Virus record (IMG/VR): IMGVR_UViG_2541047750_000003
Span: 1-52,473 of that record
Source of the DNA: a virus
Taxonomy: Duplodnaviria > Heunggongvirae > Uroviricota > Caudoviricetes
DNA length: 52,473 nt
Direction: 5' to 3' (one strand)
Translations under genes and position numbers: made by a program
The notes under the pieces: model-generated
What the model saw: only the letters and a program-made list of their open reading frames with translations
Databases searched by the model: none
What the model was told of the DNA's origin: nothing
Shown: in pieces, positions 1-52,473 of the stretch
How the letters are laid out: the number at the start of each line of letters is the position of its first letter
How positions within the stretch are numbered: position 1 is the first letter of the stretch

Positions 1-231
1 TTATGTGTTATCTTTGGCTGACGTTAAACCAATCCGATCAAAGAACTGCATTACGTCCTGATAGCGGTACATAACGCCACGCCCGGTCCCAAGTACGTCA
101 ACCGGGTCGGGGAACGGAGTTCCGTTCCGTTCCCATTTTTTACGCCATAAGTAAAACGTTCCCCTGCTAATTCCCCCAAGCATCCGGCAGATGGCAGGGC
201 GACTAAGAAGGATTGTCCCGGTTTTATCCAT
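1..231 (-). CDS. AlpA/excisionase-like small DNA-binding protein (76 aa)
   Basis: Complete minus-strand ORF with its stop codon at window positions 1-3; basic segment RGTFYLWRKKWERNGTPFP resembles AlpA/Xis-family prophage regulators; last gene of the minus-strand operon. Confidence 0.45.
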   Translation of the reverse strand: MDKTGTILLSRPAICRMLGGISRGTFYLWRKKWERNGTPFPDPVDVLGTGRGVMYRYQDVMQFFDRIGLTSAKDNT

Positions 232-890
232 TATTTATCCCCCGTGTATTCAACGTGTCCGATACATCCGTCAATAATAGCTTGCGCCATGTTGCGATAA
301 TCGCACGAAAATTCGTTGTCGCGGTTAAAGTTAATCTCTTTCGCCGCATCTTCACCGATAACCTTAGTAGCCAGTGCGAAAGCAATTTCAGCAAGTGCCT
401 TTTCTTTCTGGTCAATGTGAATGCGATAAGAGTATTGTTTCCATGTAATTATCGTTTCCACATCTGATATTAATTTACTGTGAGCGATAGCCCAATTATC
501 ACCGAGATATAAAAACTTGACGACATCAAGAACCGTTCCGCTGGTCATACCTACACAATCAAGCCACACATTAACAGGAGGTTTATCACCTACGGCCCAT
601 TCCGTTTTTTCTGGTTGCGTTTCGCAATCATGCCGCTCATCTTCGATTAATTCATCAATGATCTCACTTTCTTTATTCATGCCGTCATCATCCTTATTAG
701 ATAAATTAGCGTATTTATCAAATTTCCAGCTTGCAGCCATAACCGAATAAGTGCCGCCATCCGCGCGAACACCCAATAAATAGTATGATCCAAAATTATA
801 TTCTGTGCGGCATGTTGTTACCTCAAACGATGGGTAACACTCAGGGTTAGTGCGATGGCTAATCACGCCAATTGCTTTAAGTTTATTCAT
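231..890 (-). CDS. hypothetical protein (219 aa)
   Basis: Long ORF, co-directional with neighbours, start overlaps the downstream gene stop; no motif recognised. Confidence 0.5.
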   Translation of the reverse strand: MNKLKAIGVISHRTNPECYPSFEVTTCRTEYNFGSYYLLGVRADGGTYSVMAASWKFDKYANLSNKDDDGMNKESEIIDELIEDERHDCETQPEKTEWAVGDKPPVNVWLDCVGMTSGTVLDVVKFLYLGDNWAIAHSKLISDVETIITWKQYSYRIHIDQKEKALAEIAFALATKVIGEDAAKEINFNRDNEFSCDYRNMAQAIIDGCIGHVEYTGDK

Positions 891-904
891 TTGCTTATCC
901 TCAA

Positions 905-1066
905 TTACGCCACAGTTACATTGTCAACTTTGATAAAATATTCAGGGTGATTTTCTATTTCGTGCTTAAAGTGCGCGTGACACAATCGCCAATCACGCAC
1001 CTGGTTGTGAAAGTAATAAACGTATTCGCCATCAATCTTATACAAAATGCCTGTAGGTTTAGCCAT
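905..1066 (-). CDS. small hypothetical protein (53 aa)
   Basis: ATG 14 nt downstream of the NinB stop fills the 190-nt gap; peptide MAKPTGILYKIDGEYVYYFHNQ...; weak RBS. Confidence 0.25.
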   Translation of the reverse strand: MAKPTGILYKIDGEYVYYFHNQVRDWRLCHAHFKHEIENHPEYFIKVDNVTVA

Positions 1067-1080
1067 GTAATAACGAGCCA

Positions 1081-1512
1081 TTATTGCCCCCAGCGTTTTA
1101 TGAATTCCTCGTTTAATTTCGTATCACCCGACCATTGAACATCATGTTCAGCACCGAACGAGTAAATTAATTCGATTAGTTCACTGAATTCTGATTTACT
1201 CATTCGACTTGTAGATGTTCCCAATACAACGAAGCCGGATTTATCCAGATTAGGCACGACGCCATATTTTTTAAGCCCGGCGGTGAATACCGCTTTCCAG
1301 TCTTCCGGCGACAGCTTCTTACCGTACCAATTAACCTGATCACTAATGTCGGTTAGCAACGCCCATAGAAGGCTATTTTGGCTTAGCGAGCGGGTTTTCT
1401 CCTGGATGGTAATTATCAGCGGGCTTTTGCTATCAGGCTGGATCTCTCTTATCTGCCTGATAGCGTTTTCTTTTACGGCGTCGTTTACTATTTCAAATCT
1501 AATTTGCCTCAT
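1081..1512 (-). CDS. ninB: NinB/Orf-family recombination protein
   Basis: 143 aa; IITIQEKTRSLSQNSLLWALL and VVPNLDKSGFVVLGTSTSRMSKSEFSELIELI closely match recalled lambda NinB (VVTIQERNRSLDQN...LW, VVPNLAGNGFVVIGQSTSRM). Confidence 0.85.
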   Translation of the reverse strand: MRQIRFEIVNDAVKENAIRQIREIQPDSKSPLIITIQEKTRSLSQNSLLWALLTDISDQVNWYGKKLSPEDWKAVFTAGLKKYGVVPNLDKSGFVVLGTSTSRMSKSEFSELIELIYSFGAEHDVQWSGDTKLNEEFIKRWGQ

Positions 1513-1706
1513 AATACACCGTTACTGTTTTTCCACTGCGCCCGCGCATACATGATCGCCTGCAAAGAAATTAGACGTGAGCTTGTCATGAAAGCGCTTT
1601 TTAAGTATCTCATATCAACCACAACAGGTTTATCAGGATCGTCACCGTGCATGTATTCCGCAATAGTGCTAAAGTCTTCAATGGTTAAATCTAACTCCTT
1701 ATTCAT
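1509..1706 (-). CDS. hypothetical protein (65 aa)
   Basis: ORF with start overlapping NinB (ATGA-type coupling); no motif recognised. Confidence 0.45.
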   Translation of the reverse strand: MNKELDLTIEDFSTIAEYMHGDDPDKPVVVDMRYLKSAFMTSSRLISLQAIMYARAQWKNSNGVL

Positions 1707-1715
1707 GATCGCCCC

Positions 1716-1922
1716 TCACACAATACGCATTGTGTTTCGTAATTCACCGCGCAGCACCCGCAGTGCATCACGCATTGGTACAAAAACCCGGTTAAATTTT
1801 ACGTGTTTATATTTCTGCATCAGTGGCGGTGTATACACCTTTGCGTCGTATACTTCCCACGGATAATAAACGCGCGTATCGTCAACAAACGTTTCAACTG
1901 AATAAAAGATTACCCGTATCAT
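1716..1922 (-). CDS. hypothetical protein (68 aa)
   Basis: ORF in operon context, start overlaps upstream gene stop. Confidence 0.45.
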   Translation of the reverse strand: MIRVIFYSVETFVDDTRVYYPWEVYDAKVYTPPLMQKYKHVKFNRVFVPMRDALRVLRGELRNTMRIV

Positions 1923-2512
1923 AATTCCAACCCCGTTTCACCGTTAAGTTTTTCGACCTCAAATACTGGTTTATCCGGCAGCAGGCCGTTATTTTTCCGG
2001 TATTCATTCAGGCGGCTGTCAAAATCAAACGCGAGATCATTAGCGTGACCGAAGCGCCCAGGTTTAAACAGTGAGTAAAAATTAAGGCCGTGCTTATTGG
2101 TGTCTATGCAAAGCGTTTCATCCAGTACCATTAAACGCAGCGTGCGCGACAGGTAATTCCACGGAATACCAGTTTCCGCGCTAATGTCACGCATACGCTT
2201 TTTAACGCTGTAGTCACTAAATAACGATGCCACACGATCGCGACGTTGTGCATACAAATATTTAATTCGATAGCCAAGCAACCTGCGGCGAGGTCCGAAA
2301 TATGTATATACACGCTCGACAATGCCAGTGTCGATTAAGTGTTTAATTGTCTCAGGCAAACATCCAGCTTCGTCATATTCCGCTGATAATCCTGTTTTCT
2401 GGCGTAACTGGTGCATTGTGTCGATGCCATCAAGTTCAAGGATATTGATAATTTTTGCTTCAAGTTCAATGCTCATTGTTTTTCGCCTCGTTTTAAGCGC
2501 GAAAACAGCCAC
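1919..2512 (-). CDS. hypothetical protein (197 aa)
   Basis: ORF immediately downstream of the helicase gene in the same operon; no motif recognised. Confidence 0.5.
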   Translation of the reverse strand: MAVFALKTRRKTMSIELEAKIINILELDGIDTMHQLRQKTGLSAEYDEAGCLPETIKHLIDTGIVERVYTYFGPRRRLLGYRIKYLYAQRRDRVASLFSDYSVKKRMRDISAETGIPWNYLSRTLRLMVLDETLCIDTNKHGLNFYSLFKPGRFGHANDLAFDFDSRLNEYRKNNGLLPDKPVFEVEKLNGETGLEL

Positions 2513-2555
2513 CAGAAAGCGGTCAACTTTCCGGTAAGCCGTTTGCTCAAGTTAA

Positions 2556-3977
2556 TTAAAAAGATGCGTTGCTCTGGCTGTTTCGTGGGGAGAATCGACT
2601 TGCCGCCGGACGTTGTTGCATTGACTGAATGCAAGCGGACGCCGCGCGGGCCTGGTCGCATGGGATGATGTTGCCGTTATCGTCAAACCGCTGGTAAACA
2701 GTCCCCGTTTTCCCGTGACGGTTTTTTGAAACGATGATCTCCATATATTCGCGGGCAACCGATTGTTCGTTGTAGTAGCCGTCGCGGTAGACCATGATGA
2801 TCCGGTCTGCGTCCTGTTCAAGATTACCGGAATCACGCAGATCAGAATTGTTCGGGCGCTTGTTCGGTCGTTCCTCAACGCGGCGAGATAATTGCGCCAG
2901 TGCCGCCACTGGCACGCGCAACTCTTTCGCCATCATTTTCAATGACCGCGACAATTGCCCTACGGCGAGATCATGACGTTCGGCCTTAGCCAGTTTCATT
3001 AACCCGATATAGTCAATCATCACCATCCCCAGGTTATGATGGTCCTGTTTCATCCGTTCGACGGTGGCGCGTATTTCCTCGACCGTTAACTGCGATGCGT
3101 CAACAATCCACACATCGAGATCGGCAAGGGCACTCATTCCCTGGGCGACGTGCGCCCAACCTTCGTCATCCAGTTTTACCGGATTACGTAGGCAATCCGT
3201 TGATAAGTTCCCAGCGCCAGCGATAGCACGTTCAGTCATCTGATCGAGCGACATTTCAAGCGTGAACAGCAAAACGCCGACCCGCTGACCTTCGCCTCCA
3301 GGGTATGGGCGTTCAGCCGCCGCGCGGGCAATTGCCAACGCCAACGCCGATTTACCAGACCCTGGGCGTCCGGCGATAAGCACCAGATCAGTAGCGTTAA
3401 TGCCGCCTAACATTTCGTCGAGTGGGTCAATCCCTGTTTTGATGTTGTCAGAGTTCACGCCACACTCCATGCGTTTACTTAACACTTCCGTGTATTCCTG
3501 GACCGCATCGCGCAACAGCACCGGGATAATTTGATCTTTTGTTACCTTTAATTTTGAATACCGGGAATCAAAATCTTTCATCGTCTCCCTGACGACTTCA
3601 AGCGTCCCTGTTTCCAGCTTGTAGCGAATGTCTTCCATTAGTTCCAGCATTTGCCGACGCTGGTGTTCTTCCTGTAGTAGTTGCGCATATCCTTTCAGGT
3701 TGGCAGCAGAAGGGCACGATCGTGCCGTTTGCATTAGCGGTACAAAGTTTTCATTGCCAATCTCATCGCCAACCAATAACGCGTCGATAAGATTTCTGTT
3801 TCTGGCTTGCGCCCGGATAACTTCAAACGCACGTTTATAAAGCGGGATCGTGAACACTTCAGGATCAAGTGTGGCGAGAACATCTTGCGCGTTAGGAGTA
3901 AGGCCACCTAACAGTAGCCCGCCGATAACTGACGCTTCACGTTCCTGCCGTAGTGAGTTTATTTGCTCAGTTACCAT
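2556..3977 (-). CDS. DnaB-like replicative DNA helicase
   Basis: 473 aa; Walker A GRPGSGKSALALAIA, DnaB-type N-terminal domain, RecA-like core; GGAGG RBS upstream of the ATG. Confidence 0.85.
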   Translation of the reverse strand: MVTEQINSLRQEREASVIGGLLLGGLTPNAQDVLATLDPEVFTIPLYKRAFEVIRAQARNRNLIDALLVGDEIGNENFVPLMQTARSCPSAANLKGYAQLLQEEHQRRQMLELMEDIRYKLETGTLEVVRETMKDFDSRYSKLKVTKDQIIPVLLRDAVQEYTEVLSKRMECGVNSDNIKTGIDPLDEMLGGINATDLVLIAGRPGSGKSALALAIARAAAERPYPGGEGQRVGVLLFTLEMSLDQMTERAIAGAGNLSTDCLRNPVKLDDEGWAHVAQGMSALADLDVWIVDASQLTVEEIRATVERMKQDHHNLGMVMIDYIGLMKLAKAERHDLAVGQLSRSLKMMAKELRVPVAALAQLSRRVEERPNKRPNNSDLRDSGNLEQDADRIIMVYRDGYYNEQSVAREYMEIIVSKNRHGKTGTVYQRFDDNGNIIPCDQARAASACIQSMQQRPAASRFSPRNSQSNASF

Positions 3978-3995
3978 TATGTTATTGCCTCCGGT

Positions 3996-5114
3996 TTACA
4001 AAATGGAATATTCAGAGTAATAAACAAAGCGCCCAATTTCCCCATGATCCGGGCTGTAAATAATCACCGCTGCCAGACGCCGCGACCGCCAGCCGCCATT
4101 AGTTGAATATGCGTCTTTGCCAGCTAATGTGCCGTGGTGCTCAACTATTCCAAGTGATGTTTCAACAACTGATTGATGGTGCAGATGTCCAGTGTGAGCG
4201 TAAACAGCCACAGACCTCCCGAAATCCTCCCGCCAGTCAGATACGCAAGCCGACAATAAATTTTCCGGCTTTTTGATAGTGTGCCCGTGGTGGTAAGCAA
4301 GGAATGTTTTGCCGTACTGTGTGTGGTGGACGATAGCAGGGGACACATCAACAGTTACGCGCGGTTCATCTTCGTAAAAAGCCGCCAGCGCCGCACGTAG
4401 CCAAATCATGCCAGACTGATCGTGATTGCCTGATAGTACCTGGATTTCAATATCCTTATGATTTAACAACATCTTTCCTACCGCCCGACGTACCGCTCGG
4501 ATCGCTACATAGACAAGTTTTGCATAGCGTGAATCGCAATCCAGTACGTGATTGCTTGATGGCGTAACTGGCAACAGCCCGTCAGTGTGAAGAACATCCC
4601 CACCGAGAAGCAAAACAGCTTTTTCAGACATCGGCGCAGCGCCCACCGCGTAGTCAAAGAATTCATTCAACACGCGTTCAGCGATCCCAGTGTCGTAGCT
4701 CTCGCCGCATTCAGCTTTATGAGCAAGCGCCCCGATATGCAGATCAAATACCGGATAAAGGGCCAGGCTTTTTTGAAAATCAATTTCAGGCACTGGCACG
4801 GCCTCCGCGCGTGGTATTTCTTCCGTGAATGCGTCGCGGGCAGCTTCCATTAGCCTTTCCATTTCATCACGGTCACGGGCAGTTTTAATCCAGCGCATGA
4901 CCGTATTACCAGCCTTATCGACAAGAACAGATTCACCAGTAACGCCAAAACCAGGCGCGCGACGCGTTGATATTAAACCGCGTTTCGCCAGTTTTGCGCC
5001 TAGCCGCTCGACGTTGCGTTTTGACATGCCATATTTTTCAGCGATCTGCTTGTACGTTAAACCGTTGTTATATTCAGCGATCAATTGCTCATCGCTGATT
5101 TTTCTTTGCGACAT
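3996..5114 (-). CDS. HTH domain fused to calcineurin-like metallophosphoesterase (372 aa)
   Basis: N-terminal HTH (LTYKQIAEKYGMSKRNVERL); ordered phosphoesterase motifs DLHIG, GGDVLH, GNHD, GHLHH; GAGGAA RBS; sits where a helicase loader or O/P-type protein would be. Confidence 0.6.
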   Translation of the reverse strand: MSQRKISDEQLIAEYNNGLTYKQIAEKYGMSKRNVERLGAKLAKRGLISTRRAPGFGVTGESVLVDKAGNTVMRWIKTARDRDEMERLMEAARDAFTEEIPRAEAVPVPEIDFQKSLALYPVFDLHIGALAHKAECGESYDTGIAERVLNEFFDYAVGAAPMSEKAVLLLGGDVLHTDGLLPVTPSSNHVLDCDSRYAKLVYVAIRAVRRAVGKMLLNHKDIEIQVLSGNHDQSGMIWLRAALAAFYEDEPRVTVDVSPAIVHHTQYGKTFLAYHHGHTIKKPENLLSACVSDWREDFGRSVAVYAHTGHLHHQSVVETSLGIVEHHGTLAGKDAYSTNGGWRSRRLAAVIIYSPDHGEIGRFVYYSEYSIL

Positions 5115-5147
5115 AATGTTATTTCCTCATGTTTACATTTTGTATAT

Positions 5148-6071
5148 TTATTGACAGCAAACAATCTCTTTATATGTTTCTTCTACCATGTCGAATACTT
5201 CCGGCCTGTAATAAAAAAATTCAGTGCTACCATCAAACTTAACAGGGAAGTTTATTTTATAGTCACTGAAAGCATCGTGCATTTTGCTTTCTATTTCCTG
5301 CATAATCTCAGTAGGCCCATTCCATGTTTTAACTACCTGTAAATCAGTCAGCCTTACACCTGCCTTACGAGCACTTTTAAATACTCTGTTCCTCCTTTCG
5401 TTCTCTTTTACGCTTACACCAATTTTCATTTGTGTAGGCACTTCAAGATCATCAACCATGATGTAAAGTTTTCCGTTGTAGTGTGATAAAAACCCGTATT
5501 TAGCGCATTTCGGGCAACCGCGCCCGCTCTTAATGTCTCTAGGTTTAGCCGACCACTCATGATCACAAACCTTGCAGCGGCATAATACTTTTGTACTGTT
5601 ATTAACTATTTCAACCAGCACTTCAATATCAGGATTAACCTTAGCAATAGCCGATATTTGTTCTTCATGCGATATTTTTTTGCCTTGCGCTCGTTTTAGC
5701 ACCGCACATTTCTGGCAACCGCTCCCGATCTTAAGGCTTTTAGGTGTAGAATACCACTCATGATCACAAACCTTGCAGCGGCATAATACTTTTATTTTGT
5801 CGCCGGTAATTTCCCCAAGCACTTCAATATCAGGATTAACCTTAGCAATAGCCGATATTTGTTCTTCATGCGATAACTTCATATTCCCAGCGCATTTCTG
5901 GCAACCACGTCCATATTTAATATTGCTAGGTGTAGCCGACCATTCATGGTTACAAACTTTGCAGCGACATAATACTTTTGTACTGTTATTAACAATTTCC
6001 CCTAACACTTCAACATCAGGATTAACTTTCGCGATAGCTGCAACTTGTTCTTCATGTGTTAACTTGCGCAT
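5148..6071 (-). CDS. protein with three tandem zinc-ribbon-like repeats and a C-terminal T5orf172/GIY-YIG-like domain (307 aa)
   Basis: Three ~65-aa repeats each with CRCKVC...GCQKCA (C-x-C-x2-C ... C-x2-C); C-terminal KLYIMVDD...KIG...EFFYY segment resembles T5orf172; AAGGAG RBS. Confidence 0.55.
   Translation of the reverse strand: MRKLTHEEQVAAIAKVNPDVEVLGEIVNNSTKVLCRCKVCNHEWSATPSNIKYGRGCQKCAGNMKLSHEEQISAIAKVNPDIEVLGEITGDKIKVLCRCKVCDHEWYSTPKSLKIGSGCQKCAVLKRAQGKKISHEEQISAIAKVNPDIEVLVEIVNNSTKVLCRCKVCDHEWSAKPRDIKSGRGCPKCAKYGFLSHYNGKLYIMVDDLEVPTQMKIGVSVKENERRNRVFKSARKAGVRLTDLQVVKTWNGPTEIMQEIESKMHDAFSDYKINFPVKFDGSTEFFYYRPEVFDMVEETYKEIVCCQ
5480..6070. repeat. three ~195-bp tandem direct repeats inside the CDS
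   Basis: Long near-identical blocks, e.g. cacttcaatatcaggattaaccttagcaatagccgatatttgttcttcatgcgata at ~5619 and ~5820, with a diverged third copy ~5940-6060. Confidence 0.7.
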
Positions 6072-6210
6072 CGCTCCAACTCCTTAAGAACATCATGCGC
6101 GCTACAACGCAAAAACCCACCGCGACACCCGTTTGCACAGGTTGCAGTGTCTTATTGCGTCAGAGACGCCATCAGGTGGCTAATTTTCGATTTACAGAAT
6201 GGTAGGTAGG

Positions 6211-6312
6211 TTATGGATTGATTAGCAGGTACAGACCGCCGAACAAGGCGACGTTAACAGCGATTGCCGCAGCGATGGCAAAAGCCAGGGCGAAAACGTG
6301 TTTACCGTCCAT
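6211..6312 (-). CDS. small hydrophobic protein (33 aa)
   Basis: MDGKHVFALAFAIAAAIAVNVALFGGLYLLINP with GAGAGG RBS, in the otherwise ORF-free 375-nt gap. Confidence 0.25.
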   Translation of the reverse strand: MDGKHVFALAFAIAAAIAVNVALFGGLYLLINP

Positions 6313-6445
6313 TTTAAAATCCTCTCTGTAACGCTCTATAACGAGCTAATCGCAAAAAGGTAAGCAAGTGTAGCACCACATGCGATTTAGCTCGCTGGTG
6401 AGGTTGTTTTGTGGGTAATTTTGGATTTTTGCGGATCGTGATTGG

Positions 6446-7498
6446 TCAAAGAACGCCAGCGCGCGTATCACGTAGCGTTTTTGGTTTAAGCAGGAAATCA
6501 AGTGTCGCGGTGAAGCCATCGCCGAAGTAAAAATCTGAAGCCGTGTTTTTGAACGTTTCGAAGTAGGCGACAAAGCCGTTAATGCTTTTGTCTTTCAGGT
6601 AGTCAGTGAACGCATAGATCTTGCGTTCAAGATCCCGATCCAGTTCGGCAGGTGGTAACAGGCCGTCAAACGTGCTGTTAAATGCTTCCACCACGTCGGC
6701 AGCGTTTACAGTGGCTGACAGTTTGCGCCATTGTTCAGCATCAGTCAGATACCCATCAAATTTAGTTACCCGGCAAATGTTGATAGGCTTAGGTACTCCA
6801 CCACGGCTACGCCATTGGGTTAAAGCCCACTCAATTACTAACGTGATCTCATTCTCCGTATACGCTTTACGTGTTTTTGTTTCTGTCAGTAGTTCTACGA
6901 ATGGCTTAGCATCACGACATTTGCATCCTGCCTTGTCGTTGTAGAAGGCAAGGCAACGCAATGCCGCTTCGTTTACGCCATCCTGATTGACCATTTTTTG
7001 TTCATTTTCGACAATACACGAAGTGTATATATCTTTTTCTCTTTCTTTTTCTACTTCTAATTCTAATTCATGACCCTTTCCTGACCCGGTCATGACCCTA
7101 TCATGACCTTTTTGTGTTGGATTGATTAACTTTTCTAATTTTAATTGCTCCTTCGCTGTGTTTATGGCGGCCCTGTAAGCGCTTTTAGAAGTCATTGATT
7201 GGTCCAGCCTTTTCAATAACTTTAAACAAGTTATGTGGCCTTGAGAACATTCAAACAAACCAATTTCGATGAAGTATTTCATCATTTCTTCTATACGTTT
7301 TTCAGTAGATCCGACGTTTCGAGCAATGATTCTCGCGTCATGTCGTAGGTCAAAAGTCAGATTGTGCTGATCTACGTCATAAGTTATTAGTTCGAGGCAA
7401 TACCAATAAAGCCCGTACCCTTCCAGGCCATAATCTAACAAAACGTTTTGAAGTTTTTCATCGCGGTTCGCATCGCTGTCATGCTTAAACCACTTCAT
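6446..7498 (-). CDS. replication initiator / replisome-organizer-like protein (350 aa)
   Basis: N-terminus MKWFKHDSDANRDEKL and C-terminal FYFGDGF...LLKPKTL region resemble conserved phage replication-protein termini as recalled; GGAGGG RBS; first large gene of the replication operon. Confidence 0.5.
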   Translation of the reverse strand: MKWFKHDSDANRDEKLQNVLLDYGLEGYGLYWYCLELITYDVDQHNLTFDLRHDARIIARNVGSTEKRIEEMMKYFIEIGLFECSQGHITCLKLLKRLDQSMTSKSAYRAAINTAKEQLKLEKLINPTQKGHDRVMTGSGKGHELELEVEKEREKDIYTSCIVENEQKMVNQDGVNEAALRCLAFYNDKAGCKCRDAKPFVELLTETKTRKAYTENEITLVIEWALTQWRSRGGVPKPINICRVTKFDGYLTDAEQWRKLSATVNAADVVEAFNSTFDGLLPPAELDRDLERKIYAFTDYLKDKSINGFVAYFETFKNTASDFYFGDGFTATLDFLLKPKTLRDTRAGVL

Positions 7499-7501
7499 AG
7501 A

Positions 7502-7759
7502 TCATCCCTCCGGCAACATCACTACATAGACATCACTGAATGCATCAAGACGACAAACAAATCCTTTATCCATTAACGCGGCGAAGGCATCATGTACCGT
7601 ATGAACAGGAAGTTCACACATTGCGGCTACTTCTTTGCGTGATGCATCATGTACCCGTCCTTTGTTATCTGCCTTTTCAGCCAGAGCCATTAAGACAAGT
7701 TTTTGAATCGGGCTATTAAGTTTTACGTTCCATGCTTTACTAATCATGTTTATACTCAT
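7502..7759 (-). CDS. Cro-position HTH DNA-binding protein (85 aa)
   Basis: Start refined to the ATG after the AGGAG RBS (track ORF 7502..7837); divergent from cI; KLVLMALAEKADNKG...HDASRKEVAAMCELPVHTV looks like a winged HTH. Confidence 0.5.
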   Translation of the reverse strand: MSINMISKAWNVKLNSPIQKLVLMALAEKADNKGRVHDASRKEVAAMCELPVHTVHDAFAALMDKGFVCRLDAFSDVYVVMLPEG

Positions 7760-8064
7760 CGCATTTTCTCCTATGGTTAGAGTGAACGCGCGGGCGGGCA
7801 TCCCATTAGCATTAGATAGCAGTGACTGACCGCTCAACAGATCCCGCCGTTGCGTGATATTTGTTTTTCGCTTCGCAGCGACACCGGATTTTTAAAGAGC
7901 ATAAGGTAAGTGCCTTTTTGTGCCTTCCGTTATCTTTTTCCTTGCGTCTTTGCAAGTATGGCCTTACCTTGTCTGCAAGTTTACAAAATGGAATTTTAAA
8001 ATCAAGGCTTAAAATACACGTTTTGTGACTTGCATCAAACTTTTTGAGGTTATAGGGTAGCGAC
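7760..8064. promoter_or_regulatory. divergent immunity control region between cI and the minus-strand early operon
   Basis: 305-nt gap between divergent genes; contains TTTACAAAATGGA (7980-7992) and inverted AAGGTAAG/CTTACCTT arms; promoters and operators not resolved. Confidence 0.45.
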
Positions 8065-8712
8065 ATGAAAACAAAATGGTATGACTTAGCAAAGCAGCTC
8101 ATGCGGGCGCAGGGCATGAGCCAGGATTCGCTCGCGGATCGTATGGGGATAACTAAAGGCGGCCTGTCACACTGGCTGAACGGTCGCCGAGAGCCAAATC
8201 TTGAAGATATTGCGCGGATTATGCGCGAGCTTGGTCGTCGGCAGTTTACTGTTACACATGATGGCATGGTCATTGATGATTCTGTTTCTAATACACTTCA
8301 GGCCGTGCCGCCGCGTGATTTAGGTAGTTACCCGGTTATTGACTGGAAGGACACAGTAAACAATATGGATGACGCAAGGCGTTCAGCATTACGACACGTT
8401 ACGACTAGCGTTATTTGTTCAGATGACAGTTACTGGCTGGTTGCCAAAGGTGAATCAATGAACGCGCCGCAGGGGTTGAGCATCCCGGCGGGGACGATGA
8501 TACTTGTGGACCCGCACGCGCCAGCTATTGACGGCAAACTGGTTATAGCCCAGCTTGAGGAAGGGCAGATACCGACGTTTAAACAGTTGATTATTGATGG
8601 AGGTCAAAGGCTTTTACGTTCGCTCAATCCGCTGTATCCGCCAATCCCTATGAATCCAGAATCAAAAATTATAGGCGTGGTGGTTGATGCGAAGATCGTA
8701 AACCTGCCATAA
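8065..8712 (+). CDS. cI: cI-type repressor (HTH plus LexA-like S24 peptidase domain)
   Basis: 215 aa; N-terminal HTH (QDSLADRMGITKGGLSHWLNGRR); C-terminal autocleavage domain with Ser in LVAKGESMNAP and Lys in PTFKQL. Confidence 0.85.
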   Translation: MKTKWYDLAKQLMRAQGMSQDSLADRMGITKGGLSHWLNGRREPNLEDIARIMRELGRRQFTVTHDGMVIDDSVSNTLQAVPPRDLGSYPVIDWKDTVNNMDDARRSALRHVTTSVICSDDSYWLVAKGESMNAPQGLSIPAGTMILVDPHAPAIDGKLVIAQLEEGQIPTFKQLIIDGGQRLLRSLNPLYPPIPMNPESKIIGVVVDAKIVNLP

Positions 8713-8717
8713 ACATT

Positions 8718-8742
8718 AGCCGCCGAATGGCGGCTTTTCTTT
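8718..8742 (+). terminator. intrinsic terminator after cI
   Basis: Hairpin agccgcc-gaat-ggcggct followed by TTTTCTTT. Confidence 0.45.
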
Positions 8743-8835
8743 GCCTGGAAAACACCAAAACGTAAACAGAAAACGTTATTTATTATTTAAATATCAATGG
8801 CATATAAAATATTTTAAAAAAGTATACAAAATGGA

Positions 8836-8864
8836 TTGACTCGATGTTTTACGGGGCGTATATT
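8836..8864 (+). promoter_or_regulatory. sigma70-like promoter (pL-equivalent)
   Basis: TTGACT, 17-nt spacer, TATATT; TACAAAATGGA motif abuts the -35. Confidence 0.5.
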
Positions 8865-9118
8865 GCGAGTCAAAGGAAGGGCGCAGGTAACAAAAGCAAC
8901 TTCCTGGCACTTTAAAAATCAGGCTTAACACCTTGTCAACCGTGGAGTAACTCCCCGATGGGGGACCGAAAGCGGCACTGATAACAAGGCGCATGGGGTG
9001 TTTAAAGCGTTACATCCCCCACGAAACCGCACGCAAGGCGACGAGTCAGCTTGCTTGGAGTGAGCAAGGTCACGCCGGGAACGGCGATGATTGCGGGATT
9101 AGTTGAAAGATGTTAAGC

Positions 9119-9156
9119 CGCTCATTAACAATCTGGTCAGCCGCTGGAAGTGCGGC
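9119..9156 (+). promoter_or_regulatory. candidate nutL (boxA-like plus boxB-like hairpin)
   Basis: CGCTCATTA (8/9 to boxA CGCTCTTTA) then 12 nt then hairpin GCCGC-TGGAAGT-GCGGC, 56 nt upstream of the N-like gene. Confidence 0.35.
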
Positions 9157-9212
9157 AATTAACGAAGATGATTTTTTATTAAGTATCATCAAGGATATAC
9201 GGAGATCAGATT

Positions 9213-9503
9213 ATGAGCGTTACAATTATATATGGTAAATGTGATAGCAAAATGAATGCCAGGGAACGCAGAAGGATAAAAAGAGAAAACGAAAGAAAAT
9301 CATCACCTGCAATCAATAAAACAGACAATGTGGATAAAGCTATTCGATTTGCAAACGAGGAAAGATGCAAACCAAATAGCATTAAAGAACGTCGCAAAGG
9401 ATCAGTAAAATGGTATACGGAAAATGAAAGCGGCAGCTACTACCACGCAACGCAACCACGCCATTTAGGGGAAAAACCCCTGGATAAAGTCCGCTACCAT
9501 TAA
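9213..9503 (+). CDS. N: N-type transcription antiterminator (arginine-rich motif)
   Basis: 96 aa; MSVTIIYGKCDSKMNARERRRIKRENERK resembles the recalled P22 N (gene 24) N-terminus and ARM; first gene after promoter and leader. Confidence 0.65.
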   Translation: MSVTIIYGKCDSKMNARERRRIKRENERKSSPAINKTDNVDKAIRFANEERCKPNSIKERRKGSVKWYTENESGSYYHATQPRHLGEKPLDKVRYH

Positions 9504-9649
9504 TACAAAATGTAAACATCCGGAGATGACATTATGGTTATTCAGGCGCTTCAATTCAAACTGGCAGTAGCGGAAATGCTTCACGATGCCGAAATGTGGA
9601 GCGCCGCGAATAAAGCCTTATACATAGTGTTAACAGCACGGGAGATTAA

Positions 9650-10294
9650 ATGGTGAAAACAGAGTTACATAAAAAGCTATGGACGATTCAGCAAACGCTG
9701 AACGCGCCGAAAAATCAGCGTAATAATTTTGGTGGATATAATTACAGGTCGGCGGAGGATATTTTAGAGGCGGTTAAACCACTGCTTCAAAATATCACGC
9801 TGACTGTTAGTGATGAAATTGTCCTGATCGGCAATCGCTATTATGTGAAAGCAACGGCGACGCTAAGCGACGGTGAAGACGTAATAGCGGTAACTGCTTA
9901 TGCCAGGGAGGAAGAAAACAAGAAGGGTATGGACGCCAGCCAGCTAACAGGAGCAACATCAAGTTACGCGCGTAAATATGCTTTGAACGGTTTATTCTGT
10001 ATAGATGATGCTCGCGATCCTGATACTGATGCTTACGCGAAGCAGACAGGCCAGCAGCCGCGACAACAGAAAAACCCACCAAAACAACAACCGCAGCAGA
10101 AGAAAGCGCCGCCAAATCCTGATGAAGTATTAGCACGTTTCTGTGATGCAGCAGCGAAAGCGCAGGACGCTAACAAGCTGCGTGAAATATTTGGCAAATG
10201 CTGGAAATTACTACCGGAAGGATCGGAACATCGAATCAAGGCAAAAGATGTTTATGACATCCGGGTCGCAGAGCTTAACGGGGAGATGGGTTAA
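9650..10294 (+). CDS. erf: ERF-family single-strand annealing protein
   Basis: 214 aa; LNAPKNQRNNFGGYNYRSAEDILEAVKPLL...IVLIGNRYYVKATATLSDGE...AREEENKKGMDASQLTGATSSYARKYALNGLF matches recalled P22 Erf. Confidence 0.9.
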   Translation: MVKTELHKKLWTIQQTLNAPKNQRNNFGGYNYRSAEDILEAVKPLLQNITLTVSDEIVLIGNRYYVKATATLSDGEDVIAVTAYAREEENKKGMDASQLTGATSSYARKYALNGLFCIDDARDPDTDAYAKQTGQQPRQQKNPPKQQPQQKKAPPNPDEVLARFCDAAAKAQDANKLREIFGKCWKLLPEGSEHRIKAKDVYDIRVAELNGEMG

Positions 10295-10713
10295 TGAGTT
10301 TGAATTCAATTACGCTGGGCGGGAATATCGGAAACGACATGGAAGTTCGCTACACGCAAAACGGTAAAGCGATTGGTAGTTTTCCGTTAGCTGTAACGAA
10401 TGGCTACGGTGATAACAAGCGGACAATGTGGATCACTTGCCTGGTATTTGGTGAGCGTGCGGAAAAATTAGCGCCACATATCCGCAAGGGTGGAAAAATA
10501 GTGGTAAGCGGTCGCCTGGATGTTCGGCAATATGACCGGAACGACGGCACGAAGGGGACTGCGGTAGAAGTGGCGGTTAATGAATTTGAATTCATGAATG
10601 TTAACCAACAAGGCCAGCAGCAAGGACAGCAGCAGAAAGCGCCGCCGCAGCAGCAGAATAATAACGGGAATAATCCGCCTCCGATGGACTTCGACGACGA
10701 TATTCCTTTTTAG
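10294..10713 (+). CDS. ssb: single-stranded DNA-binding protein
   Basis: 139 aa; OB-fold N-terminus, Gln/Pro-rich linker, acidic tail MDFDDDIPF. Confidence 0.9.
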   Translation: MSLNSITLGGNIGNDMEVRYTQNGKAIGSFPLAVTNGYGDNKRTMWITCLVFGERAEKLAPHIRKGGKIVVSGRLDVRQYDRNDGTKGTAVEVAVNEFEFMNVNQQGQQQGQQQKAPPQQQNNNGNNPPPMDFDDDIPF

Positions 10714-10729
10714 AATCAATGTGTTAGCG

Positions 10730-11008
10730 ATGAGTGATTATCTAAAACCGCCACCGCAACCACGAACAAAAGAGCAAGTATTAAAAGAAGCCCGCGATCA
10801 AATCGATCGCGGGCTTTTTTTATGCGGCACGGCAGCGGATCGAATGGCGAAAAGATTTAGTGACCTGTACGCGAAGCAAATCTGGTTTGACAACTGGCGA
10901 GCGAGTTCTTACCCGCTACAGAAAACTGATGATATGCAGTGGCCTGAATATGTTGATCCACGAATGCGCAAATATCGCGGGCGTATGGGCAAGGTTATTA
11001 ACGATTAA
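10730..11008 (+). CDS. hypothetical early protein (92 aa)
   Basis: Start refined to in-frame ATG (MSDYLKPP...) after the ssb stop; track ORF 10598..11008. Confidence 0.4.
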   Translation: MSDYLKPPPQPRTKEQVLKEARDQIDRGLFLCGTAADRMAKRFSDLYAKQIWFDNWRASSYPLQKTDDMQWPEYVDPRMRKYRGRMGKVIND

Positions 11009-11020
11009 TGAGGTATTACC

Positions 11021-11272
11021 ATGACAGCTACAACATTAAGCGAAAATAACGGGCGCGGTTTTCAGGGGACTGCGGAAACCTCAGACGATGGTGATGTATT
11101 TGTCGAATTCGGTGGCGGTAACTATGAATTCGAAACGTCGGCGGGCTGGCACGATAAATGGCCTTTCCCGACGCGCAAGGAATTAAGCGAACGTAAATCA
11201 TTTGGCGAAGATGCCGAACGGCTGGCTAATAACAAATGGCTTGATAAGTTCATTGCGGAGGGTGGCAAATGA
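11021..11272 (+). CDS. hypothetical early protein (83 aa)
   Basis: ORF in tightly packed co-directional array. Confidence 0.4.
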   Translation: MTATTLSENNGRGFQGTAETSDDGDVFVEFGGGNYEFETSAGWHDKWPFPTRKELSERKSFGEDAERLANNKWLDKFIAEGGK

Positions 11273-11376
11273 AAAAGATTGCAATGTTATCCGCCGCCGT
11301 TGCTGTGGCGGCTGTTTACCTTAGTGCGTCACTCTATATCACTGTGGCGATTGTTAAGCTGATTACTGACATGTGA
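11269..11376 (+). CDS. small membrane protein (35 aa)
   Basis: MKKIAMLSAAVAVAAVYLSASLYITVAIVKLITDM; ATGA overlap with upstream stop; below the track size cutoff. Confidence 0.4.
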   Translation: MKKIAMLSAAVAVAAVYLSASLYITVAIVKLITDM

Positions 11377-11383
11377 GGTTTAT

Positions 11384-11500
11384 ATGCGAGTCGACAAAAA
11401 TACTGTCAAGGCTGTTTTCTGTGTGGTCGCTTTCGTCTTCATGGTGGTAATAGCTGGCGCGACTGCGGCAATTATTAGCTATATCGGCGGGGTGATGTGA
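11384..11500 (+). CDS. small membrane protein (38 aa)
   Basis: MRVDKNTVKAVFCVVAFVFMVVIAGATAAIISYIGGVM; stop overlaps next start (ATGA). Confidence 0.4.
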   Translation: MRVDKNTVKAVFCVVAFVFMVVIAGATAAIISYIGGVM

Positions 11501-11772
11501 TGCCATTCATGAATATCAAAACGGGTGATCTGGTCGTGCTCCCGGAATACCGTAAAGACCCTGGTCTGGTTGTGCTGAATAAGACATATAACGATCTTGA
11601 GCGTCCGATCCTGGTTAAATATCTGGACGGAACAATTATAGAGCCGCGCTTCTTTGACAAGATCGAACTGAAGGCCCGTAATGTTCGCGTTAAGCCGTTC
11701 CGGGCTTATGTTGAAGACCACTGGCGGAAATTGTTCGCCGGACTGAATGGGATGTTCGGCGTATGGCTATAA
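11497..11772 (+). CDS. hypothetical early protein (91 aa)
   Basis: ORF with ATGA coupling. Confidence 0.4.
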   Translation: MMPFMNIKTGDLVVLPEYRKDPGLVVLNKTYNDLERPILVKYLDGTIIEPRFFDKIELKARNVRVKPFRAYVEDHWRKLFAGLNGMFGVWL

Positions 11773-11954
11773 AATTGGTAAAAGTTAAAGATTTAAAAGG
11801 CGGCGAAAAGATCCGTACGTGGTATGGGTATAAATTTATCATAGCTGCCTTTTCTTTTGGGCCTGGTGGTCAGGTAACATTATTTGACGAGGAAGATGAT
11901 GAGGTGGGTCAATGGCATCTTGAACAATATGTTGAGGTGTTAAATGAAAATTAA
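11763..11954 (+). CDS. hypothetical early protein (63 aa)
   Basis: ORF overlapping neighbours in operon. Confidence 0.35.
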   Translation: MAIKLVKVKDLKGGEKIRTWYGYKFIIAAFSFGPGGQVTLFDEEDDEVGQWHLEQYVEVLNEN

Positions 11955-12276
11955 ATTCCATAAAGCATATGATAGCGAAACAAACAAGCTATCACTATTT
12001 ATCGAATTCGAACGCCGGATCGTGGTTGTGCCCTGGGCGCGGCGCTTCAATGACGCTGGCGGACGTAGACAATTCGCGGTCGATATGCTGTTACGCGGCT
12101 GCGGCCTTATGCGTCCGCTATCTGATTTAAAACGAATGATGCCGGGATCGTTCGGTCAGATTGATGAAATAGAAATAAGCCCGGAAGAACTGAAACGGGA
12201 GCGTGATTTATTCCTTTCAAGCGAAGGAAACCCGTTTAATTCAGAAACTGAAATGAAATGGCATCACCCACTATAA
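11944..12276 (+). CDS. hypothetical early protein (110 aa)
   Basis: ORF in operon. Confidence 0.4.
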   Translation: MKIKFHKAYDSETNKLSLFIEFERRIVVVPWARRFNDAGGRRQFAVDMLLRGCGLMRPLSDLKRMMPGSFGQIDEIEISPEELKRERDLFLSSEGNPFNSETEMKWHHPL

Positions 12277-12289
12277 AAGGATAAATATC

Positions 12290-12910
12290 ATGAACGACAT
12301 CAAAACAGCTTACTCTCTCGGTAATGAAGGTATGTTGATCACTCGCTATACAGATGATGCAAACTTTCACGAAGTGGAAATTAAAGATTATCACGAAGTA
12401 TTGAAAGATATGGAAGCTGGCGCGTATGACGCTGATTTGAATCTGGCGCTACAGGTTGTTGATATTGTGATGGGTGCGTCAATCCGCGATTACGTGTCTT
12501 TAAGTATGGAAGAAAAAACATCGGTAGCGCGTTATGTATTCTCTCTTACTTTTGTGAAGCGCATGGAGGAAGAATTCGGACGCGTACCAGTGCCGGAAGA
12601 GGTTGATCCGCTCGCGTTCGGAAGTGCTGTCATTTTCCCGTTGAACAAGGAACAGCTTGGTAGTGTTTCACTGCATTCTATGCGCGGCCTGATGAAAAAT
12701 ATCTTTGAGGTTAAGATGTTGCAGAAATGCATTGAGGAAGGCCACAAAGAGGAAGAAGTAAAAGCGCTCATGCCATTGTTTTACGGTGAAATGGTTGGCA
12801 ATGATATGCGTGCAAATGATTTCGGCGTACAGGCGGCTATCGCTGTGCTTAATGACGCACGGAAAAACGCACAGCCGACGCCTGAACAGGGAAAACGTGT
12901 ACTGCATTAA
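12290..12910 (+). CDS. hypothetical early protein (206 aa)
   Basis: Long ORF, no motif recognised. Confidence 0.5.
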   Translation: MNDIKTAYSLGNEGMLITRYTDDANFHEVEIKDYHEVLKDMEAGAYDADLNLALQVVDIVMGASIRDYVSLSMEEKTSVARYVFSLTFVKRMEEEFGRVPVPEEVDPLAFGSAVIFPLNKEQLGSVSLHSMRGLMKNIFEVKMLQKCIEEGHKEEEVKALMPLFYGEMVGNDMRANDFGVQAAIAVLNDARKNAQPTPEQGKRVLH

Positions 12911-13009
12911 CCGAGTAATTCCGATCACATAAATATACATTTTGTATTGTGATTGTATATCCGTTTTGTAAGCCGAAATCAAAAGGTTTACGGTGCGGAG
13001 GAAGCAAAA

Positions 13010-13228
13010 ATGGAACGCGAATTGATGCTTTATTGCGTAGAAGGTGGCGTAGGTCACGATGCCTACGTCGCCGGGAAAGACTATCCAGCCGATGAAGTGC
13101 TTTCTAATATGCACTTCAGAGAAAATGAAAGCCAGGTGTCTGTGTGGAAACGGTGTATTGATGGTATTGAGGTTGTAAGTATCGAACGGTATTTAGGCAC
13201 GTTTGATTACGGTGTTATTGAGGCTTAA
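13010..13228 (+). CDS. hypothetical early protein (72 aa)
   Basis: Start refined to ATG after GGAGGAAG RBS (track ORF 12953..13228). Confidence 0.4.
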   Translation: MERELMLYCVEGGVGHDAYVAGKDYPADEVLSNMHFRENESQVSVWKRCIDGIEVVSIERYLGTFDYGVIEA

Positions 13229-13326
13229 TTATGGACGATACATTGTTTTATATGTGCTGTTTCTGGGGTTTTATTGCCTTATACCTGTTTATCAGGTGGT
13301 TTATTGAATACCATATGAGGTAATGT

Positions 13327-13521
13327 ATGGAACAAGAAACTGATTATCGAATACCTGATAGCCTAAAATTAGTTGGCATTGGTTTCGGGTGTAGATTTGT
13401 ATCTGACGCAAAAGGAGCGATTTATTTAATACGTCTTATTGATGGCGTTCAACATATAAGGAGATTAGGAATTTACATCAAAGCATTCAGAAGAGGTTAT
13501 TTAAAAACTCATGAAATTTAA
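13327..13521 (+). CDS. hypothetical early protein (64 aa)
   Basis: ORF in operon. Confidence 0.35.
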   Translation: MEQETDYRIPDSLKLVGIGFGCRFVSDAKGAIYLIRLIDGVQHIRRLGIYIKAFRRGYLKTHEI

Positions 13522-13714
13522 ACATTACATGGAATGGAAAATTCCAGAAGCAGCAACAAAGGCAGCGCCAGGAAATTTTTCTGGCGTTTATTTTTATATG
13601 GATGGCAAATGGTATTTCGGCAGCAGGCCGGATCACTACTATCAAGAAATATGCAAGCCTCACGTATGGGATATTAAAGAGCGCGTGAAAGGCGGGGTAA
13701 TTGAGGACGTTTAA
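13511..13714 (+). CDS. hypothetical early protein (67 aa)
   Basis: ORF in operon. Confidence 0.35.
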   Translation: MKFKHYMEWKIPEAATKAAPGNFSGVYFYMDGKWYFGSRPDHYYQEICKPHVWDIKERVKGGVIEDV

Positions 13715-13715
13715 A

Positions 13716-13952
13716 ATGCTTAAGAGCTTTTTTAACTGGTTGGGGGTGTGGCTTTTGGCTACGCTTTTTGTTTTCCTGGCGGCCCTGACTGTTATCGGTG
13801 TTATTATGCTGGGTGCTATGTTTATTACGTGGTCGCTTCCTGAATTTAACGACATTGGGAATATTCTTTTTGCAGCCCGCGCTTTATTGGCTGTTAGCGC
13901 ATTCATTGGTTTTTGCTGGACTGCCGCGCCGGATTGGACTGACACATGGTGA
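13716..13952 (+). CDS. two-helix membrane protein (78 aa)
   Basis: Start refined to MLKSFFNW...; two long hydrophobic stretches. Confidence 0.4.
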   Translation: MLKSFFNWLGVWLLATLFVFLAALTVIGVIMLGAMFITWSLPEFNDIGNILFAARALLAVSAFIGFCWTAAPDWTDTW

Positions 13953-13956
13953 TCCT

Positions 13957-14190
13957 ATGGCCTTATTCAATATGTCAGAGCCGCAATTTAACGCCGTAAA
14001 GACTGCCGCCCGCGCCGCGCTTTCGGCCTGCAAAGCGGAGGTAGAGAAGAACGGCTACAGCGATAAAGCCACGCGGCTGATATTAGATAAGCATTATCGC
14101 AAGGTCGCCCCGCTAATCAGTATTGAGCGTTTTGTGTGGTTGGTGGGGTATCTGAATAACCGCTGGGGAACAGATCAGGATTATTTCTAA
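13957..14190 (+). CDS. hypothetical early protein (77 aa)
   Basis: Start refined to MALFNMSEPQ (track ORF 13798..14190). Confidence 0.35.
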   Translation: MALFNMSEPQFNAVKTAARAALSACKAEVEKNGYSDKATRLILDKHYRKVAPLISIERFVWLVGYLNNRWGTDQDYF

Positions 14191-14199
14191 GGGGGCGTA

Positions 14200-14739
14200 A
14201 TGAAAAATGATTACGGCGGCAGCCATACGCCGAAAGAAATAAAGGACTTATGGCAAACGCCAAAACCCGTTTTTAGAGGAATGGATCGGGAATTCGAGTT
14301 CGTCGCGGATGTGGCGGCAAACAAGGAAAACGCATTAATCCCGAGATATATAACCGAAGAAATGGACACGCTCCATTATCCGTGGGGAGCGGTGGCGATG
14401 CCTGGTGAGTATGTCTGGATGAATCCGCCATATTCTAATCCGGGACCATTCGTTGATAAGGCGGCGCTTGAACATCAACGAAATCACATTGGCTGTGTAA
14501 TGCTATTGCCCGCTGACATTTCTGTTAGCTGGTTTATGAACGGCGTGGAGACGGCAAACGAATGCCGATTAATCACGCGCGGGCGGCTGGCGTTTATCAA
14601 TGCTGCAACAGGGAAACCAGTAAGCGGGAACAATAAGGGGAGCTTGTTCTTGATCTGGCATCCACGATGCAGACATGAATGTATTTTCACGCAGATAACA
14701 CGTAAAGAGCTATACGCGAGAGGCGCAAATAATGACTAA
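14200..14739 (+). CDS. phage Dam-like N6-adenine DNA methyltransferase
   Basis: 179 aa; catalytic motif WMNPPYS (DPPY/NPPY class); size and layout typical of phage Dam MTases. Confidence 0.6.
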   Translation: MKNDYGGSHTPKEIKDLWQTPKPVFRGMDREFEFVADVAANKENALIPRYITEEMDTLHYPWGAVAMPGEYVWMNPPYSNPGPFVDKAALEHQRNHIGCVMLLPADISVSWFMNGVETANECRLITRGRLAFINAATGKPVSGNNKGSLFLIWHPRCRHECIFTQITRKELYARGANND

Positions 14740-15244
14740 GGCAGCAGATTTATTAAGACTTGCAGCAGAAACCATAGAGCAAAGAGGTAAGCAAAACGGC
14801 TACGACAAAAAAGAGGAAAAATCAGCGCCAAAAATAGCCACTATTTACAACGCTAAGAAGGGGGCAGATTTAACCACGCTTGATGTATGGGATCTGCTAA
14901 TTTGTCTCAAGGAGGCGCGTTTAGAGGCTATTTTGAGCAATAACAGCGATCCGACAGACACACTAATTGATTTAATTAGCTATAACGCGCTAAAAGCTGA
15001 GCAAATATTAACGGAACGTGAGGAAGAACAAAGAAAGAAACAGGCTGTTTTTGATCTCCCTATCAGCGGAGGGATAAAACTTTACTCTGATATTTCAGTG
15101 CCTGACCCGTCGATTATTCCTGGGAAAATAATTCCTACTGTGAAGTTTAACGGTGAGGTCGCTAATTGGCTTGATTTGAAGTTTGACAGATCAGAATGTA
15201 TTCATGATAAGAGGTACGATCCAAATGGAAAGGGTGACAATTGA
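14732..15244 (+). CDS. hypothetical early protein (170 aa)
   Basis: ORF overlapping the MTase stop. Confidence 0.45.
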   Translation: MTKAADLLRLAAETIEQRGKQNGYDKKEEKSAPKIATIYNAKKGADLTTLDVWDLLICLKEARLEAILSNNSDPTDTLIDLISYNALKAEQILTEREEEQRKKQAVFDLPISGGIKLYSDISVPDPSIIPGKIIPTVKFNGEVANWLDLKFDRSECIHDKRYDPNGKGDN

Positions 15245-15728
15245 CAGGTTATTAGCCTGCGTTTATGTCGCCGTTTTCGTGATTATCAATCTTATTGTTA
15301 ACCATTGCGGCCCGTGGGTGATTCCGATCACCACGGTAGCCGCAGTGTGTGTCAATATGATGATCCGTGACTTTCTGTTATATGACGGCGGCCTGAAATG
15401 GTCGGCTACAACATGCGCCGCCGCTGGCGCAATCACGGTGCTGATAAATTACGACGCCGGAATGGTGGCGATCGCGTCATTCGTCGCGGTTGTTTCCGGT
15501 GCGCTTATTTCTGGCGGCGTTTACCGGGTTCTACCTGGTGATTTCGATTCCAAACGCTGGCCTGCAAATATAGCGTCCGCCATTGGCGATGCGTTAATTT
15601 TTCCCACGCTATCGTTTATGGCATTTATGCCGGAAATATCAGCTATTCAATTCATCTCAAAAATGGCAGCGGTAACGGTGATCACTATCATCATGCGCCG
15701 CTATTTCACGTTTGAGGGTAGAAAATGA
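15225..15728 (+). CDS. multi-pass integral membrane protein (~167 aa)
   Basis: Four to five hydrophobic helices; start uncertain (track ORF 15183..15728); family not assignable by eye. Confidence 0.4.
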   Translation: MERVTIDRLLACVYVAVFVIINLIVNHCGPWVIPITTVAAVCVNMMIRDFLLYDGGLKWSATTCAAAGAITVLINYDAGMVAIASFVAVVSGALISGGVYRVLPGDFDSKRWPANIASAIGDALIFPTLSFMAFMPEISAIQFISKMAAVTVITIIMRRYFTFEGRK

Positions 15729-16489
15729 GCGGGCTTAGAAATTGGGTTATCTGGTCGCTGTACGACGGAAGCGGGTACGCCGTTAAAGATTGGGCGGAAG
15801 CTGGTTATAAATGCTATTGCTTCAACTATGACGGCGCTAATCACGGGGATTATGACGGGGTAAAAATAATTCATCCAAATATTGAATATGTTAACGTATG
15901 GATTGACAGCCATTTCCTGGTAATGTTCTCCCCTGAATTGTCTGTTTATCCAGATCCTGACATTATCTTGGGCTTTCCTCCATGCGACAATCTCGCCGTT
16001 TCAGGCGCTCGCTGGTTCGCTGATAAACGGAAAAAAGACCCTGACTTCCAGGTGAAGGCGGCGCATAACGCAAAACTGGTAGAAAAACTGGCGAATATGC
16101 ATAACGTGCCGTGGATGGTGGAAAATCCGGTGGGCGCACTGTCAACGTTATGGCGTAAACCGGATTTTATCTTCAATCCGTGCGCTTACGGTGGCTACCT
16201 GCCGGAAGATGATAAGCATCCCGCTTTCCCGGAATACATTGCCGACCGCGACGCCTACACGAAGAAAACTTGTATTTGGTGCGGGAATGGATTTAAGCAG
16301 CCGCTATTCCGTCCTGTGCCGATGCCAGATGAATGGGAAGACAGTAAGCAGCACGCGAAGTTAGGCGGAAAATCAAAGCGAACAAAGATGATCCGCTCAC
16401 TAACGCCGCGTGGCTTCGCCCGTGCTGTATTCCTGGCTAACGACCGGGCCATCAATCGTACTACGCTCAACCGCGTTTTGCCGGACTGA
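15725..16489 (+). CDS. short C5-cytosine DNA methyltransferase-like protein (254 aa)
   Basis: Motif I-like SLYDGSGY, motif IV-like GFPPCDNLAVSGAR (compare GFPCQxFSxAG), motif VI-like VENPVGAL. Confidence 0.45.
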   Translation: MSGLRNWVIWSLYDGSGYAVKDWAEAGYKCYCFNYDGANHGDYDGVKIIHPNIEYVNVWIDSHFLVMFSPELSVYPDPDIILGFPPCDNLAVSGARWFADKRKKDPDFQVKAAHNAKLVEKLANMHNVPWMVENPVGALSTLWRKPDFIFNPCAYGGYLPEDDKHPAFPEYIADRDAYTKKTCIWCGNGFKQPLFRPVPMPDEWEDSKQHAKLGGKSKRTKMIRSLTPRGFARAVFLANDRAINRTTLNRVLPD

Positions 16490-16511
16490 AGTTTACAAAA
16501 TGGCGTCATTG

Positions 16512-16527
16512 TGTGATGAATGTCACA
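16512..16527. promoter_or_regulatory. CRP-consensus-like palindrome TGTGA-N6-TCACA
   Basis: tgtgatgaatgtcaca matches both CRP half-sites; lies between inverted TACAAAATGG motifs upstream of the NinG operon. Confidence 0.35.
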
Positions 16528-16648
16528 TAATGGCGCTTTGCACCTTGTTAGCACGTATCCATTTTGTATACTTCAAGCAAACAAAATGCTCTTTAAAAAT
16601 CCGGCAGCGCTGAAATGCGTAGAAATCACCTGAAAAGGAGAGAGCATT

Positions 16649-16825
16649 ATGCCTTTTGATAATTACCAATGGCATGACGACTATGAACGAGAAAGCGTTA
16701 TGCGTGCAATGTGCAATGTATGCAGCACGAAGAAAGGAGGCTGTAACGAGTGCAACGAATGCTTAGAACATTGGCTAAGGGCCGGACACGCCGAAAGGCT
16801 GAACGAAACAGAGAATCAAAAATAA
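16649..16825 (+). CDS. small Cys-rich (zinc-binding-like) protein (58 aa)
   Basis: MPFDNYQWHDDYERESVMRAMCNVCSTKKGGCNECNECLEHW...; AAAGGAGAG RBS; below track cutoff. Confidence 0.45.
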   Translation: MPFDNYQWHDDYERESVMRAMCNVCSTKKGGCNECNECLEHWLRAGHAERLNETENQK

Positions 16826-16839
16826 TCGGGGTGGTTTTT

Positions 16840-17445
16840 ATGCAAAACCCTAAAAAACCCATAAGACGCCGTTGCAAGTGCTGCGGCGTTTTTTTTGAGC
16901 CTAAATATCATAATCAAACGTGGTGCAGCGATGAATGTCTGGAAGAACTGAAGTTTGACCAGCTATGCCGCGACCGTGAAAAGGCTATGAAGGCTATGGA
17001 ACGGAAGAAACGCCGCGATAGCCAGCGGGAAGAACGCAACCGGAAGCGGAAACAGTTAAATCCGCGCAGCTACTGGATCAAGCAAGTTCAAAACGTATTC
17101 AACGCCTATATCCGCGAACGTGACGCGCGCTTGCCGTGTATATCCTGCGGGACTTACTACGGTGAGCAATGCGGGTGGGATGCGGGCCATTACAGGACGG
17201 TTGCCGCCGCAGGACACCTTCGCTTTAACGAGGATAATTGCCATAAACAATGCAGGCACTGCAACCAGACATTAGACGGAAACATAGGAGGGTATCGCCC
17301 GGCGCTAATTCGAAAAATTGGCCTCGCCATGGTGGTAGCTCTGGAGAACAACAACGATACGCATAAATGGACGATTGCAGAATGTAAGGAGCTAATAAAC
17401 ATCTATCAGGCGAAATTGGACGCCTTAAGGAGAAAGGTAGCATGA
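16840..17445 (+). CDS. ninG: NinG/Rap-like recombination protein
   Basis: Start refined from track ORF 16750; RRCKCCGVFF...WCSDEC and CISCG...GHYRTVAAAGHLRFNEDNCHKQCRHCN match the NinG Cys/His pattern. Confidence 0.7.
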   Translation: MQNPKKPIRRRCKCCGVFFEPKYHNQTWCSDECLEELKFDQLCRDREKAMKAMERKKRRDSQREERNRKRKQLNPRSYWIKQVQNVFNAYIRERDARLPCISCGTYYGEQCGWDAGHYRTVAAAGHLRFNEDNCHKQCRHCNQTLDGNIGGYRPALIRKIGLAMVVALENNNDTHKWTIAECKELINIYQAKLDALRRKVA

Positions 17446-18338
17446 ATAATTGGCATGATATATTTGAATACGACAACGGTTTTTTATATTGGAAGGGAAA
17501 GAAAGGAAAGTGTAACGCTGGTGATTTGGCTGGTTGCATCCATAAAAATAGTGGTTATTGGGTTGTTCGTGTTAACGATAAATTACATAAAGTACATAGA
17601 ATTATATGGGAAATGCATAACGGACCAATTCCGAAAGGATGCGAGATAGATCATATTTGGCACAACAGAAATGATAACAGGATAGAAAATTTACGCCTTG
17701 TTACTCATAAGCAAAACGGAAGAAATCAGGCAAAACCAAAAAATAATAAAAGTGGGCAGCCTGGGGTTCATAAACTTTCTAACGGATACTATAGAGCGGA
17801 AATATGTGTTAATGGTAAAAATGTGTATCTTGGTCAGTTTGATAATTTTGAAGATGCAGTGGATGTCAGAAAAAAAGGAGAAAAAAAATATTGTTTCCAT
17901 GAAAACAATGGTGTAAGCAAGGAGATTTTGATGCGTGAATTTGAATTCACGTTACCCTGGGCACCATCGGTTAATTCTTATTACGGCAACAATAAAAGGG
18001 GTAGTAAGTATGTAACAAACAAAGGCAAGGATTTCCAAAAAAAAGTCAAAGAAATAATAGAATCACTAAAACTTGATCTTAATATTGATTTTAATGTTTC
18101 CGTTTATATATATGTAGCGCCACCTACACTACGCCCACACGATATTGATAATTGCTTAAAAGCAATATTCGATAGTCTTACTTACGCTCATTTTTGGGTT
18201 GATGATAGGCAGGTTTTTAGTCTTAAGGTTGTAAAGTGCCATAAAATAAAAAACGGCCAGATATTCGTAAAAGTGAAAGAACATTCAGGGGTGTTACCTG
18301 ATATTAACGAATATATTCAGAATTATTGGGAGGTGTGA
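17442..18338 (+). CDS. HNH endonuclease (with AP2-like segment) fused in frame to RusA-like Holliday junction resolvase
   Basis: N-terminal half: HNH motif EIDHIWHNRNDNRIENLRLVTHKQN plus GVHKLSNGYYRAEICVNGKNVYLGQFDNFEDA; C-terminal half: RusA-like LPWAPSVNSYYG...HDIDNCLKAIFDSL...WVDDRQV; markedly AT-rich N-terminal half. Confidence 0.6.
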   Translation: MNNWHDIFEYDNGFLYWKGKKGKCNAGDLAGCIHKNSGYWVVRVNDKLHKVHRIIWEMHNGPIPKGCEIDHIWHNRNDNRIENLRLVTHKQNGRNQAKPKNNKSGQPGVHKLSNGYYRAEICVNGKNVYLGQFDNFEDAVDVRKKGEKKYCFHENNGVSKEILMREFEFTLPWAPSVNSYYGNNKRGSKYVTNKGKDFQKKVKEIIESLKLDLNIDFNVSVYIYVAPPTLRPHDIDNCLKAIFDSLTYAHFWVDDRQVFSLKVVKCHKIKNGQIFVKVKEHSGVLPDINEYIQNYWEV

Positions 18339-18340
18339 CA

Positions 18341-18526
18341 ATGAAAAATGAAGTTAAAGATCTGCAAATAGATATTCAGCGCGATGAGCATGATTTAGCT
18401 ACAGTCCGACAAATCCAGGCTTTTCATATGCGCGAATTGCTTGCATTGAAAGAGCTTGAGAAAAAGTTAGTCCAGTCTATTTCTGATCGTAAACAACTTA
18501 TTGCTCGTTACGGGGGGGGGGAATAA
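18341..18526 (+). CDS. hypothetical protein (61 aa)
   Basis: Start refined to ATG after GGGAGGTG RBS. Confidence 0.4.
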   Translation: MKNEVKDLQIDIQRDEHDLATVRQIQAFHMRELLALKELEKKLVQSISDRKQLIARYGGGE

Positions 18527-19248
18527 TGAATTTAGAATCCATTCTGAAATTCCACTTTCCCAAATCACCGCGATTATCAGACGAAAGCCGGGGCACATCC
18601 CCGGATGCGCTTAATACGACTGATGCGCTAACCGCTGCGGGTATGGCGCAATCGCGCGTAGAGCTTGGCTATAGTGCTTTTTTAGGGAAGATGGAGCTAT
18701 CGCAAGCCGAAAAACACAGGGCTGTAGTATTGCTTACAGAGCGTTTAAGAGCTATGGCGAAAGATTACGAATATGTGATGGAATTAAATGAAGAACAACG
18801 CAATGATCTTATTATTCTTGTTGCCGTTTTCGCGTTTCGGGATTATTGCCAAAGCGCCGCGACGGAAAAAACTTGTATGGAGTGCGGCGGATATAAATTT
18901 ACGTTTGACGACTACGGAGAAAAACATCTTTGCAAAAAATGCAAGGGGCATGGAAAGGTTCGCAATCATTGTAAACAATGCAAGGGGCGTGGCGAGATAC
19001 CGGATAAAACAGCCAGCGAAGCGGCGGAAATGCCAGTATTCAAAACGTGCCAGCACTGCGGCGGGCGAGGCTACTCGCGTTTCCCTGTAGATCTTGTCCG
19101 GCAGGCGGTTAATCAGCTTGTTTTTCCGGTAAGCCGATCAACATGGTGGAAGAAATACAGGGTTTTCTATGAAGACGCCATTGCTGAATTGTTCAAAGAA
19201 GAGGCGAGGGCTGATAACGAAATTAAACGAGTTACACGGGGTGAATAA
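18526..19248 (+). CDS. zinc-finger protein with four CxxCxGxG repeats (240 aa)
   Basis: CMECGGYK, CKKCKGHG, CKQCKGRG, CQHCGGRG resemble a DnaJ-type Cys-rich domain. Confidence 0.5.
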   Translation: MNLESILKFHFPKSPRLSDESRGTSPDALNTTDALTAAGMAQSRVELGYSAFLGKMELSQAEKHRAVVLLTERLRAMAKDYEYVMELNEEQRNDLIILVAVFAFRDYCQSAATEKTCMECGGYKFTFDDYGEKHLCKKCKGHGKVRNHCKQCKGRGEIPDKTASEAAEMPVFKTCQHCGGRGYSRFPVDLVRQAVNQLVFPVSRSTWWKKYRVFYEDAIAELFKEEARADNEIKRVTRGE

Positions 19249-19448
19249 TGGATAAGATGGAAATAAACGATCAGTTTGCCGTTATTTTGTTCGAAGATAA
19301 AACAGGCGGCGCATGGTGTAAGAAAGTCACTGGTGCAGAAGCGCGTTTGGTGTTGGGTATGGCAAGCGCGTTAAATGATGGTGAATTGCCAGCCGTGCCA
19401 ATTGAGCCAGTTCATATTTACGGACGGAGTAACGACAATGAAGCCTAA
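19248..19448 (+). CDS. hypothetical protein (66 aa)
   Basis: ORF, ATGA coupling. Confidence 0.35.
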   Translation: MDKMEINDQFAVILFEDKTGGAWCKKVTGAEARLVLGMASALNDGELPAVPIEPVHIYGRSNDNEA

Positions 19449-19707
19449 ATTAAAGGAACATATATTTGCAAAGCTGGTTAATGACCTGACATTATCTGCG
19501 CGGTTGTGTCGTGATACGCAACAATTAAGGGCGTGGATAGCAAGGGATTTAAGAAAATATATTGAACCAGGCAGGCCAGGCGGAGAAATCACGATGGACG
19601 AAGCCATCAAGCGCCGTTCGGCTGAATGGTCAGTAAGTAATACAGGATTAACCGGATACATCGAAGGCTATAACGACTGTTTACAGGATCATGGCGATGG
19701 CAAGTAA
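19438..19707 (+). CDS. hypothetical protein (89 aa)
   Basis: Start refined to MKPKLKEH (track ORF 19375..19707). Confidence 0.4.
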   Translation: MKPKLKEHIFAKLVNDLTLSARLCRDTQQLRAWIARDLRKYIEPGRPGGEITMDEAIKRRSAEWSVSNTGLTGYIEGYNDCLQDHGDGK

Positions 19708-20005
19708 AGATCTACATTTAAACCTGAAAGGAGAATACTTTTACGCCATCCGGGCGGGAAAGAAGGTGGAAGAATACAGGCTTTACAATGACTATTGGCG
19801 TAAACGCCTGGAAGGGCGGGAATATGAACGCCTGATCATTAAGCTGGGGTATCCAGCCAGCCACGAAGCGCACCGGATTATAAACCTGCCTTATTTCGGG
19901 TACGAAGTAAAAACTATCACGCATCCATTATTCGGCCCTGATCCTGTTAAGGTATTCGCAATTAAGTGTGATGTGAATTGGATGTTAAGGTGGGGTGAGC
20001 AATGA
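19691..20005 (+). CDS. hypothetical protein (104 aa)
   Basis: ORF in operon. Confidence 0.4.
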   Translation: MAMASKDLHLNLKGEYFYAIRAGKKVEEYRLYNDYWRKRLEGREYERLIIKLGYPASHEAHRIINLPYFGYEVKTITHPLFGPDPVKVFAIKCDVNWMLRWGEQ

Positions 20006-20211
20006 AAAAAGCTGGCCTGTCAATTAGCCGTGTATTGTGCGGCGACGAAAACGAGATCCGCATAGAAATTAAATTTAGCATGGGTAAAGAGATAATTCTT
20101 TACACGACACCTGAAAACATGACGCTGGCGCTTACTGGTAAATCTGAAACGCCGTGCGACGTCCGGTTACGCAATATTGAAATTAAGGAATTAAGGAAGG
20201 GTGAAAAATGA
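20002..20211 (+). CDS. hypothetical protein (69 aa)
   Basis: ATGA coupling. Confidence 0.4.
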   Translation: MKKAGLSISRVLCGDENEIRIEIKFSMGKEIILYTTPENMTLALTGKSETPCDVRLRNIEIKELRKGEK

Positions 20212-20423
20212 AAAGTAACCGTAAACGCCTGGTAAGGGCGTATGATAAAGCATTAAAGGCTTTTGACGACCTGCGACACAATAAGCGCCAGCGCCGCAAA
20301 TGGGCGCGTATGCTTGTTTATGAGTGGCATTATTCTGATGCTTTTATGGAAAGTGCGCCGCTATTAACACAAGAACAAGCCGACGAAGTAGCTAACGATA
20401 ACGTTTATTATATGATGTGGTGA
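20208..20423 (+). CDS. hypothetical protein (71 aa)
   Basis: ATGA coupling. Confidence 0.4.
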   Translation: MKSNRKRLVRAYDKALKAFDDLRHNKRQRRKWARMLVYEWHYSDAFMESAPLLTQEQADEVANDNVYYMMW

Positions 20424-20427
20424 TAAT

Positions 20428-20793
20428 ATGCAAATAATCATTGATTACCTTTGCCACGCTGCAAATACGCTTTTCGGTTTTTATCAGCAACCATTCCTGA
20501 AAGAATGGGACGAAATGCTTAATGACATCCTCGACAAAGGATTAATAATGGAATTCGGGGAGCTAACAATCAAATTTAATTACGAAGGCAAAGAATATGA
20601 CATATGGGTAGGCAACAGATGGTATTCATACGGGCATATTTATTCAATTGGCGGTAAATACATTAAACGAAGTCAGGAATTTAGACCGCGCTTCCGCACA
20701 ATGCGACGACTGCATGACCTGCATATGAAGATATTTGGAGATCAGGAAGCACGGGAATTATTCAAAATTTACGGGGATAAATCATGGAGCTAA
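20428..20793 (+). CDS. hypothetical protein (121 aa)
   Basis: ORF in operon. Confidence 0.4.
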   Translation: MQIIIDYLCHAANTLFGFYQQPFLKEWDEMLNDILDKGLIMEFGELTIKFNYEGKEYDIWVGNRWYSYGHIYSIGGKYIKRSQEFRPRFRTMRRLHDLHMKIFGDQEARELFKIYGDKSWS

Positions 20794-21014
20794 AAATCTG
20801 GCAGACTATCGACGTAGTTGATAATGAATTAACAATGTTTGCCACTGACGGAAAACGCGTGGTGATCGCTACATGGACGCACAACCATGATGATATTGTT
20901 TTTCGTCGCAAAGCTGCGGAATGGCTTTTCTCTGATGAAGGCTACACGATGAACATTGCACAGCTTGCAAGAATGAAGGATGAAAAGCTGGTAGACAGCT
21001 ACACAACTGCATAA
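20784..21014 (+). CDS. hypothetical protein (76 aa)
   Basis: ORF in operon. Confidence 0.4.
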   Translation: MELKIWQTIDVVDNELTMFATDGKRVVIATWTHNHDDIVFRRKAAEWLFSDEGYTMNIAQLARMKDEKLVDSYTTA

Positions 21015-21024
21015 CGGGGTAAAT

Positions 21025-21258
21025 ATGCGTATTTATGAACACAAGCGGGATAAAACCCGCTTTTTTGTTCGTGCTGGCGTTGCATACCAGTATCACGAAT
21101 GCGGATACATTGAGGCGCTTGCTTACGATCTGGATTTCGAGCAGGAAAAAGAATGGTTCGATTTCAAAATATACCGCAAGCGTAAACCAACGCGCTACGA
21201 GCGCCACGCTATCCGGGACTTTTTAATCAGCATTGAGCGCTGGGGGACAGAAGAATGA
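21025..21258 (+). CDS. hypothetical protein (77 aa)
   Basis: ORF in operon. Confidence 0.4.
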   Translation: MRIYEHKRDKTRFFVRAGVAYQYHECGYIEALAYDLDFEQEKEWFDFKIYRKRKPTRYERHAIRDFLISIERWGTEE

Positions 21259-21533
21259 GAACAAAGAAAACAGCAGATCAGAAAGCGTTAGTTATCGCTA
21301 CAACGGATGTATCGTTATTCACGAAGGGTGAAGAGATAGATCTTAAATTGCTTTTTGGAATGTTTGAGCCACACGAAAAGCCGTGGTTCGTACATGAAGA
21401 TAAACAAGGCAATATGCGCGTAGTAGTGCCTGACAGTAAAAGCGATATATTTTTTGGTATTCCAGATCCGTTACATGACGGTGAGATGTTGGCGGTGTTG
21501 TTGATCTCTGATGCTGTTACTTATAAGGGGTAA
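21255..21533 (+). CDS. hypothetical protein (92 aa)
   Basis: ATGA coupling. Confidence 0.4.
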   Translation: MRTKKTADQKALVIATTDVSLFTKGEEIDLKLLFGMFEPHEKPWFVHEDKQGNMRVVVPDSKSDIFFGIPDPLHDGEMLAVLLISDAVTYKG

Positions 21534-21535
21534 AG

Positions 21536-21763
21536 ATGAAAGTCAAATTCTTGCACGATCACGGTTATCCGTCATTGAAACAGGTTGTTGGTAAGGTCGT
21601 TAATGTCGTTCATAGCGATGATGTCACTTGCATGATTAACGGTGCTGATTTAATCGCCGCTGGCGCTGATGATCATTACATCAATCCGGCGTGGTCGTAT
21701 ACGTTCAGCCTGGGTGACTTCGTTGGCGACAAGGGGCGCGGGCTGCAAGTGGTCGAGGGTTAA
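21536..21763 (+). CDS. hypothetical protein (75 aa)
   Basis: ORF in operon. Confidence 0.4.
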   Translation: MKVKFLHDHGYPSLKQVVGKVVNVVHSDDVTCMINGADLIAAGADDHYINPAWSYTFSLGDFVGDKGRGLQVVEG

Positions 21764-21767
21764 TATC

Positions 21768-22016
21768 ATGGACGTTTACGAAGATCTATACCTTCAGACG
21801 AATACCCACACTTTTTATTTTTTGAAAAACGGCGTTGTATATCGCAGCGACGACGGGATGGTAATGAAGGAGTGGTTATTTAAGCGTAAAGACCTACTCG
21901 ACGATCTGGTTTTTGCCGGGATATTTCGTAAACGTCCGGCTAACCTGGAAGAAGAAATGTTGATTGAGGTAATTAAAAATGAAAATCAGGGTAAGTTATT
22001 TCCGGGCGAAAGATAA
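21768..22016 (+). CDS. hypothetical protein (82 aa)
   Basis: Start refined to MDVYEDLY (track ORF 21669..22016). Confidence 0.4.
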   Translation: MDVYEDLYLQTNTHTFYFLKNGVVYRSDDGMVMKEWLFKRKDLLDDLVFAGIFRKRPANLEEEMLIEVIKNENQGKLFPGER

Positions 22017-22230
22017 GGCAACAGGAAAGCAGATGGCGATCCTGGTTAACGAGGCCAATTATATGTTTGTACTTCAGCCGTGGTGCATAGCTGACTATAA
22101 CGATGATTATCGTCGTCACGGTGCGCGGAGTGCGGTAGGCATGAAAGGCTGGCAACCGCGCGACATGGAAAACTATTGTGAATGGAAATTAGTAGCAAAA
22201 TACACTGTCGATTATAAAGGTGTTTTCTGA
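21979..22230 (+). CDS. hypothetical protein (83 aa)
   Basis: ORF in operon. Confidence 0.4.
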   Translation: MKIRVSYFRAKDKATGKQMAILVNEANYMFVLQPWCIADYNDDYRRHGARSAVGMKGWQPRDMENYCEWKLVAKYTVDYKGVF

Positions 22231-22302
22231 TTAATGTTACTTTCACGGAAGATATGCGAACCAGTGGGGCAAATGACCCCATCAAGCCAGAAGGGTTTAA
22301 TC

Positions 22303-22602
22303 ATGAAAAGCGATAAATTCATTGCGTGCTGTTTTGTTGAAGTGCCTAAAGGTGATGCCTTCTGCGATTATGAATTTAAAGACAGTTGGGGAAAATCTCA
22401 TGTTGTAGTTGGCAAGCGCGGAGACTGGTTATACATAACAGACGACGACATGATTTTTACTGCAAACCAGTTATTCAAAATTAAGTCAGAAAATAGTGAA
22501 ACGCCACTTTGCAGCATGTTTAACATGCATTATCACTCACTATTATTGTTAAAACAAGATGTTATAAATAAAGCGCGTAGCTTACCTGGTGCTGAATTTT
22601 AA
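22303..22602 (+). CDS. hypothetical protein (99 aa)
   Basis: Start refined to MKSDKFIACC (track ORF 22234..22602). Confidence 0.4.
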   Translation: MKSDKFIACCFVEVPKGDAFCDYEFKDSWGKSHVVVGKRGDWLYITDDDMIFTANQLFKIKSENSETPLCSMFNMHYHSLLLLKQDVINKARSLPGAEF

Positions 22603-22625
22603 TTTATTACTAAGGAGAATAAGCA

Positions 22626-22949
22626 ATGTACAAATTTATCAGCGTTAAAGTTTTTCGTGGCACTTTACCGAGCAAGGAAACATTAGGGCAATTCGCCGGA
22701 CAACCTGGCGCATGTTTCCGTGTAGCCACTGAAGACGACGCGCACGTTAAATGCTTCCATGTAACTGAACCGCCTTTTAATGCAGACCATCTTGAAGACC
22801 TGAATAGAATTAAAAGCCTTATTTTTGCTTATCTGGCGTTCCCTGGAATGGGTGATACTGATGTTGAATTGCTTGGTGCTGAACTGTTTGCGGAATACAA
22901 AATGACTGAAGGTGTAACAGGGGGAATTGACATTGAGCGCATTAAGTAA
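22626..22949 (+). CDS. hypothetical protein (107 aa)
   Basis: AAGGAG RBS. Confidence 0.45.
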   Translation: MYKFISVKVFRGTLPSKETLGQFAGQPGACFRVATEDDAHVKCFHVTEPPFNADHLEDLNRIKSLIFAYLAFPGMGDTDVELLGAELFAEYKMTEGVTGGIDIERIK

Positions 22950-23187
22950 GCTATACAAGATCAGGTGTAAAGGCGAATACCCTGGCTTTACTACTGGATG
23001 CGAATACCTGGGCCATATTGGGTATGGATCTTTCGGTGAATTAGGGATGAATACGCTTGACGACGACGGCGACAGCAGGACGCTTGATCTTGATTCTGAT
23101 GATTTCGAATACATCCCGCCAGTGACTTCCCGCGTAGTTGATGAGTTCCTGGCTGAACATGAAGATGATGAGGATGATTATGATTGA
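22927..23187 (+). CDS. acidic hypothetical protein (86 aa)
   Basis: Track ORF begins at a TTG; start uncertain; Asp/Glu-rich C-terminus. Confidence 0.3.
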   Translation: MTLSALSKLYKIRCKGEYPGFTTGCEYLGHIGYGSFGELGMNTLDDDGDSRTLDLDSDDFEYIPPVTSRVVDEFLAEHEDDEDDYD

Positions 23188-23374
23188 ATGCCTTATTGCT
23201 GTGATTGTTTTGCTTTATATCGCTGGCGCGATCCTGATGTCATGTTTTATTAAGTATAGCGGCGCTGAACCTGGTGGCCTTGAGATTCCTTTATGGCCTG
23301 TAGTGATGTTTCTCGCTTTCTTTGATGCTACGGTAGTGCAGATCAAGCGAGCTATTAAGGAGCGCAAGAAATGA
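23180..23374 (+). CDS. small membrane protein (64 aa)
   Basis: Start refined to MIECLIAVIVLLYIAGAILM; two hydrophobic helices. Confidence 0.4.
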   Translation: MIECLIAVIVLLYIAGAILMSCFIKYSGAEPGGLEIPLWPVVMFLAFFDATVVQIKRAIKERKK

Positions 23375-23553
23375 TTGAAGACGGTATCTATGGTGTAAAC
23401 CTGATGGAGAACGTTTTTTACATGGTGGACGGCGATACTGTAACAATCAGCTTCGATGGTGGGGAATATGCAGAGCCATTCTTCAAAACAACAAGGGAAG
23501 ACATTAAGCACGGCGTTGATAACGGCGTACTGTTTAAGGTTGGCGAGTTATGA
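23371..23553 (+). CDS. hypothetical protein (60 aa)
   Basis: ATGA coupling; N-terminus MIEDGIYG paralogous to the next ORF. Confidence 0.4.
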   Translation: MIEDGIYGVNLMENVFYMVDGDTVTISFDGGEYAEPFFKTTREDIKHGVDNGVLFKVGEL

Positions 23554-23726
23554 ACGAGATCGAAGACGGTATCTATTTGCACATGTTATTTAATATCGCC
23601 TATTTGGTTAAAGGTGATAAGGTGATGACACAAAGCGCTGGCAATAAATATTGGGAATCAAGCGGAATGGATCGGTGGCATATGCAGATGTTGCTTGATA
23701 ATGGCCTGATATACAGGAAGCAGTAA
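23550..23726 (+). CDS. hypothetical protein (58 aa)
   Basis: MNEIEDGIYLHMLF...; stop TAA begins the first copy of an 18-nt direct repeat. Confidence 0.35.
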   Translation: MNEIEDGIYLHMLFNIAYLVKGDKVMTQSAGNKYWESSGMDRWHMQMLLDNGLIYRKQ

Positions 23727-23991
23727 AGCCGTATTTGTGGGGGGCAGTATGGAAGAAATGATTTTGCTGTCATTAATATGGCATCGGTTCGGGAGTGAAA
23801 AAGGTTACTCGCCTGCTTGCTGGCTGGATAGTAAAAGTGGGAAGGGGTATCAAAACGAATGCGAATTTAGAAGGGAGTGGCGAGGCGGTAAGGAAGTGCA
23901 AGGATATTTTGCACCGAAACACGTCGCCGCCAAATACAAAGAATGGCTTGTTCGTTTGCTTGGCCCTTATCGTTAAAGCCGTATTTGTGGG
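23724..23991. repeat. 18-nt direct repeat TAAAGCCGTATTTGTGGG (two copies, 23724-23741 and 23974-23991)
   Basis: Exact identity read from sequence; each copy starts with the stop codon of a small ORF. Confidence 0.8.
23749..23976 (+). CDS. hypothetical protein (75 aa)
   Basis: Start refined to MEEMILLS; flanked by the two copies of the 18-nt repeat. Confidence 0.4.
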   Translation: MEEMILLSLIWHRFGSEKGYSPACWLDSKSGKGYQNECEFRREWRGGKEVQGYFAPKHVAAKYKEWLVRLLGPYR

Positions 23992-24013
23992 TCGAAAACA
24001 AACAGATTAAAAT
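23985..24013 (+). promoter_or_regulatory. candidate late promoter (pR-prime-like)
   Basis: TTGTGG, 17-nt spacer, TAAAAT, about 30 nt upstream of a terminator hairpin and 70 nt upstream of the holin ATG. Confidence 0.3.
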
Positions 24014-24040
24014 ATTACCTAACAATGCGAAACTGTAACT

Positions 24041-24070
24041 ACCCGGCCCCGTGCCGGGTTTTTGCTTTGT
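24041..24070 (+). terminator. intrinsic terminator-like hairpin just upstream of the lysis cassette (tR-prime-like)
   Basis: acccggc-cccgt-gccgggt followed by TTTTTGCTTTGTT, directly before the holin RBS GGAGG. Confidence 0.5.
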
Positions 24071-24083
24071 TGGAGGTAAATCT

Positions 24084-24284
24084 ATGTTCGACAGAATACG
24101 GGAGGCATGTGCGTATGTGACTGGGGCCGTAACTGCTTTTTTCGGCGCGATAACCATCAATGATATTGCCGTCTTTGTGGGTATCTTATCAACCGTAGGC
24201 ACATTTGCCGTTAATTATTACTTCAAATCACAGGAGAACAAGCGAGCGCAAGAGGAACACGACGCGCGAATGGGGAATAAGTAA
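24084..24284 (+). CDS. class II holin / pinholin (phage 21 S-like)
   Basis: 66 aa from the ATG after the GGAGG RBS; two TM helices, charged C-terminal tail; immediately precedes the SAR endolysin. Confidence 0.65.
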
Positions 24285-24285
24285 C

Positions 24286-24777
24286 ATGATTAGCCAATCG
24301 CTGAAAAATAAGATTATTGCGGCGGCGGCTGGTGGGGCGATCGCTATTGCGGGGATGATGATAAAAGATCTTGAAGGCGTTGAGTATAAGCCGTACAGAG
24401 ATGTCATCGGTGTTTACACGATATGTTATGGACACGTCGGAAAAGACATCATGCTTGGTAAGACTTACACGCAATCAGAATGCGATGCTTTGTTAAATAA
24501 AGATCTACACAAGACCGCAAAAGCGATTAACCCATATATCAAAGTCGAAATATCAGATTTTACCCGCGCTGCACTTTATTCCTTCGCCTATAACGTAGGC
24601 GCTACCAACTTCAAAACATCAACCTTACTAAAACTACTCAATGACGGCAAGAAATCAGAAGCGTGCGCACAGCTTAAGCGCTGGGTATACGCTGGCGGTA
24701 AGAAGTGGCAAGGCCTGGTAAACCGCCGTGATGTTGAATATGCCGTTTGCGAATGGGGGGAAACGTGGACAAGGTGA
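24286..24777 (+). CDS. SAR endolysin (GH24 lysozyme)
   Basis: N-terminal signal-anchor-release-like segment [20 protein letters not shown], then lysozyme signature [21 protein letters not shown]. Confidence 0.8.
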
Positions 24778-25235
24778 AGGCGTTAATTATCGCCGCTGTT
24801 GTTTGCATTATTGCCGGACTAACCGCCGTAACGTGTTATTACCAGGGTGAGGCGACAAGGTTACAGGAAGAAGTCACGGTGACGAAAGGCGCACTGAAGA
24901 CAGCAAGTAACACTATTCAGCAGATGAAGGAGCGAAACGCCGAACTGTCAAAACTTGATAAGAGGTATCACGATGAGATTAAAGCTATCAGATCTGACAT
25001 TGCCGATCTGCGCACTGGCATTGATAACGGTACTATCCGGTTGCGCGTCAACGCCGTGCCAATGCGAACAGACAGTAATACCGGAACCTCCAGCCGCATT
25101 GATGGAGCCACCTGCGAACCTACTGCCGACGCTAAATCGGCTTATCTATCCCTCAGAGAACAACTAAAAATAAAAGACGCACAGATCACTGGCCTACAGG
25201 ACTACATCAAAACTCAGTGTTTACGCAAAGAATAG
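24747..25235 (+). CDS. i-spanin (Rz-like)
   Basis: N-terminal TM helix, coiled-coil periplasmic region, overlaps the endolysin 3-prime end. Confidence 0.65.
24973..25167 (+). CDS. o-spanin (Rz1-like lipoprotein) embedded in the Rz gene
   Basis: +1 frame inside Rz; [24 protein letters not shown] lipobox, Pro-rich mature part. Confidence 0.6.
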   Translation: MRLKLSDLTLPICALALITVLSGCASTPCQCEQTVIPEPPAALMEPPANLLPTLNRLIYPSENN

Positions 25236-25573
25236 CAGCGCGTTGACGTGTCGCCGTTTCTGTCAGCCAGCCATAACCGGGCCAATCCTTCCCGCGAGCG
25301 ACGGCGGAATAGTCAAAAACACGTAATACCGGGTAAACAACCTCATTAACAGGTACGGCGCTACCTGGGTAGAAGAAAGCGCCATTTACTCACCTGCCAC
25401 GCGTAGGACGAGCGCCCGGATCTGTTTATCAGAGATGTTAAGCAGGTCCAGTTTTATAAAATTCTGCAAACGGTACTCACTAAGCGCCGTTTTCAGTGTT
25501 TTATATCTGTTTTCACTCCCTGCGGTGTCCAGTTTTGCGGGGGTTATATTTTTCAGGATAGAGGAATATTCTG

Positions 25574-26158
25574 ATGGCTAAGGGTAAAGGCATTAAGTTG
25601 CCTCAATTCAAAGTCCCGCTCTTCGAGCATACAACAGTTTTCTTCTGCCCGACTCGTGACATGTTCTATGAATTTTGCGAAAAGGCAGGGATCCCAATCG
25701 AACCTGATTTTGAACTGGCAGGAGGTTTAACACTTACTTGCACTGGCGAGAAAGGCGGTAACTTCTACGTGATCGCAGTATTCGATAATGAGCTTGGTAC
25801 GCTGGTACATGAAGCGGCTCACACTACATTCCACGTTTTAAGTGATGTCGGTGTCGTAGCGACTACAGAACCAAGCCATCCGGCAAACGAGACATATGCT
25901 TACATGGTGGGCCGCATCTTTGATGCATTCTTCCCGATCCTGGCTGAATCTAACGAAGCACAGTTGGCAGCTATGCAGGCCGCTGAAGTCGTTGAGCAGG
26001 CATTGGAGCAGGCGGAAAAGGCGACTGATGCAGCAGAACAGGCAGTAGAGCAGGCAGAGGAGCCGAAAGAAGAGAAAAAACCAGCCAAGAAAGGCAAACG
26101 TAAGCCTAAAGCAAAAGAGGCGCTTGTACCGCGTGTAATGAGCTTTAAACGAGGCTGA
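25574..26158 (+). CDS. hypothetical protein with HExxH motif (194 aa)
   Basis: LVHEAAHTTFHV (possible zinc-binding HExxH); low-complexity acidic-then-basic C-terminus. Confidence 0.45.
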   Translation: MAKGKGIKLPQFKVPLFEHTTVFFCPTRDMFYEFCEKAGIPIEPDFELAGGLTLTCTGEKGGNFYVIAVFDNELGTLVHEAAHTTFHVLSDVGVVATTEPSHPANETYAYMVGRIFDAFFPILAESNEAQLAAMQAAEVVEQALEQAEKATDAAEQAVEQAEEPKEEKKPAKKGKRKPKAKEALVPRVMSFKRG

Positions 26159-26160
26159 TT

Positions 26161-26223
26161 ATGGACGCTTATTTATTTATCGGAATGGCGGCGGCTGTAA
26201 TATTGTTTTTGTTGTGGAAGTAA
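26161..26223 (+). CDS. micro-ORF 1 of array, single-TM peptide (20 aa)
   Basis: MDAYLFIGMAAAVILFLLWK; GAGG SD 10 nt upstream; stop overlaps next start (TAATG). Confidence 0.45.
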   Translation: MDAYLFIGMAAAVILFLLWK

Positions 26224-26333
26224 TGATTATGGCCGCTTACATCATTGCCGTATTAATCGGCGTTTCTGTGTTTCTTGCTGGTTCTATTATAGTTGCGCTG
26301 ATAAACGTATATATCAAGTATTTGGTGGGGTGA
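26223..26333 (+). CDS. micro-ORF 2, hydrophobic peptide (36 aa)
   Basis: MIMAAYIIAVLIGVSVFLAGSIIVALINVYIKYLVG. Confidence 0.45.
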   Translation: MIMAAYIIAVLIGVSVFLAGSIIVALINVYIKYLVG

Positions 26334-35478: not shown

Positions 35479-35943
35479 ATGCCTATCAAGGGGGTTAAAC
35501 GCGTCCGTGAGAGATTAAAGCAGGAACTAAAGGAAATCACCGATAAAAAGACGCACGAAGTTTTATGGCGCGTCGGTATGCTGGCTGGTGGCTTCGCGGC
35601 TAATATGACGCCAGTCGATACGGGCTTCTTAATTAACAGTCAGTTCCAGTACATAGGGAACACGGCGGACGGTATGCAATTACGCCTGGGATATACGGCC
35701 CGCTACGCTGAATGGGTGCACAATATGCCGGGTACATTAAAAGGCCAGCCGCGCGAAGATTTCGGCAAAACGAATAACCTTTCAGATTTCGGACCGAAAC
35801 AGGTAATTAGTTTTGGTGGTGGTACTGGAAAGGGTAATTATTGGGATCCAAATGCGGAGCCTGGATTCTTGCGTAAGGCATTCGAAGATCCTAACCACGC
35901 CGATGATATTTATAAAGAAATTGTAGAAGGTTACAAAGTATGA
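35479..35943 (+). CDS. head completion / neck protein (positional, 154 aa)
   Basis: ORF in structural operon. Confidence 0.4.
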   Translation: MPIKGVKRVRERLKQELKEITDKKTHEVLWRVGMLAGGFAANMTPVDTGFLINSQFQYIGNTADGMQLRLGYTARYAEWVHNMPGTLKGQPREDFGKTNNLSDFGPKQVISFGGGTGKGNYWDPNAEPGFLRKAFEDPNHADDIYKEIVEGYKV

Positions 35944-36326
35944 AACGCAGCGAAGTTTACGACGAAATAAGGGATTGGATTCAATCCCACGGATACGATG
36001 AAGGCTATATTTTGCAGGCCCGTTTCTGGAATGAGCGAAGTAATTCGAATAATGACAGATACATCGTGATCCAGCAAAACGGCGGCGCGGCTGGTGAGGA
36101 AGCAATAACCCGTGATTATTTCCGCATCCTGGTTATTTCAGCGCGTAATGATGCAAATATCAGTGAGGTGGAAGACCTTGCCGATGCCATCCGTCAAAGT
36201 ATGTTAACAGAATATAAAACTGATAAAATTACACACATGAAGCCAGTTGGCGCTATTCCTGCAATACAGACAAGAGAAGGGCGCTTTATTTTTACCGTAG
36301 CCTTTCAAACCATCATATCAAGATAA
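35940..36326 (+). CDS. tail completion protein (positional, 128 aa)
   Basis: ORF in structural operon. Confidence 0.4.
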   Translation: MKRSEVYDEIRDWIQSHGYDEGYILQARFWNERSNSNNDRYIVIQQNGGAAGEEAITRDYFRILVISARNDANISEVEDLADAIRQSMLTEYKTDKITHMKPVGAIPAIQTREGRFIFTVAFQTIISR

Positions 36327-36339
36327 GAGGTAAATTAAC

Positions 36340-36816
36340 ATGTCTCAGACTTGCGAAAAAGGCACGTTTACAGGCCGTGACGTTGCTGTATTCTTCGCTA
36401 TCGCTTGTCCAAATGCGAAGCCGGAAGCTGGAGCGTACAAAGCGTTAGGCATGATGCGTGGTAAAACACTTTCCGTTGAATGGGAAACCGCTGACGCCAC
36501 CGCCGATAAATCAGCCGATTACACGAAAGAATCAATGGTTACTTACAAATCCGTTTCTTTCTCCGGCGACGGTGTGTCCCGCACTGAAGAAATCCATAAT
36601 CAGAAAGCGCTGAAACGCCACGTAATTACGCCAGGTGAAACCACCGGATCACAACCTTATGTATGGCTGAAGATCGTTTCTCCTGTAGACGTAACTGAAG
36701 GCCCATTCCTTTGCACTTCCTTTAAAGAAGAAGATCCGCATGATGATGTTTCCACCTGGTCTATTGAGTGCGAAAGCGCTGGCAAGGTAACGGTAGGCGA
36801 CGTTCCGCCAGCATAA
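36340..36816 (+). CDS. major tail (tube) protein
   Basis: 158 aa; strong RBS, followed by terminator, upstream of chaperone and tape measure genes. Confidence 0.55.
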   Translation: MSQTCEKGTFTGRDVAVFFAIACPNAKPEAGAYKALGMMRGKTLSVEWETADATADKSADYTKESMVTYKSVSFSGDGVSRTEEIHNQKALKRHVITPGETTGSQPYVWLKIVSPVDVTEGPFLCTSFKEEDPHDDVSTWSIECESAGKVTVGDVPPA

Positions 36817-36834
36817 CAGCCAATATTAACAATC

Positions 36835-36859
36835 GGGGCCATTTGGCCCCTTTTCTTTT
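36835..36859 (+). terminator. intrinsic terminator after major tail gene
   Basis: ggggcc-attt-ggcccc followed by TTTTCTTTT. Confidence 0.65.
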
Positions 36860-36871
36860 AAGGTGAATACT

Positions 36872-37552
36872 ATGATCCATGTTCGTACAGGACAATTTGC
36901 TGCTGTGGTGAACGGTAAGCGCTATGAGTTTAATCCTTGCTTTGCTGCGATGGCTAAAATCGGCAACGATAGTGAGCTTGTCGAATATTTCGCACTTATC
37001 CACGGCAGCAAATACCCTTCACGATTACCTACAGATCCAGACCTCCGCAATCGCATTATGGCACGGTGTTATGGTGAGATAGTGCAAACGTCAATGCGCA
37101 TCCTGAAATGTTGCTCAGACGACGAAACAGGCCCGTTATTGGGCAAATGTAGGTTTACTCCTTCTGGTAAATTGAGACTAAAACCCGGACTGATGCCTAC
37201 AAGTGATGTTATCACGCTGGCGCAACATTGCATGTACCACGGTTTAATTGGTGACGGGCCGGAAGAAGACACGGGCGCGATCCAGGAAGGCGAGTACAAG
37301 CCGACATTTGACGTACTTGAGTTTGTTTATTCTGCCGTTGCTCACCTGGGATTGTCAGAATCAGAAGCATGGAATATGACAATGACCGGATACAGGGCCG
37401 CAGTGCGCGCTAAAACGCCGCCAGACGAAAGAAACAAACAAAAACGACCAAATGTATTGCTTGATAAAAAGGCTTATGACGATGGAATGAGGGAGGCTAT
37501 GGAGATATTAAAAAGAATGGAAAATAGCGAGCAAGAAAAAGCCCGGGATTAG
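36872..37552 (+). CDS. tail assembly chaperone-like protein (226 aa)
   Basis: Position between major tail and tape measure genes; start refined to ATG (track ORF begins at GTG 36863). Confidence 0.4.
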   Translation: MIHVRTGQFAAVVNGKRYEFNPCFAAMAKIGNDSELVEYFALIHGSKYPSRLPTDPDLRNRIMARCYGEIVQTSMRILKCCSDDETGPLLGKCRFTPSGKLRLKPGLMPTSDVITLAQHCMYHGLIGDGPEEDTGAIQEGEYKPTFDVLEFVYSAVAHLGLSESEAWNMTMTGYRAAVRAKTPPDERNKQKRPNVLLDKKAYDDGMREAMEILKRMENSEQEKARD

Positions 37553-37568
37553 CCGGGCCTTTTTTTTA
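37541..37568. terminator. bidirectional terminator between convergent genes
   Basis: gcccgg-gattag-ccgggc flanked by A-run and T-run. Confidence 0.6.
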
Positions 37569-38063
37569 ATAACCTATATAATATTCGTGGTGTTTATCTA
37601 TTACTTTTTTATACATGTTAGCGCCTTCTTTGATGCACATGTTTTTGAAGTCAATTCTTACCCTATCTAATGCCATCCCGTCGGCAGCGGCATAAGCGTT
37701 ATTGTCGTGATCCTTTATCGCCCGTTCGGCAGCCATGATGGCAAGTCCGGCGACAAAGTTTTTAAATTCATTGTCATTTTCTTTGTTTTCAATAACAGCC
37801 ATCATGTGAGCGAAACTTTCACTGTGCGCTTTTATCATTTTAGCGTCACTCTTTTTGGTCCTGCTATCTTTATTTAAGATGAAATACTCCCAGTTAACGC
37901 CGTGCCTACCAATTGAAAAAAAGTTTACATTTGCCATTGTATATGCTTTTTCGTAGGCTGGATAAATAGCGTCGCACATCTTGCTGACTTCATTACTTGC
38001 ATTTGCATTGACCGCGAATATTGCCATGACCGCAGCTACCGCGACTTTTACTAACCGTTTCAT
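37566..38063 (-). CDS. secreted moron protein (165 aa)
   Basis: Signal peptide MKRLVKVAVAAVMAIFAVNANA; opposite strand to tail genes; GAGG RBS. Confidence 0.55.
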   Translation of the reverse strand: MKRLVKVAVAAVMAIFAVNANASNEVSKMCDAIYPAYEKAYTMANVNFFSIGRHGVNWEYFILNKDSRTKKSDAKMIKAHSESFAHMMAVIENKENDNEFKNFVAGLAIMAAERAIKDHDNNAYAAADGMALDRVRIDFKNMCIKEGANMYKKVIDKHHEYYIGY

Positions 38064-38075
38064 AACCCGCCTCGA

Positions 38076-38165
38076 TTAATTTTTGTTTTTAAGTGCTTTT
38101 AACATTTCTTCTATGAAGTCCGCATAGCGTTCATGTTCGTTGGGACGATAGTTTACGTTTTTCAT
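38076..38165 (-). CDS. small protein (29 aa) upstream of the secreted moron
   Basis: MKNVNYRPNEHERYADFIEEMLKALKNKN; stop 12 nt before downstream start. Confidence 0.25.
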   Translation of the reverse strand: MKNVNYRPNEHERYADFIEEMLKALKNKN

Positions 38166-38244
38166 TTTCTTATCCTCTTTTGCTTCCTCCGGTTTATCCG
38201 GTCCTTTCAAACCCCTTTACTCTATCCCTTTCCTTTAGTCTCTT

Positions 38245-38307
38245 TATACAAAATGGAGTCGTTGTAGCAAAGACATTTTGTATAAAATAGATACACAGAT
38301 CACAAAA
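38245..38307. promoter_or_regulatory. divergent regulatory region with inverted TATACAAAATG/CATTTTGTATA and the 14-mer CACAGATCACAAAA
   Basis: 11-bp inverted repeat arms at 38245-38255 and 38274-38284; 14-mer at 38294-38307 identical to 50344-50357. Confidence 0.5.
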
Positions 38308-38321
38308 GTGGAGTAACAATC

Positions 38322-40535
38322 ATGACAATAAATGTAGGCACGATTGAGTATACCGTTGACGCAAAAACCGAGCGGTTACTCGTAGCTCAACGCAAGGCGG
38401 AAGACTCGTTTGATAAAATCGAGCAAAGCGCTAAACGTACCGATAAATCAGTGCAGTCACTTAACACCACGATAAGTAATTTATCCAAAGCTGTGAACAT
38501 TGGAATGATGCTCATGGCTGCAAAAAAATTCCTGGAGATCGCAGATAACGTGAATCTGCTACGCGCCAGGGTGACGCGGCTATCAAGCGGCATTGCTGAC
38601 GCAAAATCGAATTTTGACGGGATTATTCAGATATCGAATCGCACAGGGATGAGTGTTCAAAGCACCGGGAAGCTGTGGGAAAGCCTAAAGGCCAGCCTGC
38701 AGGATACCAGCGCGACCAGTCAGCAGGTATTGCAGCTTACCGACTCACTCCAAAAAATAGGGCGTATCGGTGGAAGCTCTTCGGATGAAATGTCAAACGC
38801 GTTGCGCCAGTTAGGGCAGTCACTGACTGGCGGCATTGTTCGCGCGGAAGAATACAACTCTGTACTTGAAAATATGCCAGAAGTATGGCGACGCGTCGCT
38901 AAACAAATGGGGATCTCGATGGGTGAACTTCGCGCAAGAATGCTTGATGGTAAGCTCACCGCCGAGGATGTTACTAATTCAATTCTTGCTGGCGCAGAAG
39001 ACATAGAGAAGGATTTCGCAAAGCTGCCAACAACAACAGATCAGGCATTTAACGAGCTAAAAAACAACTTCGATCTGTTAATTGACACGCTAAACCAAAC
39101 GCTTGGAGTGTCTGATTTGGTGGTTACTGGTATACAGGCTGTTTCTAGTGAAGTTCAGATGTTATCCGGTTGGTTTAAGTCCCTGGCGAGCGATAGCACG
39201 TCATTAACTGATAAATTGTGGCTATTGGCTGGGGCGTTTGAGGGTATAGTGCCTGGGCTTAGTTTGTTTCGCGCTCAAGCGAAACAGGTTGGATGGTTTG
39301 ATGGCGGAGAACAGCCATTTGTTTCCACTCTCCCCACGGGGCAAGCTGGTGTAAGTCGCATAACATTTAAGCCTCAACCTGGTGGCAAGGGTAAGAAAGG
39401 CAAAGGTAAAAAATCCGGCAAATCAGAAGCCGAGCGCCTTGCGGAACAGGGTGTGCGCATTTCAGATGCATACAACGAAGATTCAGCAGCAATGCGCAAA
39501 GCGCTTGAATCACAAAAAGCCATAGATGCAGCCTTTAAAGCCGGGAAAATAACCATGCTTGAATACAAAGGTGCAATGAAGGGAATTGGTGATGAATTGC
39601 GCGAAACTCTGGCAGAAATTAACGACCCGATCAATAGGCTGCAAGAAAAATGGGACAAAATGATTCCATCACTGGATCAGAAGCGCGGCGAGCTGGACCC
39701 AATACAGCAGGCGCAAAATGAATGGACCATACGCAAGCAAATGCTGGAAGATCTTGGCGCTACCGAGCAATACATGAAGGAGCAAGAAAGAGCGCACGCA
39801 CAAGAAATGCTCTCCCTTGAATGGGAGCGATATAAAGCACAGTCAATGAGCTACAAACTATTGGGCGATACCGTTGATGCAATGGGAGGATCTGCAACAA
39901 ATGCGCTTGTGGGCCTGGTTAACGGCACTCAAAGTTGGCAGCAGGCGCTGGCTAACATTGGCAATACAATCCTTTCCTCCGTTATCGGTACACTTGTTCA
40001 AATGGGGGCTGAATGGGTTAAACAGCAATTGATCGGTGAGGCCGCCAGCGCAGCCGCAACAGCTAAAGCATTGGCAGAGGCTACCGCTTTGGGATCTGCG
40101 TGGGCCACTCCTGCATACCTGGCAAACGTTGCCACGATGGGCGGAGCGGCGACCGTGGGGGGAACGAGTCTTGCCACTGGTGTGGCTGGGGCTAAGGCGC
40201 TTGGCCTGGCTGGCGCTCGTTATAACGGCGGTGCGGTGGCTGCGGGCAGCCTCTATAAGGTCGGCGAACACGGTAAACCGGAGATCTTTCAGGCGAGCAA
40301 TGGGAGTCAGTACATGATTCCGGGTGACAACGGCAGGGTAATACCAAATCGCGACATTGGCGGTGCTGGTGGTGGTAGCGTTAGTATAAACGCGCCGATT
40401 AGTGTTTACCCCCAAAATGGATGGAGCGATGAGGATGCCAAAAAGCTACAACAGGACATGGAAAGGATCTGCATGGGCCTGATGCACCGCGAATCATCCA
40501 GACCAGGCGGAATGTTGCAACCTCGCAGGAAATAA
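38322..40535 (+). CDS. tail tape measure protein
   Basis: 737 aa; helical/coiled-coil N-terminal two-thirds, Gly/Ala-rich region (GGAATVGG...), position upstream of M-L-K-I-J-like genes. Confidence 0.75.
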   Translation: MTINVGTIEYTVDAKTERLLVAQRKAEDSFDKIEQSAKRTDKSVQSLNTTISNLSKAVNIGMMLMAAKKFLEIADNVNLLRARVTRLSSGIADAKSNFDGIIQISNRTGMSVQSTGKLWESLKASLQDTSATSQQVLQLTDSLQKIGRIGGSSSDEMSNALRQLGQSLTGGIVRAEEYNSVLENMPEVWRRVAKQMGISMGELRARMLDGKLTAEDVTNSILAGAEDIEKDFAKLPTTTDQAFNELKNNFDLLIDTLNQTLGVSDLVVTGIQAVSSEVQMLSGWFKSLASDSTSLTDKLWLLAGAFEGIVPGLSLFRAQAKQVGWFDGGEQPFVSTLPTGQAGVSRITFKPQPGGKGKKGKGKKSGKSEAERLAEQGVRISDAYNEDSAAMRKALESQKAIDAAFKAGKITMLEYKGAMKGIGDELRETLAEINDPINRLQEKWDKMIPSLDQKRGELDPIQQAQNEWTIRKQMLEDLGATEQYMKEQERAHAQEMLSLEWERYKAQSMSYKLLGDTVDAMGGSATNALVGLVNGTQSWQQALANIGNTILSSVIGTLVQMGAEWVKQQLIGEAASAAATAKALAEATALGSAWATPAYLANVATMGGAATVGGTSLATGVAGAKALGLAGARYNGGAVAAGSLYKVGEHGKPEIFQASNGSQYMIPGDNGRVIPNRDIGGAGGGSVSINAPISVYPQNGWSDEDAKKLQQDMERICMGLMHRESSRPGGMLQPRRK

Positions 40536-40676
40536 ACAAAACCCCGGCACAATGCCGGGGCTATTTTCGTATTTATAAACGACCATTTCGCGCGATACAC
40601 ACTCATCCGAAATTACCTGCCAAATATTCCAGATCTCCCGCAAGGTGAATTTATCGTCCTCCATATCCAGCCTCAC
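40494..40676 (-). CDS. questionable small ORF (60 aa)
   Basis: Track ORF overlapping the terminator and the 3-prime end of the tape measure gene; could be the third gene of the minus-strand cassette. Confidence 0.2.
   Translation of the reverse strand: MRLDMEDDKFTLREIWNIWQVISDECVSREMVVYKYENSPGIVPGFCLFPARLQHSAWSG
40542..40574. terminator. intrinsic terminator after tape measure gene
   Basis: ccccggc-acaat-gccgggg followed by T-rich tract. Confidence 0.6.
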
Positions 40677-40927
40677 TTATGCGCACCCTTCACCCCGCAT
40701 AACTTGTTGTAAGCGTGGTGCTCAACAATTAACCACACCTTCAAATCTTCACTGAACAGCCTCCAGTCGAGATTGATATCCATTTTGTAGCCATACCCAT
40801 CGCGTAACTTTTTGGGGCGCACCTCTTTATTTAAAAATGCTTTAAGCAGTTCCTTACCTTTCTTGATAATCCGGTCCTGTGCGTTTTTCTGTACTTTCAG
40901 GTTTTTGTCAATCGCCACCAGTTTCAT
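40673..40927 (-). CDS. RelE/ParE/YoeB-fold toxin-like protein (84 aa)
   Basis: Basic small protein; C-terminal YKMDINLDWRLFSEDLKVWLIVEHHAY resembles the toxin core strands; assignment tentative. Confidence 0.35.
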   Translation of the reverse strand: MKLVAIDKNLKVQKNAQDRIIKKGKELLKAFLNKEVRPKKLRDGYGYKMDINLDWRLFSEDLKVWLIVEHHAYNKLCGVKGAHK

Positions 40928-40944
40928 ATCTCACCCCATCATCC

Positions 40945-41100
40945 TTAGTTAAGTGCCTTCAGGAAGAAATCCCGGTATTCATCTTCCTTCGCATTCATCA
41001 TGAATTGACCGTATTTGAATGCGTCATCGAAACCCTTAACGATTGCTATTTCCACTTGTTCGAATGCGTTGTTCAGCATTACAACCACATAGCGTTTCAT
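40945..41100 (-). CDS. small protein (51 aa), possible partner of the toxin-like gene
   Basis: MKRYVVVMLNNAFEQVEIAIVKGFDDAFKYGQFMMNAKEDEYRDFFLKALN; GGAGG RBS; ends 17 nt before downstream start. Confidence 0.4.
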   Translation of the reverse strand: MKRYVVVMLNNAFEQVEIAIVKGFDDAFKYGQFMMNAKEDEYRDFFLKALN

Positions 41101-41213
41101 TTTGGGCCTCCTTCGTTGGTACTGCTTTTCTTCTTGCTTTCTATATACACCTTGTTACACCATGCATGAAGCCATATTGTAAACTAGCTATAATTATTGT
41201 GACTAATATCTCG

Positions 41214-41237
41214 TTTTTCGCGTAGAAGCGCGTAAAG
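41214..41237 (+). promoter_or_regulatory. conserved element TTTTTCGCGTAGAAGCGCGTAAAG (copy 2)
   Basis: 22 of 24 nt identical to 29393-29416; 32 nt upstream of M-like gene. Confidence 0.45.
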
Positions 41238-41268
41238 ATATATACAATATGTAACTTATGGAGGGCTT

Positions 41269-41622
41269 ATGCCGGAAGTATTCAGGTGGACGCCGCAAAG
41301 AAGCTACAGCGTGACCAGGGAGCCGGACATATCCGTTGTTAAGCTGGGCGATGGTTATGAGCAAAGACAGGTAAAAGGCATCAATCCATTGCTTGATAGT
41401 TACACCCTGGTTTTTAAAGGCAGTAGTGCGGGATGCGGTGATGATGGGAATGTAGCGATCCAGGCTGAAGCATTTTTGAGGGCGCGCGGCGCTGTCGAGG
41501 CTTTCTACTGGACGCCGTCGATGGATGGAGTGCAAAGGCTTTTCGTTTGCCGTAGCTGGAGTATGACCAAAGACGGGCCTATGTACACGCTAAACGCAAC
41601 GTTTGAACAAGTTGTTGGCTAA
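41269..41622 (+). CDS. minor tail protein M-like
   Basis: 117 aa; FRWTPQ...GDGYEQRQ...FEQVVG matches recalled lambda M (FRWKVKP...GDGYSQR...FEQVVN). Confidence 0.75.
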   Translation: MPEVFRWTPQRSYSVTREPDISVVKLGDGYEQRQVKGINPLLDSYTLVFKGSSAGCGDDGNVAIQAEAFLRARGAVEAFYWTPSMDGVQRLFVCRSWSMTKDGPMYTLNATFEQVVG

Positions 41623-41633
41623 TGGAGGTTGTT

Positions 41634-41819
41634 ATGTACGGCACTTGTATAGTTGATGAGGCTGACGCTTTTACATTGTATGACGACTATGAGATCAACG
41701 ACCTTGCTGTAAAGGCTGACAACGGCGATATATGGTATCTTCACGACGTTGGTGATGGGTACGTGGGGTGTAGATCCTGGGAAGGGAAGGAGGTTTTATT
41801 TTTGGTTGATGGCGTATAA
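41634..41819 (+). CDS. hypothetical protein (61 aa)
   Basis: Start refined to ATG after GGAGGT; extra gene between M-like and L-like. Confidence 0.35.
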   Translation: MYGTCIVDEADAFTLYDDYEINDLAVKADNGDIWYLHDVGDGYVGCRSWEGKEVLFLVDGV

Positions 41820-41825
41820 ACACGA

Positions 41826-41852
41826 CCCCGCGCGAAGCGGGGTTATTATTAT
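41826..41852. terminator. terminator hairpin at convergent junction
   Basis: ccccgc-gcgaa-gcgggg followed by TTATTATTATT. Confidence 0.5.
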
Positions 41853-41965
41853 TCCATTTCCATTAATGCTATATTTTCCGCTATCGTTTTCCAGTCCAGA
41901 TCTACAGCATGAACACCAAATACTATCAATCCCATTGCGATTAGTGCTAAAACTTCGATTTTCAT
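41849..41965 (-). CDS. small hydrophobic-N-terminus protein (38 aa), last gene of minus-strand island
   Basis: MKIEVLALIAMGLIVFGVHAVDLDWKTIAENIALMEME; GTGAGG RBS. Confidence 0.35.
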   Translation of the reverse strand: MKIEVLALIAMGLIVFGVHAVDLDWKTIAENIALMEME

Positions 41966-42056
41966 AATCAACCTCACTTAATTAAGAAAGGCATAAACGA
42001 TGGCAATCGCGCCAGCCACTACCAAAACATTTCGATCACTTCGTCTACTTTATTGA

Positions 42057-42260
42057 TTAAGGTAACTCCACTTCGTTAAATGTAACAAGCACCCCTTGAT
42101 TTTCTTTATTTATAATTATGAAGGCATTAATTGAAGGCAGACATCTTTCCACGTGGTAAACGTCACCAATATCTAAACTGTAATATTCTGTTAATTCTCT
42201 ATTGTTCCCTTTAGCAAAACCCGTAAACCTAACCTTTTTTTGACCGTCGTACTTTAACAT
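42057..42260 (-). CDS. hypothetical moron protein (67 aa)
   Basis: Track ORF in minus-strand island. Confidence 0.4.
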   Translation of the reverse strand: MLKYDGQKKVRFTGFAKGNNRELTEYYSLDIGDVYHVERCLPSINAFIIINKENQGVLVTFNEVELP

Positions 42261-42268
42261 ATACAGTC

Positions 42269-42517
42269 CTATAGGTTATCACGCAGATAATTAACGCCTT
42301 TGTCAGTGACGAATGAGTGATTAACCTGGTTTTCATCCGTCATGATGATGAATAACTTTTCCTGTAGGTATTTCGCTTTAGGGTACAGCGTTAAGCAGAC
42401 CTGGTACAGTATCCCGCGCTCAATCAGCAAATCAATAAATTCGTGTTCATGATAACCGATAAGGCGGGCGGCCTGTTTCAACGTGTACACATAATCCCCG
42501 TGATTACGCCGCGCCAT
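42269..42517 (-). CDS. hypothetical moron protein, possible HTH (82 aa)
   Basis: AAGGTGGA RBS; YTLKQAARLIGYHEHEFIDLLIERGIL is HTH-like. Confidence 0.45.
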   Translation of the reverse strand: MARRNHGDYVYTLKQAARLIGYHEHEFIDLLIERGILYQVCLTLYPKAKYLQEKLFIIMTDENQVNHSFVTDKGVNYLRDNL

Positions 42518-42526
42518 ACTTCCACC

Positions 42527-42877
42527 TTATTTATCGAAAGCAGATAGATTGTCTATACAGAAATCTTTTGCCGCTTTTTCGTATTCGTGTTTTGCTTCTG
42601 GATCGTCTGCCGGGAAACCTTTTGCGTGTATTTCACCAGGGCAAGACTGATCCATAGAATCAGCAAATTCAACATTGACGTTAAAGTTAATATCTTTCGG
42701 GTTCATCTCTTCCACCTTATCCGGTACATGGACCGGAGTAATATCAAAATCACGAGCGTTAGACCAACAGCGAAGTAATTCACAACCTTCATCACGCGCC
42801 GCAGCATATGTGTCAAATAGGCCCATGCGCTCCCATTCGCATTTATCAGTCCACACTTCTAAACTGTATTTTTGCAT
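42527..42877 (-). CDS. hypothetical moron protein (116 aa)
   Basis: GGGAGG RBS; acidic, Cys-containing. Confidence 0.45.
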   Translation of the reverse strand: MQKYSLEVWTDKCEWERMGLFDTYAAARDEGCELLRCWSNARDFDITPVHVPDKVEEMNPKDINFNVNVEFADSMDQSCPGEIHAKGFPADDPEAKHEYEKAAKDFCIDNLSAFDK

Positions 42878-43056
42878 TTTTTGTTAACCTCCCATTTGTC
42901 CCATTTGACAGGTTCGATCCGGTATCCCAAAAGGCGGTCATCCTCAGCAAGTAAAAGCGCGTCAACCAATGCTTCCCCCTCGTCGTCATACAGGGCGATA
43001 ACCTTTTCCCTACCGTCTGTCATGAATACCGTCAACTTCCATAGCTTTTCAGTCAT
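42859..43056 (-). CDS. hypothetical moron protein (65 aa)
   Basis: Start refined to MTEKLWKL after GGAGGTG RBS (track ORF 42859..43176). Confidence 0.4.
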   Translation of the reverse strand: MTEKLWKLTVFMTDGREKVIALYDDEGEALVDALLLAEDDRLLGYRIEPVKWDKWEVNKKCKNTV

Positions 43057-43132
43057 AACGCACCTCCGCGCCATTTTGTTAACTATGCTTCCGTTTGAGT
43101 AAAATATACATATTGTAAAAACCGCGATCAAT

Positions 43133-43167
43133 CCATTTTGGTATGATTTAGCGTGACGCAGATCACA
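43133..43167. promoter_or_regulatory. divergent regulatory region with CCATTTTGGTA and CAGATCACA elements
   Basis: Partial copies of the motifs seen at 38274-38307 and 50317-50357, ~20 nt upstream of the L-like ATG. Confidence 0.4.
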
Positions 43168-43185
43168 GAATGACAAGGTGAGAAA

Positions 43186-43890
43186 ATGCGCAATATTCCG
43201 AGAGAAATGATTATTGATTCCGTCGATGCCGGAGTCGGCGCGGTAATTGACTTGTTTGAATTAGACCTCACGCCCCTGGGTGGCGAGGTTATCCGCTTCC
43301 ATTCCGGCGTGAATGGCTATTACGGCCCGGTTATCTGGAAGGGGGTGGCTTACAACAGCTACCCTATCGAGGCCACAGGCTTCGAAATGAAAAACGAGGG
43401 TGTCTATTCACGCCCGCAAATGGTTGTAGCAAACATTGGCGGCCTAATCACCGGGATGAATAACGATTTCAACGACCTGCGAGGAATGAAAGTTACACGC
43501 CGCCAGGTGGAAGTAAAATACCTGGACGCCATCAACTTCCCCAACGGCAACCCGGATGCAGATCCGTCTATCGAGGCGGTGTCTTTTTACGTCGTTGAGG
43601 CGATGAGCGAAGAAACAGCCGACCAGGTGCAATATGAGCTGTCAACGCCAATTGATGCTGACAAGGCGGTTATCCCAGGGCGCACAATCCTTGCTGACGT
43701 TTGCCAATGGCAATATCGCGGCGACAGTTGCGGATACAGTGGCGGCCCTGTAGCTACTGATAAAGACGAATCGACCAGCGATCCAAAGCTGGATAAATGC
43801 AGCCACCGCCTGAGCGGTTGCCGTTTACGTTTCCCGCGCCCGAATCCGTTACCAATTTCATGTTTCCCAGGATCGAGCAAGGTGGGTTGA
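43186..43890 (+). CDS. minor tail protein L-like
   Basis: 234 aa; QWQYRGDSCGYSG and DKCSHRLSGCRLRF match recalled lambda L (TWTYRGDECGYSG, DKCSKCLSGCKFRN). Confidence 0.8.
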   Translation: MRNIPREMIIDSVDAGVGAVIDLFELDLTPLGGEVIRFHSGVNGYYGPVIWKGVAYNSYPIEATGFEMKNEGVYSRPQMVVANIGGLITGMNNDFNDLRGMKVTRRQVEVKYLDAINFPNGNPDADPSIEAVSFYVVEAMSEETADQVQYELSTPIDADKAVIPGRTILADVCQWQYRGDSCGYSGGPVATDKDESTSDPKLDKCSHRLSGCRLRFPRPNPLPISCFPGSSKVG

Positions 43891-43892
43891 TT

Positions 43893-52473: not shown

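Follow-up and report, generated by a model that had tools for sequence, protein, structure and literature searches.

Gene content of the replication arm

The stretch analysed here (the window; 52,473 nucleotides of IMG/VR virus record IMGVR_UViG_2541047750_000003) comprises two blocks of opposite coding direction. The minus-strand block (1–7759) carries the genes for a small HTH protein, NinB, DnaB, an exonuclease, and a replication initiator, and the plus-strand block, from 8065 onwards, runs through cI, an N-like gene, Erf, SSB, Abc2, methylases, NinF/NinG/RusA, and Q to the lysis, terminase, head, and tail genes. GC skew is negative over positions 1–8000 and positive over 8001–24000, its sign changing exactly at the divergent region, as expected with genuine strand-biased coding. 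An earlier note on this DNA had read cI, the N-like gene, erf, and ssb as plus-strand genes continuous with the nin, lysis, and structural genes, and the initiator, helicase, and NinB as minus-strand genes on the other side of the immunity region; both sets of identities and strands are verified.

The first gene of the leftward operon, in the position of mEp021 gp14, encodes an 85-aa HTH protein (7502–7759; phrog_4617, E 4e-22, from residue 27 of a longer ORF) that resembles initiator N-terminal domains and not Cro. Beyond it on the minus strand lie the replication initiator (6446–7498), which joins a Lin1244_N domain (PF14297) to an O-like C-terminal domain (phrog_345 and phrog_428), and a variable insert in the operon encoding a Zn-ribbon (DUF4379, three copies)/T5orf172-like endonuclease (5148–6071), which tblastn leaves unmatched in mEp554. 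An HTH-exonuclease (3996–5114; phrog_704 'DNA repair exonuclease', E 7e-138), a DnaB-type replicative helicase (2556–3977; PF03796, E 2e-77, and PF00772), and the NinB/Orf recombination mediator (1081–1512; PF05772, E 4e-46) follow.

The last gene of this operon encodes a 76-aa HTH protein (1–231, minus strand) and overlaps the 3′ end of the integrase gene. The product had been labelled AlpA/Xis-like, a label that finds no support: it matches a generic HTH model (Pfam HTH_23, E 2.5e-6) and phrog_4745 ('DNA binding protein'), with no match to PF05930 (Phage_AlpA) at E ≤ 0.01, no NCBIfam match, and no meaningful PDB match. Its position beside int makes an excision factor possible. The integrase itself had been expected beyond position 1, and the last 19 codons and stop of a tyrosine integrase gene do lie at 2–61 on the plus strand, with the remainder upstream of the window. 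The translation of this fragment, ending YVLSLADVKPI..., matches the C-terminus of the integrase of the Escherichia coli FAH prophage; in FAH, mEp554, and mEp021, int occupies the same place, adjacent to and convergent with the small HTH gene, and in FAH it adjoins host dgcM. Tyrosine integrases of the mEpimmI group, whose type differs among members, direct integration at ydaM (dgcM), abgT, or mppA (PMC11893012).

Immunity region and early signals

The cI-like immunity repressor gene (Rep; 8065–8712, plus strand) encodes HTH_3 and Peptidase_S24 domains. The product is 95% identical to Rep021 of mEp021, which has been shown to confer immunity (PMC11893012), and 93% identical to Rep of mEp554, against 40% for P22 c2 and 34% for lambda cI; it thus has the form that characterises the mEpimmI group, a highly conserved repressor of cI type with HTH and S24 domains. 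The intergenic divergent region that precedes it (7760–8064) is almost invariant over 18 genomes. Directly 3′ of cI lies an intrinsic terminator (8718–8743, plus strand) with a 7-bp GC-rich stem and a T-run (−13.8 kcal/mol, z −2.7), which is annotated as T2/TERM_1 in mEp554 and mEp021.

The earlier note had called the module arrangement around the immunity region unusual. The region itself is lambda-like: cI points the same way as the N/recombination operon, and the replication operon diverges from it. The real departures are found at the distal junctions, NinB/HTH–int on one side and methylase/NinF–NinG–Q on the other: the arm bearing Q and the late genes differs from that of lambda, as does the arm ending at int. 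Among the ORFs scanned, no homologue of cro, cII, or cIII was recognised, so the switch may work differently from that of lambda.

In the mEpimmI group, Gp17-mediated antitermination acts at three nut sites, of which nutL precedes the repressor gene, nutR1 precedes gp17, and nutR2 follows the methylase genes (PMC11893012). The window likewise has a boxA plus hairpin at 7868–7900 (minus strand), 9120–9156 (plus strand), and 16588–16620 (plus strand). The first, nutL, consists of boxA GCTCTTTAAAAA (an exact 12-mer) and then a 5-bp boxB hairpin, and is unchanged in 13 related genomes; nutR1, within the N-like gene's leader, consists of a boxA-like GCTCATTAACAA and a 5-bp hairpin and is also conserved in relatives. 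Both agree in location with their published counterparts (PMC11893012).

Promoters in the window are predicted as matches to consensus. The region's best match (10/12) is a candidate PR for the N operon (TTGACT-17-TATATT; 8836–8864, plus strand), kept beside a 15-mer motif in every relative. The candidate PL (TTGATT-16-TAAACT; 7978–8005, minus strand) is the poorer match (8/12), and its CCTTGA and −10 are kept in 18 genomes.

The rightward arm

The N-like antiterminator gene (9213–9503; phrog_271, E 1e-13) encodes a protein 93% identical to mEp021 gp17. Gp17 has conserved arginines at positions 17, 19, 20, and 24 (PMC11893012), and the window's protein carries all four in its arginine-rich motif (N15 A R17 E R19 R20 R21 I K R24, with a further arginine at 21). 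For both antiterminator and repressor, function is that described for the mEp021 homologues (PMC11893012). Next on the plus strand is the recombination module (9650–11008) of Erf (9650–10294; PF04404), SSB (10294–10713; PF00436), and Abc2 (10730–11008; phrog_656), followed by Dam (14200–14739), a DUF6378 protein, a membrane protein, and a second DNA methyltransferase (14200–16489 in all; PF05869 and phrog_757). The segment at 16649–19248 (PF05766, PF05866, PF13392, and PF03589) encodes a NinF-like protein, NinG (16840–17445), HNH+RusA (17442–18338), and the Q antiterminator (18526–19248; PF03589).

An intrinsic terminator at 24041–24067, in the position of mEp021 t5, lies just 5′ of the holin gene; the lysis cassette of holin, endolysin, and Rz-like spanin spans 24085–25235 (phrog_7, phrog_13, and FAH annotation; endolysin and Rz at 24205–25235). 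From 27285 to 52196 come the terminase (27285–29289), portal, capsid, tail tube, tape measure, L/K/I/J, and side tail fibre genes, with a few accessory genes on the opposite strand. From cI to the lysis genes, the plus strand has an excess of terminator-like sites: 35, where shuffled sequence gives 18.1 ± 4.3.

These signals suggest how the layout might work. The cI-like gene would lie between two early promoters, in the lambda fashion. Leftward transcription, passing nutL, would express the HTH protein, initiator, exonuclease, DnaB, NinB, and the terminal small HTH protein beside int. Rightward transcription would begin 3′ of the cI terminator and, by way of nutR1, express the N-like antiterminator, Erf/SSB/Abc2, small genes, and methylases, and past nutR2 would reach NinF, NinG, RusA, and Q. 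Q would then allow expression of the lysis and structural genes farther along the same strand.

Membership of the mEpimmI group

The window is very probably a prophage of the mEpimmI group—temperate E. coli siphoviruses with mEp021 as type phage—cut just inside the 3′ end of the integrase gene, its module order being the normal layout of the group. That layout is already known: it is the published architecture of mEp021 and the mEpimmI gut phages of E. coli, conserved across 48 genomes (PMC11893012). The window matches mEp010, mEp013, mEp044, mEp515, mEp554, mEp021 (MH706966), and MagusPhagus at 85%–92% nucleotide identity over 69%–84% of its length, and resembles these phages and FAH-type prophages in gene order, strands, three nut sites, and integrase end. 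Order and strand are the same for all 31 window genes matched in mEp021 and all 30 matched in mEp554, and the identical layout is annotated in GenBank for mEp554, mEp021, and the FAH prophage, which sits between host dgcM and zntB. Relative to group members, the repressor is 93%–95% and the N-like protein 92%–93% identical.

The window is nonetheless a distinct member, matched end to end in none of the complete E. coli genomes. The FAH prophage is 99.7% identical over the first 4 kb and 97.4% over 12 kb, but just 77%–95% elsewhere. Compared with its relatives, the window differs in the N-terminal half of the initiator and in the first-gene HTH product (34% identity with those of mEp021 and mEp554), and an HNH ORF is joined in frame to the front of its RusA.

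Of 5426 complete E. coli genomes, 35 carry the layout, each as a single chromosomal copy. In IMG/VR, NinB, DnaB, and the initiator on the minus strand accompany cI, N, Erf, NinG, and Q on the plus strand at 8 Erf-centred and 12 NinG-centred loci (about 20 contigs), and cI/N/Erf lie upstream of NinG in all 12 close relatives. A further 61 NinG loci are canonical (replication, then NinB, then NinG), and none is intermediate. The earlier note had named an assembly chimera or mis-oriented gene strands as what would refute its reading. A misassembly, with two phage fragments misjoined near the immunity region or the contig mis-oriented, deserves next to no credence: nothing was found in its favour, and the same junctions recur in seven independently sequenced phage isolates, the 35 complete chromosomes, and the IMG/VR contigs, records that do not go back to a single misassembled template; the near-invariance of the divergent region and the coincidence of the skew change with the strand change also speak against it.

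Comparison with P22 and lambda

The lambdoid hallmarks of N- and Q-type antitermination and a cI-type repressor are all present (phrog_271, PF03589, and HTH_3 plus S24), but the canonical order (int-xis-recombination-N-cI-cro-replication-nin-Q-lysis-structural) is not that of the window. By tblastn, the homologues of P22 erf (53% identity), c2 (40%), gene 18 (36%, C-terminus), gene 12 (DnaB; 56%), and ninB (53%) are reversed in order and on the opposite strand, whereas those of NinG (51%), gene 23/Q (33%), and Rz (36%) keep their strand. Comparison with lambda (cI 34%, NinB 52%, NinG 53%, Q 34%, and Rz 31%) agrees, and the reference arrangements of both phages, as the earlier note gives them, were confirmed on their GenBank records. 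The mEpimmI layout resembles that of lambda or P22 after a flip of the entire early region. Relative to both phages, erf...cI...ninB stands flipped as one unit; Q and the late genes thereby come to follow N and the recombination genes, and int/att end up with the replication arm.

P22, a lambdoid Salmonella phage (Lederbergvirus), has the same local topology, its repressor gene running with the N–erf operon and away from the replication operon, and shares N- and Q-type antitermination with a nut site for each early operon. In the window, by comparison, the erf...ninB block is inverted relative to the ninG-23-lysis-structural genes, a third nut site is present, no homologue of cro, c1, or c3 was recognised, int is convergent with the replication operon instead of lying at the end of the erf operon, and the virion genes are of siphovirus type and unrelated. 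With lambda, the window shares tail-tip genes annotated as lambda-like L, K, I, and J, and Nus-dependent N-like antitermination (PMC11893012). Its Q and late genes lie downstream of the N/recombination genes, whereas those of lambda lie downstream of O and P, and it has Erf/SSB in place of Exo/Bet/Gam and a DnaB helicase in place of the loader P. Immunity-I phages are reported neither to hybridise nor to recombine with lambda (PMC11893012, citing Kameyama 1999).

Origin of the layout

The description of the arrangement as mosaic or inverted stands in so far as the layout differs from those of lambda and P22 and is formally one inversion away from the latter; it falls short in that the arrangement is the norm of the mEpimmI group and not peculiar to the window. 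The same formal relationship could be taken to mean a recent, private inversion in an ordinary lambdoid prophage of one host, possibly a defective one. That is highly improbable: plaque-forming phages, mEp021 and its relatives, have the layout in common (PMC11893012); it is limited to a clade in which NinG shares 86% identity or more with that of the window, with canonical loci at 54% at most and no intermediates; and inspection of the breakpoints revealed no large inverted repeats.

For the group as a whole, we infer that a single inversion lies at the origin, which is the most economical account of the pattern of P22 homologues. A pure single inversion would, contrary to what is seen, leave int co-directional with the small HTH gene; the two are convergent and overlapping. 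The replication-arm exonuclease and Zn-ribbon endonuclease have no counterpart in P22 or lambda, and the head genes are unrelated too, so the layout could have been assembled from modules instead of flipped. In such a history, stepwise illegitimate recombination within the same phage group would have joined a replication/int module and an N-recombination-nin-Q-late module each to the cI cassette. This is a possibility of some substance, though not the one we favour. Besides the orientation of int and the non-lambdoid genes of the replication arm, the variation of integrase type in the group (PMC11893012) speaks for it, as does the exchange, among members, of the small HTH protein and the N-terminal half of the initiator (34% identity, against 86%–90% for the C-terminal part). 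Against it, five P22 homologues (36%–56% identity) within the flipped block retain their exact order and their orientation to one another, as do three outside it.

A possible third early promoter

The region of nutR2 contains a 16-bp hairpin (16502–16537, plus strand; −23.3 kcal/mol, z −4.9, with none of 200 shuffles as stable), a homologue of the predicted terminator TERM_4/t4 of mEp021, which in the 18-genome comparison has a conserved stem and a hypervariable loop. Directly after it comes a promoter-like site (TTGTTA-16-TATACT; 16545–16572, plus strand) that scores 9/12 in the promoter scan and whose TTGT and −10 form conserved islands within a variable stretch. The nutR2 site itself (16588–16620), conserved in relatives like the other two nut sites, has boxA GCTCTTTAAAAATCCGG, the same as that of nutL, and a boxB hairpin in which one double-sided change (G·U to C–G, in L014, L102, and L108) preserves the closing pair.

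Alignment of this region with PL–nutL makes the promoter-like site and the candidate PL paralogues: both have a CCTTG(A/T) −35, a 16-nt spacer, a CCATTTTGTAWACTT −10 region, and an identical boxA, the nutR2 copy standing behind the strong hairpin. We tentatively suggest that the nutR2 region (16489–16620) might be a complete third early transcription start, duplicated from the PL–nutL module, rather than a mere extra site for loading N, although the latter would be the safer assumption. Were this so, the NinF–NinG–RusA–Q segment would have its own N-modifiable promoter, silenced in lysogens via a shared 15-bp motif; the presence of three nut sites, against lambda's two (one per early promoter), would be accounted for; and the flipped architecture would be seen to have regained a lambda-like 'promoter-nut-nin-Q' unit.

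Membership of the mEpimmI group

The window is a member of the mEpimmI group, temperate E. coli siphoviruses with mEp021 as type phage, which was described by Negrete-Mendez et al. (Front Microbiol 2025; PMC11893012). The 48 genomes of that work display high synteny, and immunity is conferred by a cI-type repressor, Rep021, as shown by experiment (PMC11893012). Gp17, an N-like antiterminator in which arginines 17, 19, 20, and 24 are conserved, acts at three nut sites, of which nutL lies upstream of the repressor gene, nutR1 precedes gp17, and nutR2 follows the methylase genes (PMC11893012). The group also possesses a Q-like protein, integrases of four types, with ydaM (dgcM), abgT, or mppA as the integration site, and superinfection-exclusion lipoproteins located inside the structural gene cluster (PMC11893012). 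The words "inversion", "inverted", and "rearrange" are absent from the text of PMC11893012, and phage promoters and operators are not mapped there. According to the literature, phages with the group layout equal lambdoid phages in abundance in human faeces.

Phages mEp010, mEp013, mEp044, mEp515, mEp554, mEp021, and MagusPhagus are 85%–92% identical to the window over 69%–84% of its length. By tblastn, every window gene matched in mEp021 (31/31) or in mEp554 (30/30) lies in the same order and on the same strand, and the deposited annotations of both phages agree with this arrangement and place the integrase leftmost, on the plus strand. The window repressor is 95% identical, and the N-like protein 93% identical, to the mEp021 counterparts; the latter protein carries R17, R19, R20, R21, and R24, and all three nut sites are found in the window. 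These are features that PMC11893012 gives for the group, and the module arrangement of the window is therefore already documented. Klebsiella phage Sin4 and its relatives were rejected as layout comparators, being T1-like virulent phages with the exonuclease gene as the sole gene in common.

A homologous prophage is present in 35 of 5426 complete E. coli genomes (approximately 0.6%), as one chromosomal copy in every case. The possibility of an assembly chimera, raised in the earlier note, is excluded by a layout common to the mEp021 and mEp554 records and to these 35 genomes. The nearest of these, the prophage of E. coli strain FAH, matches the window at 99.7% identity over the first 4 kb and at 97.4% over 12 kb, falling to 77%–95% elsewhere; the window is thus a distinct group member. 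In FAH, host dgcM is followed by int (plus strand), the HTH protein (minus strand), and onward, with the opposite prophage end adjoining ynaN/zntB. Window positions 2–61 are the last 19 codons of the FAH-type integrase, and thus the gene that the same note had placed beyond position 1 does lie just outside the window, where it converges on and overlaps the last leftward gene.

Gene organisation of the window

Gene identities were assigned from an ORF map and profile searches, which bore out all but one of the gene calls made earlier from sequence alone. The minus strand encodes a 76-aa HTH protein (1–231), NinB (1081–1512), a MarR/Lrp-like protein (1919–2512), DnaB (2556–3977), an HTH-exonuclease (3996–5114; phrog_704), a Zn-ribbon/T5orf172-like protein (5148–6071), the replication initiator (6446–7498), and, upstream of the initiator gene, an 85-aa HTH protein (7502–7759). 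The exception among the calls is the AlpA/Xis-like label for the 76-aa protein, which has no PF05930, NCBIfam, or PDB-sequence match and is recognised only by a generic HTH model and phrog_4745.

On the plus strand lie cI (8065–8712; HTH_3 and Peptidase_S24), the N-like gene (9213–9503; phrog_271), Erf (9650–10294), SSB (10294–10713), and Abc2 (10730–11008), followed by about a dozen small ORFs, Dam (14200–14739), and a second methyltransferase (15725–16489). These are succeeded by NinF-like (16649–16825), NinG (16840–17445), HNH and RusA in one ORF (17442–18338), Q (18526–19248; PF03589), further small ORFs, the holin, endolysin, and Rz genes (24085–25235), and then the terminase, portal, capsid, tail tube, tape measure, L/K/I/J, and side tail fibre genes. 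The sign of the GC skew flips at approximately 8000, exactly at the coding-strand switch. The N-like protein has no match among PDB sequences, and neither Rfam nor tRNA scanning gave a match anywhere in the window. The window has lambda-like cI, N, and Q, yet no homologue of cro, cII, or cIII was recognised with PHROGs and Pfam in its scanned early-region ORFs (1–7759, 11021–14190, and 15183–16825).

Comparison with lambda and P22

In the reference records of lambda and P22, int, xis, the recombination genes, N, and the repressor occupy one strand, and cro, the replication genes, ninB, ninG, Q, and the lysis and structural genes the other. When window proteins were compared with P22 by tblastn, homologues of the minus-strand NinB, DnaB, and initiator were located at 34.75, 33.3, and 33.0 kb on the P22 plus strand, and homologues of the plus-strand cI and Erf at 31.0–31.6 and 27.3–27.9 kb on its minus strand; these five are 36%–56% identical, in exactly reversed order, and on the opposite strand. 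NinG, Q, and Rz, which are on the plus strand in both phages (36.0, 37.2, and 39.1 kb in P22), are 33%–51% identical and collinear. The same pattern is seen in lambda for cI, NinB, NinG, Q, and Rz. Judged by these alignments, the window is formally P22 with the block erf…ninB flipped, and the earlier reading of an inverted arrangement was formally right.

Under a pure inversion, int and the small HTH gene would be transcribed in the same direction; they are instead convergent, although the integrase module is exchangeable among group members (PMC11893012). No inverted repeats that could mediate the flip were found at the NinB/HTH breakpoint, and the sole inverted pair in the breakpoint-repeat search was formed by the PL–nutL region (PL being the candidate leftward early promoter) and the nutR2 module. 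The repressor gene is read in the same direction as the N/recombination operon downstream of it and diverges from the replication operon, just as in lambda; what differs is that nin–Q–late and int/att have swapped arms. Thus, of the unusual immunity-region layout proposed earlier, the departure of module order from lambda and P22 stands, but the immunity region itself is not unusual.

Distribution of the layout

IMG/VR loci were compared around Erf and around NinG, with 10-kb flanks. In the Erf-centred set, an Erf of 85% or higher identity to that of the window goes with the mEp layout (eight loci) and P22-like loci are canonical, the rest being unrelated phages without the markers. In the NinG-centred set, cI, N, and Erf lie on the plus strand upstream of NinG in 12 loci (NinG 86%–99% identical), and replication genes and NinB lie upstream on the same strand in 61 (NinG at most 54% identical to that of the window); seven loci were uninformative and none was intermediate. 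This distribution marks the layout as a trait that defines a clade and not as a rearrangement that arises sporadically. NinG scans of species-representative genomes confirmed no loci in one case and yielded 11 loci at 51%–55% identity in the other; these 11 are mostly on short contigs from unrelated taxa and look like lambda-type sequence carried over into assemblies.

The window layout is the standard, already known architecture of a published phage group and not an anomaly of this sequence. Such a lambda-rule-breaking layout is bona fide and widespread, and should not be flagged as misassembly.

Early regulatory sites and candidate promoters

On the minus strand, nutL (7868–7900; boxA GCTCTTTAAAAA and a 5-bp hairpin) precedes the replication genes, and a weak candidate PL, TTGATT-16-TAAACT, lies at 7978–8005. 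On the plus strand, a GC-rich terminator follows cI (8718–8743); between it and nutR1 (9120–9156, upstream of the N-like gene) lies the candidate rightward early promoter PR, TTGACT-17-TATATT (8836–8864), the best sigma-70 match of the region. The third site, nutR2 (16588–16620), shares the 17-nt boxA region of nutL. All three nut sites are kept in position and sequence in 13–18 related genomes, and the nutR2 stem shows one double-sided change with the closing pair kept.

From cI to the lysis genes, the plus strand contains 35 terminator-like hairpins versus 18.1 ± 4.3 in shuffles, with strong examples at 11293, 13564, 13742, 21043, and 24041; this enrichment fits N- and then Q-dependence. The leader from candidate PR to nutR1 (8905–9110) is approximately 210 nt longer than that of mEp554 and has no Rfam match. 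It contains a second boxA-like sequence, GCACTTTAAAAATCAGG (8907–8923), which only some relatives have, and a 37-codon ORF (8994–9107) that is a gp16 homologue.

The nutR2 module and a repeated 15-mer

Positions 16489–16620 align to the reverse complement of the PL–nutL region. Both share a −35 element CCTTG(A/T), a 16-nt spacer, a −10 element within CCATTTTGTAWACTT, then ATGCTCTTTAAAAATCCGG and a short hairpin; the nutR2 region is, on this alignment, a paralogue of the PL–nutL module. A promoter scan places a promoter-like site, TTGTTA-16-TATACT, at 16545–16572. This site is closely preceded by a 16-bp hairpin (−23.3 kcal/mol, z −4.9; 0/200 shuffles fold as well), the counterpart of the predicted terminator t4 of mEp021, in which the stem is conserved and the 4-nt loop hypervariable across 18 genomes. 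A CRP site was considered for the palindrome TGTGAT-N4-GTCACA (16512–16527, at −61.5 of the promoter-like element) and rejected, as folding and the 18-genome comparison identify it as the top of this hairpin.

The non-palindromic 15-mer AAGTWTACAAAATGG occurs in exactly four copies in the window, at 7977–7991, 8820–8834, and 16489–16503 on the plus strand and 16559–16573 on the minus strand, with every copy at one of the three early regulatory regions. The −10 elements of candidate PL and of the promoter-like site ahead of nutR2 each overlap a copy, and the −35 of candidate PR directly adjoins another. With up to three mismatches allowed there are 19 matches, versus 4.9 ± 2.2 in shuffles, and 13 related genomes conserve the 15-mer. 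The immunity repressor, or a different regulator, may use it as an operator.

Rather tentatively, and with some doubt on our part, a terminator–promoter–nut unit could head NinF–NinG–RusA–Q, giving the Q segment a separate early start, modifiable by N and presumably under repressor control. Such a start would account for the published "third nut site", and a possible third promoter–nut module before Q would be a small, modest addition to the published work on the group.

Proposed transcription programme

From the identities, strands, and conserved elements observed in the window, we infer promoter use and read-through as follows, with the functions of the repressor and Gp17 taken by analogy from the mEp021 literature. 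In the lysogen, the repressor would be expressed from its own promoter, the transcript ending at the post-cI terminator. Upon derepression, nutL-modified leftward transcripts would supply replication functions and end at the small HTH gene adjoining int, and nutR1-modified rightward transcripts would supply N, recombination functions, and accessory genes. The rightward transcripts would then either pass several terminators to reach NinF–NinG–RusA–Q or restart there, and Q would then drive read-through of the terminator at 21043, that at 24041, or both, so that the lysis and virion genes are transcribed. The N–Q–late cascade would thus occupy one strand over approximately 44 kb, with replication on a separate N-dependent arm. 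The layout also shows that a lambda-type cascade (cI switch to N to Q) tolerates the transfer of Q and the late genes off the replication arm and onto the recombination arm, a transfer by which Q expression no longer depends on transcribing the replication genes.

Mosaicism and accessory genes

The first leftward gene, encoding the 85-aa HTH protein, resembles initiator N-terminal domains. Against mEp021 and mEp554, both it and the first ~150 aa of the initiator show approximately 34% identity or are unmatched, versus 86%–90% identity for the C-terminal ~190–200 aa of the initiator. As the 85-aa protein varies together with the N-terminal half of the initiator, it is more likely to be part of the replication module than Cro. 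On these comparisons, region 6446–7759 is a mosaic swap, within the group, of a presumed origin-recognition module.

The Zn-ribbon protein has three DUF4379/CapR-type repeats and a T5orf172-like C terminus, with internal DNA repeats approximately 77% identical (5503–5879 versus 5704–6065), and has no match in mEp554. Between its gene and that of the initiator is a 375-bp non-coding gap (6072–6445). Either the gene came in as a mobile endonuclease insert, or the origin lies within the gap; both are possibilities.

Positions 17442–18338 form a single 298-aa ORF with an HNH domain (PF13392, residues 50–94) in frame upstream of RusA (residues 173–278). At this position, mEp554 and FAH encode a plain RusA of approximately 135–142 aa; mEp021 likewise has a plain RusA, but its replication arm includes an HNH gene of 48% identity, and in E. 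coli N921 an HNH gene is separately annotated there. The fusion is probably a homing-endonuclease insertion. Within the tail cluster, accessory genes lie on the opposite (minus) strand at 37566–38063, 41203–41535, and 42527–43176, and the corresponding FAH genes bear the annotations TagO-like protein, KilAC antirepressor fragment, and hypothetical protein.

Follow-up and report, generated by a model that had tools for sequence, protein, structure and literature searches.

An HTH-metallophosphoesterase gene beside the DnaB-type helicase gene of a temperate phage: architecture, family and candidate functions

Between its replication-initiator genes and its DnaB-type helicase gene, where lambdoid phages usually carry a loader or an initiator, the phage analysed here has a gene whose product contains motifs of a phosphoesterase. 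This raises the question of whether the protein serves the helicase or is an enzyme with a role of its own. The window (the whole stretch of DNA analysed, 52,473 nucleotides of IMG/VR record IMGVR_UViG_2541047750_000003) was the subject of an earlier note, made from the sequence alone, which proposed a helix-turn-helix (HTH) domain fused to a calcineurin-like metallophosphoesterase (MPE) in the "helicase-loader position". The fusion is confirmed by the motif positions, the residue conservation and the HTH matches described below: the gene encodes an HTH domain joined to an intact metal-dependent phosphoesterase, and belongs to a family that is very common and uncharacterised.

An HTH domain fused to an intact metallophosphoesterase

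The gene is an open reading frame on the minus strand, with an ATG start and a TAA stop. The gene and its product have the following features:

3996..5114, minus strand: HTH-metallophosphoesterase gene, stop codon included, 372 amino acids (open reading frame; member of PHROG 704)
5123..5128, minus strand: ribosome-binding site GAGGAA, 8 nt 5' of the ATG of the MPE gene (read directly from the sequence)
4983..5093, minus strand: tri-helical HTH of the sigma-70 region 4 / LuxR / MarR-like kind, residues 8–44 (Pfam, AF2 model and homologues)
4821..4949, minus strand: family-specific beta-hairpin (residues 56–80) and helix (residues 82–98), joining the HTH to the catalytic core (AF2 secondary structure)
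4017..4775, minus strand: binuclear metallophosphoesterase core, residues 114–366
4731..4745, minus strand: MPE motif I, DLHIG (D124, H126, G128); D124 and H126 100% conserved in 143 homologues
4587..4604, minus strand: MPE motif II, GGDVLH, residue 171 (D173, H176); D173 100% and H176 97% conserved
4419..4430, minus strand: MPE motif III, GNHD, residue 229 (N230, H231); 99% conserved each, codons checked
4281..4292, minus strand: MPE motif IV, HHGH, residue 275 (H276); 100% conserved
4176..4190, minus strand: MPE motif V, GHLHH, residue 309 (H310, H312); H310 95% and H312 100% conserved

A chance open reading frame is ruled out, because the protein matches the PHROG 704 HMM over its full length (E = 7.2e-138, residues 4–368 aligning with profile positions 2–387 of 390) and because the family is present in 2045 phage records by tblastn, that of T1 (gene ST16) among them, and forms 4372 representative clusters in a library of 1.84 billion proteins. 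The protein is a further member of this catalogued, uncharacterised family. Its architecture consists of the N-terminal HTH, the conserved beta-hairpin and helix, and a complete binuclear MPE core, which has the beta-alpha-beta-alpha-beta double-sandwich fold of the superfamily. In the AF2 model of the 372-residue protein (mean pLDDT 78.6), three highly conserved loops (residues 130–139, 178–195 and 334–343) have a pLDDT below 50; these loops probably form the substrate site.

The HTH is formed by three helices in the AF2 model (residues 8–16, 21–28 and 32–44). Ten Pfam HTH families match residues 10–59, each below its cut-off (E-values of 7e-4 to 1e-2), while the homologues match such families much more strongly (Sigma70_r4_2 at 1.5e-9 and GerE at 2.4e-8), with LysR and Fis types also among the families matched. 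Together with the predicted helices, these matches bear out the N-terminal HTH of the earlier note. The net charge over residues 1–55 is +7, and a PDB search with the single sequence yields weak HTH matches alone (for example IscR and MarR). Of the 142 full-length homologues, 141 are extended at the N-terminus by 40 residues or more. Conservation is lowest in the HTH, which is of different types in different homologues, while the catalytic residues do not vary; some homologues, such as a Campylobacter phage protein of 310 residues, have no HTH. The beta-hairpin that follows contains two well-conserved residues, G69 (94%) and W75 (95%, both in 143 sequences).

In the catalytic core, the five ordered ligand motifs of the MPE superfamily (DxH, GD, GNH[D/E], H and GHxH) are all present, and the ligands D124, H126, D173, N230, H231, H276, H310 and H312 are 95–100% conserved among the 143 homologues, which are of 31–57% sequence identity. 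The presence of all five motifs and this degree of ligand conservation speak for an enzyme rather than a scaffold. The four motifs listed in the earlier note (DLHIG, GGDVLH, GNHD and GHLHH) are found in the order given there, and the loss of metal ligands in homologues, which that note had named as evidence against a phosphoesterase, is not observed. Motif IV (HHGH) was not in its list. The Pfam families PF00149 and PF12850 do not match this protein at E<=10, also when the MPE part is scanned alone; among 99 homologues, PF00149 matches 23 (best E-value 2.7e-5) and PF12850 matches 14. A search of NCBIfam gives no family assignment for the protein.

Gene neighbourhood in the window and across the family

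The MPE gene lies in a leftward operon with the following genes:

2556..3977, minus strand: DnaB-family replicative helicase, 473 amino acids, P22 gp12-like, co-oriented with and downstream of the MPE gene (Pfam)
5148..6071, minus strand: homing-endonuclease-like protein, an upstream variable insert (Pfam DUF4379 three times, CapR and MUG113; PHROG 681, "endonuclease")
6446..7837, minus strand: two replication-initiator genes that head this leftward operon (PHROGs 4617, 428 and 345, replication initiation)
7502–7837, minus strand: 111-residue wHTH protein of the initiator pair (pair matched by PHROGs 4617, 428 and 345)
6446–7498, minus strand: 350-residue Lin1244_N / O-like protein of the initiator pair (Pfam Lin1244_N)

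The helicase matches Pfam DnaB_C at 1.6e-77 and the DnaB N-terminal domain at 7.5e-12, and is 56% identical to P22 gp12. Its gene is separated from the MPE gene by 18 nt, which confirms the earlier placement of the MPE gene directly upstream of a DnaB-like helicase, and its ribosome-binding site (GGAGG, 3988–3992, read from the sequence) lies 3 nt past the MPE stop codon. The insert on the other side encodes a protein with three zinc-ribbon repeats and a T5orf172/MUG113 domain; it is missing or replaced in MagusPhagus, mEp044 and LSU61, and plays no part in MPE function. The window also has an iteron region, at 7068–7108.

In loci of the mEpimmI type, the MPE gene is located directly upstream of the DnaB gene, or with an HNH gene between the two, in 11 out of 11 cases, while P22-type gp12 loci do not contain it. 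The placement beside a P22-gp12-like DnaB is peculiar to the mEp021/mEpimmI group of E. coli prophages and is not a property of the family as a whole. When genome collections are scanned for the family with a 10-sequence alignment as query, 63 loci in bacterial genomes have a DnaB gene within 7 kb in only two cases, both 4–5 kb off and neither adjacent. The contexts read in Drexlerviridae, Dhillonvirus and Jerseyvirus contain no DnaB-type helicase, and some 2000 phages that bear the family are without this helicase, the gene adjoining lysis, terminase or nucleotide-kinase genes instead.

BLASTP clustering of the neighbours at the 63 loci reveals no single conserved partner gene; the neighbours include dNMP kinases (8 loci), NinG (5), NinB (5) and HD-type dNMP phosphatases (3). 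In T1, the family gene is part of the helicase-dam operon. In Drexlerviridae, it is found just 5' of the holin-endolysin-spanin genes, and in Dhillonvirus just 5' of TerS. It is flanked by polynucleotide kinase and dNMP kinase genes in Webervirus (see also PMC13164509), by DNA ligase and RusA genes in a Campylobacter phage, and by genes for a DNA methylase and an HD phosphohydrolase in a Ruegeria phage. That the neighbours elsewhere are genes of DNA or nucleotide metabolism counts for a role on DNA.

The PHROG 704 / T1 ST16 group, which includes Drexlerviridae, Dhillonvirus, Jerseyvirus, Webervirus and others, has the same succession of HTH, hairpin and MPE and the same conserved residues as our protein, with 56–67% identity between our protein and Drexlerviridae members. 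The difference is in the placement: the ST16-type gene closes the helicase-dam operon ahead of the lysis cassette, or precedes TerS, while ours is located between the initiator and DnaB genes of a temperate phage. Further temperate carriers of the family include the phages of the mEp021 group and also Rhizobium phage 16-3. In the Drexlerviridae, the gene belongs to the persistent core, 508 of 522 genomes having it (PMC13164509), so that the description of such a phosphoesterase as atypical does not hold. T1 ST16 and PHROG 704 bear the labels "DNA repair exonuclease" and "putative phosphoesterase"; our literature search found no biochemical or genetic study of the PHROG 704 family, and the paper on mEpimmI does not discuss the gene.

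Relation to Mre11/SbcD and candidate functions

The reading that we favour, with moderate confidence, is that of a stand-alone, Mre11/SbcD-like DNA nuclease, tethered by its HTH and encoded in the early leftward operon with the initiator and DnaB. The enzyme would be an active binuclear-metal (Mn2+-type) phosphodiesterase from the Mre11/SbcD-like branch of the calcineurin-like MPE superfamily, acting without a partner. It would be expressed as part of that operon, be kept on DNA by its small N-terminal HTH, and hydrolyse phosphodiester bonds, presumably in DNA. Intermediates of replication or recombination may have their ends or branches trimmed by it, or it may supply nucleotide salvage by degrading non-phage DNA to 5'-dNMPs, which is what the predicted metallophosphatase A1 of T5 appears to do. 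Of the earlier suggestion of a nuclease or phosphatase coupled to replication, a nuclease coupled to DNA metabolism is the best-supported part, while the absence of PPP signatures counts against a protein phosphatase (see below).

From the PDB, a profile of the MPE part retrieves only T. maritima Mre11/SbcD (E = 0.0095) and a P. putida nuclease MPE (E = 0.25), with the DxHxG and GDxLH motifs aligned. The histidine at position +3 of motif II (H176) has its counterpart in the GDLLH of T. maritima Mre11, and both this motif II histidine (GDxxH; 97% conserved) and that of motif III (H231; 99%) are present, as in Mre11/SbcD. The link to Mre11 is borderline in sequence terms (E about 0.01), and sequence identity to Mre11/SbcD proteins (T. 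maritima Mre11, PDB entries 2q8u and 3qg5, and S. aureus SbcD, 7dog) is 12–17%. About 190 residues align; the carboxy-terminal capping domain of Mre11/SbcD is missing, our protein ending at residue 372, while the N-terminal HTH and a family-specific insert, VTPxSGHxLDxDSR, are present in our protein and not in Mre11/SbcD. No gene for a Rad50/SbcC partner lies next to the MPE gene, whose neighbours are the zinc-ribbon endonuclease-like gene and DnaB, and no SbcC-like gene is found in the contexts read of T1, Henu8, KL, YD-2008.s and the Campylobacter phage. The Campylobacter phage matches were also considered as T4 gp47 (Mre11) with a Rad50 partner and rejected, as there is no adjacent gp46-like gene and the neighbours are the DNA ligase and RusA genes. 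The P. putida nuclease MPE (6nvo), whose gene accompanies that of the Lhr helicase, has no HTH and, at about 200 residues, is far smaller; it serves DNA repair in a bacterium and is not a phage protein.

A special case of the favoured tethered nuclease, possible but rather doubtful, is that the family is the enzyme with which T1-like phages degrade the host chromosome, the HTH replacing a separate A2 protein. The precedent is the pre-early region of T5, which encodes Dmp (an HD dNMP phosphatase), A1 and the DNA-binding protein A2, and where A1, a predicted metallophosphatase that works with A2, is both required and sufficient for the breakdown of host DNA (bioRxiv 10.64898/2026.04.02.716235). 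A1 resembles our protein in being an MPE encoded by a phage early gene and having all the motifs, and the extension NHDxxxSxWL around motif III is shared. The DNA-binding function, which is a separate protein (A2) in T5, is fused in ours, and Pfam HTH domains are found at the N-terminus of several A1 homologues, of about 530 residues. A1 and our family are both repeatedly linked to HD dNMP phosphatases, and dNMP kinases also recur beside the latter family (see also PMC13164509). Moreover, a defence system restricts the T1-like phage Bas12 by sensing the m6-dAMP that is set free when the phage causes the chromosome to be degraded (bioRxiv 10.64898/2026.01.15.699771), and the near-universal presence of the family in Drexlerviridae (PMC13164509) is consistent with a general function of this kind.

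Against this, no homology to A1 can be demonstrated: the hhalign probability is 20% with the single A1 sequence and 25% in a profile-profile comparison with a 30-sequence A1 alignment, the aligned region extending from motif II to motif III only. At such low values, T5 A1 counts as an analogue and not as a demonstrated relative. It is also longer (556 residues), is restricted to Demerecviridae and controls the second-step DNA transfer as well. Homology to T5 A2 was considered and rejected (hhalign probability about 1%). Nucleotide-metabolism neighbours are a minority at the 63 loci, the literature search found no genetic evidence that links T1 ST16 to host DNA breakdown, and early bulk degradation would be counter-productive in the temperate carriers. 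For the phage in this window, it counts against bulk degradation that an indiscriminate DNase in a temperate early operon would be difficult to square with lysogeny. More broadly, we tentatively put forward, as a proposal that is more likely wrong than right, that the family may be an unrecognised class of stand-alone phage DNases, which would take the role of T5 A1 in T1-like and many other siphophages, attack non-phage DNA, feed dNMP salvage and make the m6-dAMP defence signal, and which would have been recruited to the mEpimmI replication operon with the DnaB replisome.

It is unlikely that the substrate is something other than DNA. The enzyme would then dephosphorylate proteins, act as a phosphodiesterase on cyclic or oligo-nucleotides (counter-defence of the anti-CBASS, anti-Pycsar or anti-Thoeris type), or heal ends that bear 2',3'-cyclic phosphates or 3'-phosphates, with the HTH used for localisation or autoregulation. 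In lambda, the Ser/Thr protein phosphatase NinI is a calcineurin-like MPE, one that is common in the early-right operons of lambdoid phages. NinI and our protein have in common that each is an MPE of this type whose gene follows replication genes in a temperate coliphage. Unlike NinI, our protein has neither PPP signatures nor a Pfam Metallophos match, contains an HTH and is about 150 residues longer. Of the signatures of PPP-type Ser/Thr phosphatases (GDxHG, GDxVDRG and GNHE), the first two are absent: motif I reads FDLHIG and motif II, GGDVLH, stands in GGDVLHTDG, and there is no DRG. The PDB relatives detectable at the sequence level are nucleases only, and a domain of the DNA-binding type is present in nearly all members. 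As to the anti-defence function that had been offered as an option, there is no PADLOC match and no consistent linkage to anti-defence loci is seen, so that it finds no support. The MPE-containing proteins described for the defence systems Metis and PUA-Cal-HAD are host proteins and do not belong to this phage family.

A transcription regulator, in which an HTH of the sigma-70 region 4 or LuxR type turns on the late genes and the MPE is a sensor or incidental, is very unlikely. The position of the gene at the early-to-late boundary in virulent phages (before lysis in Drexlerviridae, before TerS in Dhillonvirus) and the HTH families matched (Sigma70_r4_2, GerE, LysR and Fis types) would fit such a role, but the late activator in this window is a separate Q-like antiterminator (18526–19248) and the MPE gene belongs to the replication operon. 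The HTH, moreover, is the variable part of the protein and may be absent, as in the Campylobacter phage homologue, while the catalytic residues do not vary.

Least probable of all is a helicase loader or another obligatory replication accessory, in which the protein, attached to the origin or to the initiator, would bring in or switch on the DnaB of the phage, as SPP1 G39P or lambda P do between initiator and helicase; with lambda P, the DnaC/IstB-type loaders and G39P it shares the position between initiator and replicative helicase in one operon, while similarity in sequence and fold is lacking. In searches of Pfam, PHROGs and NCBIfam, the protein matches neither DnaC/IstB nor lambda P nor any other loader family, so that a DnaC- or P-type loader as the best match, named beforehand as the outcome that would speak against a phosphoesterase, did not materialise. 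A Walker A motif is absent and the predicted fold is that of an MPE, with no AAA+ motifs; strictly conserved catalytic residues are not needed by a pure loader. The closest helicases, P22 gp12 and its relatives, directly follow the initiator gp18 with no gene between, and the family does not consistently co-occur with the helicase. DnaB is 95.6% identical where the MPE drops to 59%, with no sign of co-variation; this argument is weak, since the initiator also varies independently. With adjacency to DnaB limited to the mEp021/mEpimmI group and other neighbours elsewhere, a loader role is unsupported, and the "helicase-loader position" loses its meaning: helicases of the P22 gp12 kind manage without a loader gene and the family is at home beside lysis, terminase and kinase genes. 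The protein is almost certainly not a helicase loader, a function that is largely refuted for the family. A suitable annotation should read [quoted passage not shown].

Significance for the family

For the window itself, the practical outcome is negative: it contains no new helicase loader. The family to which the gene belongs is among the most widespread phage genes of uncharacterised function, and many phages that serve in therapy or turn up as laboratory contaminants carry it. An Mre11-like catalytic centre combined with a DNA-binding domain, in a gene whose position shifts among replication, lysis, packaging and nucleotide-kinase genes, leads to the testable hypothesis of a tethered DNase. 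If the family does provide the nuclease for host-DNA breakdown in T1-type phages, this would also show where the dNMP signals come from to which defences of the Metis and PUA-Cal-HAD type respond.

The metallophosphoesterase gene and its operon

The window belongs, as prophage or phage, to the mEp021/'mEpimmI' group. Protein identity in the genes considered here is 92–98% with mEp044, mEp021 and MagusPhagus, and an almost identical prophage is found in E. coli strain FAH, adjoining dgcM. The gene for the helix-turn-helix metallophosphoesterase (HTH-MPE) is located in a leftward operon with the following surroundings:

2556–3977 (−): DnaB-family helicase (Pfam DnaB_C, 1.6e-77; DnaB N-terminal domain, 7.5e-12; PHROG 19)
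3996–5114 (−): HTH-MPE gene, a 372-codon open reading frame from ATG to TAA
5148–6071 (−): zinc-ribbon protein of 307 amino acids, with three repeats and a T5orf172/MUG113 domain (Pfam, PHROGs), upstream of the MPE gene
6446–7498 (−): Lin1244_N/O-like replication protein of 350 amino acids (Pfam, PHROGs), upstream of the MPE gene
7502–7837 (−): winged-helix (wHTH) 'replication initiation' protein of 111 amino acids (Pfam, PHROGs), upstream of the MPE gene
8065–8712: cI-type repressor, divergent from the leftward genes

A GAGGAA ribosome-binding site precedes the MPE start by 8 nt. The MPE stop codon is separated by 18 nt from the start of the helicase gene, the GGAGG of which lies 3 nt past that stop.

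The replication initiator seems divided between a small wHTH protein (7502–7837) and the 350-residue protein (6446–7498), both encoded on the minus strand. Across related prophages both vary far more than DnaB (38–99% identity); the smaller has 111 residues by longest open reading frame, versus 82–84 in the mEp021 and MagusPhagus annotations. Within the gene for the larger, at 7068–7108, are four tandem copies, at 11-bp spacing, of the partly palindromic TCATGACC(C), or TCCTGACC, which look like an iteron-type replication origin within the gene of the initiator, a layout known from lambda O. The gene of the 307-residue protein contains three 173-nt direct repeats (82–84% identity) that specify one DUF4379/CapR zinc ribbon each, and the T5orf172/MUG113 (GIY-YIG-like) domain follows the three. 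This slot between initiator and MPE gene is hypervariable among related phages: LSU61 has nothing there, MagusPhagus small open reading frames, mEp021 a 495-residue zinc-ribbon protein and other relatives pRha or DNA-binding genes, which suggests a homing-endonuclease hotspot.

Fold, active site and relation to Mre11/SbcD

An earlier note on this DNA had described an N-terminal HTH fused to a calcineurin-like metallophosphoesterase core, and both parts are borne out by the motifs, the predicted fold and the Pfam matches of homologues. The four motifs it listed occur in the correct order, DLHIG (residue 124), GGDVLH (171), GNHD (229) and GHLHH (309); motif IV, HHGH (275), had been overlooked. 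The AlphaFold2 model, calculated with 42 homologues as input (mean pLDDT 78.6, pTM 0.72), consists of a three-helix bundle (residues 8–44), a long beta-hairpin (56–80), a helix (82–98) and an alpha/beta sandwich (114–366), the last mostly with pLDDT >90. The protein itself has no Pfam Metallophos match, even with the C-terminal 274 residues alone at E<=10, no useful NCBIfam match and, on residues 10–59, only sub-threshold Pfam HTH matches. Among 99 distant homologues, PF00149 is matched by 23 and PF12850 by 14, and their amino-termini match varied HTH families, including LysR, Fis, sigma-70 region 4, GerE and HTH_23 (best E 1.5e-9). Residues 1–55 of HTH-MPE carry a net charge of +7.

Conservation was assessed in an alignment of 143 sequences, one per 50%-identity cluster, with 31–57% identity to HTH-MPE. 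The metal ligands, whose lack of conservation would have refuted the earlier note by its own test, are kept in 95–100% of these homologues: D124, H126, D173, H276 and H312 in 100%, N230 and H231 in 99% and H310 in 95%, as confirmed by a second check of the alignment. Judged by this alignment, the catalytic centre is under selection, which predicts that HTH-MPE is an enzyme. Equally conserved are the family-specific residues E135, G137, H176, D178, T184, L191, D192, D194, R196, D334, G341 and R346, with G69 and W75 of the hairpin at a comparable level. Many family-specific residues fall in loops 130–139, 178–195 and 334–343, which are modelled at pLDDT <50 and probably make up a site for a substrate or partner that is specific to PHROG 704, the phage family to which the protein belongs.

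When the model is compared with the PDB using Foldseek, the best matches are Mre11-DNA complexes of M. jannaschii (E 5e-7), in agreement with the MPE fold. Among solved structures, a profile of the MPE part alone retrieves only T. maritima Mre11/SbcD (E 0.0095) and a P. putida nuclease MPE (E 0.25), pairing the family's 'tDlHlGmlaw...GDflHyd' with 'SDWHLGVTSW...GDLLHSR' of T. maritima Mre11. The histidine at +3 of the motif II aspartate, 97% conserved in the family, aligns with the histidine of GDLLH, and corresponds to H52 of P. furiosus Mre11, which has been linked to exonuclease activity. HTH-MPE has neither of the PPP-phosphatase signatures, GDxHG and GDxVDRG. Of the features that define Mre11/SbcD, it also lacks the capping domain, and no gene for the partner Rad50/SbcC is located near the MPE gene, so HTH-MPE is not classed as Mre11/SbcD; its family is a separate one, most like Mre11/SbcD.

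Distribution and genomic neighbours

HTH-MPE matches PHROG 704 ('DNA repair exonuclease') from end to end (E 7e-138); protein and family are both already catalogued, with generic names, in public databases. With tblastn, the family is found in 2045 of 50,697 phage records, including Escherichia, Klebsiella, Salmonella and Vibrio phages of Drexlerviridae (ST16 in T1), Webervirus, Dhillonvirus and Jerseyvirus, Casjensviridae-like Ruegeria phages, Rhizobium phage 16-3 and Campylobacter phages. An exhaustive HMMER search yields 4372 representative clusters at E<=1e-3, of which 926 remain at E<=1e-30, and BFVD contains many uncharacterised viral proteins of equal size and fold, some from phages of Gram-positive bacteria. 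A scan of bacterial genomes gave 70 loci, nearly all in Alpha-, Beta- and Gammaproteobacteria; of 5426 complete E. coli genomes, 35 carry the allele of the window, with 'hypothetical protein' as its annotation in nearly every case. The architecture is typical of PHROG 704; the one unusual feature, and a lineage-specific one, is the placement beside DnaB.

In Drexlerviridae the gene is reported to be persistent (508 of 522) and always immediately upstream of the lysis cassette (PMC13164509). In T1 and Henu8 it closes the helicase-dam operon, ahead of a terminator and then the lysis genes, and in Dhillonvirus it is sandwiched between lysis genes and TerS. In Webervirus, polynucleotide kinase and dNMP kinase come after the gene; in one Ruegeria phage its neighbours are a DNA methylase and an HD phosphohydrolase, phage 16-3 has an HD hydrolase and a Ser/Thr phosphatase close by, and in one Campylobacter phage it comes after DNA ligase and RusA. 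Recurrent neighbours at 63 bacterial-genome loci are endolysin (11), dNMP kinase (8), NinG (5), NinB (5), HNH (4), TerL (4), portal (4) and HD dNMP phosphatase (3). Apart from placement at the early-to-late boundary, the shared theme is DNA and nucleotide metabolism.

HNH endonuclease genes repeatedly adjoin the MPE gene, in E. coli prophages, mEp021, T1, Henu8 and a Vibrio phage (upstream in Henu8, downstream in T1 and the Vibrio phage). In mEpimmI prophages the MPE alleles are mosaic (100, 94, 77 and 59% identity) versus a nearly constant DnaB; together, these observations are consistent with endonuclease-driven allele exchange. DNA methylases adjoin the family in T1, Webervirus, one Ruegeria phage and mEp021. 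The window itself contains, further along:

14200–14739 (+): DNA methyltransferase (PHROG 111)
15725–16489 (+): DNA methyltransferase (PHROG 757)
17442–18338 (+): open reading frame of 298 amino acids, with HNH (PHROG 99, residues 3–199) and a RusA-like Holliday-junction resolvase (PHROG 34, residues 156–288)

Between the methyltransferase genes a 170-residue protein with a weak kinase-like PHROG match is encoded. The HNH-RusA frame, right after NinG (16750–17445) and ahead of a Q-like antiterminator (18526–19248), represents a fusion or else the insertion of HNH into rusA.

Candidate functions

Fold, conserved active site, DNA-binding-type domain and membership of PHROG 704 are established. 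We infer that DNA is the substrate, and the role proposed here is likewise an inferred one: HTH-MPE would be an active stand-alone nuclease, tethered by its HTH, that acts on DNA in the early, replicative phase. We hold this reading to be evenly balanced between right and wrong. A precedent is the pre-early protein A1 of phage T5, a predicted metallophosphatase that is necessary and sufficient for host chromosome degradation (bioRxiv 10.64898/2026.04.02.716235). A1 has a complete set of MPE motifs, and its gene shares one pre-early region with those of the HD-type dNMP phosphatase dmp and the DNA-binding protein A2. Several A1 homologues (about 530 residues, 45–48% identity to A1) have N-terminal HTH Pfam domains (HTH_23, HTH_38, HTH_7 and CENP-B_N in precomputed matches), the architecture of HTH-MPE, whereas T5 itself encodes A2 apart from A1. 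Specific homology to A1 is not demonstrable: hhalign gives a probability of 20–25%, aligning only motif II to motif III, the region containing an 'NHDxxxSxWL' stretch common to both proteins. A1 is therefore an analogue rather than a demonstrated relative.

Bulk degradation of host DNA, as by A1, is an unlikely function for HTH-MPE: it suits the virulent carriers of the family and agrees badly with a temperate phage, since in that case the MPE gene is in an early operon. One defence system that acts against the T1-like phage Bas12 senses m6-dAMP released by phage-driven chromosome degradation, so T1-like phages make such products. For a temperate carrier, an activity confined to intermediates of replication or recombination would be more plausible than bulk degradation. 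That HTH-MPE is a phosphoesterase with a non-DNA substrate, for instance an anti-signalling enzyme, is less probable again, and a role as transcription factor seems very improbable.

The position in which phages may carry a helicase loader was also considered. The MPE gene does lie directly upstream of DnaB in the window; it is upstream of DnaB in 11 of 11 mEpimmI-lineage loci examined, and the 18-nt gap recurs in both annotated E. coli prophages; in mEp021 and P0113-type prophages an HNH gene intervenes. The arrangement is kept where MPE identity falls to 77% or 59%, with DnaB still at 89–96%. As a stand-in for a loader, however, the protein fails on four counts. The nearest relatives of the helicase are P22 gp12 and kin (56% identity), and in P22-type loci the initiator gp18 abuts the helicase with zero genes between; this helicase type needs no intervening loader-type gene. 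The overwhelming majority of PHROG 704 carriers are phages with no DnaB-type helicase in the genomes sampled, and a DnaB homologue lies within 7 kb of the MPE gene at 2 of 63 bacterial-genome loci, 4–5 kb off in both. By Pfam, PHROGs and NCBIfam the protein resembles neither DnaC nor lambda P nor any other loader, and the sequence contains no Walker A motif. A helicase loader or scaffold is the least credible of these functions.

Our literature search found no published functional test of any PHROG 704 member. Very widespread, and with a function so far only predicted, the family is a worthwhile experimental target.

Follow-up and report, generated by a model that had tools for sequence, protein, structure and literature searches.

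The closest described relatives of the gene analysed here are the T5orf172 proteins of the lytic vibriophage ICP1 and the wider class to which they belong. CapR, a zinc-finger DNA-binding protein in which four cysteines are required for binding, is related to the N-terminal domains of these ICP1 proteins (Netter et al. 2021, PMC8096241). The ICP1 T5orf172 protein Odn, the origin-directed nuclease gp88, cleaves DNA in vitro, and cleavage is abolished by the exchange E180A, which affects a glutamate corresponding to the catalytic glutamate of I-TevI (Barth et al. 2021, PMC8263062). In the survey of T5orf172 putative homing endonucleases by Barth, Dunham and Seed (2023, PMC10448857), 87% carried zinc fingers of the CapR, DUF723 or DUF4379 type, often repeated, in an arrangement of units described as "beads on a string"; in-frame deletion by recombination between repeats was documented in these genes together with domain swapping, the genes were found to cluster beside essential genes, and the authors pointed out that active homing cannot be shown by bioinformatics alone. 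Three to five CapR-like units have also been described in fusion with EDxHD/Vsr nucleases, where the units were likened to NUMODs (2025, PMC12350094).

The gene studied here lies in a viral record of 52,473 nucleotides (IMGVR_UViG_2541047750_000003, analysed over its whole length and referred to as the window), which belongs to the mEp021 (mEpimmI) group of temperate E. coli phages, coliphages that are reported to be common in the human gut. According to the open reading frame list and the sequence, it is an ATG-started coding sequence at 5148-6071 on the minus strand, and in its 307-aa product three zinc-finger units precede a GIY-YIG/T5orf172-like nuclease domain. Our results make it probable that we are dealing with a T5orf172-type, free-standing homing endonuclease gene. 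Because every feature that could be tested here agrees with the published description of the class (PMC10448857), i.e., a C-terminal T5orf172/MUG113 domain, N-terminal units, zinc-ligand cysteines, a core arginine and glutamate and presence/absence polymorphism, the gene fits as a putative homing endonuclease of the zinc-finger-array T5orf172 class. Like this class, with ICP1 gp174, gp165, gp121, gp53 and gp130 among its members, it combines N-terminal CapR/DUF4379/DUF723 units (one to six in the class) with a C-terminal T5orf172 domain, and it shares with them intragenic DNA repeats, in-frame deletions between repeats and a location in an intergenic spot beside essential genes. It differs from the ICP1 proteins in sequence, with about 30% tblastn identity to Vibrio phage proteins, and in setting, since it resides in a temperate coliphage or prophage instead of a lytic vibriophage and is part of an allelic series at a single orthologous site.

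The three zinc-ribbon repeats put forward in the original prediction are present in both DNA and protein. As delimited by the Pfam DUF4379 and CapR matches and by motif coordinates, the units span aa 3-60 (R1, 5892-6065), aa 65-122 (R2, 5706-5879) and aa 132-189 (R3, 5505-5678), all on the minus strand. At the DNA level, three in-register copies of 173 nt each lie at 5502-5674, 5703-5875 and 5889-6061, with 84% and 82% nucleotide identity to the reference copy and spacings of 201 and 186 bp (Tandem Repeats Finder on the array: period 201, score 565). Each protein unit bears CRCKVC[N/D]HEW...GC[Q/P]KC; the ending GCQKCA, expected in every repeat, is found in units one and two, while the third reads GCPKCA. 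Long near-identical stretches do occur, though unevenly, and the longest runs of identity are 14 nt between R1 and R2, 26 nt between R1 and R3 and 58 nt between R2 and R3. The recent duplication proposed for the whole array is upheld for the last pair, which is 84% identical at the nucleotide level with a dS of 0.25, pointing to a recent exchange between R2 and R3 only. R1, in contrast, is separated from R2 and from R3 by a dS of about 1.0 each, which rules out that all three repeats are recent duplicates. Collapse or expansion of the repeats during assembly was ruled out through complete chromosomes and contig records: a 1.6-kb region with the same three repeats occurs in 3 complete E. coli chromosomes at 99.3-99.9% identity, and the identical 307-aa protein (P0004) is on record from 176 contigs. 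A ribosome-binding site, AAGGAG, is located 8 nt upstream of the ATG (6080-6085, minus strand), and no dedicated promoter was found on the minus strand upstream of the gene. A hairpin pairing with the start codon is seen in the minimum-free-energy fold, which is no better than that of shuffled sequence (z -1.34).

In the Pfam comparison that the original prediction called for, the protein scores well above the cutoffs for DUF4379 ("probable treble-clef zinc finger"; 76.2 bits, cutoff 24.5) and for the CapR homology domain (55.5 bits, cutoff 24.2), in three stretches for each family. A unit is built as a helix followed by a CxxC...CxxC treble-clef ribbon, and the predicted cysteine pairs are conserved, with all 12 cysteines (C37, C40, C57, C60, C99, C102, C119, C122, C166, C169, C186 and C189) invariant in an alignment of 39 three-unit homologs that was not built on the zinc-ligand motif. 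Cysteine conservation rests on this alignment because a larger set of 374 unique units was found by a motif requiring the four cysteines and thus presupposed them. Across the 374 units there is a near-fixed scaffold, including I11, N15, I24, K30, V31, W42, P46, K50 and G54, while positions 25-29, 39, 43-45, 47-48, 51 and 53 vary. The variable positions fall in the basic zinc-ribbon half of the unit (net +5 to +7) and not in the acidic helical half (net -3), and from this pattern we infer that the units would serve as a modular DNA-reading scaffold. An AlphaFold2 model of the 307-aa protein has a mean pLDDT of 86.9 and a pTM of 0.42; since the pTM is low although local confidence is high, and the pLDDT drops at the linkers, the units and the nuclease domain are, as modelled, independently folded beads on a string.

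The C-terminal domain (aa ~197-300; 5172-5483, minus strand) scored just below the Pfam cutoffs for MUG113 (20.2 bits, cutoff 22.3) and T5orf172 (18.1 bits, cutoff 20), and its relationship was therefore tested by further routes. Most of the 39 three-unit homologs match these families at E<=1e-3 (T5orf172 in 32, MUG113 in 28). The full-length protein matches PHROG 681, "endonuclease", with an E value of 7.7e-57, and at E<=1e-3 there are matches to 253 predicted viral structures, which, where named, are called "T5 Orf172", "CapR homology domain", "GIY-YIG nuclease" or "Hef-like homing endonuclease". Together with the invariant core residues, these homolog profile and structure matches bear out the predicted T5orf172/GIY-YIG-like C terminus. 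Y203 (in KLYIM), K216 and G218 (in KIG), R226 and E284 (in TEFF) are invariant in the 39 homologs, so the GIY-YIG-fold domain retains the conserved tyrosine, arginine and glutamate. The second motif reads MKIGVS, with the invariant K216 where the canonical GIY-YIG motif has tyrosine; a lysine in place of the second tyrosine is the usual state in the Pfam T5orf172 family. Matched by motif order and spacing, not by residue-level structural superposition, Y203, R226 and E284 are the likely counterparts of the catalytic residues of I-TevI and Odn, with E284 corresponding to Odn E180 and I-TevI E75. The 10-residue spacing from K216 to R226 is presumably the same as that from Tyr17 to Arg27 in I-TevI. 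The GIY-YIG catalytic fold is common to the window protein, I-TevI and the T4 Seg proteins, but the latter carry the nuclease at the N terminus, whereas the order is reversed here, with the array (aa 1-192) preceding the nuclease (aa ~197-300). I-TevI and the Seg proteins have a tyrosine in both motifs, of which the window protein keeps Y203, and their DNA-binding modules, a zinc finger with a minor-groove helix and a helix-turn-helix, or NUMODs, are unlike the window array. No NUMOD or HTH was matched in the 307-aa protein with Pfam, and an NCBIfam search returned no meaningful match. A search with the C-terminal domain only, made with a tool that needs shared words, returned just 22 close relatives and no other N-terminal partners, and among PDB sequences the family profile matched trypanosome mitoribosome-assembly DUF4379 proteins only and no GIY-YIG enzyme.

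Compared with the alleles in mEp013 and mEp021, the nuclease domain has a dN/dS of 0.06-0.09, indicative of strong purifying selection. Synonymous divergence of the domain from the same two alleles (dS 1.7-2.2, a value that is imprecise near 2, close to saturation and based on only 118 codons) is higher than in the adjoining exonuclease and DnaB genes (dS 0.4-0.7) by a factor of three to four. Because it exceeds that of the flanks by so much, the history of the gene is decoupled from that of its neighbours, as would be expected of an element moving between genomes at a fixed site.

That site is the spacer between a Lin1244_N/O-like replication initiator gene (6446-7498) and an exonuclease gene (3996-5114), all three genes having the same orientation. 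The product of the latter is a metallophosphoesterase with an N-terminal HTH (PHROG 704, "DNA repair exonuclease"), and DnaB is encoded next. The original prediction considered this position within the replication operon unusual, and it is instead typical; such genes cluster beside essential ones (PMC10448857). Homology by blastn to MagusPhagus and mEp010, which have an empty site, ends at 5152 and resumes at 6098. These breakpoints, together with alignments to the empty-site relatives, define a 945-bp mobile cassette (5153-6097, no strand assigned), made up of the gene and its ribosome-binding site, in place of a spacer of about 10 nt; the empty-site sequence of MagusPhagus and mEp010 spans ...GTTTACAGAATGTATATTTATTTTCCGTAAAACGCGCTACAACGC... 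The cassette is the sole indel in about 5.8 kb that is otherwise about 92% identical to MagusPhagus. It is self-contained, one gene with its own ribosome-binding site, inserted in a conserved intergenic spacer.

The copy-number comparison proposed in the original prediction was made for this slot in seven sequenced relatives, and repeat number differs markedly among them. MagusPhagus and mEp010 have no gene, mEp013 has a 178-aa allele with one zinc-finger unit (mEp013_12, "hypothetical protein") and mEp021 has a 495-aa allele with six (mEp021_12, "putative zinc-ribbon domain-containing protein"). With the window, this gives 0, 1, 3 or 6 units at a single orthologous site. Since mEp021_12 and mEp013_12 share the slot, the cassette boundaries and the domain types with the window gene, the three are orthologous insertions, even though the number of units is 6 and 1 compared to 3 and the nuclease domains are just 76-77% identical to that of the window. 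The published genome paper on the mEpimmI phages contains nothing on the 307-aa gene or on its mEp021 and mEp013 alleles. The remaining relatives have other cargo in the slot, a Bro-N/KilAC protein in mEp515 and mEp554 and a Rha/KilAC protein plus a Bro-N protein in mEp044. The region was found in 33 of 5,426 complete E. coli genomes, with a zinc-ribbon gene in the slot in 12 and KilAC, Rha or BRO genes in 8; the non-nuclease occupants were located at L002:3168-3911, L005:2647-3390 and L007:2649-4003 and in E. coli hits H64-H71. In the mEp021/mEpimmI coliphages, mobile genes thus have a hot spot in the spacer between initiator and exonuclease. Elsewhere, T5orf172 domains are found together with DNA-binding families that include Bro-N, and the neighbourhood of odn in ICP1 is variable for bro_N- and rha-like genes (PMC8096241, PMC8263062). 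Because the slot also takes non-nuclease cargo (Bro-N, Rha and KilAC), some of its polymorphism could reflect a general recombination hot spot and not insertion driven by an endonuclease.

Several other features of this region were observed. A conserved hairpin at 6111-6149 on the minus strand (CACUGC...GCGGUG with an inner stem, then UUUUU) has its end on the upstream side of the cassette, 13 nt from the edge, and all cargo in the slot thus directly follows a terminator-like element. Its outer stem is invariant, and its inner stem has one compensatory CG-to-AU pair in 2 of 8 phages, which weakly suggests that the hairpin forms as a structure. Between the initiator gene and the slot there is a hydrophobic open reading frame of 33 aa, MDGKHVFALAFAIAAAIAVNVALFGGLYLLINP, at 6211-6312 on the minus strand; it is conserved in all 8 mEp021-group phages compared, is called as a gene in related prophages and may encode a small membrane peptide of the replication operon. 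A second polymorphic nuclease slot is found about 1.1 kb away, between the DnaB and exonuclease genes (3978-3995), where mEp021, mEp515 and mEp010 have an HNH or "homing endonuclease" gene of about 500-590 bp and the window has a gap of just 18 nt. The stretch at about 6967-7765, comprising the N-terminal two-thirds of the initiator and a small upstream gene, has no blastn match to mEp013, mEp021, mEp010, mEp554 or mEp044 and does match MagusPhagus and mEp515, while the C-terminal part of the initiator (6446-6967) is common to all, a distribution that places an apparent mosaic boundary inside the initiator gene.

Copy number changes fast in this family despite the units not being uniformly young. 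Two- and four-unit alleles of the same lineage add to the series at the slot, and unit number ranges from 2 to 6 among the best 120 homologs by motif count. The two-unit protein P0031 is 96% identical to the window protein save for one clean deletion of 67 aa, which leaves a hybrid unit made of the first half of R2 and the second half of R3 and is the product that would be expected of unequal recombination in the shared KVLCRCKVCDHEW-coding stretch. In P0001, a nuclease domain one residue off that of the window protein is found on a different, four-unit array. The nuclease-proximal unit was no more conserved between alleles than the other units and gave no basis for assigning positional orthology to the units.

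Decayed alleles are also found. P0040 is truncated, P0135 has lost the KLYIM motif through a deletion and carries a frameshift, and P0137, seen in 8 contigs, has a +1 frameshift in a T7 run. The run in question is a homopolymer at 5213-5219 within the nuclease-domain coding region (A7 on the plus strand, T7 on the coding strand). The +1 frameshifts of P0135 and P0137 are located exactly there and turn the last ~20 aa into LLQAGSIRHGRR...; they are either real decay or homopolymer sequencing errors. "Nuclease-only" proteins of 103-105 aa, returned by the search with the C-terminal domain, look like a zero-repeat allele but are probably not one. One of them, P0129 (103 aa; L010:129-440, Logan contig SRR4241795_73), is a contig-end artefact in which a short-read contig breaks inside the repeats and the open reading frame starts at the internal methionine of KLYIMVDD, and P0130-P0133 (103-105 aa) appear to be the same. 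Repeat numbers counted from short reads consequently need care in this family.

Homologs are found both at the same slot and elsewhere. One with 71% identity occupies the slot in other mEp021-like prophages, and the neighbour of one with 66% identity is an integrase fragment near eutH, in a different prophage. In the Vequintavirus WalterGehring, a 330-aa homolog directly follows nrdD, which itself has an intron with another endonuclease gene. In Listeria phage P70 gp102 and in P0081, a related array is joined to another kind of nuclease domain, which marks the array as what appears to be a portable targeting module. These proteins, like the phage group II intron-encoded endonucleases that combine a CapR-like array with an EDxHD/Vsr nuclease (PMC12350094), share the repeated array of ~60-aa zinc-finger units with the window protein, to whose array the three units of P70 gp102 are 48% identical; their C-terminal nuclease is of another superfamily with the motif IEYDGxxH, which is absent from the window protein.

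If the gene is indeed a homing endonuclease gene, its life cycle could be as follows. The protein would be made when the early replication operon is transcribed, and the basic halves of its zinc ribbons would bind a specific DNA sequence, with the hypervariable positions setting the specificity. The C-terminal domain would then cut nearby, using R226 and E284 and a divalent metal. In a cell shared with a related phage or prophage that has no copy of the gene, the cut would fall in or near the empty spacer, and recombinational repair from the gene-carrying genome would copy the cassette and adjacent markers into the empty one. Unequal recombination between similar repeats would add, remove and reshuffle units and thereby alter target recognition, and alleles would decay once empty targets run out. 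The main caveats are that the slot also takes cargo other than nucleases and that alleles with one and six units sit at the identical site, which is hard to reconcile with the length of the array simply defining the target.

A different use of the same enzyme would be as a domesticated weapon, kept for cutting a competitor (a co-infecting related phage, a resident prophage or a satellite) at the sequence to which the array would direct it, in analogy to the attack of ICP1 Odn on the origin of the PLE satellite; changes in the array would then track those in the target of the enemy. Odn is a T5orf172 nuclease that was re-targeted by a swap of its DNA-binding domain (PMC8263062), similar cases have been proposed in coliphages (PMC10448857), and the strong purifying selection on the nuclease domain, the rapid reshuffling of the array on a nearly constant nuclease domain seen in P0001 and the location in the replication module would all be compatible with such a role. 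Odn also has the C-terminal T5orf172 domain with conserved arginine and glutamate in common with the window protein and is the only member of the family that we found with demonstrated glutamate-dependent DNA cleavage. However, Odn is targeted via a RepA_N domain copied from the satellite and acts against satellites, not in homing, whereas the array of the window protein copies no replication initiator or other identifiable enemy protein and belongs to the generic CapR/DUF4379 type, which it shares with hundreds of putative homing endonucleases. There was no significant match to the PADLOC-DB defence models (the sole hit was PDC-S57, E 0.011, 13.4 bits), and the sharply bounded presence or absence of the cassette and the occurrence of decayed alleles agree with a selfish life cycle. 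The exclusion of markers of empty-site relatives would, moreover, be the same biochemical act as homing. Overall, we regard a domesticated weapon as unlikely.

It is very unlikely that the protein is a nuclease-dead regulator that binds a promoter or origin in the manner of CapR and influences how the phage or a rival is transcribed or replicated, with the C-terminal domain as a scaffold. CapR from Vibrio PLE satellites, after which Pfam PF21817 is named, represses transcription (PMC8096241) and belongs to the same zinc-finger DNA-binding family as the window array, but it is a single domain that has lost the nuclease and acts on the capsid operon of the helper phage, while the window protein departs from this stand-alone architecture in having an intact GIY-YIG-fold domain with invariant tyrosine, arginine and glutamate that is under purifying selection. 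The position directly downstream of the conserved hairpin with its U-run and upstream of replication genes, as well as the lysine replacing the second motif tyrosine, would suit a regulator; against this, MagusPhagus and mEp010 are viable isolated phages without the gene, which is therefore dispensable. Even less probable is a replication or recombination accessory factor of the phage, e.g., an origin-nicking or fork-processing nuclease, for which the place among co-oriented genes, with the initiator on one side and the exonuclease and DnaB on the other, and the presence of Slx1, a structure-specific nuclease, among the best structural matches could be cited.

A more far-reaching idea, which we consider quite unlikely, is that the ~60-aa CapR/DUF4379 units form a decodable DNA-recognition code. 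A dozen hypervariable positions on an invariant zinc scaffold would let each unit recognise a short block of base pairs, and the allelic series at one site (0, 1, 2, 3, 4 and 6 units, with arrays shuffled on a nuclease domain that hardly changes) would represent targets rewritten by the gain, loss and exchange of units. If true, arrays could be custom-assembled as a compact nuclease-targeting module, like zinc-finger or TALE arrays. Among solved structures, sequence-profile and fold searches of the PDB detected DUF4379 only in the trypanosomatid mitoribosome assembly factors 6yxx_E2 and 6sga_Fd, in which the zinc-ribbon unit belongs to RNA-protein assemblies, and no DNA-bound DUF4379 structure was found.

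In conclusion, we regard the gene as a probably selfish and mobile nuclease gene; its type has been described before and is ordinary among phages. It is not a new kind of element, and the finding corrects the annotation of a gene recorded as "hypothetical protein" or "zinc-ribbon domain-containing protein". The mEp021-group phages grow on E. coli K-12, and isolated relatives with an empty, 1-, 3- or 6-unit site exist. This ready-made allelic series is a tractable system for studying homing and array specificity of CapR-array T5orf172 proteins, and it bears on the questions posed for the class as a whole, namely whether these proteins home and how array length and variable positions set the target.

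Follow-up and report, generated by a model that had tools for sequence, protein, structure and literature searches.

The locus and its phage

The window considered here is the whole 52,473-nt stretch of DNA that was analyzed. It is a temperate coliphage of the mEp021 group (mEpimmI), with 99.5% identity to phage MagusPhagus and 93.8% DNA identity across the region to mEp021. The segment from 8836 to 9212 and the gene that follows it comprise the early promoter, untranslated leader and nut site that precede the N-like gene gp17 in coliphages of the mEp021 type. The order of the genes and signals—repressor, terminator, promoter, leader, gp17, Kil-like ORF, erf and ssb—is common to the window and mEp021, and the genes downstream of gp17, which encode a Kil-like protein (weak Pfam and PHROG matches), Erf and SSB (both identified by Pfam in homologous loci), are found as in the lambda pL operon. 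The framework of the locus is as follows:

8065-8712: repressor gene
8718-8735, unstranded: intrinsic terminator hairpin directly 3' of the repressor gene, 7 pairs of which 6 are G-C, with a T-run on the plus strand
8822-8834, minus strand: CCATTTTGTATAC motif (also written CCATTTTGTAWAC), abutting the -35 hexamer
8836-8864, plus strand: sigma-70 early promoter TTGACT-N17-TATATT, 10/12 match
8871-9212, plus strand: untranslated leader of the gp17 operon in its long form, about 342 nt
9213-9503, plus strand: gp17, 96 codons, N-like antiterminator

The terminator, annotated as such in mEp021, mEp010 and other phages, would keep the repressor transcript apart from the early promoter. The strong promoter described in the earlier note is present at 8836-8864 and is the best promoter-like site within 7400-10000; both of its hexamers and their 17-nt spacing are invariant in 52 related loci, with a spacer sequence that varies. 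Transcription probably starts near 8871, and the 342 nt that separate this point from gp17 accord with the leader of about 340 nt that the same note had proposed. With 21 matches vs. 4 expected, the CCATTTTGTATAC motif is overrepresented in the window. Exact copies at 7979-7991 and 16559-16571 overlap the -10 elements of, respectively, the leftward promoter and the promoter that precedes nutR2. Around the copy at the early promoter, the sequence does not vary in an alignment of the window with six cultured phages (7 sequences), and we consider the motif a candidate operator or regulator site.

gp17 encodes an N-like antiterminator

The gene that follows the leader had been called N-like from the DNA letters, and its 96-residue product, Gp17, indeed matches PHROG 271, “anti-termination protein N-like” (E = 1.3e-13). 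Gp17 has the attributes of an N-type protein: it is small and basic, carries an N-terminal arginine-rich motif (NARERRRIKRENERK, residues 15-29) and is encoded just 3' of its own nut site. It has arginines at positions 17, 19, 20, 21 and 24, as in PMC11893012. The N-terminus aligns with that of P22-type N (10 of 20 residues identical, E = 0.017), the score against Pfam N_peptide (PF25694) is 15.9 bits and hence below the cut-off of 27.9, PDB and tblastn searches gave no match to any lambda-type N, and no relatives were found in species-representative genomes. A passage of PMC11893012 that cites Valencia-Toxqui 2023 states that the antiterminator function of mEp021 Gp17 has been reported experimentally.

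The nutR1 site and its two companions

The window contains three nut sites, of which nutR1 lies in the gp17 leader:

9119-9139, plus strand: nutR1 boxA CGCUCAUUA (DNA CGCTCATTA, 9119-9127) and spacer ACAAUCUGGUCA
9140-9156, plus strand: nutR1 boxB, 5-bp stem GCCGC/GCGGC with loop UGGAAGU, 12 nt after boxA and 56 nt before gp17
7865-7901, minus strand: nutL, UGCUCUUUA-AAAAUCCGGUG-UCGC-UGCGAA-GCGA, on the leftward early transcript, 53.7 bits
16587-16623, plus strand: nutR2, UGCUCUUUA-AAAAUCCGGCA-GCGC-UGAAAU-GCGU, 51.9 bits

Both elements to which the earlier note had drawn attention, a boxA-like sequence and the hairpin GCCGC-TGGAAGT-GCGGC, are thus found in place, at 9119-9127 and 9140-9156. 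The nutR1 boxA matches the rrn boxA at 7 of 9 positions and deviates from the consensus at two (C1 and A6), the consensus being UGCUCUUUA for rrn and CGCUCUUA for lambda (PMC2724277). Relatives have UGCUCUUUA or CGCUCUUUA at this position, and those with a short leader (see below) read UGCUCUUUAACAAU, which equals the Escherichia coli rrn boxA-spacer over 14 nt (rrn sequence from PMC2724277).

The boxA-spacer pattern GCTCWTTAAMAATCYGG has three exact matches and one match with two mismatches in the 52 kb, vs. 0.08 expected, and a nut covariance model finds only three sites in the window, at 53.7, 51.9 and 48.6 bits, the next match scoring 14 bits. A promoter-like site lies upstream of each (7865-7901, minus; 9119-9158, plus; 16587-16623, plus), the leftward promoter of nutL having been read by hand and not reported by the promoter scan. 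nutR2 is located between the homologue of a gene annotated as a cytosine methyltransferase in mEp021 and the next ORF, annotated there as NinF. The three positions agree with nutL, nutR1 and nutR2 of mEp021 as described in PMC11893012, and the nutR1 sequence of mEp021 itself (L001) is identical to that of the window; our equating of 9119-9156 with the published nutR1 rests on position, this identity and the common design, and not on a published sequence.

The boxB stem covaries. Across 11 nut variants, 4 of the 5 pairs change on both sides, a score that none of 500 shuffles reaches and for which slid controls give 0; in the alignment 87% of cells are paired and 12 cells carry double changes. 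The stems are GCCGC/GCGGC, GCUAC/GUAGC, UCGC/GCGA, GCAC/GUGC, GCGC/GCGU and ACGC/GCGU. Tracing Gp17 homologues of 60-80% identity to their contigs yielded new boxB variants and no new kind of leader. The loops (UGGAAGU, UGAAAU, UGAAAA, UGCGAA and UGCAAU) all read U-GNRA-N and have 6-7 nt, rather than being purine-rich pentaloops like lambda GAAAA and P22 GACAA. One possible reading is of true GNRA tetraloops with U-A, U.U or U.G as the closing pair, and hence of a variant of the lambda/P22 pentaloop; UGGAAGU would conform only if a U.G pair closes a GGAA tetraloop and a U is bulged. If so, one genome holds genuine GNRA-type tetraloops of three sequences (GGAA, GAAA and GCGA), as against the pentaloops of lambda and P22 that merely mimic GNRA, and since one arginine-rich motif apparently reads all three, the phage may offer a convenient natural test of motif-RNA recognition.

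The earlier suggestion of a variant nut site with a 7-nt boxB loop is therefore borne out: the boxA-spacer-boxB design recurs, the loop is non-canonical, the stem covaries strongly and the small ORF of the leader (discussed below) is free of protein-coding constraint. The last two points support that interpretation because a lack of boxA/boxB covariation or a conserved small ORF had been named as speaking against it.

Proposed mechanism of antitermination

We regard it as very probable that this locus serves an mEpimmI phage as its rightward early control module, functionally equivalent to lambda pL-nutL-N, with antitermination at nutR1 exerted via Gp17. The strong sigma-70 promoter just 3' of the repressor terminator would start the transcript, and its leader would present the nutR1 boxA, spacer and boxB as RNA. 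The arginine-rich motif of Gp17 would then bind the boxB hairpin, whose loop would form a GNRA tetraloop with U and N on either side, while host NusB/NusE would presumably occupy boxA and NusA the spacer. The Gp17/Nus complex is expected to stay on RNA polymerase and allow its passage through downstream terminators such as that at 13564-13588, and nutL and nutR2 would act in the same way as nutR1. Valencia-Toxqui et al. are said to have observed readthrough at the three mEp021 sites using GFP reporters and a gp17 deletion phage (reportedly in Arch Virol 168:92, 2023). The anatomy of the locus, the family of three sites, the conservation of the promoter, the covariation of boxB and the N-like nature of Gp17 were obtained here, and antitermination itself is taken from the literature: a section of PMC11893012 summarizes Gp17- and Nus-dependent antitermination at the three mEp021 nut sites. 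The nutR1/Gp17 system is hence already known and published for the mEp021 group, and the present finding re-identifies a published site, in a phage closely related to the one where it was characterized, which in itself matters little. The first 250 nt of the leader are dispensable for this mechanism, as there are relatives that lack 213 nt of it.

The leader RNA and its optional module

The leader contains the following elements in addition to nutR1:

8874-8905, plus strand: 5' hairpin AGGAAG...CUUCCU with a variable purine-rich loop
8906-9118, plus strand: optional leader module, 213 nt, structured and non-coding
8906-8923, plus strand: boxA' (GGCACTTTAAAAATCAGG), a second boxA-like sequence with spacer, the first 18 nt of the module
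8922-8940, plus strand: 5' arm of the closing helix and imperfect terminal inverted repeat GGCTTAACACCTTGTCAAC, pairing with 9101-9119
8993-9106, plus strand: 37-codon ORF (“gp16” of mEp021), judged not to be protein-coding
9050-9068, plus strand: hairpin CUUGCU-UGGAGUG-AGCAAG (CTTGCTTGGAGTGAGCAAG), inside the module
9101-9119, plus strand: 3' arm of the closing helix GTTGAAAGATGTTAAGCC, abutting boxA
9167-9190, plus strand: hairpin GAUGAU-N12-AUCAUC, between boxB and the ribosome-binding site
9201-9204, plus strand: Shine-Dalgarno sequence GGAG
9204-9212, plus strand: GAUCAGAUU, between the Shine-Dalgarno sequence and the AUG, with predicted pairing to spacer AAUCUGGUC (9130-9138)

RNA folding, which the earlier note had proposed as a check, finds the leader to fold better than its shuffles (z = -3.6), and the hairpin-capable segments that it listed are located exactly as given, CCCCGATGGGGG at 8953-8964 and CTTGCTTGGAGTGAGCAAG at 9050-9068. 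The 5' hairpin keeps 5 pairs in 22 sequences around its variable loop, and the hairpin at 9167-9190 is missing from two lineages and hence dispensable. The pairing of 9204-9212 with 9130-9138 (shuffle p = 0.045, no covariation) might couple nut occupancy to gp17 translation. Single-base indels in homopolymer runs of relatives disrupt every ORF crossing those runs, and NCBI PGAP places no annotation under 8900-9120 in 31 E. coli genomes. With Rfam 15 covariance models, neither 7500-10500 nor the leader searched by itself gave anything overlapping 8871-9139 at E ≤ 10; the lone match in the leader is the boxB hairpin (9140-9164), at a chance level of 13.6 bits vs. a gathering score of 39 (E = 9.6). 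ARAGORN found neither a tRNA nor a tmRNA.

Two forms of the leader exist: the module is present in about three quarters of relatives, the window among them, and absent from the others. The remaining hairpins that had been remarked upon belong to this discrete 213-nt optional module, which also carries a second boxA-like sequence. The module is 94.8-98.6% identical where its flanks are 64-97% identical (repressor 89-91%, promoter 83%). Its boxA' is the fourth match to the nut boxA-spacer pattern and also the fourth-best match to the covariance model (14 bits, E = 0.05), and is followed by no boxB. The predicted consensus fold is a closed multi-branch domain, almost all of whose pairs are invariant and hence uninformative. 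This is the case for the closing helix, of whose 9 + 5 pairs the 9 are invariant and one of the 5 is broken in a single sequence. The hairpin at 9050-9068 is the only helix of the module with covariation: in 6 of 22 aligned sequences it reads AUCACU-UGGAUUG-AGUGGU, with three pairs changed on both sides and one wobble change. A search for a partner of this hairpin gave duplex energies no better than those of shuffled sequences.

Apart from the similarity of boxA', the window holds no paralogue of the module, which is single-copy in 31 E. coli genomes (blastn). In IMG/VR, searches with three patterns place every copy on one set of 34 contigs; gp17 had led to 32 of these as well, and the other 2, once checked, proved to have it at the same locus. 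A block pattern run on metagenomes recovered 11 true copies, 98-100% identical and matching across promoter, module and nutR1, along with 8 chance matches, and a 17-mer of the module gave only chance matches in unrelated organisms among species-representative genomes. No divergent homologue or other context was found by blastn of phages and E. coli or in IMG/VR, the species-representative genomes and the metagenomes; within the phages, E. coli, IMG/VR and metagenomes searched, the module is known solely from this phage group. In its text, PMC11893012 mentions neither the coexistence of long and short leaders nor the boxA' repeat, and it does not interpret the loops as GNRA or describe covariation of the stem; the dimorphism and the module are apparently new.

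What the module may be

Most likely, the module is a cis-acting structured RNA under strong selection. A more specific reading, less likely than not, is that it is an undescribed cis-acting element of N-type antitermination operons, a self-contained and strongly constrained domain that has its own boxA and would tune the timing or amount of Gp17 via Rho shielding, processing or early Nus loading. Our preferred guesses are that boxA' would let polymerase cross the long untranslated stretch without Rho termination, or that the module domain would modulate how stable the gp17 message is or how it is processed or translated.

The high conservation of the module could, however, come from recent spread by recombination instead of from function. 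The module would then be a passenger, either a remnant of a MITE-like mobile element or a recombination scar between two boxA-containing sequences, that looks conserved only because it spread recently. Its presence/absence polymorphism has sharp ends, it has 19-nt imperfect terminal inverted repeats of the kind seen in MITEs (8922-8940/9101-9119), boxA-like direct repeats that are identical at 13 of 17 positions flank it, and its diversity is very low wherever it is found. Yet with mismatches at 4 of 17 positions those flanking repeats do not look like a fresh target duplication, and whereas MITEs are multi-copy, the module occurs once per genome and never outside this locus or phage group. 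It has also changed less than the neighboring repressor and gp17 genes where lineages differ by 10-36% around it, and in its most divergent class 8 of 11 differences fall in one hairpin with pairing preserved, which is hard to explain without selection on RNA structure. We consider a functionless passenger unlikely, while giving it more weight than the two explanations that follow.

An improbable explanation is that the module provides a further antitermination or Nus-loading element, protein-independent and similar to an rrn leader or put, that acts before Gp17 is made and allows polymerase to reach gp17 and beyond without N. A hairpin followed by a boxA-like sequence at the start of the module reproduces the rrn order boxB-boxA, and the module 11-mer AAGCGGCACUG also occurs unchanged in the E. 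coli rrnB leader, immediately before boxA (8 of 2000 shuffles share a word of at least 11 nt), though this comparison was made after the match had been noticed. The rrn segment AGCGGCAC binds NusA in vitro (PMC2724277). Overall, however, the local alignment of the leader with the rrnB promoter-leader is not significant (75 of 500 shuffles are as good), the core of boxA' has a mismatch (U4>A), the module has no Rfam match and phages with the short leader manage without it.

Lastly, it is very improbable that the leader serves mainly to encode a small protein, the 37-residue gp16, positioned like cro between pR and nutR in lambda and with the hairpins being incidental: although the ORF is annotated in mEp021, mEp010 and mEp515, keeps its full 37 codons in all but one of the 16 different variants of the module and contains none of the module's indels, it has about 12 non-synonymous vs. 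about 5 synonymous changes (hand count), has no convincing ribosome-binding site, matches no Pfam or PHROG family, is left uncalled by PGAP in 31 genomes, has lost its stop codon in one relative (L047) and is missing entirely in a quarter of relatives, and five of its changes (L>I, A>T, S>I, Q>W and G>C, the last three being radical) map to one RNA hairpin whose base pairs the nucleotide changes keep. The gp16 ORF evolves like non-coding sequence, and the earlier description of the leader as ORF-poor needs the proviso that a 37-codon ORF annotated in mEp021 does exist, though its behavior is not that of a gene.

If the module is indeed a cis-acting RNA element that tunes Gp17, the natural long/short polymorphism would mark two regulatory strategies within one phage group. 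An antiterminator-gene leader that occurs in nature with and without a conserved module is a ready-made experiment on how the expression of an N-like protein is controlled.

Comparison with known antitermination systems

The closest system is nutR1/Gp17 of mEp021, which belongs to the same phage group, has an identical nutR1, the same three nut positions and the conserved arginines 17, 19, 20 and 24 in common with the window, and differs in nothing material for nutR1 itself. PMC11893012 describes nutR1 as “more variable” and its loop as “adenine-rich”.

The comparison with P22 and lambda nutL that the earlier note had called for reveals that P22 resembles the window in the order of its elements and in boxA and that the boxB loops differ. 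In both P22 and the window, promoter, boxA, spacer, boxB and N gene follow one another. The boxA of P22-type phages is CGCUCUUUA, whose CUUUA end is common to the window, and the 5' half of the P22 boxB, GCGCUGA, also occurs in nutR2. The N protein of P22 (gene 24) has an N-terminus like that of Gp17 (MTVITYGKSTFAGNAKTRRHERRRK vs. MSVTIIYGKCDSKMNARERRRIKRE) but is unalignable beyond it. Whereas the P22 boxB has the pentaloop GACAA closed by U-A, the loops of the window follow U-GNRA-N and comprise 4 loop bases, or GGAA and a bulge. P22 has about 150 nt between boxB and N, whereas the extra RNA of the window lies upstream of boxA.

Lambda likewise employs processive, Nus-dependent antitermination in which a protein with an arginine-rich motif acts on a boxA-boxB RNA, and its N is the first gene of an operon with a long untranslated leader. 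That leader also controls N translation, through an RNase III site and N autoregulation. The structured part of the lambda leader follows nutL, whereas that of the window precedes the nut site, and lambda has two nut sites whereas the window has three. The lambda boxB has a GAAAA/GAAGA pentaloop, unlike those of the window, and lambda N has no sequence similarity to Gp17. The lambda boxA, CGCUCUUA, has one U fewer (PMC2724277). Finally, the boxB stem of E. coli rrnB is the same as that of nutR1, GCCGC/GCGGC, but rrn antitermination requires no phage protein and its elements run in the order boxB-boxA-boxC, with boxB ahead of boxA.

Early promoters and genomic setting

The rightward promoter TTGACT-N17-TATATT, which an earlier note had placed at 8836-8864 ahead of an ORF-poor leader, nut-like elements and an N-like gene, is confirmed as the top promoter-like site within 7400-10000, with 10 of 12 consensus positions, and every motif named in that note was found in place. 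Neither hexamer varies, nor does the 17-nt distance between them, in any of 52 related loci, which comprise six cultured phages, four E. coli prophages, 41 IMG/VR contigs and the window. The spacer itself differs at up to 5 of its 17 positions, as would be expected if the promoter is functional. In the phage collection searched, the 821 bases around the site matched seven cultured coliphages and no others; MagusPhagus (99.5% identity), mEp010 (96.8%), mEp515 (95.6%) and mEp021 (93.8%) were the best matches, and in mEp013, mEp044 and mEp554 the region aligned as two pieces. These coliphages are the mEpimmI group, Nus-dependent and non-lambdoid (PMC11893012).

Genes and control elements around the leader
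6446-7498, replication protein, leftward replication operon
7502-7837, HTH protein, leftward replication operon
~7986-8013, - strand, leftward promoter TTGATT-N16-TAAACT, read by eye
8065-8712, rightward, LexA/cI-type repressor (HTH_3 + Peptidase_S24)
8718-8735, terminator 3' of the repressor gene
9213-9503, 96-aa ORF (gp17), downstream of promoter and leader
9534-9656, Kil-like 40-aa ORF after gp17 (Pfam Lambda_Kil 2e-4, below cut-off; PHROG 2055)
Downstream of the Kil-like ORF, Erf, then SSB
16545-16572, promoter-like site TTGTTA-N16-TATACT, ~15 nt before the boxA of nutR2

Given this last site, nutR2 may have a promoter of its own, in addition to any polymerase reading through from 8836. 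Enrichment was seen in the window for the 13-mer CCATTTTGTAWAC (21 matches with at most two mismatches, 4 expected; 3994-4006(-), 7979-7991(-), 8822-8834(-), 16491-16503(-) and 16559-16571(+)). Exact copies are present at all three early promoter regions, overlapping the -10 of the leftward and pre-nutR2 promoters and adjoining the -35 of the 8836 promoter. It is a candidate operator for the repressor Rep021, whose operators are regarded as unknown (PMC11893012).

Three nut sites and their boxB loops

The nut-like site proposed before the N-like gene is upheld as one of three of the same design in the window:

7901-7865, - strand, nutL: UGCUCUUUA-AAAAUCCGGUG-UCGC-UGCGAA-GCGA
9119-9156, nutR1: CGCUCAUUA-ACAAUCUGGUCA-GCCGC-UGGAAGU-GCGGC
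16587-16623, nutR2: UGCUCUUUA-AAAAUCCGGCA-GCGC-UGAAAU-GCGU

Their common 17-nt boxA-spacer pattern has three exact occurrences against 0.08 expected. A covariance model scored them at 54, 52 and 49 bits and all else in the 52 kb at no more than 14 bits; because the model was built from variants of these sites, their high scores arise by construction and the absence of further matches above 14 bits is the informative result. According to PMC11893012, three Nut sites are acted upon by mEp021 Gp17: the first, nutL, is upstream of the repressor gene, the second, nutR1, is upstream of gp17 itself, and the third, nutR2, is downstream of a cytosine-methyltransferase gene. The window's sites lie in exactly those places (nutR2 was compared with the mEp021 record) and the nutR1 sequences of mEp021 and the window are identical, and from this agreement in place and sequence we infer that the boxA/boxB pair is the published nutR1. 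The nut-site interpretation is thus supported.

Relatives carry the nutR1 boxB variants GCUAC-UGAAAU-GUAGC, UCGC-UGAAAU-GCGA, GCAC-UGAAAA-GUGC and GCAC-UGAAAU-GUGC, and nutL/nutR2 variants with an ACGC...GCGU stem and UGCAAU or UGCGAU loops. The covariation test that the note had set was run on 11 distinct boxB sequences: pairing holds in 87% of cells, four of the five pairs show two-sided changes, and the covariation score was reached in 0 of 500 shuffles; sliding the partner by 1-3 columns gave zero double changes. The stem is therefore under selection as a stem. The loop is invariably U-G-N-R-A-N, with one base more in the window's nutR1; the 7-nt loop, which had left a different RNA element in play, belongs to a variant boxB and not to another element. 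The loops are probably true GNRA tetraloops (GAAA, GCGA, GGAA) closed by U-A, U.U or U.G.

Gp17

An N-like gene does follow the leader: the 96-aa Gp17 matches PHROG 271 "anti-termination protein N-like" (1.3e-13) and has arginines at 17, 19, 20, 21 and 24, the conserved positions of Gp17 (PMC11893012). Its match to Pfam N_peptide fell under the cut-off, and zero similarity to lambda N was found at BLAST or PDB level. A second Gp17 class, with arginine-rich motif NARKRRRMKRAAEQ (sequences L007, L008, L059, L082 and L101-L103), is always paired with the nutR1 boxB GCUAC-UGAAAU-GUAGC and an alternative form of the leader hairpin 9050-9068; nutL of L007, the sole genome of this class checked, keeps the common boxB. 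Co-adaptation may tie these three changes together, or they may simply lie close to one another.

Annotated ORFs in the leader

The judgement that the leader is ORF-poor was borne out. The 37-codon gp16 annotated in mEp021 (8993-9106) is open in 15 of 16 variants, with ~12 non-synonymous against ~5 synonymous changes and one loss of the stop codon, and the nucleotide changes behind its radical amino-acid replacements (Q>W, G>C, S>I) are those that preserve hairpin pairing. It has zero family matches in Pfam or PHROG, PGAP annotates nothing in the whole region in 31 genomes, and the other PHANOTATE small ORFs span homopolymer tracts with single-base length variation. On these grounds the leader is non-coding. 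In the leader or across the promoter, GenBank records place as many as three "hypothetical proteins", counting both strands (mEp021, L001 3297-3410; mEp010, L002 2096-2519; mEp515, L006 1596-2019; mEp013 and mEp554, L003/L004 1637-1751), which by the same ORF tests are most likely over-calls.

Long and short leaders

The leader folds more stably than shuffled sequence (z = -3.6). Alignment of relatives separates a long form (~348 nt from -10 hexamer to AUG; 4 cultured phages, 34 IMG/VR contigs and 31 complete E. coli genomes with gp17) from a short one (~135 nt; 3 cultured phages and 10 contigs), the form in 4 other such genomes being left out of the count. The difference is a 213-nt module, 8906-9118, whose 3' end falls exactly at the boxA 5' edge. 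Because it opens with a second boxA and spacer look-alike, GGCACUUUAAAAAUCAGG (fourth in the window to match the nut boxA-spacer pattern and fourth-best in the nut model, E = 0.05, without a boxB), the leader runs hairpin, boxA', domain, boxA, boxB. The initial ~35 nt of the transcript (8871-8905 and short-leader equivalents) are purine-rich (CAAAGGAAGG...) and resemble what precedes boxA in the leftward nutL transcript, AAGGCACAAAAAGGCACUUACCUUA-UGCUCUUUA; an AAGGAGG without a nearby start codon occurs in the short form.

Minimum-energy and alignment folds agree in predicting the module as a closed multi-branch domain, with imperfect terminal inverted repeats forming the closing helix (8922-8940/9101-9119). 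It is the neighbourhood's most conserved stretch, 94.8-98.6% identical across diverged lineages that share 89-91% in the repressor gene, 83% in the promoter, 85-93% in the 5' leader and 64-92% in the arginine-rich half of gp17. In the most divergent module class, 8 of 11 differences fall inside hairpin 9050-9068, where CUUGCU/AGCAAG becomes AUCACU/AGUGGU (compensatory change at three pairs, a wobble at one); the remaining predicted pairs, being (nearly) invariant, are uninformative either way on covariation. Rfam returned zero family matches for the module, which searches of phages, E. coli, IMG/VR, metagenomes and species-representative genomes found at this one locus only, within this phage group.

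The module is dispensable for antitermination as such, being absent from the short-leader phages. A passenger element is possible, but single copy number and the compensatory hairpin both count against it, and we favour a cis-acting RNA role. Early NusB/E recruitment at boxA' may protect polymerase from Rho over the >200 nt that are not translated, the gp17 message may owe its stability or processing to the folded domain, or the module may, by analogy with rrn leaders, load Nus factors. A further predicted helix joins the spacer AAUCUGGUC (9130-9138) to GAUCAGAUU, which at 9204-9212 separates the Shine-Dalgarno sequence from the AUG, and another joins boxA GCUCAU to AUGAGC (helix region 9120-9138 with 9204-9218); in two other lineages (L007 and L099 equivalents) boxA is predicted to pair with the Shine-Dalgarno sequence instead. 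These helices are only modestly unusual against shuffles (p = 0.045, 0.029 and 0.008), and none of them covaries.

Comparison with known systems

For mEp021 and its group the promoter, nutR1 and Gp17 are already in the literature. PMC11893012 mentions neither the two leader lengths, nor the conserved module and the second boxA it brings, nor the tetraloop reading of boxB. In short-leader relatives boxA, UGCUCUUUAACAAU, shares all of its 14 nt with the E. coli rrn boxA and spacer start (PMC2724277; E. coli rrnB was also compared), and the window's CGCUCAUUA differs from it by two changes. The rrnB boxB stem is that of the window's nutR1, GCCGC/GCGGC. Bearing on rrn-like Nus loading, an 11-mer of the module, AAGCGGCACUG (also given as AAGCGGCACTG; 8969-8979), recurs in the rrnB leader (L123 355-365) as the 3' arm of the rrn boxB plus the first boxA bases; a shared word of at least 11 nt arose in 8 of 2000 dinucleotide shuffles, in a comparison made after the fact, and overall alignment of the two leaders was not significant. 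NusA is bound in vitro by the rrn segment AGCGGCAC (PMC2724277).

The closest classical relative is P22, because the first 25 residues of Gp17 align with P22-type N (MSVTIIYGKCDSKMNARERR vs MTVITYGKSTFAGNAKTRR; E = 0.017, single comparison) and a P22-type nutL, CGCUCUUUA-N11-GCGCUGACAAAGCGC, adjoins its N gene. With the 40-aa ORF taken as Kil-like, the order N-like, Kil-like ORF, erf, ssb parallels the lambda pL operon, although the window phage is classed as non-lambdoid. Lambda N is autoregulated, and we hypothesise a similar arrangement in which, through the predicted long-range helix, gp17 translation would depend on whether nut is occupied. The boxB loop of lambda and P22 is a pentaloop that mimics GNRA via one flipped-out base, whereas the boxB of the window's group is here read as GNRA itself.

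Follow-up and report, generated by a model that had tools for sequence, protein, structure and literature searches.

Within the window, that is, the whole 52,473-nt stretch of viral DNA that was analysed, two short plus-strand open reading frames, hereafter ORF A (35 aa) and ORF B (38 aa), occupy the gap of 232 nt that separates a gene for an 83-aa protein from a gene for a 90-aa protein (Table 1). Together they cover 225 of these 232 nt. Both encode hydrophobic products, and they lie at the place and have the length that the initial annotation had given. The same annotation had claimed that the two ORFs were missed by the ORF track and that ATGA overlaps coupled them tightly to the flanking genes. 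They were indeed absent from the default ORF listing, which retains ORFs of at least 60 aa, but this was an effect of the length cut-off: both show up when the minimum is lowered to 20 aa, and both are annotated in relatives. As for the coupling, an ATGA overlap was found at the upstream junction only (11269-11272). The stop of ORF A and the start of ORF B are 7 nt apart, the stop codon and the Shine-Dalgarno sequence being combined in TGAGG, and the stop of ORF B overlaps the ATG of the next gene by one base (TGATG, 11498-11502). Incidentally, a start at the GTG at 11497 would turn this last junction into a GTGA.

Table 1. Features of the early operon around ORFs A and B (positions are those of the window).
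Feature	Position	Strand	Remarks
Best sigma-70-like promoter match, TTGACT-17-TATATT	8836-8864	+	Consensus match, upstream of gp17
Gp17 homologue, N-like antiterminator	9213-9503	+	Operon head; so annotated in MagusPhagus
Strong intrinsic-terminator-like hairpin in the abc2-like gene	10788-10823	+	13-bp stem, 3-nt loop, seven-T run; 5' of both ORFs
Upstream gene, 83 aa, phrog_28542	11021-11272	+	Coupled to ORF A; weak, sub-threshold resemblance to DUF2737
Shine-Dalgarno sequence of ORF A, GGAGG	11257-11261	+	7 nt 5' of the ATG, within the 3' end of the upstream gene; read from sequence
ORF A, predicted single-pass membrane microprotein	11269-11376	+	35 aa, MKKIAMLSAAVAVAAVYLSASLYITVAIVKLITDM; start overlaps the stop of the 83-aa gene (ATGA)
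Hydrophobic core of ORF A, about residues 4-29	11278-11355	+	Hydropathy; contains the conserved Y-L-S-x-S-L-Y-I-T motif
TGAGGT, stop of ORF A overlapping the Shine-Dalgarno sequence of ORF B (GAGG)	11374-11379	+	5 nt before the ATG of ORF B; read from sequence
ORF B, predicted single-pass membrane microprotein	11384-11500	+	38 aa, MRVDKNTVKAVFCVVAFVFMVVIAGATAAIISYIGGVM; one-base overlap of its stop with the start of the downstream gene (TGATG)
Hydrophobic core of ORF B, about residues 10-35	11411-11488	+	Hydropathy; invariant F12, C13, F17, G25, A29
Downstream gene, 90 aa, phrog_28396	11500-11772	+	Coupled to ORF B

When the 232-nt gap was shuffled, two tandem ATG-started ORFs covering at least 180 nt arose in 21 out of 20,000 shuffles, and none of the 20,000 had both tandem ORFs as hydrophobic as A and B. 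Because shuffles so seldom reproduce them, a chance origin of the two ORFs is unlikely. With regard to the neighbours, the upstream 83-aa gene is annotated in relatives as encoding a hypothetical protein, and the 90-aa gene bears the PGAP name 'toxin-antitoxin system toxin subunit'. Searches of Pfam, NCBIfam, PADLOC and PDB sequences gave no match for the 90-aa protein, and we consider the toxin label unsupported by either the profile libraries or the PDB sequences.

Identity of the region with MagusPhagus and with the Mexican E. coli phages mEp010, mEp013, mEp044, mEp554, mEp021, and mEp515 ranged from 80 to 92%, and it reached 99.9% with a prophage of E. coli M15. Matching DNA was present in 35 of the 5,426 complete E. 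coli genomes. This identity places the window among the temperate coliphages of the mEpimmI (mEp021-like) group, which are described as Nus-dependent, non-lambdoid temperate siphoviruses (PMC11893012). In the order of the genes, gp17, which encodes the N-like antiterminator, comes first and is followed by an ORF of 40 aa, by erf and ssb, and by an anti-RecBCD gene resembling abc2; the 83-aa gene, ORF A, ORF B, and the 90-aa gene come next, and then further small genes. In the nomenclature of the group, the operon that contains A and B runs from nutR1, located 5' of gp17, in the direction of nutR2 (PMC11893012). The initial annotation had placed the two ORFs in the early operon, and this placement holds, the operon being headed by the N-like antiterminator Gp17 (PMC11893012).

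Members of the group have been annotated unevenly at this locus. In MagusPhagus, CDS0113 (XNS39439.1) is 100% identical to A and CDS0112 (XNS39438.1) is 100% identical to B. Hypothetical proteins are annotated at the same position in mEp010 (mEp010_29/30), mEp013 (mEp013_28/29), mEp044 (mEp044_27/28), mEp554 (mEp554_27/28), and mEp515 (mEp515_31/32), and these annotated relatives other than MagusPhagus share roughly 50-70% identity with A and B, with equal length and build. Hypothetical-protein entries also exist for E. coli, namely ELC61238.1 for A, CTU79391.1 for B, and WP_000868625.1 for a 40-aa protein of the B type. Records of the PHANOTATE or Pharokka style list both ORFs. RefSeq/PGAP lists neither of them in the M15 prophage and only B in UMNK88, and the GenBank record of mEp021 lacks both ORFs and places a predicted terminator inside ORF A. 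The paper describing the mEpimmI phages, together with its supplements, makes no mention of ORFs A and B (PMC11893012).

In profile searches, ORF A had no match in Pfam, PHROGs, NCBIfam, or PADLOC. ORF B had none in Pfam, NCBIfam, or PADLOC, and picked up a single PHROG of unknown function at chance level (E 0.3); the Pfam searches of both proteins considered E values up to 1. A 40-column profile of ORF B run against 5.8 billion proteins retrieved 71 clusters with E values of 1e-7 to 1e-20, all of them from its own family. Sixty-nine of these clusters were 37-40 aa long, the two outliers of 48 aa looked frameshifted, and the clusters that carried a name came from E. coli or uncultured Caudoviricetes. 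With phmmer, ORF A found one 50%-identity cluster (E 1.5e-5) among 1.8 billion representatives. Exact proteins were found on public contigs, with counts of 423 for A and 422 for B. A tblastn search of both proteins against 50,697 phage records returned the identical MagusPhagus copies only, the low-complexity filter and the short queries limiting its sensitivity. A tblastn search with the upstream 83-aa gene revealed no similar module outside the mEpimmI group, and among the GTDB species-representative genomes none was matched by the 90-aa neighbour or by the ORF B profile. In these searches, then, no relatives of A and B were found outside the group. As far as sequence comparison goes, A and B are two narrow families, deposited but unnamed, that are specific to mEpimmI phages.

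The set of loci used for studying conservation comprised 45 IMG/VR loci retrieved via the 90-aa neighbour, seven phage records, and three prophages (M15, STEC308, and UMNK88). Both ORFs were intact in 52 of the 53 usable loci, ORF A in 52 and ORF B in all 53, and the lone exception was a metagenome contig in which the beginning of ORF A is frameshifted. An independent retrieval via gp17 gave ORF B in 42 of 42 contigs and ORF A in 41 of 42, the contig without ORF A being the very same frameshifted one. This conservation did not reflect invariance of the locus, which showed 38 distinct DNA haplotypes encoding 22 distinct A proteins and 28 distinct B proteins. The pooled Nei-Gojobori dN/dS was 0.20 for ORF A and 0.33 for ORF B, as compared with 0.20 and 0.19 for the flanking genes. 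Out of frame, the values were 0.99 and 1.53 for ORF A and 0.79 and 1.17 for ORF B, and each alternative frame held at least one stop in every haplotype. Variable sites numbered 24, 19, and 35 at the first, second, and third codon positions of ORF A and 21, 22, and 35 at those of ORF B, the third position being the most variable in both.

The Shine-Dalgarno sequence GGAGG of ORF A was present in 38 of 38 haplotypes, and the TGAGG of the A/B junction was retained in most of them. The spacer between the two ORFs measured 2-9 nt, the value of 2 nt being found in one locus (L019) where ORF A ends two codons later. As the length of the spacer varies, A and B do not keep a fixed frame relative to each other. 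The junction between ORF B and the downstream gene varied too, reading TGATG, ATGA, or TAATG, and kept its arrangement of overlapping stop and start. The position of the pair between a gene of 74-83 aa, located 3' of abc2, and the 90-aa gene was likewise kept, with a sole exception: in three STEC prophages (STEC306-308), the pair is split exactly at the A/B junction by a gene with a KilA-N domain. Neither ORF is disrupted by this insertion, which indicates that the two are independent, retained units. The initial annotation had proposed that frames not conserved in related phages would speak against it; the frames are kept, so this objection fails. We regard it as secure, on these comparisons, that ORFs A and B are real, separately translated genes, conserved and under purifying selection in the frames given in Table 1.

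A GC-rich hairpin with a poor T tract lies inside ORF A (11293-11312). Its position and its pairings differ between clades, which is what runs of GCN alanine codons would be expected to produce. We considered that a conserved RNA structure or a terminator might exist here instead of ORF A and rejected this possibility, since the hairpin moves and re-pairs between clades and had no Rfam match. If a functional terminator did work within ORF A, it would lower the expression of ORF B.

The products of both ORFs have a strongly hydrophobic composition. Their GRAVY values, 1.51 for A and 1.56 for B, rank fifth and sixth among the 123 ATG-started ORFs of 30-45 aa found in the six frames of the window, and the values of A and B proteins range from 1.5 to 2.1. 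In windows of 19-23 residues, the mean Kyte-Doolittle hydropathy was 2.2-3.0, and the best of these windows had a summed apparent insertion free energy of +0.3 to -4.2 kcal/mol (Hessa scale), the ORF A of the window being merely marginal on this scale at +0.26 kcal/mol. The N-terminal net charge was +1 to +3, and the tail beyond the helix amounted to 0-6 residues. AlphaFold2 predicted one continuous helix for each protein, spanning residues 2-34 of A (pLDDT 94, no alignment) and residues 5-37 of B (pLDDT 89, 29 sequences). Each predicted helix thus has 33 residues, and about 19 or more are enough to span a bilayer. Hydropathy and structure prediction bear out the membrane-protein build that had been claimed, each product consisting of a single hydrophobic helix. 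Hydropathy and the positive-inside rule further suggest that the two proteins reside in the inner membrane with the N-terminus in the cytoplasm. Overall, we are highly confident that A and B are real membrane microprotein genes.

In alignment numbering, the invariant columns were K5, Y19, S23, Y25, I30, L33, and I34 in ORF A and K5, F12, C13, F17, G25, and A29 in ORF B, the latter including a G-x-x-x-A motif. Invariant residues within the helices included polar or small ones, that is, Y, S, and Y in A and C, G, and A in B. Conservation in ORF A had a weak helical periodicity (p about 0.03, uncorrected for phylogeny among these related sequences), and conservation on one helix face was not found for ORF B (p 0.48). 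As a sign of a packing interface, a conserved helix face is therefore weak for A and absent for B. Small residues were also conserved at positions -3 and -1 of possible cleavage sites (SAS or SVS in A, AGA or CGA in B), and the sequence that follows stays hydrophobic and helical. The idea that A and B are duplicates of each other was rejected, with an hhalign probability of 1.2%. Nor were the two proteins significantly similar to the small ORFs with hydrophobic products near 26223 and 26416, in agreement with the initial view that they are distinct from the post-lysis array.

We then looked at the expression context. Besides the best promoter match (Table 1), the only other plus-strand promoter-like match before 11944 was a single weaker 9/12 site at 9103-9132, also 5' of gp17; the total of promoter-like matches in the region was no higher than in shuffles. 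Between 11000 and 11900, the consensus scan gave no promoter-like site on either strand, which is weak evidence. The terminator scan lists the hairpin of the abc2-like gene on the minus strand; its stem is palindromic, and the plus-strand T-run was read from the sequence at 10817-10823. Plus-strand terminators are annotated at the corresponding place in mEp010, mEp013, mEp044, and mEp554. Reportedly, the paper on Gp17 antitermination mapped terminators experimentally, including one called 't2'. In Rfam, the segment 10500-12500 gave no antisense-RNA family. Incidentally, weak Rfam matches of the leader type at 10788-10823 reflect the hairpin. Antitermination by Gp17 via nutR1 and nutR2 has been documented in mEp021 (PMC11893012, section 3.5). 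Taking into account the strong upstream terminator, the lack of a closer promoter-like site, and read-through by Gp17, A and B are probably made in lytic growth only, as delayed-early products, and silent in the lysogen; consensus scans and the literature are the basis for this timing.

Collectively, these observations led us to an account that we hold, on balance, to be probable, namely, that A and B are membrane microproteins that regulate a larger membrane protein within the bilayer. An early polycistronic mRNA starting 5' of gp17 would carry both ORFs, and their translation would be coupled to that of the preceding 83-aa gene and the following 90-aa gene. By means of Gp17-mediated read-through of the terminator in the abc2-like gene, A and B would be produced after infection or induction and not in the lysogen. 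They would then insert in the inner membrane, with the N-terminus in the cytoplasm and almost no tail on the far side. As scarcely any residues would be left outside the bilayer, their activity would have to be intramembrane. Helix-to-helix binding, either of A with B or with the membrane domain of a larger host or phage protein, might alter the activity of that protein. The regulatory role is suggested by analogy with bacterial small membrane regulators, and general membrane damage appears less likely than helix-helix regulation. We note that nothing in the data separates a regulatory role from mild membrane toxicity.

A more specific version of this account, which we deem quite unlikely as it stands, is that A and B form a two-peptide inner-membrane complex that constitutes a core early function of the mEpimmI group and acts on a specific host membrane machine; a transporter, a division protein, a protease, or a membrane-bound defence protein would be candidate targets. 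If this were true, two bare membrane helices would make up a new family-specific host-control module.

Other explanations were weighed against helix-helix regulation. A possibility was that the products are irrelevant, the ORFs merely serving to keep the stretch of mRNA from the 83-aa to the 90-aa gene occupied by ribosomes, or having arisen by chance in a spacer with a regulatory hairpin. As a matter of fact, the gap is filled exactly by the two ORFs, with coupling to the genes on either side, and the mEp021 record has a terminator and no gene at this place. However, the in-frame dN/dS values of both ORFs are near those of the neighbouring genes and the other frames are near or above 1, specific residues are invariant, the hairpin of ORF A differs in position and pairing among clades, shuffles almost never yield such ORFs, and both ORFs outlast the insertion of a gene between them. 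A spacer that is only translated, or that arose by chance, is largely refuted by these sequence data, and we find it scarcely credible. It also seems highly improbable that A and B are precursors resembling cleavable signal peptides, in which signal peptidase I would cut after SAS/SVS in A and AGA/CGA in B, freeing a periplasmic peptide of 12-16 residues. Both proteins do begin with a basic N-region, which leads into about 15 hydrophobic residues and then into small ones at -3 and -1, and this pattern is kept across clades, S23 being invariant in A, and G25 and A26 being invariant or nearly so in B. Yet the putative mature parts are hydrophobic and continuous with the helix, no helix breaker precedes the putative cleavage site in A, and small residues are common packing motifs of membrane helices.

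A and B might otherwise be toxin-like, membrane-damaging peptides that oligomerise in the inner membrane and dissipate its potential, so as to shut down the host or block superinfection in lytic growth. Their size of 35-40 aa and their single hydrophobic helix with a charged N-terminus give them the general build of a type I toxin, the small-residue motif of B could support self-association, and the adjacent 90-aa gene carries the PGAP 'toxin' label. That label, however, lacks support from Pfam, NCBIfam, PADLOC, and PDB sequences, and neither A nor B had a Pfam match at E up to 1; Pfam does cover a number of type I toxin families, Hok and Ldr among them. Moreover, no promoter-like site, be it for a peptide or for an antisense RNA, was seen on either strand near 11000-11900, no Rfam antisense-RNA family was matched, translational coupling inside a long operon is unlike type I toxin loci, and an early collapse of the potential would hurt the phage's own replication. 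We therefore judge this explanation unlikely. The role in host takeover or exclusion that had been put forward initially was a guess, on which neither homology, nor a profile for defence or anti-defence, nor the literature had any bearing. Put in precise terms, superinfection exclusion during the lytic cycle would mean that A and B block DNA entry of a second phage, in the manner of T4 Imm, or disturb an inner-membrane component of injection. It is consistent with A and B being putative early inner-membrane proteins of a temperate siphovirus, it agrees with the initial suggestion, and the group is known to devote Lpp lipoproteins to exclusion (PMC11893012). On the other side, no homology to known exclusion proteins was detected in PHROGs, Pfam, or PADLOC, and the strong upstream terminator together with the lack of a nearby promoter-like site argues against expression in the lysogen and hence against prophage exclusion, so that any exclusion would be confined to the lytic cycle. 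Known exclusion proteins are also larger and have extramembrane parts. On the whole, exclusion appears distinctly improbable.

Regulation of a larger membrane protein by A and B is a reasonable guess as to function, and the gene call itself is solid, both families being already deposited as hypothetical proteins. With A and B, two phage genes of very small size are well supported, and standard annotation treats such genes unevenly. The mEpimmI group is reported to be common in the human gut, and A and B are present in all members examined; their conservation makes it probable that they are useful to the phage.

Several known systems lend themselves to comparison. AcrZ, MgrB, MgtS, KdpF, and CydX are proteins of fewer than 50 aa, with one membrane helix and very short tails, which bind a larger membrane protein in the bilayer. 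Their likeness to A and B lies in the build, with no sequence relationship in Pfam or NCBIfam. They are chromosomal and have known partners, whereas A and B are an adjacent pair of phage early genes. The type I toxins Hok, Ldr, TisB, Ibs, and the prophage-borne BsrG are hydrophobic single-helix peptides of 20-60 aa as well, some of which are encoded by prophages. A and B are similar to them in size and in having a single helix but differ in being coupled within an operon, as opposed to a stand-alone toxin/antisense locus. At E up to 1, Pfam, NCBIfam, and PADLOC did not place A or B in the Hok, Ldr, TisB, Ibs, or Fst families, and a promoter and an antisense RNA of their own, as type I toxins have, were not found by consensus scan and Rfam, which is weak evidence. 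Among phage proteins, T4 Imm and HK97 gp15 are inner-membrane exclusion proteins of about 80-160 aa, usually with two helices, Imm being made early and gp15 being expressed from the prophage. They are larger than A and B and had no detected homology to them in PHROGs, Pfam, or PADLOC, and expression from the prophage, as for gp15, seems unlikely for A and B. More generally, neither A nor B matched any known family of anti-phage defence or superinfection exclusion in PADLOC or PHROGs. We also rejected a holin or antiholin identity, A and B lying in the early operon beside erf, ssb, and abc2 and not in the lysis cassette.

A catalogue of phage microproteins is said to have been compiled by Fremin et al. 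in 2022. In Enterobacteriaceae, tens of thousands of unannotated small ORFs have been reported to be under purifying selection (Fesenko et al. 2024, PMC11188072). These mainly encode hydrophobic, potentially transmembrane microproteins, which have been proposed to regulate neighbouring proteins (PMC11188072). A and B overturn no current understanding; they fit this description and add two uncharacterised families to the large pool of hydrophobic microproteins.

In the E. coli STEC308 locus (L054, NZ_CP091020.1), a gene for a KilA-N domain protein of roughly 240 aa (1066-1791) sits exactly between ORF A and ORF B, the 35-aa and 38-aa predicted hydrophobic microproteins of the early operon. Both ORFs are intact around it (ORF A at 956-1069, ORF B at 1803-1922), and the same insertion was found in STEC306 and STEC307. 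That A and B stay intact despite the KilA-N gene indicates that their junction is a site open to the insertion of extra genes. We also noticed that, in a divergent clade (L015, L017, L021, L023, and L024, at about 1250-1490), A has the C-terminus ...ALLG, after which come its TGA stop, GTT, and the ATG of B, in that order and all in a single frame. In these five loci, read-through of the stop codon would therefore yield an A-B fusion. Since the relative frame of A and B differs in the other clades, this arrangement is probably incidental.

ORF A was disrupted in one locus only (L014/L081, IMGVR_UViG_3300045988_060283), by a one-base frameshift just past the start. This contig is metagenome-derived, and the lesion may be either a sequencing error or a real mutation. 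Regarding the flanking genes, conservation of the upstream gene (11021-11272) and its homologues in loci L001-L052 was confined to the C-terminal 49 residues, and its tblastn matches in seven related phages spanned residues 35-83 only. By a crude first-ATG measure, the length of this ORF ranged from 74 to 154 aa among relatives, and it showed a weak, sub-threshold resemblance to DUF2737. The downstream gene is named "toxin-antitoxin system toxin subunit" in RefSeq (PGAP), and its counterpart is labelled a putative toxin-antitoxin subunit in the record of the related phage mEp021. Nothing in Pfam, NCBIfam, PADLOC, or PDB sequences bore out this label; the sole match was a PHROG family without known function.

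Other small hydrophobic ORFs were present in the window (see table). The 30-aa ORF is already a hypothetical protein in MagusPhagus (L001, 4408-4500) and corresponds to mEp010_37. The 36-aa and 32-aa ORFs, which had the highest hydropathy among all 30-45-aa ORFs of the window, are probably the "post-lysis array" of the initial annotation. Neither these two nor the minus-strand ORF showed significant similarity to A or B.

Small hydrophobic ORFs, hairpin, and downstream gene in the window
Feature	Position	Strand	Description
Third very small hydrophobic ORF, 30 aa	13231-13323	+	MDDTLFYMCCFWGFIALYLFIRWFIEYHMR; same early operon, farther downstream
Very hydrophobic small ORF, 36 aa	26223-26333	+	hydropathy
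Very hydrophobic small ORF, 32 aa	26416-26514	+	hydropathy
Very hydrophobic small ORF, 33 aa	start at 6312	-	hydropathy
Very strong intrinsic-terminator-like hairpin	10788-10823	+	13-bp perfect stem, 3-nt loop, seven-T run
Downstream gene, 87-90 aa	11500-11772	+	phrog_28396

The strong hairpin falls within the coding region (10730-11008) of the abc2-like anti-RecBCD gene. Rfam returned weak Thr/Leu-leader matches there, which were probably caused by the hairpin itself. The mEp021 reference record (L003, MH706966.1) annotates neither A nor B at 3017-3258, and its predicted terminator TERM_2 falls within ORF A. The equivalent in the window is a GC hairpin with a weak T tract (11293-11312), whose location within ORF A varies from clade to clade. 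As for the hairpin of the abc2-like gene, its counterpart is labelled as a terminator in related mEp records.

Follow-up and report, generated by a model that had tools for sequence, protein, structure and literature searches.

The element analysed here lies in a 159-bp gap between a cytosine-methyltransferase gene and the ninF-like and ninG genes of a temperate phage. Positions refer to the window, by which we mean the whole stretch of DNA that was analysed (52,473 nucleotides, IMG/VR record IMGVR_UViG_2541047750_000003). The window belongs to the mEp021-like (mEpimmI) group of Nus-dependent temperate coliphages, and over 5.5 kb it is 87–94% identical to MagusPhagus, mEp554, mEp013, mEp010, mEp044, mEp515, and mEp021. 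The locus itself is 91.6% identical to mEp021 over 191 nt, and among 5,426 complete E. coli genomes, 35 carry the same 191 nt in prophages. The copies in E. coli UMNK88 and 09-00049 are 99.5% identical. The features of the locus are collected in Table 1.

The methyltransferase-like gene is the last of a tightly packed early-right cluster and ends with a TGA stop codon at 16487-16489. Its protein gave no Pfam match, and no relatives were recovered when genome contigs were scanned with it. Beyond the gap, the 58-aa ORF is followed by NinG (PF05766, E = 4.5e-66), an HNH-RusA ORF, and a Q-type antiterminator. The first-pass annotation had placed a palindrome upstream of a Cys-rich small ORF and ninG, a gene order that we confirmed. 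The hairpin with its T8 run inside ninG would be an obvious barrier for unmodified polymerase, and polymerase modified at nutR2 would have to pass it.

Table 1. Features in and around the gap between the methyltransferase and ninF-like genes (window positions; a dot marks a feature given without strand).
Feature	Position	Strand	Basis or remark
Upstream gene, cytosine-methyltransferase-like, 254 aa	15725..16489	+	ORF; homologues annotated in mEp021 ('putative DNA cytosine methyltransferase') and RefSeq prophages
Copy A of the word TACAAAATGG, left arm	16494..16503	+	exact copy
15-bp hairpin with 4-nt loop, 34 nt	16503..16536	+	fold; corresponds to predicted terminator t4 / TERM_4 of mEp021
CRP-consensus 22-mer TTGTGTGATGAATGTCACATAA, hairpin apex	16509..16530	.	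matrix score, rank in window
Short U-tract after the hairpin	16537..16540	+	UUU here, UUUU in most relatives, then C/G; range 3-5 U
-35-like hexamer TTGTTA	16545..16550	+	TTGT(T) is an invariant island in the otherwise hypervariable 16537-16556
Copy C, CCATTTTGTA on the + strand, right arm	16559..16568	-	in promoter spacer, overlaps -10; nearly invariant
-10-like hexamer TATACT, 16-nt spacer	16567..16572	+	invariant in all relatives; predicted start near 16579-16581
Third ACAAAATG copy	16581..16588	+	overlaps 5' end of boxA; alternative hairpin with 16560-16567
nutR2 boxA TGCTCTTTAAAAA	16587..16599	+	identical to nutL copy at 7901-7889 (-); matches rrn boxA
nutR2 boxB hairpin GCGCU-GAAA-UGCGU	16607..16620	+	comparison with nutL
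Cys-rich 58-aa ORF, NinF-like	16649..16825	+	SD GGAG at 16637-16640; 'putative NinF' in mEp021
Strong terminator-like hairpin + T8, within 5' part of ninG	16870..16888	+	ARNold terminator T7 at same place in mEp554

The gap contains a nut site. A third such site, nutR2, has been described downstream of the methyltransferase gene (PMC11893012), and its boxA and boxB were placed here by comparison with the minus-strand nutL copy. The stretch from 16587 to 16620 has the organization of an N-type nut site, with a consensus boxA followed by a boxB stem-loop. The boxA is also that of the rrn operons of several enterobacteria, an instance of mimicry. When genome contigs were scanned with the boxA pattern, the hits were mostly multi-copy enterobacterial loci taken as rrn boxA, plus scattered chance matches. 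The closing pair of boxB changes from G-U to A-U in four sequences and from G-U to C-G in RM9245/E21845, which are divergent prophages; this last change is compensatory and thus supports boxB. The published nutR2 site lies 50 nt downstream of the palindrome hairpin and was absent from the first-pass annotation. A candidate boxA for nutR1 was seen at 8907-8920.

A conserved hairpin with a CRP-type apex

The palindrome TGTGA-TGAATG-TCACA, claimed at 16512-16527 in the first-pass annotation, is present at exactly these coordinates. Both cores are exact (16512-16516 and 16523-16527) and form part of a two-fold symmetric 22-bp form. A core search found TGTGA-N6-TCACA only once in the 52.5-kb window; when up to one mismatch was allowed, the whole window held 4 matches, compared to 1.39 expected. 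The palindrome is more than a chance occurrence.

The palindrome extends further than first noted: it is the top of a longer conserved hairpin that is annotated in mEp021 as the predicted terminator t4. On the plus-strand RNA, 16503-16536 forms 15 consecutive pairs, three of them G-U, with the palindrome as the apex. For the nine pairs beyond the CRP core, the probability of arising by chance at a fixed register is about 0.375^9 = 1.5e-4. The hairpin begins 14 nt past the methyltransferase stop codon. Folding of 16485-16650 gave -56.5 kcal/mol for the plus strand (z = -6.2), compared to z = -3.0 for the minus strand. For the hairpin alone, 30 distinct variants had a mean dG of -20.9 kcal/mol on the plus strand versus -12.7 on the minus strand, and in 29 of the 30 the plus-strand value lay between -15 and -26 kcal/mol. 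The outermost stem of the single-sequence fold (16487-16492/16570-16575) was discarded, being poorly kept and broken in up to 11 of 33 sequences.

Conservation was assessed in 34 IMG/VR and phage versions of the locus, four divergent E. coli prophages, and 17 metagenome copies. Among the 34 distinct IMG/VR and phage versions, the loop at 16518-16521 is hypervariable (GAAU, GUGG, AUGG, ACGG, GCGG, ACAG, and others). Both stems are kept, including the six plus six nucleotides that lie outside the CRP 22-mer (16503-16508 and 16531-16536), together with the TTT after the stem. The conserved stem and TTT directly adjoin a freely varying stretch at 16537-16556. Conserved stems around a hypervariable loop are the pattern predicted for a selected stem-loop. 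No compensatory double changes were found in the hairpin or in the outer stem (0 pairs) and shuffle controls were flat, in a family that is 88-100% identical and shows too little divergence; the metagenome copies added only single changes of the wobble type. A C.A mismatch at 16512/16527 is present in 23 of 33 distinct sequences.

A stable, G+C-based stem-loop on the transcribed strand just past a stop codon is what is expected of an intrinsic terminator, and in GenBank MH706966 (mEp021) the hairpin is annotated as 'terminator TERM_4; score=79' at 20087-20120. In mEp021, terminators t1, t2, and t5 have been demonstrated, whereas t3 and t4 are predictions only (PMC11893012). The U-tract is short: 16503-16536 fails a simple terminator rule that asks for 5 or more T in 8, and the t4 hairpin went uncalled by ARNold in mEp554 and its relatives. 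An Rfam search of the whole window at gathering thresholds returned nothing, and neither did one of 16380-16760 at E <= 1. On the opposite strand, a terminator-like hairpin at 16401-16377(-) makes an antisense RNA conceivable.

A score against the extended 22-bp CRP matrix had been set beforehand as the test of the palindrome, a low score counting against it. The score obtained was high. The matrix was symmetrised and built from 16 classical CRP sites, and its bit scores are approximate. At 17.9 bits the 22-mer at 16509-16530 is the best CRP match in the window; all 16 training sites score lower (7.3-16.6), and no shuffle of the window (100 mononucleotide, 300 dinucleotide) has a best match that reaches it. 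Across about 50 relatives the range is 17.2-20.2 bits, even though CGTGA is the left core in most of them (23 of 33 distinct sequences). Essentially all of some 50 distinct sequences retain GTGA and TCACA; T or C stands at 16512, and the centre is hypervariable. This conservation of half-sites around a variable centre is also what the hairpin predicts. In the case of E21845, TTACA replaces TCACA, which damages the CRP core and retains a G-U pair. The right half-site, TCACATAATGG, is in addition a variant of the repeated word described below, and the CRP-likeness could therefore be partly a by-product.

Four sites in the window score 16 bits or more, compared to 0.06 expected, and none of 300 shuffles reached four. 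They lie at 8021 (pL region), 16509, 43149 (upstream of tail gene L), and 50336, all in regulatory gaps. The site at 8021, AAGTTTGATGCAAGTCACAAAA, scores 16.3 bits and is positioned 15 nt upstream of TTGATT-N16-TAAACT; it has no hairpin extension, and it shares with the 16509 site the architecture of a CRP-like site followed by a promoter-like module. Across 32 variants of the site at 43149, neither half-site changes and the spacer does; the arms there are too short for a meaningful hairpin. At 50336, conservation is limited to the right half plus the repeated word. The sites at 43149 and 50336 stand at odd distances from predicted promoters, so that among the other three sites only 8021 is class-I-like.

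Promoter-like module and repeated word

Between the hairpin and nutR2 lies a promoter-like element, TTGTTA-N16-TATACT, with 9 of 12 hexamer matches. Matches of this grade are common by chance (6 found versus 2.8 +/- 1.7 expected in 2 kb). Of 56 distinct sequences, 52 have a 16-nt spacer; the remainder are three regex artefacts and one 15-nt case. The 5' part of the spacer (16550-16556) is variable and its 3' half, CCATTTTG, is invariant. The right arm, CCATTTTGTATACTT, is thus at once the 3' half of the spacer and the -10 hexamer.

The spacing to the CRP-type site is essentially constant. The 22-mer ends 14 nt before the -35-like hexamer, and the site centre (16519.5) lies 25.5 bp before the start of that hexamer, or at about -59.5 to -61.5 from the transcription start, which is itself a prediction. 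In essentially all 56 distinct sequences the gap is 14 nt and the spacer 16 nt, with variable sequence in between. At lac P1, likewise, 14 nt separate the CRP 22-mer from the -35 hexamer. The stretch from -35 to -10 aligns with the pL region (score 28, reached by 1 of 500 shuffles) and with an element at about 38270-38244(-) (score 27, 0 of 500 shuffles). The latter element precedes a gene that is probably a secreted-protein moron. The predicted start would lie about 8 nt before boxA, and an arrangement of promoter then nut would hold three times in this phage, as pL-nutL, pR-nutR1, and the present element with nutR2.

Neither a promoter in front of nutR2 nor the word TACAAAATGG is described in the mEpimmI paper (PMC11893012), and CRP and cAMP are unmentioned there. 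For the left arm, a leftward promoter with TAAACT at 16494-16489 in copy A was considered as the main reading and set aside; its -35 sequence, ATCACA/ATCACG, is poor, with 3-4 of 6 matches. In a 2023 paper, Valencia-Toxqui et al. reportedly describe polymerase from pR that reads through to nutR2; on such a model no internal promoter would be required.

The inverted motifs that flank the palindrome were found as the first-pass annotation had claimed, TTTACAAAATGG at 16492-16503 and CCATTTTGTATA at 16559-16570. They do not form a frame around the CRP site; they are instead copies of a word that recurs across the genome. The 10-mer occurs in eight exact copies and, with up to one mismatch, in 23 copies versus 5.96 +/- 2.46 expected, a number reached by none of 100 shuffles. 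In an unbiased k-mer count, its 9-mer core CATTTTGTA/TACAAAATG was the most repeated 9-mer of the window, with 15 copies. These are mostly intergenic (enrichment P = 2.5e-5, on a crude gene map). On its minus-strand reading, copy A contains 15 nt, CCATTTTGTAAACTT, that are identical to the pL-region copy, and the only 16-mers common to the pL and pR regions are ones that contain the word. Over 19 nt, a further copy, copy B (GTCACATAATGGCG), is a 79% match to copy A (TTTACAAAATGGCG).

The word abuts a -35 hexamer elsewhere, at pR (8826-8864) and in a pR-like leftward element (43141-43103), and inverted pairs of it lie between divergent genes at 38247/38274 and 50318/50351. Its varied placement relative to -35 and -10 hexamers, together with these inverted pairs between divergent genes, suggests a regulatory word that acts at the level of DNA. 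It does not behave as a plain core-promoter element, as it overlaps the -10 in some modules and abuts the -35 in others, in both orientations. A role as an operator for Rep021 gained no support, the word being without dyad symmetry and present also in the promoter-like element of the secreted-protein moron. Comparison by eye with consensus sequences for IHF, Fis, OmpR, TyrR, PhoP, and CpxR gave no convincing match. A 138-kb contig with a 19-mer in common with pL was found to be unrelated AT-rich sequence, most likely a chance match.

A possible dual-use operon junction

We tentatively favour a reading, one that comes close to probable without reaching it, in which the gap is an operon junction where a single palindrome has two roles, as a hairpin in RNA and as a CRP-type site in DNA. 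In the early-right arm of this mEp021-type temperate coliphage, the junction would divide one transcription unit from the next. Rightward RNA would fold at 16503-16536 into the hairpin followed by 3-5 U (t4), closing the methyltransferase cluster, and t4 would stop or slow polymerase that has not been modified by the N-like protein Gp17. As DNA, the hairpin apex would be a CRP-type site 14 bp before the -35 of a pL-like module, in the geometry of lac P1 (centre at about -60/-61). The promoter module would start transcription about 8 nt before the nutR2 boxA, and transcripts that start there would load Gp17 and Nus factors, pass the terminator inside ninG, and reach Q. The inverted TACAAAATGG arms would be two copies of the commonest regulatory word of the genome, the right one being part of the promoter module. 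The sequence, the fold, the conservation pattern, the matrix rank, the spacing, the paralogy, and the location of nutR2 are direct observations; that transcription terminates here, that the module acts as a promoter, that CRP binds, and that cAMP has any influence is what we infer from them.

Neither half of this reading covers the data by itself. With a hairpin alone, four things would be left as coincidences: the CRP score, the geometry shared with lac, the counterpart site at pL, and the surplus of CRP-like sites; with CRP alone, the conserved complementary lower stem, the conserved TTT, and the strand asymmetry would go unexplained. The first-pass suggestion that CRP or a phage dimeric regulator controls this segment is live and stands stronger than before because of the matrix score, the lac P1-like geometry, and the four sites where 0.06 were expected. 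Host cAMP control of this phage segment is, on these sequence features, plausible.

The two single-role readings each take one half of the evidence. That the locus is an RNA stem-loop only (the t4 terminator, a pause site, or a 3'-end stabiliser), with incidental likeness to a CRP site and with nutR2 reached only from pR, is doubtful in our view but has to be taken seriously. The element is annotated in mEp021 as a predicted terminator, and the whole stem and the TTT are conserved, beyond the CRP cores. The plus strand is consistently more stable than the minus strand, and the E21845 change retains pairing and breaks the CRP core. This reading is also the read-through model that has reportedly been published, and it agrees with the layout given in PMC11893012. 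It would leave as coincidences a matrix score at the top of the window and a lac-like 14-nt gap to a conserved -35/-10 pair. A similar site at the equivalent position of a pL-type module, where there is no hairpin extension, the 4 versus 0.06 CRP-like sites, and the weak U-tract also speak against it. The converse, a class I CRP-activated internal promoter in which the hairpin potential is a by-product of a long palindromic protein site, is very unlikely. It would account for the matrix rank, the conservation, the lac-like spacing, and the free variation of the central 4-5 bp, as in CRP sites. However, 16503-16508 and 16531-16536 are nearly invariant and complementary where CRP makes no base-specific demand, and a hypervariable stretch adjoins them; the TTT after the stem is conserved; and the imperfect positions of the palindrome are mostly G-U on the transcribed strand.

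The repeated word bears on two further readings. A phage-encoded regulator, possibly the same factor that would recognize ACAAAATG(G), might read the DNA site in place of CRP, which we consider quite unlikely. The locus would then hold five alternating word-like copies, A at 16494(+), B' at 16506(-), B at 16523(+), C at 16559(-), and D at 16581(+), and the 'CRP palindrome' would be the tail-to-tail junction of B' and B. In keeping with this, the word is the top repeated 9-mer (15 copies, intergenic enrichment P = 2.5e-5), copy B resembles copy A (79% over 19 nt), inverted word pairs lie between divergent genes at 38247/38274 and 50318/50351, and at 50336 only the right half and the word are conserved. 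The operators of Rep021 are also undefined in the literature, and the 16-mers shared by pL and pR contain the word. Among possible regulators, though, Pfam yields only a CI-like repressor and sub-threshold wHTH matches, and the word itself lacks dyad symmetry. Its varied positions and orientations relative to -35 and -10, also in the moron promoter-like element, argue against a simple repressor operator, and in their fit to the CRP consensus the sites equal the best natural ones. An RNA switch or processing element is highly improbable. In that case the 3' arm, CAUUUUGUA, would pair either with 16494-16502, around t4, or with 16581-16588, overlapping boxA, and so control access to boxA or create an RNase III-type substrate. 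Both pairings are predicted, and single A>G changes at 16497/16498, 16581/16583, and 16561 all retain wobble pairs. Against this, there are no double compensations, the outer stem is broken in several sequences (L027, L009/L026) and at 16491 in 11 of 33, the occurrence of the word in both orientations and between divergent genes points to a role at the DNA level, and there is no Rfam match.

An extension of the favoured dual-use reading, in which mEpimmI phages carry a small CRP regulon with class I sites before pL and before a third early promoter firing into nutR2, seems unlikely to us on the sequence evidence. If it were true, host cAMP would gate the leftward replication operon and the ninG-rusA-Q segment, and the need for a third nut site in this phage group would be explained. 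At the nutR2 locus, the palindrome would have grown outward to form the terminator hairpin of the operon before it.

Comparison with known systems places most of these parts. The same gap between methyltransferase and ninF-like genes, with nutR2 immediately 3', is that of t4 and nutR2 in mEp021 (Negrete-Mendez et al. 2025, PMC11893012). For that phage the predicted t4 hairpin and nutR2 are already known; the CRP-grade site, its geometry, the pL-like module before nutR2, and the genome-wide word are new, all in silico, and are features of known kinds. The likeness to the class I promoter lac P1 (centre -61.5) consists of TGTGA-N6-TCACA, the 14-nt gap, and a score at or above that of classical sites, and the weak core hexamers are as expected of an activator-dependent promoter. 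In contrast to the present element, lac P1 has an 18-nt rather than a 16-nt spacer, and classical sites lack a 34-nt hairpin-forming palindrome; here, moreover, the left core is CGTGA in most phage relatives, and the site is a prediction from DNA sequence.

In lambda, as here, terminator-like structures stand in the nin region of the early-right operon, ahead of ninG/rusA/Q; those of lambda (tR2-tR4) are read through by N-modified polymerase. The present phage, too, has an antiterminator of the N-like kind, depends on Nus, and carries nut sites with boxA and boxB. Lambda has two nut sites and none in its nin region, whereas here a third nut site follows the hairpin with a promoter-like element between them, and this hairpin, unlike the lambda terminators, lacks a canonical U-run. 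In mycobacteriophage L5, many copies of a short asymmetric repressor site, the 'stoperators', lie in intergenic gaps. The present word is similarly short and asymmetric, with more than 15 copies in short intergenic gaps of early and late regions; it differs in that its orientation is independent of the direction of transcription and that it also occurs in promoter-like modules, including that of the probable moron.

Host CRP is known to act on a coliphage. In T1, several promoters (pir, dam, recE; PMC6737242) are under direct repression by cAMP-CRP, which ties phage development to carbon status. The four strong CRP-like sites spread across regulatory regions of the window are comparable. CRP acts in T1 as a repressor, as demonstrated experimentally, whereas the positions of two of the sites described here suggest activation.

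On the dual-use reading, one palindrome where two operons meet would double as a hairpin in RNA and a binding site for protein, and annotation with a single role may therefore be incomplete. If the dual-use reading is wrong, the element would be the t4 hairpin that was already predicted, and an ordinary finding. If it is right, it would explain the odd third nut site, 7-8 kb downstream of nutR1, in a recently defined group of gut-prevalent coliphages: nutR2 would serve transcripts from its own promoter, beyond the polymerase arriving from pR. The carbon status of the host, through cAMP-CRP, would then be tied to the Q segment and to pL, which would constitute a new input into the choice between lysis and lysogeny.

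Repeated word and CRP-like sites

The top-ranking repeated 9-mer of the phage is CATTTTGTA/TACAAAATG, with 15 exact copies in the whole window as compared to about 0.4 expected. These copies are enriched in intergenic gaps (P = 2.5e-5, even as judged from a crude gene map), and the word is often arranged as inverted pairs that lie between divergent genes. The paper on mEpimmI phages (PMC11893012) contains no description of this word. The copy at 16494, which forms the left arm flanking the CRP-like palindrome of the main locus, is followed in the leftward direction by a terminator-like hairpin (Table). One could envisage a short antisense RNA covering the 3’ end of the methyltransferase gene, but the -35 there is poor.

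Scored approximately on a matrix rebuilt from 16 classical sites, four CRP-like sites in the window reach at least 16 bits (0.06 expected), three of them in addition to the main-locus site. At the 43149 site both half-sites are unchanged among 32 variants and the spacer is variable; at the 50336 site conservation is limited to the right half.

Table. Coordinates of features in the window
Feature	Position	Strand	Remark
Exact copies of CATTTTGTA/TACAAAATG	1041, 3997, 5136, 7982, 8825, 9504, 12938, 16494, 16560, 22896, 30623, 38247, 38274, 40781, 50319		
CRP-like site	8021-8042		at least 16 bits; class-I-like distance to the promoter-like element of the pL region (pL-type module)
CRP-like site	43149-43170		at least 16 bits; upstream of tail gene L
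CRP-like site	50336-50357		at least 16 bits
Predicted pR hexamers, TTGACT-N17-TATATT	8836-8864		
Candidate nutR1 boxA, GCACTTTAAAAATC	8907-8920		~37 nt downstream of predicted pR start
Terminator-like hairpin	16401-16377	-	~80-110 nt downstream of left word copy read leftward (TAAACT)
Strong terminator-like hairpin, then T8	16870-16888		inside 5’ coding part of ninG
RusA resolvase gene	17442-18338		298-aa ORF

pR and a similar leftward element

The pR element at 8825-8864 has the form TACAAAATGGATTGACT-N17-TATATT, and an N-like gene with an ARM (9213-9503) lies downstream of the candidate nutR1 boxA. A leftward promoter-like element at 43141-43103 on the minus strand, ACCAAAATGGATTGATC-N17-TATATT, is strongly similar to pR. 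This element faces a small cluster of minus-strand genes, probably morons, inserted between tail genes.

boxA and the surroundings of nutR2

The phage boxA and its flank, TGCTCTTTAAAAATCCGG, are present at 16587-16604 and at 7901-7884 on the minus strand. TGCTCTTTAAAAATCCGG is identical to multi-copy sequences of Salmonella, Dryocola, Buttiauxella, Cedecea and others (loci L043-L121 of the boxA-pattern contig scan). Because these copies are most likely rRNA-operon boxA, the phage nut sites appear to mimic the host rrn antitermination signal. In the consensus fold, the boxA region at 16582-16594 (CAAAAUGCUCUUU) is paired with 16639-16653, the Shine-Dalgarno/AUG region of the ninF-like ORF, and all changes within this pairing are wobble-preserving. 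Through such a pairing, translation of the first gene could be linked to the loading of Nus/Gp17 at boxA. The hairpin within ninG, also predicted in mEp554 (as T7), is probably the terminator that polymerase modified at nutR2 has to pass.

Gene differences and mobility of the regulatory module

In the RusA ORF, residues 50-94 form an N-terminal HNH_3 endonuclease domain, and RusA, to which it is fused, occupies residues 173-278. The mEp021 resolvase is just 135 aa; in the longer ORF an HNH homing endonuclease may have been inserted or fused. The small gene after nutR2 differs in two divergent E. coli prophages (RM9245 and E21845), which nevertheless keep the hairpin, the promoter-like element, boxA and boxB. 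Retention of these elements ahead of a different downstream gene shows that movement of the regulatory module is not tied to the ninF-like ORF.

Follow-up and report, generated by a model that had tools for sequence, protein, structure and literature searches.

An HNH-AP2 homing endonuclease gene and a divergent rusA allele, probably two genes, share one reading frame at the ninG-rusA junction of a temperate coliphage

Between ninG and the Q-type antiterminator gene of a tailed phage (IMG/VR record IMGVR_UViG_2541047750_000003), one uninterrupted open reading frame (ORF) on the plus strand encodes 298 amino acids, as had originally been predicted, with codons 1-163 specifying a complete HNH-AP2 protein and codons 164-298 a complete RusA. 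The window referred to throughout is the whole stretch of DNA that was analyzed, 52,473 nucleotides in length. Proteins that combine an HNH_3 with an AP2 domain form a recognized class of homing endonuclease (PMC5714182, PMC10448857), and homing mobilizes both the homing endonuclease gene (HEG) and its flanking DNA (PMC2790892). Some public records call the 298-residue product an “HNH endonuclease” and others a “RusA family endonuclease.” Either label alone hides half of the ORF, and reading the locus as an HEG with a nested rusA prevents both mis-annotation and a false claim of a fusion enzyme.

Results

Organization of the ninG-Q region

The features of the region are collected in Table 1. 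The left-flanking ninG is 94% identical in nucleotide sequence to that of mEp554, and its homologues are annotated as 201 residues in length. The arrangement, a nin-type region with rusA preceding Q, is that of lambdoid phages. The motifs that had been quoted for the two halves are all present in the ORF, EIDHIWHNRNDNRIENLRLVTHKQN at residues 68-92, MREFEFTLPWAPS at residue 164, and DIDNCLKAIFDSL and WVDDRQV in addition, and the HNH_3 and RusA families both score above their Pfam cut-offs. These were the only Pfam domains in the ORF, a Hint/splicing domain not being found, and a Rfam search of positions 16500-19500 returned nothing at E ≤ 1, whether group I/II intron or other RNA. The exact 298-residue protein is deposited at NCBI from several E. 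coli isolates.

Table 1. Positions of features in and around the 298-codon ORF
Feature	Positions	Strand	Evidence or remark
ninG/rap (junction-specific His-Me nuclease), left flank	16840..17445	+	Pfam NinG E 5.6e-66; TGA overlaps the ORF ATG (ATGA)
Shine-Dalgarno AAGGAG within ninG 3' end	17427..17432	+	Would drive rusA in HEG-less relatives, here the HNH ORF
Foreign cassette: 298-codon ORF (HNH-AP2 gene with its linked rusA allele)	17442..18338	+	Lowest GC content in the window
HNH-AP2 homing endonuclease coding part, complete, codons 1-163	17442..17930	+	phrog_99 E 4e-63
HNH_3 catalytic core, residues 50-94	17589..17723	+	Pfam E 8e-21; D70-H71, N83, N92, N95 present
AP2-type DNA-binding domain (predicted), residues 109-149	17766..17888	+	Model fold and Foldseek; Pfam AP2 sub-threshold
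Out-of-frame TAA right after the Gly157 codon, probable relic of the HNH stop	17914..17916	+	Frame analysis; comparison with L035
Shine-Dalgarno AAGGAG, 6 nt 5' of the internal ATG	17919..17924	+	Sequence
rusA*: complete RusA resolvase, 135 aa, internal ATG to TGA; divergent AT-rich allele	17931..18338	+	1Q8R alignment
Small conserved ORF (phrog_18514), right flank; homology to relatives resumes	18341..18526	+	phrog match
Q-type antiterminator	18526..19248	+	Pfam Antiterm 1.6e-29; phrog_127 2.7e-78

The HNH-AP2 part

The HNH_3 match (PF13392) scores 73.9 bits against a cut-off of 24.8. H71 and N95 do not vary across 100 homologues, in which D70, N83, and N92 each reach at least 90% conservation; in an alignment with I-HmuI, D70-H71 falls on that enzyme's D-H pair. 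An AlphaFold (AF2) model of the HNH part (pLDDT 94) has I-HmuI (1U3E) as its best Foldseek match in the PDB (E 7.5e-4, probability 1.0). The AP2-like segment of the original prediction falls below threshold when tested alone against Pfam (E 0.055, 14.2 bits, cut-off 33.3) and is confirmed at the level of the fold: in the model it adopts a beta-beta-beta-alpha arrangement, matched by Foldseek to the AP2/ERF structures 7WQ5, 7ET5, and 1GCC (the last with an rmsd of 0.9 Å over 49 columns), and 48 of the 100 homologues themselves pass Pfam AP2. Free-standing HNH homologues of 150-185 residues (n = 180) have C-termini that project onto residues 158-163 of the query, most commonly onto residue 158. 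The natural end of an HNH protein is thus separated by only 6 residues from the first methionine of RusA, and the two are joined without a true linker. The protein is presumably an active HNH endonuclease, but it may be inactive.

The RusA part

The RusA profile (PF05866) matches residues 173-278 (E 6e-12, 46.7 bits, cut-off 22.8), and this half is colinear with residues 2-116 of E. coli RusA (1Q8R, E 1.7e-21), the alignment starting one residue after M164. Compared with RusA of E. coli DLP12/phage 82 (1Q8R, 2H8C), the C-terminal 135 residues align along the whole protein with the catalytic Asp and Lys conserved. The motifs hDiDnclK and wvDD align with rDlDnlqK and wlDD of 1Q8R, which provides equivalents of D70, D72, K76, and D91, the residues that we take to be catalytic; the structure of the D70N mutant, 2H8C, marks the catalytic position in the alignment. 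On the strength of profile, full-length colinearity, and catalytic residues, this half is predicted to be a RusA-family resolvase.

The allele, designated rusA*, differs from other RusA genes in being AT-rich, at most 47% identical in its product, and accompanied by the HNH gene wherever it was found. Unlike DLP12/phage 82 RusA, its product carries a 15-residue C-terminal tail that is otherwise found only in mEp-type RusA. Our searches returned no free-standing relative of rusA* above 47% identity and never the allele without the HNH gene. A scan of GTDB genomes gave no match and an IMG/VR search only an identical copy, while a word-indexed search with the RusA half, which missed the query's own cluster, gave two distant matches only.

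The junction between the two parts

M164 aligns with Met-1 of the free RusA of mEp554, mEp021, mEp044, and MagusPhagus, which together with the AAGGAG located 6 nt upstream supports the internal ATG as the native RusA start. The same AAGGAG motif precedes the rusA ATG in mEp554. At the junction, the window reads GGT G TAA GC AAGGAG ATTTTG ATG, whereas another HNH allele at this site, on contig L035, reads GGT AAG TAA GGAG...ATG with the TAA in frame; by this comparison, the window's TAA is probably what remains of the stop codon that once ended the HNH gene. Because the stop is displaced out of frame, translation from 17442 would run to the rusA stop. A natural variant carries TAG at HNH codon 132 and keeps rusA and its start region intact, the 135-residue rusA being called as a separate gene. 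The suggestion that the internal ATG could yield free RusA is thus supported by three lines of evidence, and internal initiation from AAGGAG-N6-ATG at 17931 is the most likely source of a separate, functional RusA. The RNA fold around the internal start was not significant (z = -0.75), and sites in a promoter and terminator scan were not enriched.

Base composition and divergence from the resident rusA

The first half of the ORF had been described as conspicuously AT-rich relative to its flanks. A GC profile upheld this for the HNH half (GC 0.340), but the RusA half is equally low (0.342), compared with 0.494 for ninG, 0.467 for Q, and 0.456 for the window. Third-position values are similar (GC3 0.28 for HNH and 0.30 for RusA, compared with 0.545 for ninG and 0.45 for Q), and no stretch of the window is lower in GC than the ORF as a whole, which lies about 3 SD under the mean. 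Relative to the resident mEp rusA, rusA* is identical at 232 of 403 nucleotides (58%) and at 47% of amino acids, with synonymous sites saturated (pS 0.82) and no gradient of divergence along the gene, whereas the flanks of the cassette are 90-94% identical to those of relatives. Since the two halves are equally AT-rich and the RusA half is only 58% identical to the resident gene, the entire HNH plus rusA segment is a foreign cassette. The breakpoints indicate that the HNH gene came in together with rusA* and that the pair displaced the resident rusA over its full length, ATG to stop.

Occupancy of the ninG-rusA junction in relatives

The rusA loci of related phages were compared as the original prediction had proposed, and the HNH gene was absent there, with a free 135-residue rusA occupying the slot. 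Among mEp021-group coliphages, ninG abuts a 408-nt (135-residue) rusA in seven of seven related phages. Of 44 IMG/VR loci, 42 are unoccupied and the remaining 2 hold HNH alleles different from that of the window; complete E. coli genomes that match (n = 34) include a single one with an HNH gene at the site (strain N921) and none with the cassette of the window. At least five diverged HNH alleles occur at the junction, namely those of the window, N921, L018, L035, and L054. They are 48-52% identical pairwise, except for N921 and L018 at 75%, and have GC contents of 0.34-0.39.

Read-through into rusA is confined to the allele of the window. Every other allele at the site keeps the two genes separate, with a stop codon located at the rusA ATG or close to it, and the same holds for an independent and unrelated sixth case in Vibrio phage 1.176.O, where the HNH gene lies within the 5' end of rusA. 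There, 29 nt of the former rusA start are left upstream as a stub, codons 1-17 have been replaced by a recoded copy, and relatives at 97% identity lack the HNH gene. These data support the N-terminal half of the ORF as a mobile homing endonuclease gene situated at the 5' end of rusA. The prediction of an insertion at this position therefore holds for the HNH gene, which relatives lack, but not for its surroundings, in that the resident rusA has also been replaced.

The HNH proteins linked to rusA are not one another's nearest neighbors, so a test for a rusA-specific clade was negative; the nearest relatives of the window's type (P0004, P0005, P0013, and P0015) are all at other loci. Two candidate parallels in ST64T and ENT47670, annotated as an HNH endonuclease beside RusA, were rejected as YbcO/HK97 gp66-like rather than HNH_3 proteins, and an HNH-AP2 gene of Klebsiella phage Kp4856-1, located downstream of rusA, occupies a different site.

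Foreign tracts, exchange of the cassette, and conservation of the frame

In the five alleles, foreign sequence extends into rusA to different lengths from a left boundary fixed at the rusA ATG: 0 nt in L035 and L054, about 48 nt in N921, about 298 nt in L018, and 405 nt in the window. Identity is 56-58% within the N921 tract, compared with 90-98% elsewhere, and beyond its tract L018 is of resident type at 100%. The tracts of 48, about 298, and 405 nt resemble graded co-conversion tracts left by homing. Two features of homing endonuclease genes are thus seen at the locus, presence or absence at the same site and an altered target or co-converted flank, with no tract in L035 and L054.

A second phage contig, L006, carries a cassette that is 97-100% identical to that of the window within immediate flanks of 82-89% identity; at the two ends of the cassette, identity jumps from 0.82-0.88 to 0.97-1.0 and then falls to 0.85-0.89. 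Synonymous divergence (dS) is 0.025-0.035 in the cassette compared with 0.46 in ninG. On these comparisons, the cassette behaves as a discrete unit of exchange. Other blocks shared by the window and L006 are also about 97-99% identical, and the region is mosaic in general.

The 298-codon frame is kept in at least 12 members of the cluster. Across the 11 members included in the polymorphism comparison, the two halves are alike, with 10 variable amino acid sites each, and members differ at no more than 9 of 298 residues. The fused architecture forms only one cluster at 90% identity among 1.84 billion representatives searched, where a single protein (P0001, 98% identical) matches over the full length and the RusA part is absent from all of the other 149 top hits. 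A two-domain family with a conserved linker, or a continuous frame in related phages, would have indicated an ancestral fusion; neither was encountered in diverged relatives, whose alleles are separate HNH and rusA genes.

Discussion

The explanation that we favor, and regard as probable, is that the ORF joins two genes, each of them complete: an HNH-AP2 HEG of the free-standing kind and the rusA allele that accompanies it. The ninG-rusA junction of mEp021-like temperate coliphages would then be a homing hotspot. An HEG landing at the rusA start codon would capture the original ribosome-binding site and ATG of rusA, and its own 3' end would supply a replacement start region. Cleavage in the 5' region of rusA, which we infer together with the manner in which the stop was lost, would be followed by break repair that copies the HEG and a variable length of donor rusA. 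In the window, the tract spans all of rusA, so that the HNH gene and rusA* form one AT-rich foreign cassette. The frame of the HEG would coincide with that of rusA by chance in this allele, RusA would be translated separately from its internal start, and the 298-residue HNH-RusA protein would be a by-product. Some observations count against this account. The rusA* allele lacks a gradient of divergence and, in the searches made, any free-standing relative above 47% identity. Given the mosaic region and the other near-identical blocks shared with L006, ordinary modular recombination instead of endonuclease-driven homing could have moved the cassette. The HNH proteins linked to rusA form no clade and so may differ in target specificity.

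Homing endonuclease genes cycle through invasion and decay, and the HNH gene could be an inactive remnant whose stop loss marks the onset of decay, the cassette moving by mosaic recombination and by its linkage to a working rusA. Frameshifted or truncated HEGs have been noted (PMC10448857). We consider this unlikely, although the nonsense allele at codon 132 and the mosaic background, with its other near-identical blocks, speak for it. The HNH halves of the window and L006 differ by four non-synonymous and three synonymous changes, which can be taken as a sign of decay but amount to a dN/dS of about 0.3 rather than 1, a ratio drawn from few changes. All catalytic and conserved residues are intact, and the model folds with high confidence. 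Moreover, since both halves are equally polymorphic, that of HNH being no higher than that of RusA, and the frame is kept in at least 12 members, the HNH half is not obviously decaying, and the long protein may have a role.

The ORF can also be read as a selected, bifunctional HNH-AP2-RusA protein, which might, for example, tether a site-specific nuclease to a junction resolvase or form a heterodimer with short RusA. Intact catalytic residues in both halves, the intact frame in the cluster, and the recurrence of HNH-rusA adjacency in several lineages speak for such a protein, as does the fact that phages often encode a long product with a shorter one nested in its frame, lambda C/Nu3 being an example. 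However, the compared members are so similar, and confined to one cluster, that retention of the frame reflects recency. The separate genes of the other alleles and the Vibrio case, the missing linker, the retention of a strong internal Shine-Dalgarno sequence, and the existence of an isolate with a nonsense allele also count against it, and we regard it as improbable. Slightly more doubtful still is the specific proposal that the 298-residue protein is made and functional, the long form dimerizing with itself or with short RusA (RusA being a dimer) and so coupling the HNH-AP2 nuclease to the resolvase. If true, break formation would be linked to resolution of the repair intermediates in a way that favors inheritance of the cassette, and the protein would be a chimera of nuclease and resolvase that arose in nature and was selected for efficient homing. 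The repeated occurrence of translationally coupled HNH genes directly upstream of rusA would then reflect functional cooperation and not target choice alone.

Insertion of an AT-rich HEG into the phage's own, otherwise unchanged rusA describes L035 and L054, where rusA is fully resident, and nearly so N921, where only 48 nt are altered; for the window, the composition of the RusA half and its low identity beside well-conserved flanks refute it, leaving it very improbable. A sequencing or assembly error that masks a real stop codon is effectively refuted: A7 and A8 homopolymers do lie 40-60 nt upstream of the junction, but the conserved motif KKYCFHENNG is read in frame 0 downstream of them, five other independent assemblies (ENA, Logan, NCBI, IMG/VR) show the same junction with its read-through, and the protein comes from multiple isolates.

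As two genes joined by frame, the locus can be set beside several known systems. Free-standing HNH-AP2 HEGs (the HNH_3/His-Me finger group 2 of the I-HmuI lineage, including “IPA-HNH” of vibriophage ICP1) have the same N-terminal HNH_3 core and C-terminal AP2 domain in about 160-175 residues, and share the low GC content, the variable presence in close relatives, and the position at a boundary of genetic exchange (PMC5714182, PMC10448857). The allele of the window differs from them in lacking an in-frame stop and reading into the target gene. Their targeting of the rusA start in temperate mEp021-like coliphages, or of rusA by any HEG, was not described in the literature that we searched, and the mEpimmI genome paper does not mention HNH, RusA, or NinG. 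In the intronless homing of the T4 seg/mob genes, such as mobE, the HEG likewise lies between or beside conserved genes, is mobilized along with flanking DNA through repair of the break, and leaves co-conversion tracts of varying length (PMC2790892). Homing has been demonstrated experimentally for T4, whereas at the rusA site we infer it; here, in addition, the phage is temperate and at least five diverged alleles would compete for one site. The locus would also document, within one compact site, natural homing among temperate gut coliphages, in which homing endonucleases are little studied. With mEp phages in culture, it offers a ready system for target choice, co-conversion, and the means by which an HEG preserves expression of the gene that it invades.

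Lambda C/Nu3 and T7 4A/4B are nested in-frame gene pairs that are conserved and functional. They likewise yield a long product and a shorter one from an internal Shine-Dalgarno and ATG, with a common C-terminal part, but the HNH-rusA nesting occurs in a single recent lineage only and seems fortuitous. The ShiLan element is also an HNH homing element that leaves one uninterrupted host-gene frame, and because an insertion of this type keeps that frame open, it is annotated as a single long ORF (PMC11855218). The HNH gene of ShiLan is in a different frame and lies inside a phage methylase gene, whereas that of the window is in the same frame as a complete host gene and precedes it (PMC11855218).

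The fused ORF and its two halves

The HNH and RusA segments do share one uninterrupted 298-codon frame, as originally predicted. The frame starts at an ATG that overlaps the upstream gene's TGA. Pfam placed HNH_3 at residues 50-94 (E 8e-21) and RusA at residues 173-278 (E 6e-12), both far over curated cut-offs, and PHROGs agreed (HNH endonuclease phrog_99, 4e-63; RusA-like phrog_34, 1.6e-31). The surrounding nin-type region is ordered DNA methyltransferase, NinF-like, NinG/Rap, fused ORF, small conserved ORF and Q antiterminator, and the closest phages are temperate coliphages of the mEp021 group (mEp554, mEp013, mEp515, mEp021, mEp044, mEp010 and MagusPhagus). NinG/Rap and RusA form two adjacent junction-resolving nucleases throughout that group; with HNH, three nuclease domains are consecutive in the window. 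NinG is a His-Me finger protein as well (PMC5714182).

Coordinates and composition of features (window mean GC 0.456, SD 0.038)
Feature	Position	Strand	GC	GC3
Fused ORF	17442-18338	+		
HNH half	codons 1-163	+	0.340	0.28
RusA half	codons 164-298	+	0.342	0.30
rusA* (RusA-half allele) start ATG	17931	+		
ninG			0.494	0.545
Q			0.467	0.45
NinG/Rap to RusA	16840-18338			
Junction stops in other frames	17900-17902, 17914-17916, 17929-17931			
A7 run	17870-17876			
A8 run	17881-17888			
G10 run	18512-18521			
307-aa ORF in low-GC patch, three DUF4379/CapR-homology zinc-finger repeats	5148-6071	-		
Further low-GC patches	~26400-27300, ~41850-42450		0.355-0.375	
Sf6-like small terminase gene	27285-27800			
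~235-bp segment, E. coli N921 and mEp044	L005 3026-3260, L003 2596-2832		0.38	
HNH_3 homologue, two HEG-less IMG/VR relatives	L051 ~924-1490, L056 ~924-1442			
Klebsiella phage Kp4856-1 nuclease genes to Q	L009 2094-3520			

Judged by homologue extent, model and fold, residues 1-163 make up an entire HNH-AP2 endonuclease of predicted activity. The C-termini of 180 free-standing homologues (150-185 aa) project to query residues 158-163 (mode 158), and their usual ending, KYGFH(E/P)NHG plus 0-5 residues, corresponds to KKYCFHENNG-VSKEIL-M in the window. An AlphaFold model (100 homologues; pLDDT 94) lost confidence in the last ~10 residues only. Its top PDB match was the homing endonuclease I-HmuI, after which residues 109-149 matched plant AP2/ERF DNA-binding domains, including 1GCC (0.9 A, 49 columns); by sequence alone the window HNH fell below the Pfam AP2 threshold, which 48 of the 100 homologues pass. 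The catalytic D70-H71 pair and Asn residues are conserved.

The C-terminal 135 residues make up an entire RusA, aligning with residues 2-116 of E. coli RusA (1Q8R; E 1.7e-21) and keeping the equivalents of Asp70, Asp72, Lys76 and Asp91. By alignment, then, the ORF comprises two complete genes with no linker. The internal ATG proposed as a RusA start is probably the true one: in the mEp phages, where RusA is a free 135-aa protein, Met-1 is the residue aligned with M164, and a consensus SD precedes the internal ATG with 6-nt spacing. Over 531 nt, E. coli isolate GCA_017680545.1 departs from the window at one position only: HNH codon 132 is TAG instead of CAG, so that RusA is available there only from the internal start. 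The SD of rusA* is seemingly stronger than those of alleles in which termination and re-initiation could couple HNH and rusA. Neither a free-standing copy of rusA* nor a RusA more than 47% identical to it was found among phages, IMG/VR, GTDB genomes and 1.84 billion protein representatives.

Only frame 0 traverses the junction, which reads GGT G TAA GC AAGGAG ATTTTG ATG in the window and GGT AAG TAA GGAG...ATG, with TAA in frame, in L035, a locus with another HNH allele. The middle stop of the other frames, an out-of-frame TAA, sits where most HNH homologues terminate. On the simplest reading, a 1-2-nt change would have moved the stop of the homing endonuclease gene (HEG) out of frame, and no further stop was met because the HEG frame is also the rusA frame. 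The A7 and A8 runs fall in the 3' portion of the HNH coding sequence, where a +1 or -1 slip would enter frames ending at the first or middle stop; slippage would thus yield an HNH-only protein of normal length.

Immediately ahead of the Q start, the small ORF's 3' end holds the G10 run, which is G5 in relatives. The DNA alignment shows three additional G, and the ORF gains one codon (…RYGGGE*). The run may be prone to slippage, or may reflect a sequencing error in a homopolymer.

Origin of the cassette

The AT-richness predicted for the first half is present there but is not limited to it, and the fused ORF as a whole is the window's lowest-GC block. Homology to mEp phages, 94% across ninG, ends exactly at the rusA start (after GCATGAA) and returns (90%) where rusA stops and the small ORF starts, enclosing 897 nt in the window versus a 408-nt rusA in relatives. 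The RusA half matches this resident allele at 232 of 403 nt (58%; 47% aa identity), with saturated synonymous sites (pS 0.82), and no divergence gradient was found along rusA* against it. The sharp breakpoints and uniformly divergent RusA half indicate that HNH and rusA* replaced resident rusA as one unit. The original prediction that a homing endonuclease occupies the 5' end of rusA was therefore right in kind, with an HNH-AP2 gene at the rusA start and HEG-less relatives, but insertion ahead of the phage's own rusA does not hold, since rusA* itself belongs to the imported cassette.

Between the window and L006, a phage contig sharing the cassette, the cassette is 97-100% identical (dS 0.025-0.035), the immediate flanks are 82-89% identical, and adjoining ninG has a dS of 0.46; the background is mosaic, with other near-identical blocks. 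The comparison shows a discrete exchange unit ending at the cassette boundaries. This pattern falls short of proof that an endonuclease drove the movement, and it agrees with a reported tendency for nuclease genes to lie at exchange boundaries (PMC10448857).

The ninG-rusA junction

Among IMG/VR loci with ninG and resident-type rusA, 42 of 44 were empty and two (L035, L054) carried further HNH alleles; the query was resident-type RusA, which under-samples alleles with long foreign tracts. N921 carries another allele, alone among 5,426 complete E. coli genomes, and three metagenome contigs (L018-L020) carry a relative 75% identical to it. The five junction alleles otherwise share 48-52% mutual identity, and all are low in GC (0.34-0.39).

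HNH alleles at the ninG-rusA junction
Locus	HNH stop	Foreign rusA tract
L035	TAA; ORF ends 13 nt ahead of rusA ATG	none
L054	TGA overlaps rusA ATG (ATGA)	none
N921	47 nt inside rusA, out of frame	~48 nt (56-58% identity; remainder 90-98%)
L018	44 nt inside rusA	~298 nt, then 100% resident-type
Window	none (frame shared with rusA)	all 405 nt

From this allele pattern we infer that the junction is a homing hotspot. Repair-mediated co-conversion starting from a break within or close to the 5' end of rusA would leave a fixed left boundary and variable right-hand tracts, a reading drawn from the known intronless-homing mechanism (PMC2790892). The ending of a variant protein, P0133 (NYWGGEQ), suggests a crossover shortly ahead of the stop.

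Vibrio phage 1.176.O offers a parallel. There the 5' end of rusA houses a same-family HNH, 44.5% identical to that of the window, which ends KYGFHENHGRG* with a TAA overlapping the rusA ATG. A 29-nt stub upstream is what remains of the old rusA start, the insert provides recoded rusA codons 1-17, and homology to 97%-identical HNH-less relatives returns at codon ~18. The rusA-linked HNHs tested were not monophyletic, indicating that the rusA 5' end was invaded more than once, independently in the Vibrio case. Close relatives of the HNH occur at very different loci, a scatter expected of HEGs.

In Klebsiella phage Kp4856-1 the order is YbcO-like His-Me nuclease, RusA, HNH-AP2 gene and Q, placing a same-family HEG on the opposite side of rusA. 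The ~235-bp segment, which contains a ~78-aa ORF and separates rusA from the small ORF, is another variable insert beside rusA and is missing from the window. The HNH_3 homologues of L051 and L056 (39-42% identity), ~1 kb upstream of the junction, suggest that the region has another HEG site.

The long HNH-RusA frame

The fused ORF belongs to the already known free-standing HNH-AP2 HEGs; its stop-less junction is unusual. The exact protein is in public databases under generic names, and a literature search found no paper on HEGs at rusA. The single-ORF form is confined to one 90%-identity cluster (19 members, at least 12 of 298 aa), whose representative gave the only full-length match in an exhaustive HMMER scan; no RusA part was found in the other top hits. 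Members differ from the window protein at no more than 9 of 298 residues, so their unbroken frame is weak evidence of selection; each half has 10 variable sites. The HNH half, compared with L006, has a dN/dS of ~0.3, from 7 changes only. A functional long form is possible, and nothing demands one. The locus is of value chiefly because it offers a neat natural series for homing studies in temperate coliphages.

Other low-GC patches

The 307-aa ORF has a weak C-terminal T5orf172/MUG113 (GIY-YIG-like) match and looks like a second, unrelated putative HEG, belonging to the T5orf172-CapR type known from ICP1 (PMC10448857). No convincing ORF of at least 70 aa was found in the ~26400-27300 patch, which lies directly upstream of the small terminase gene.
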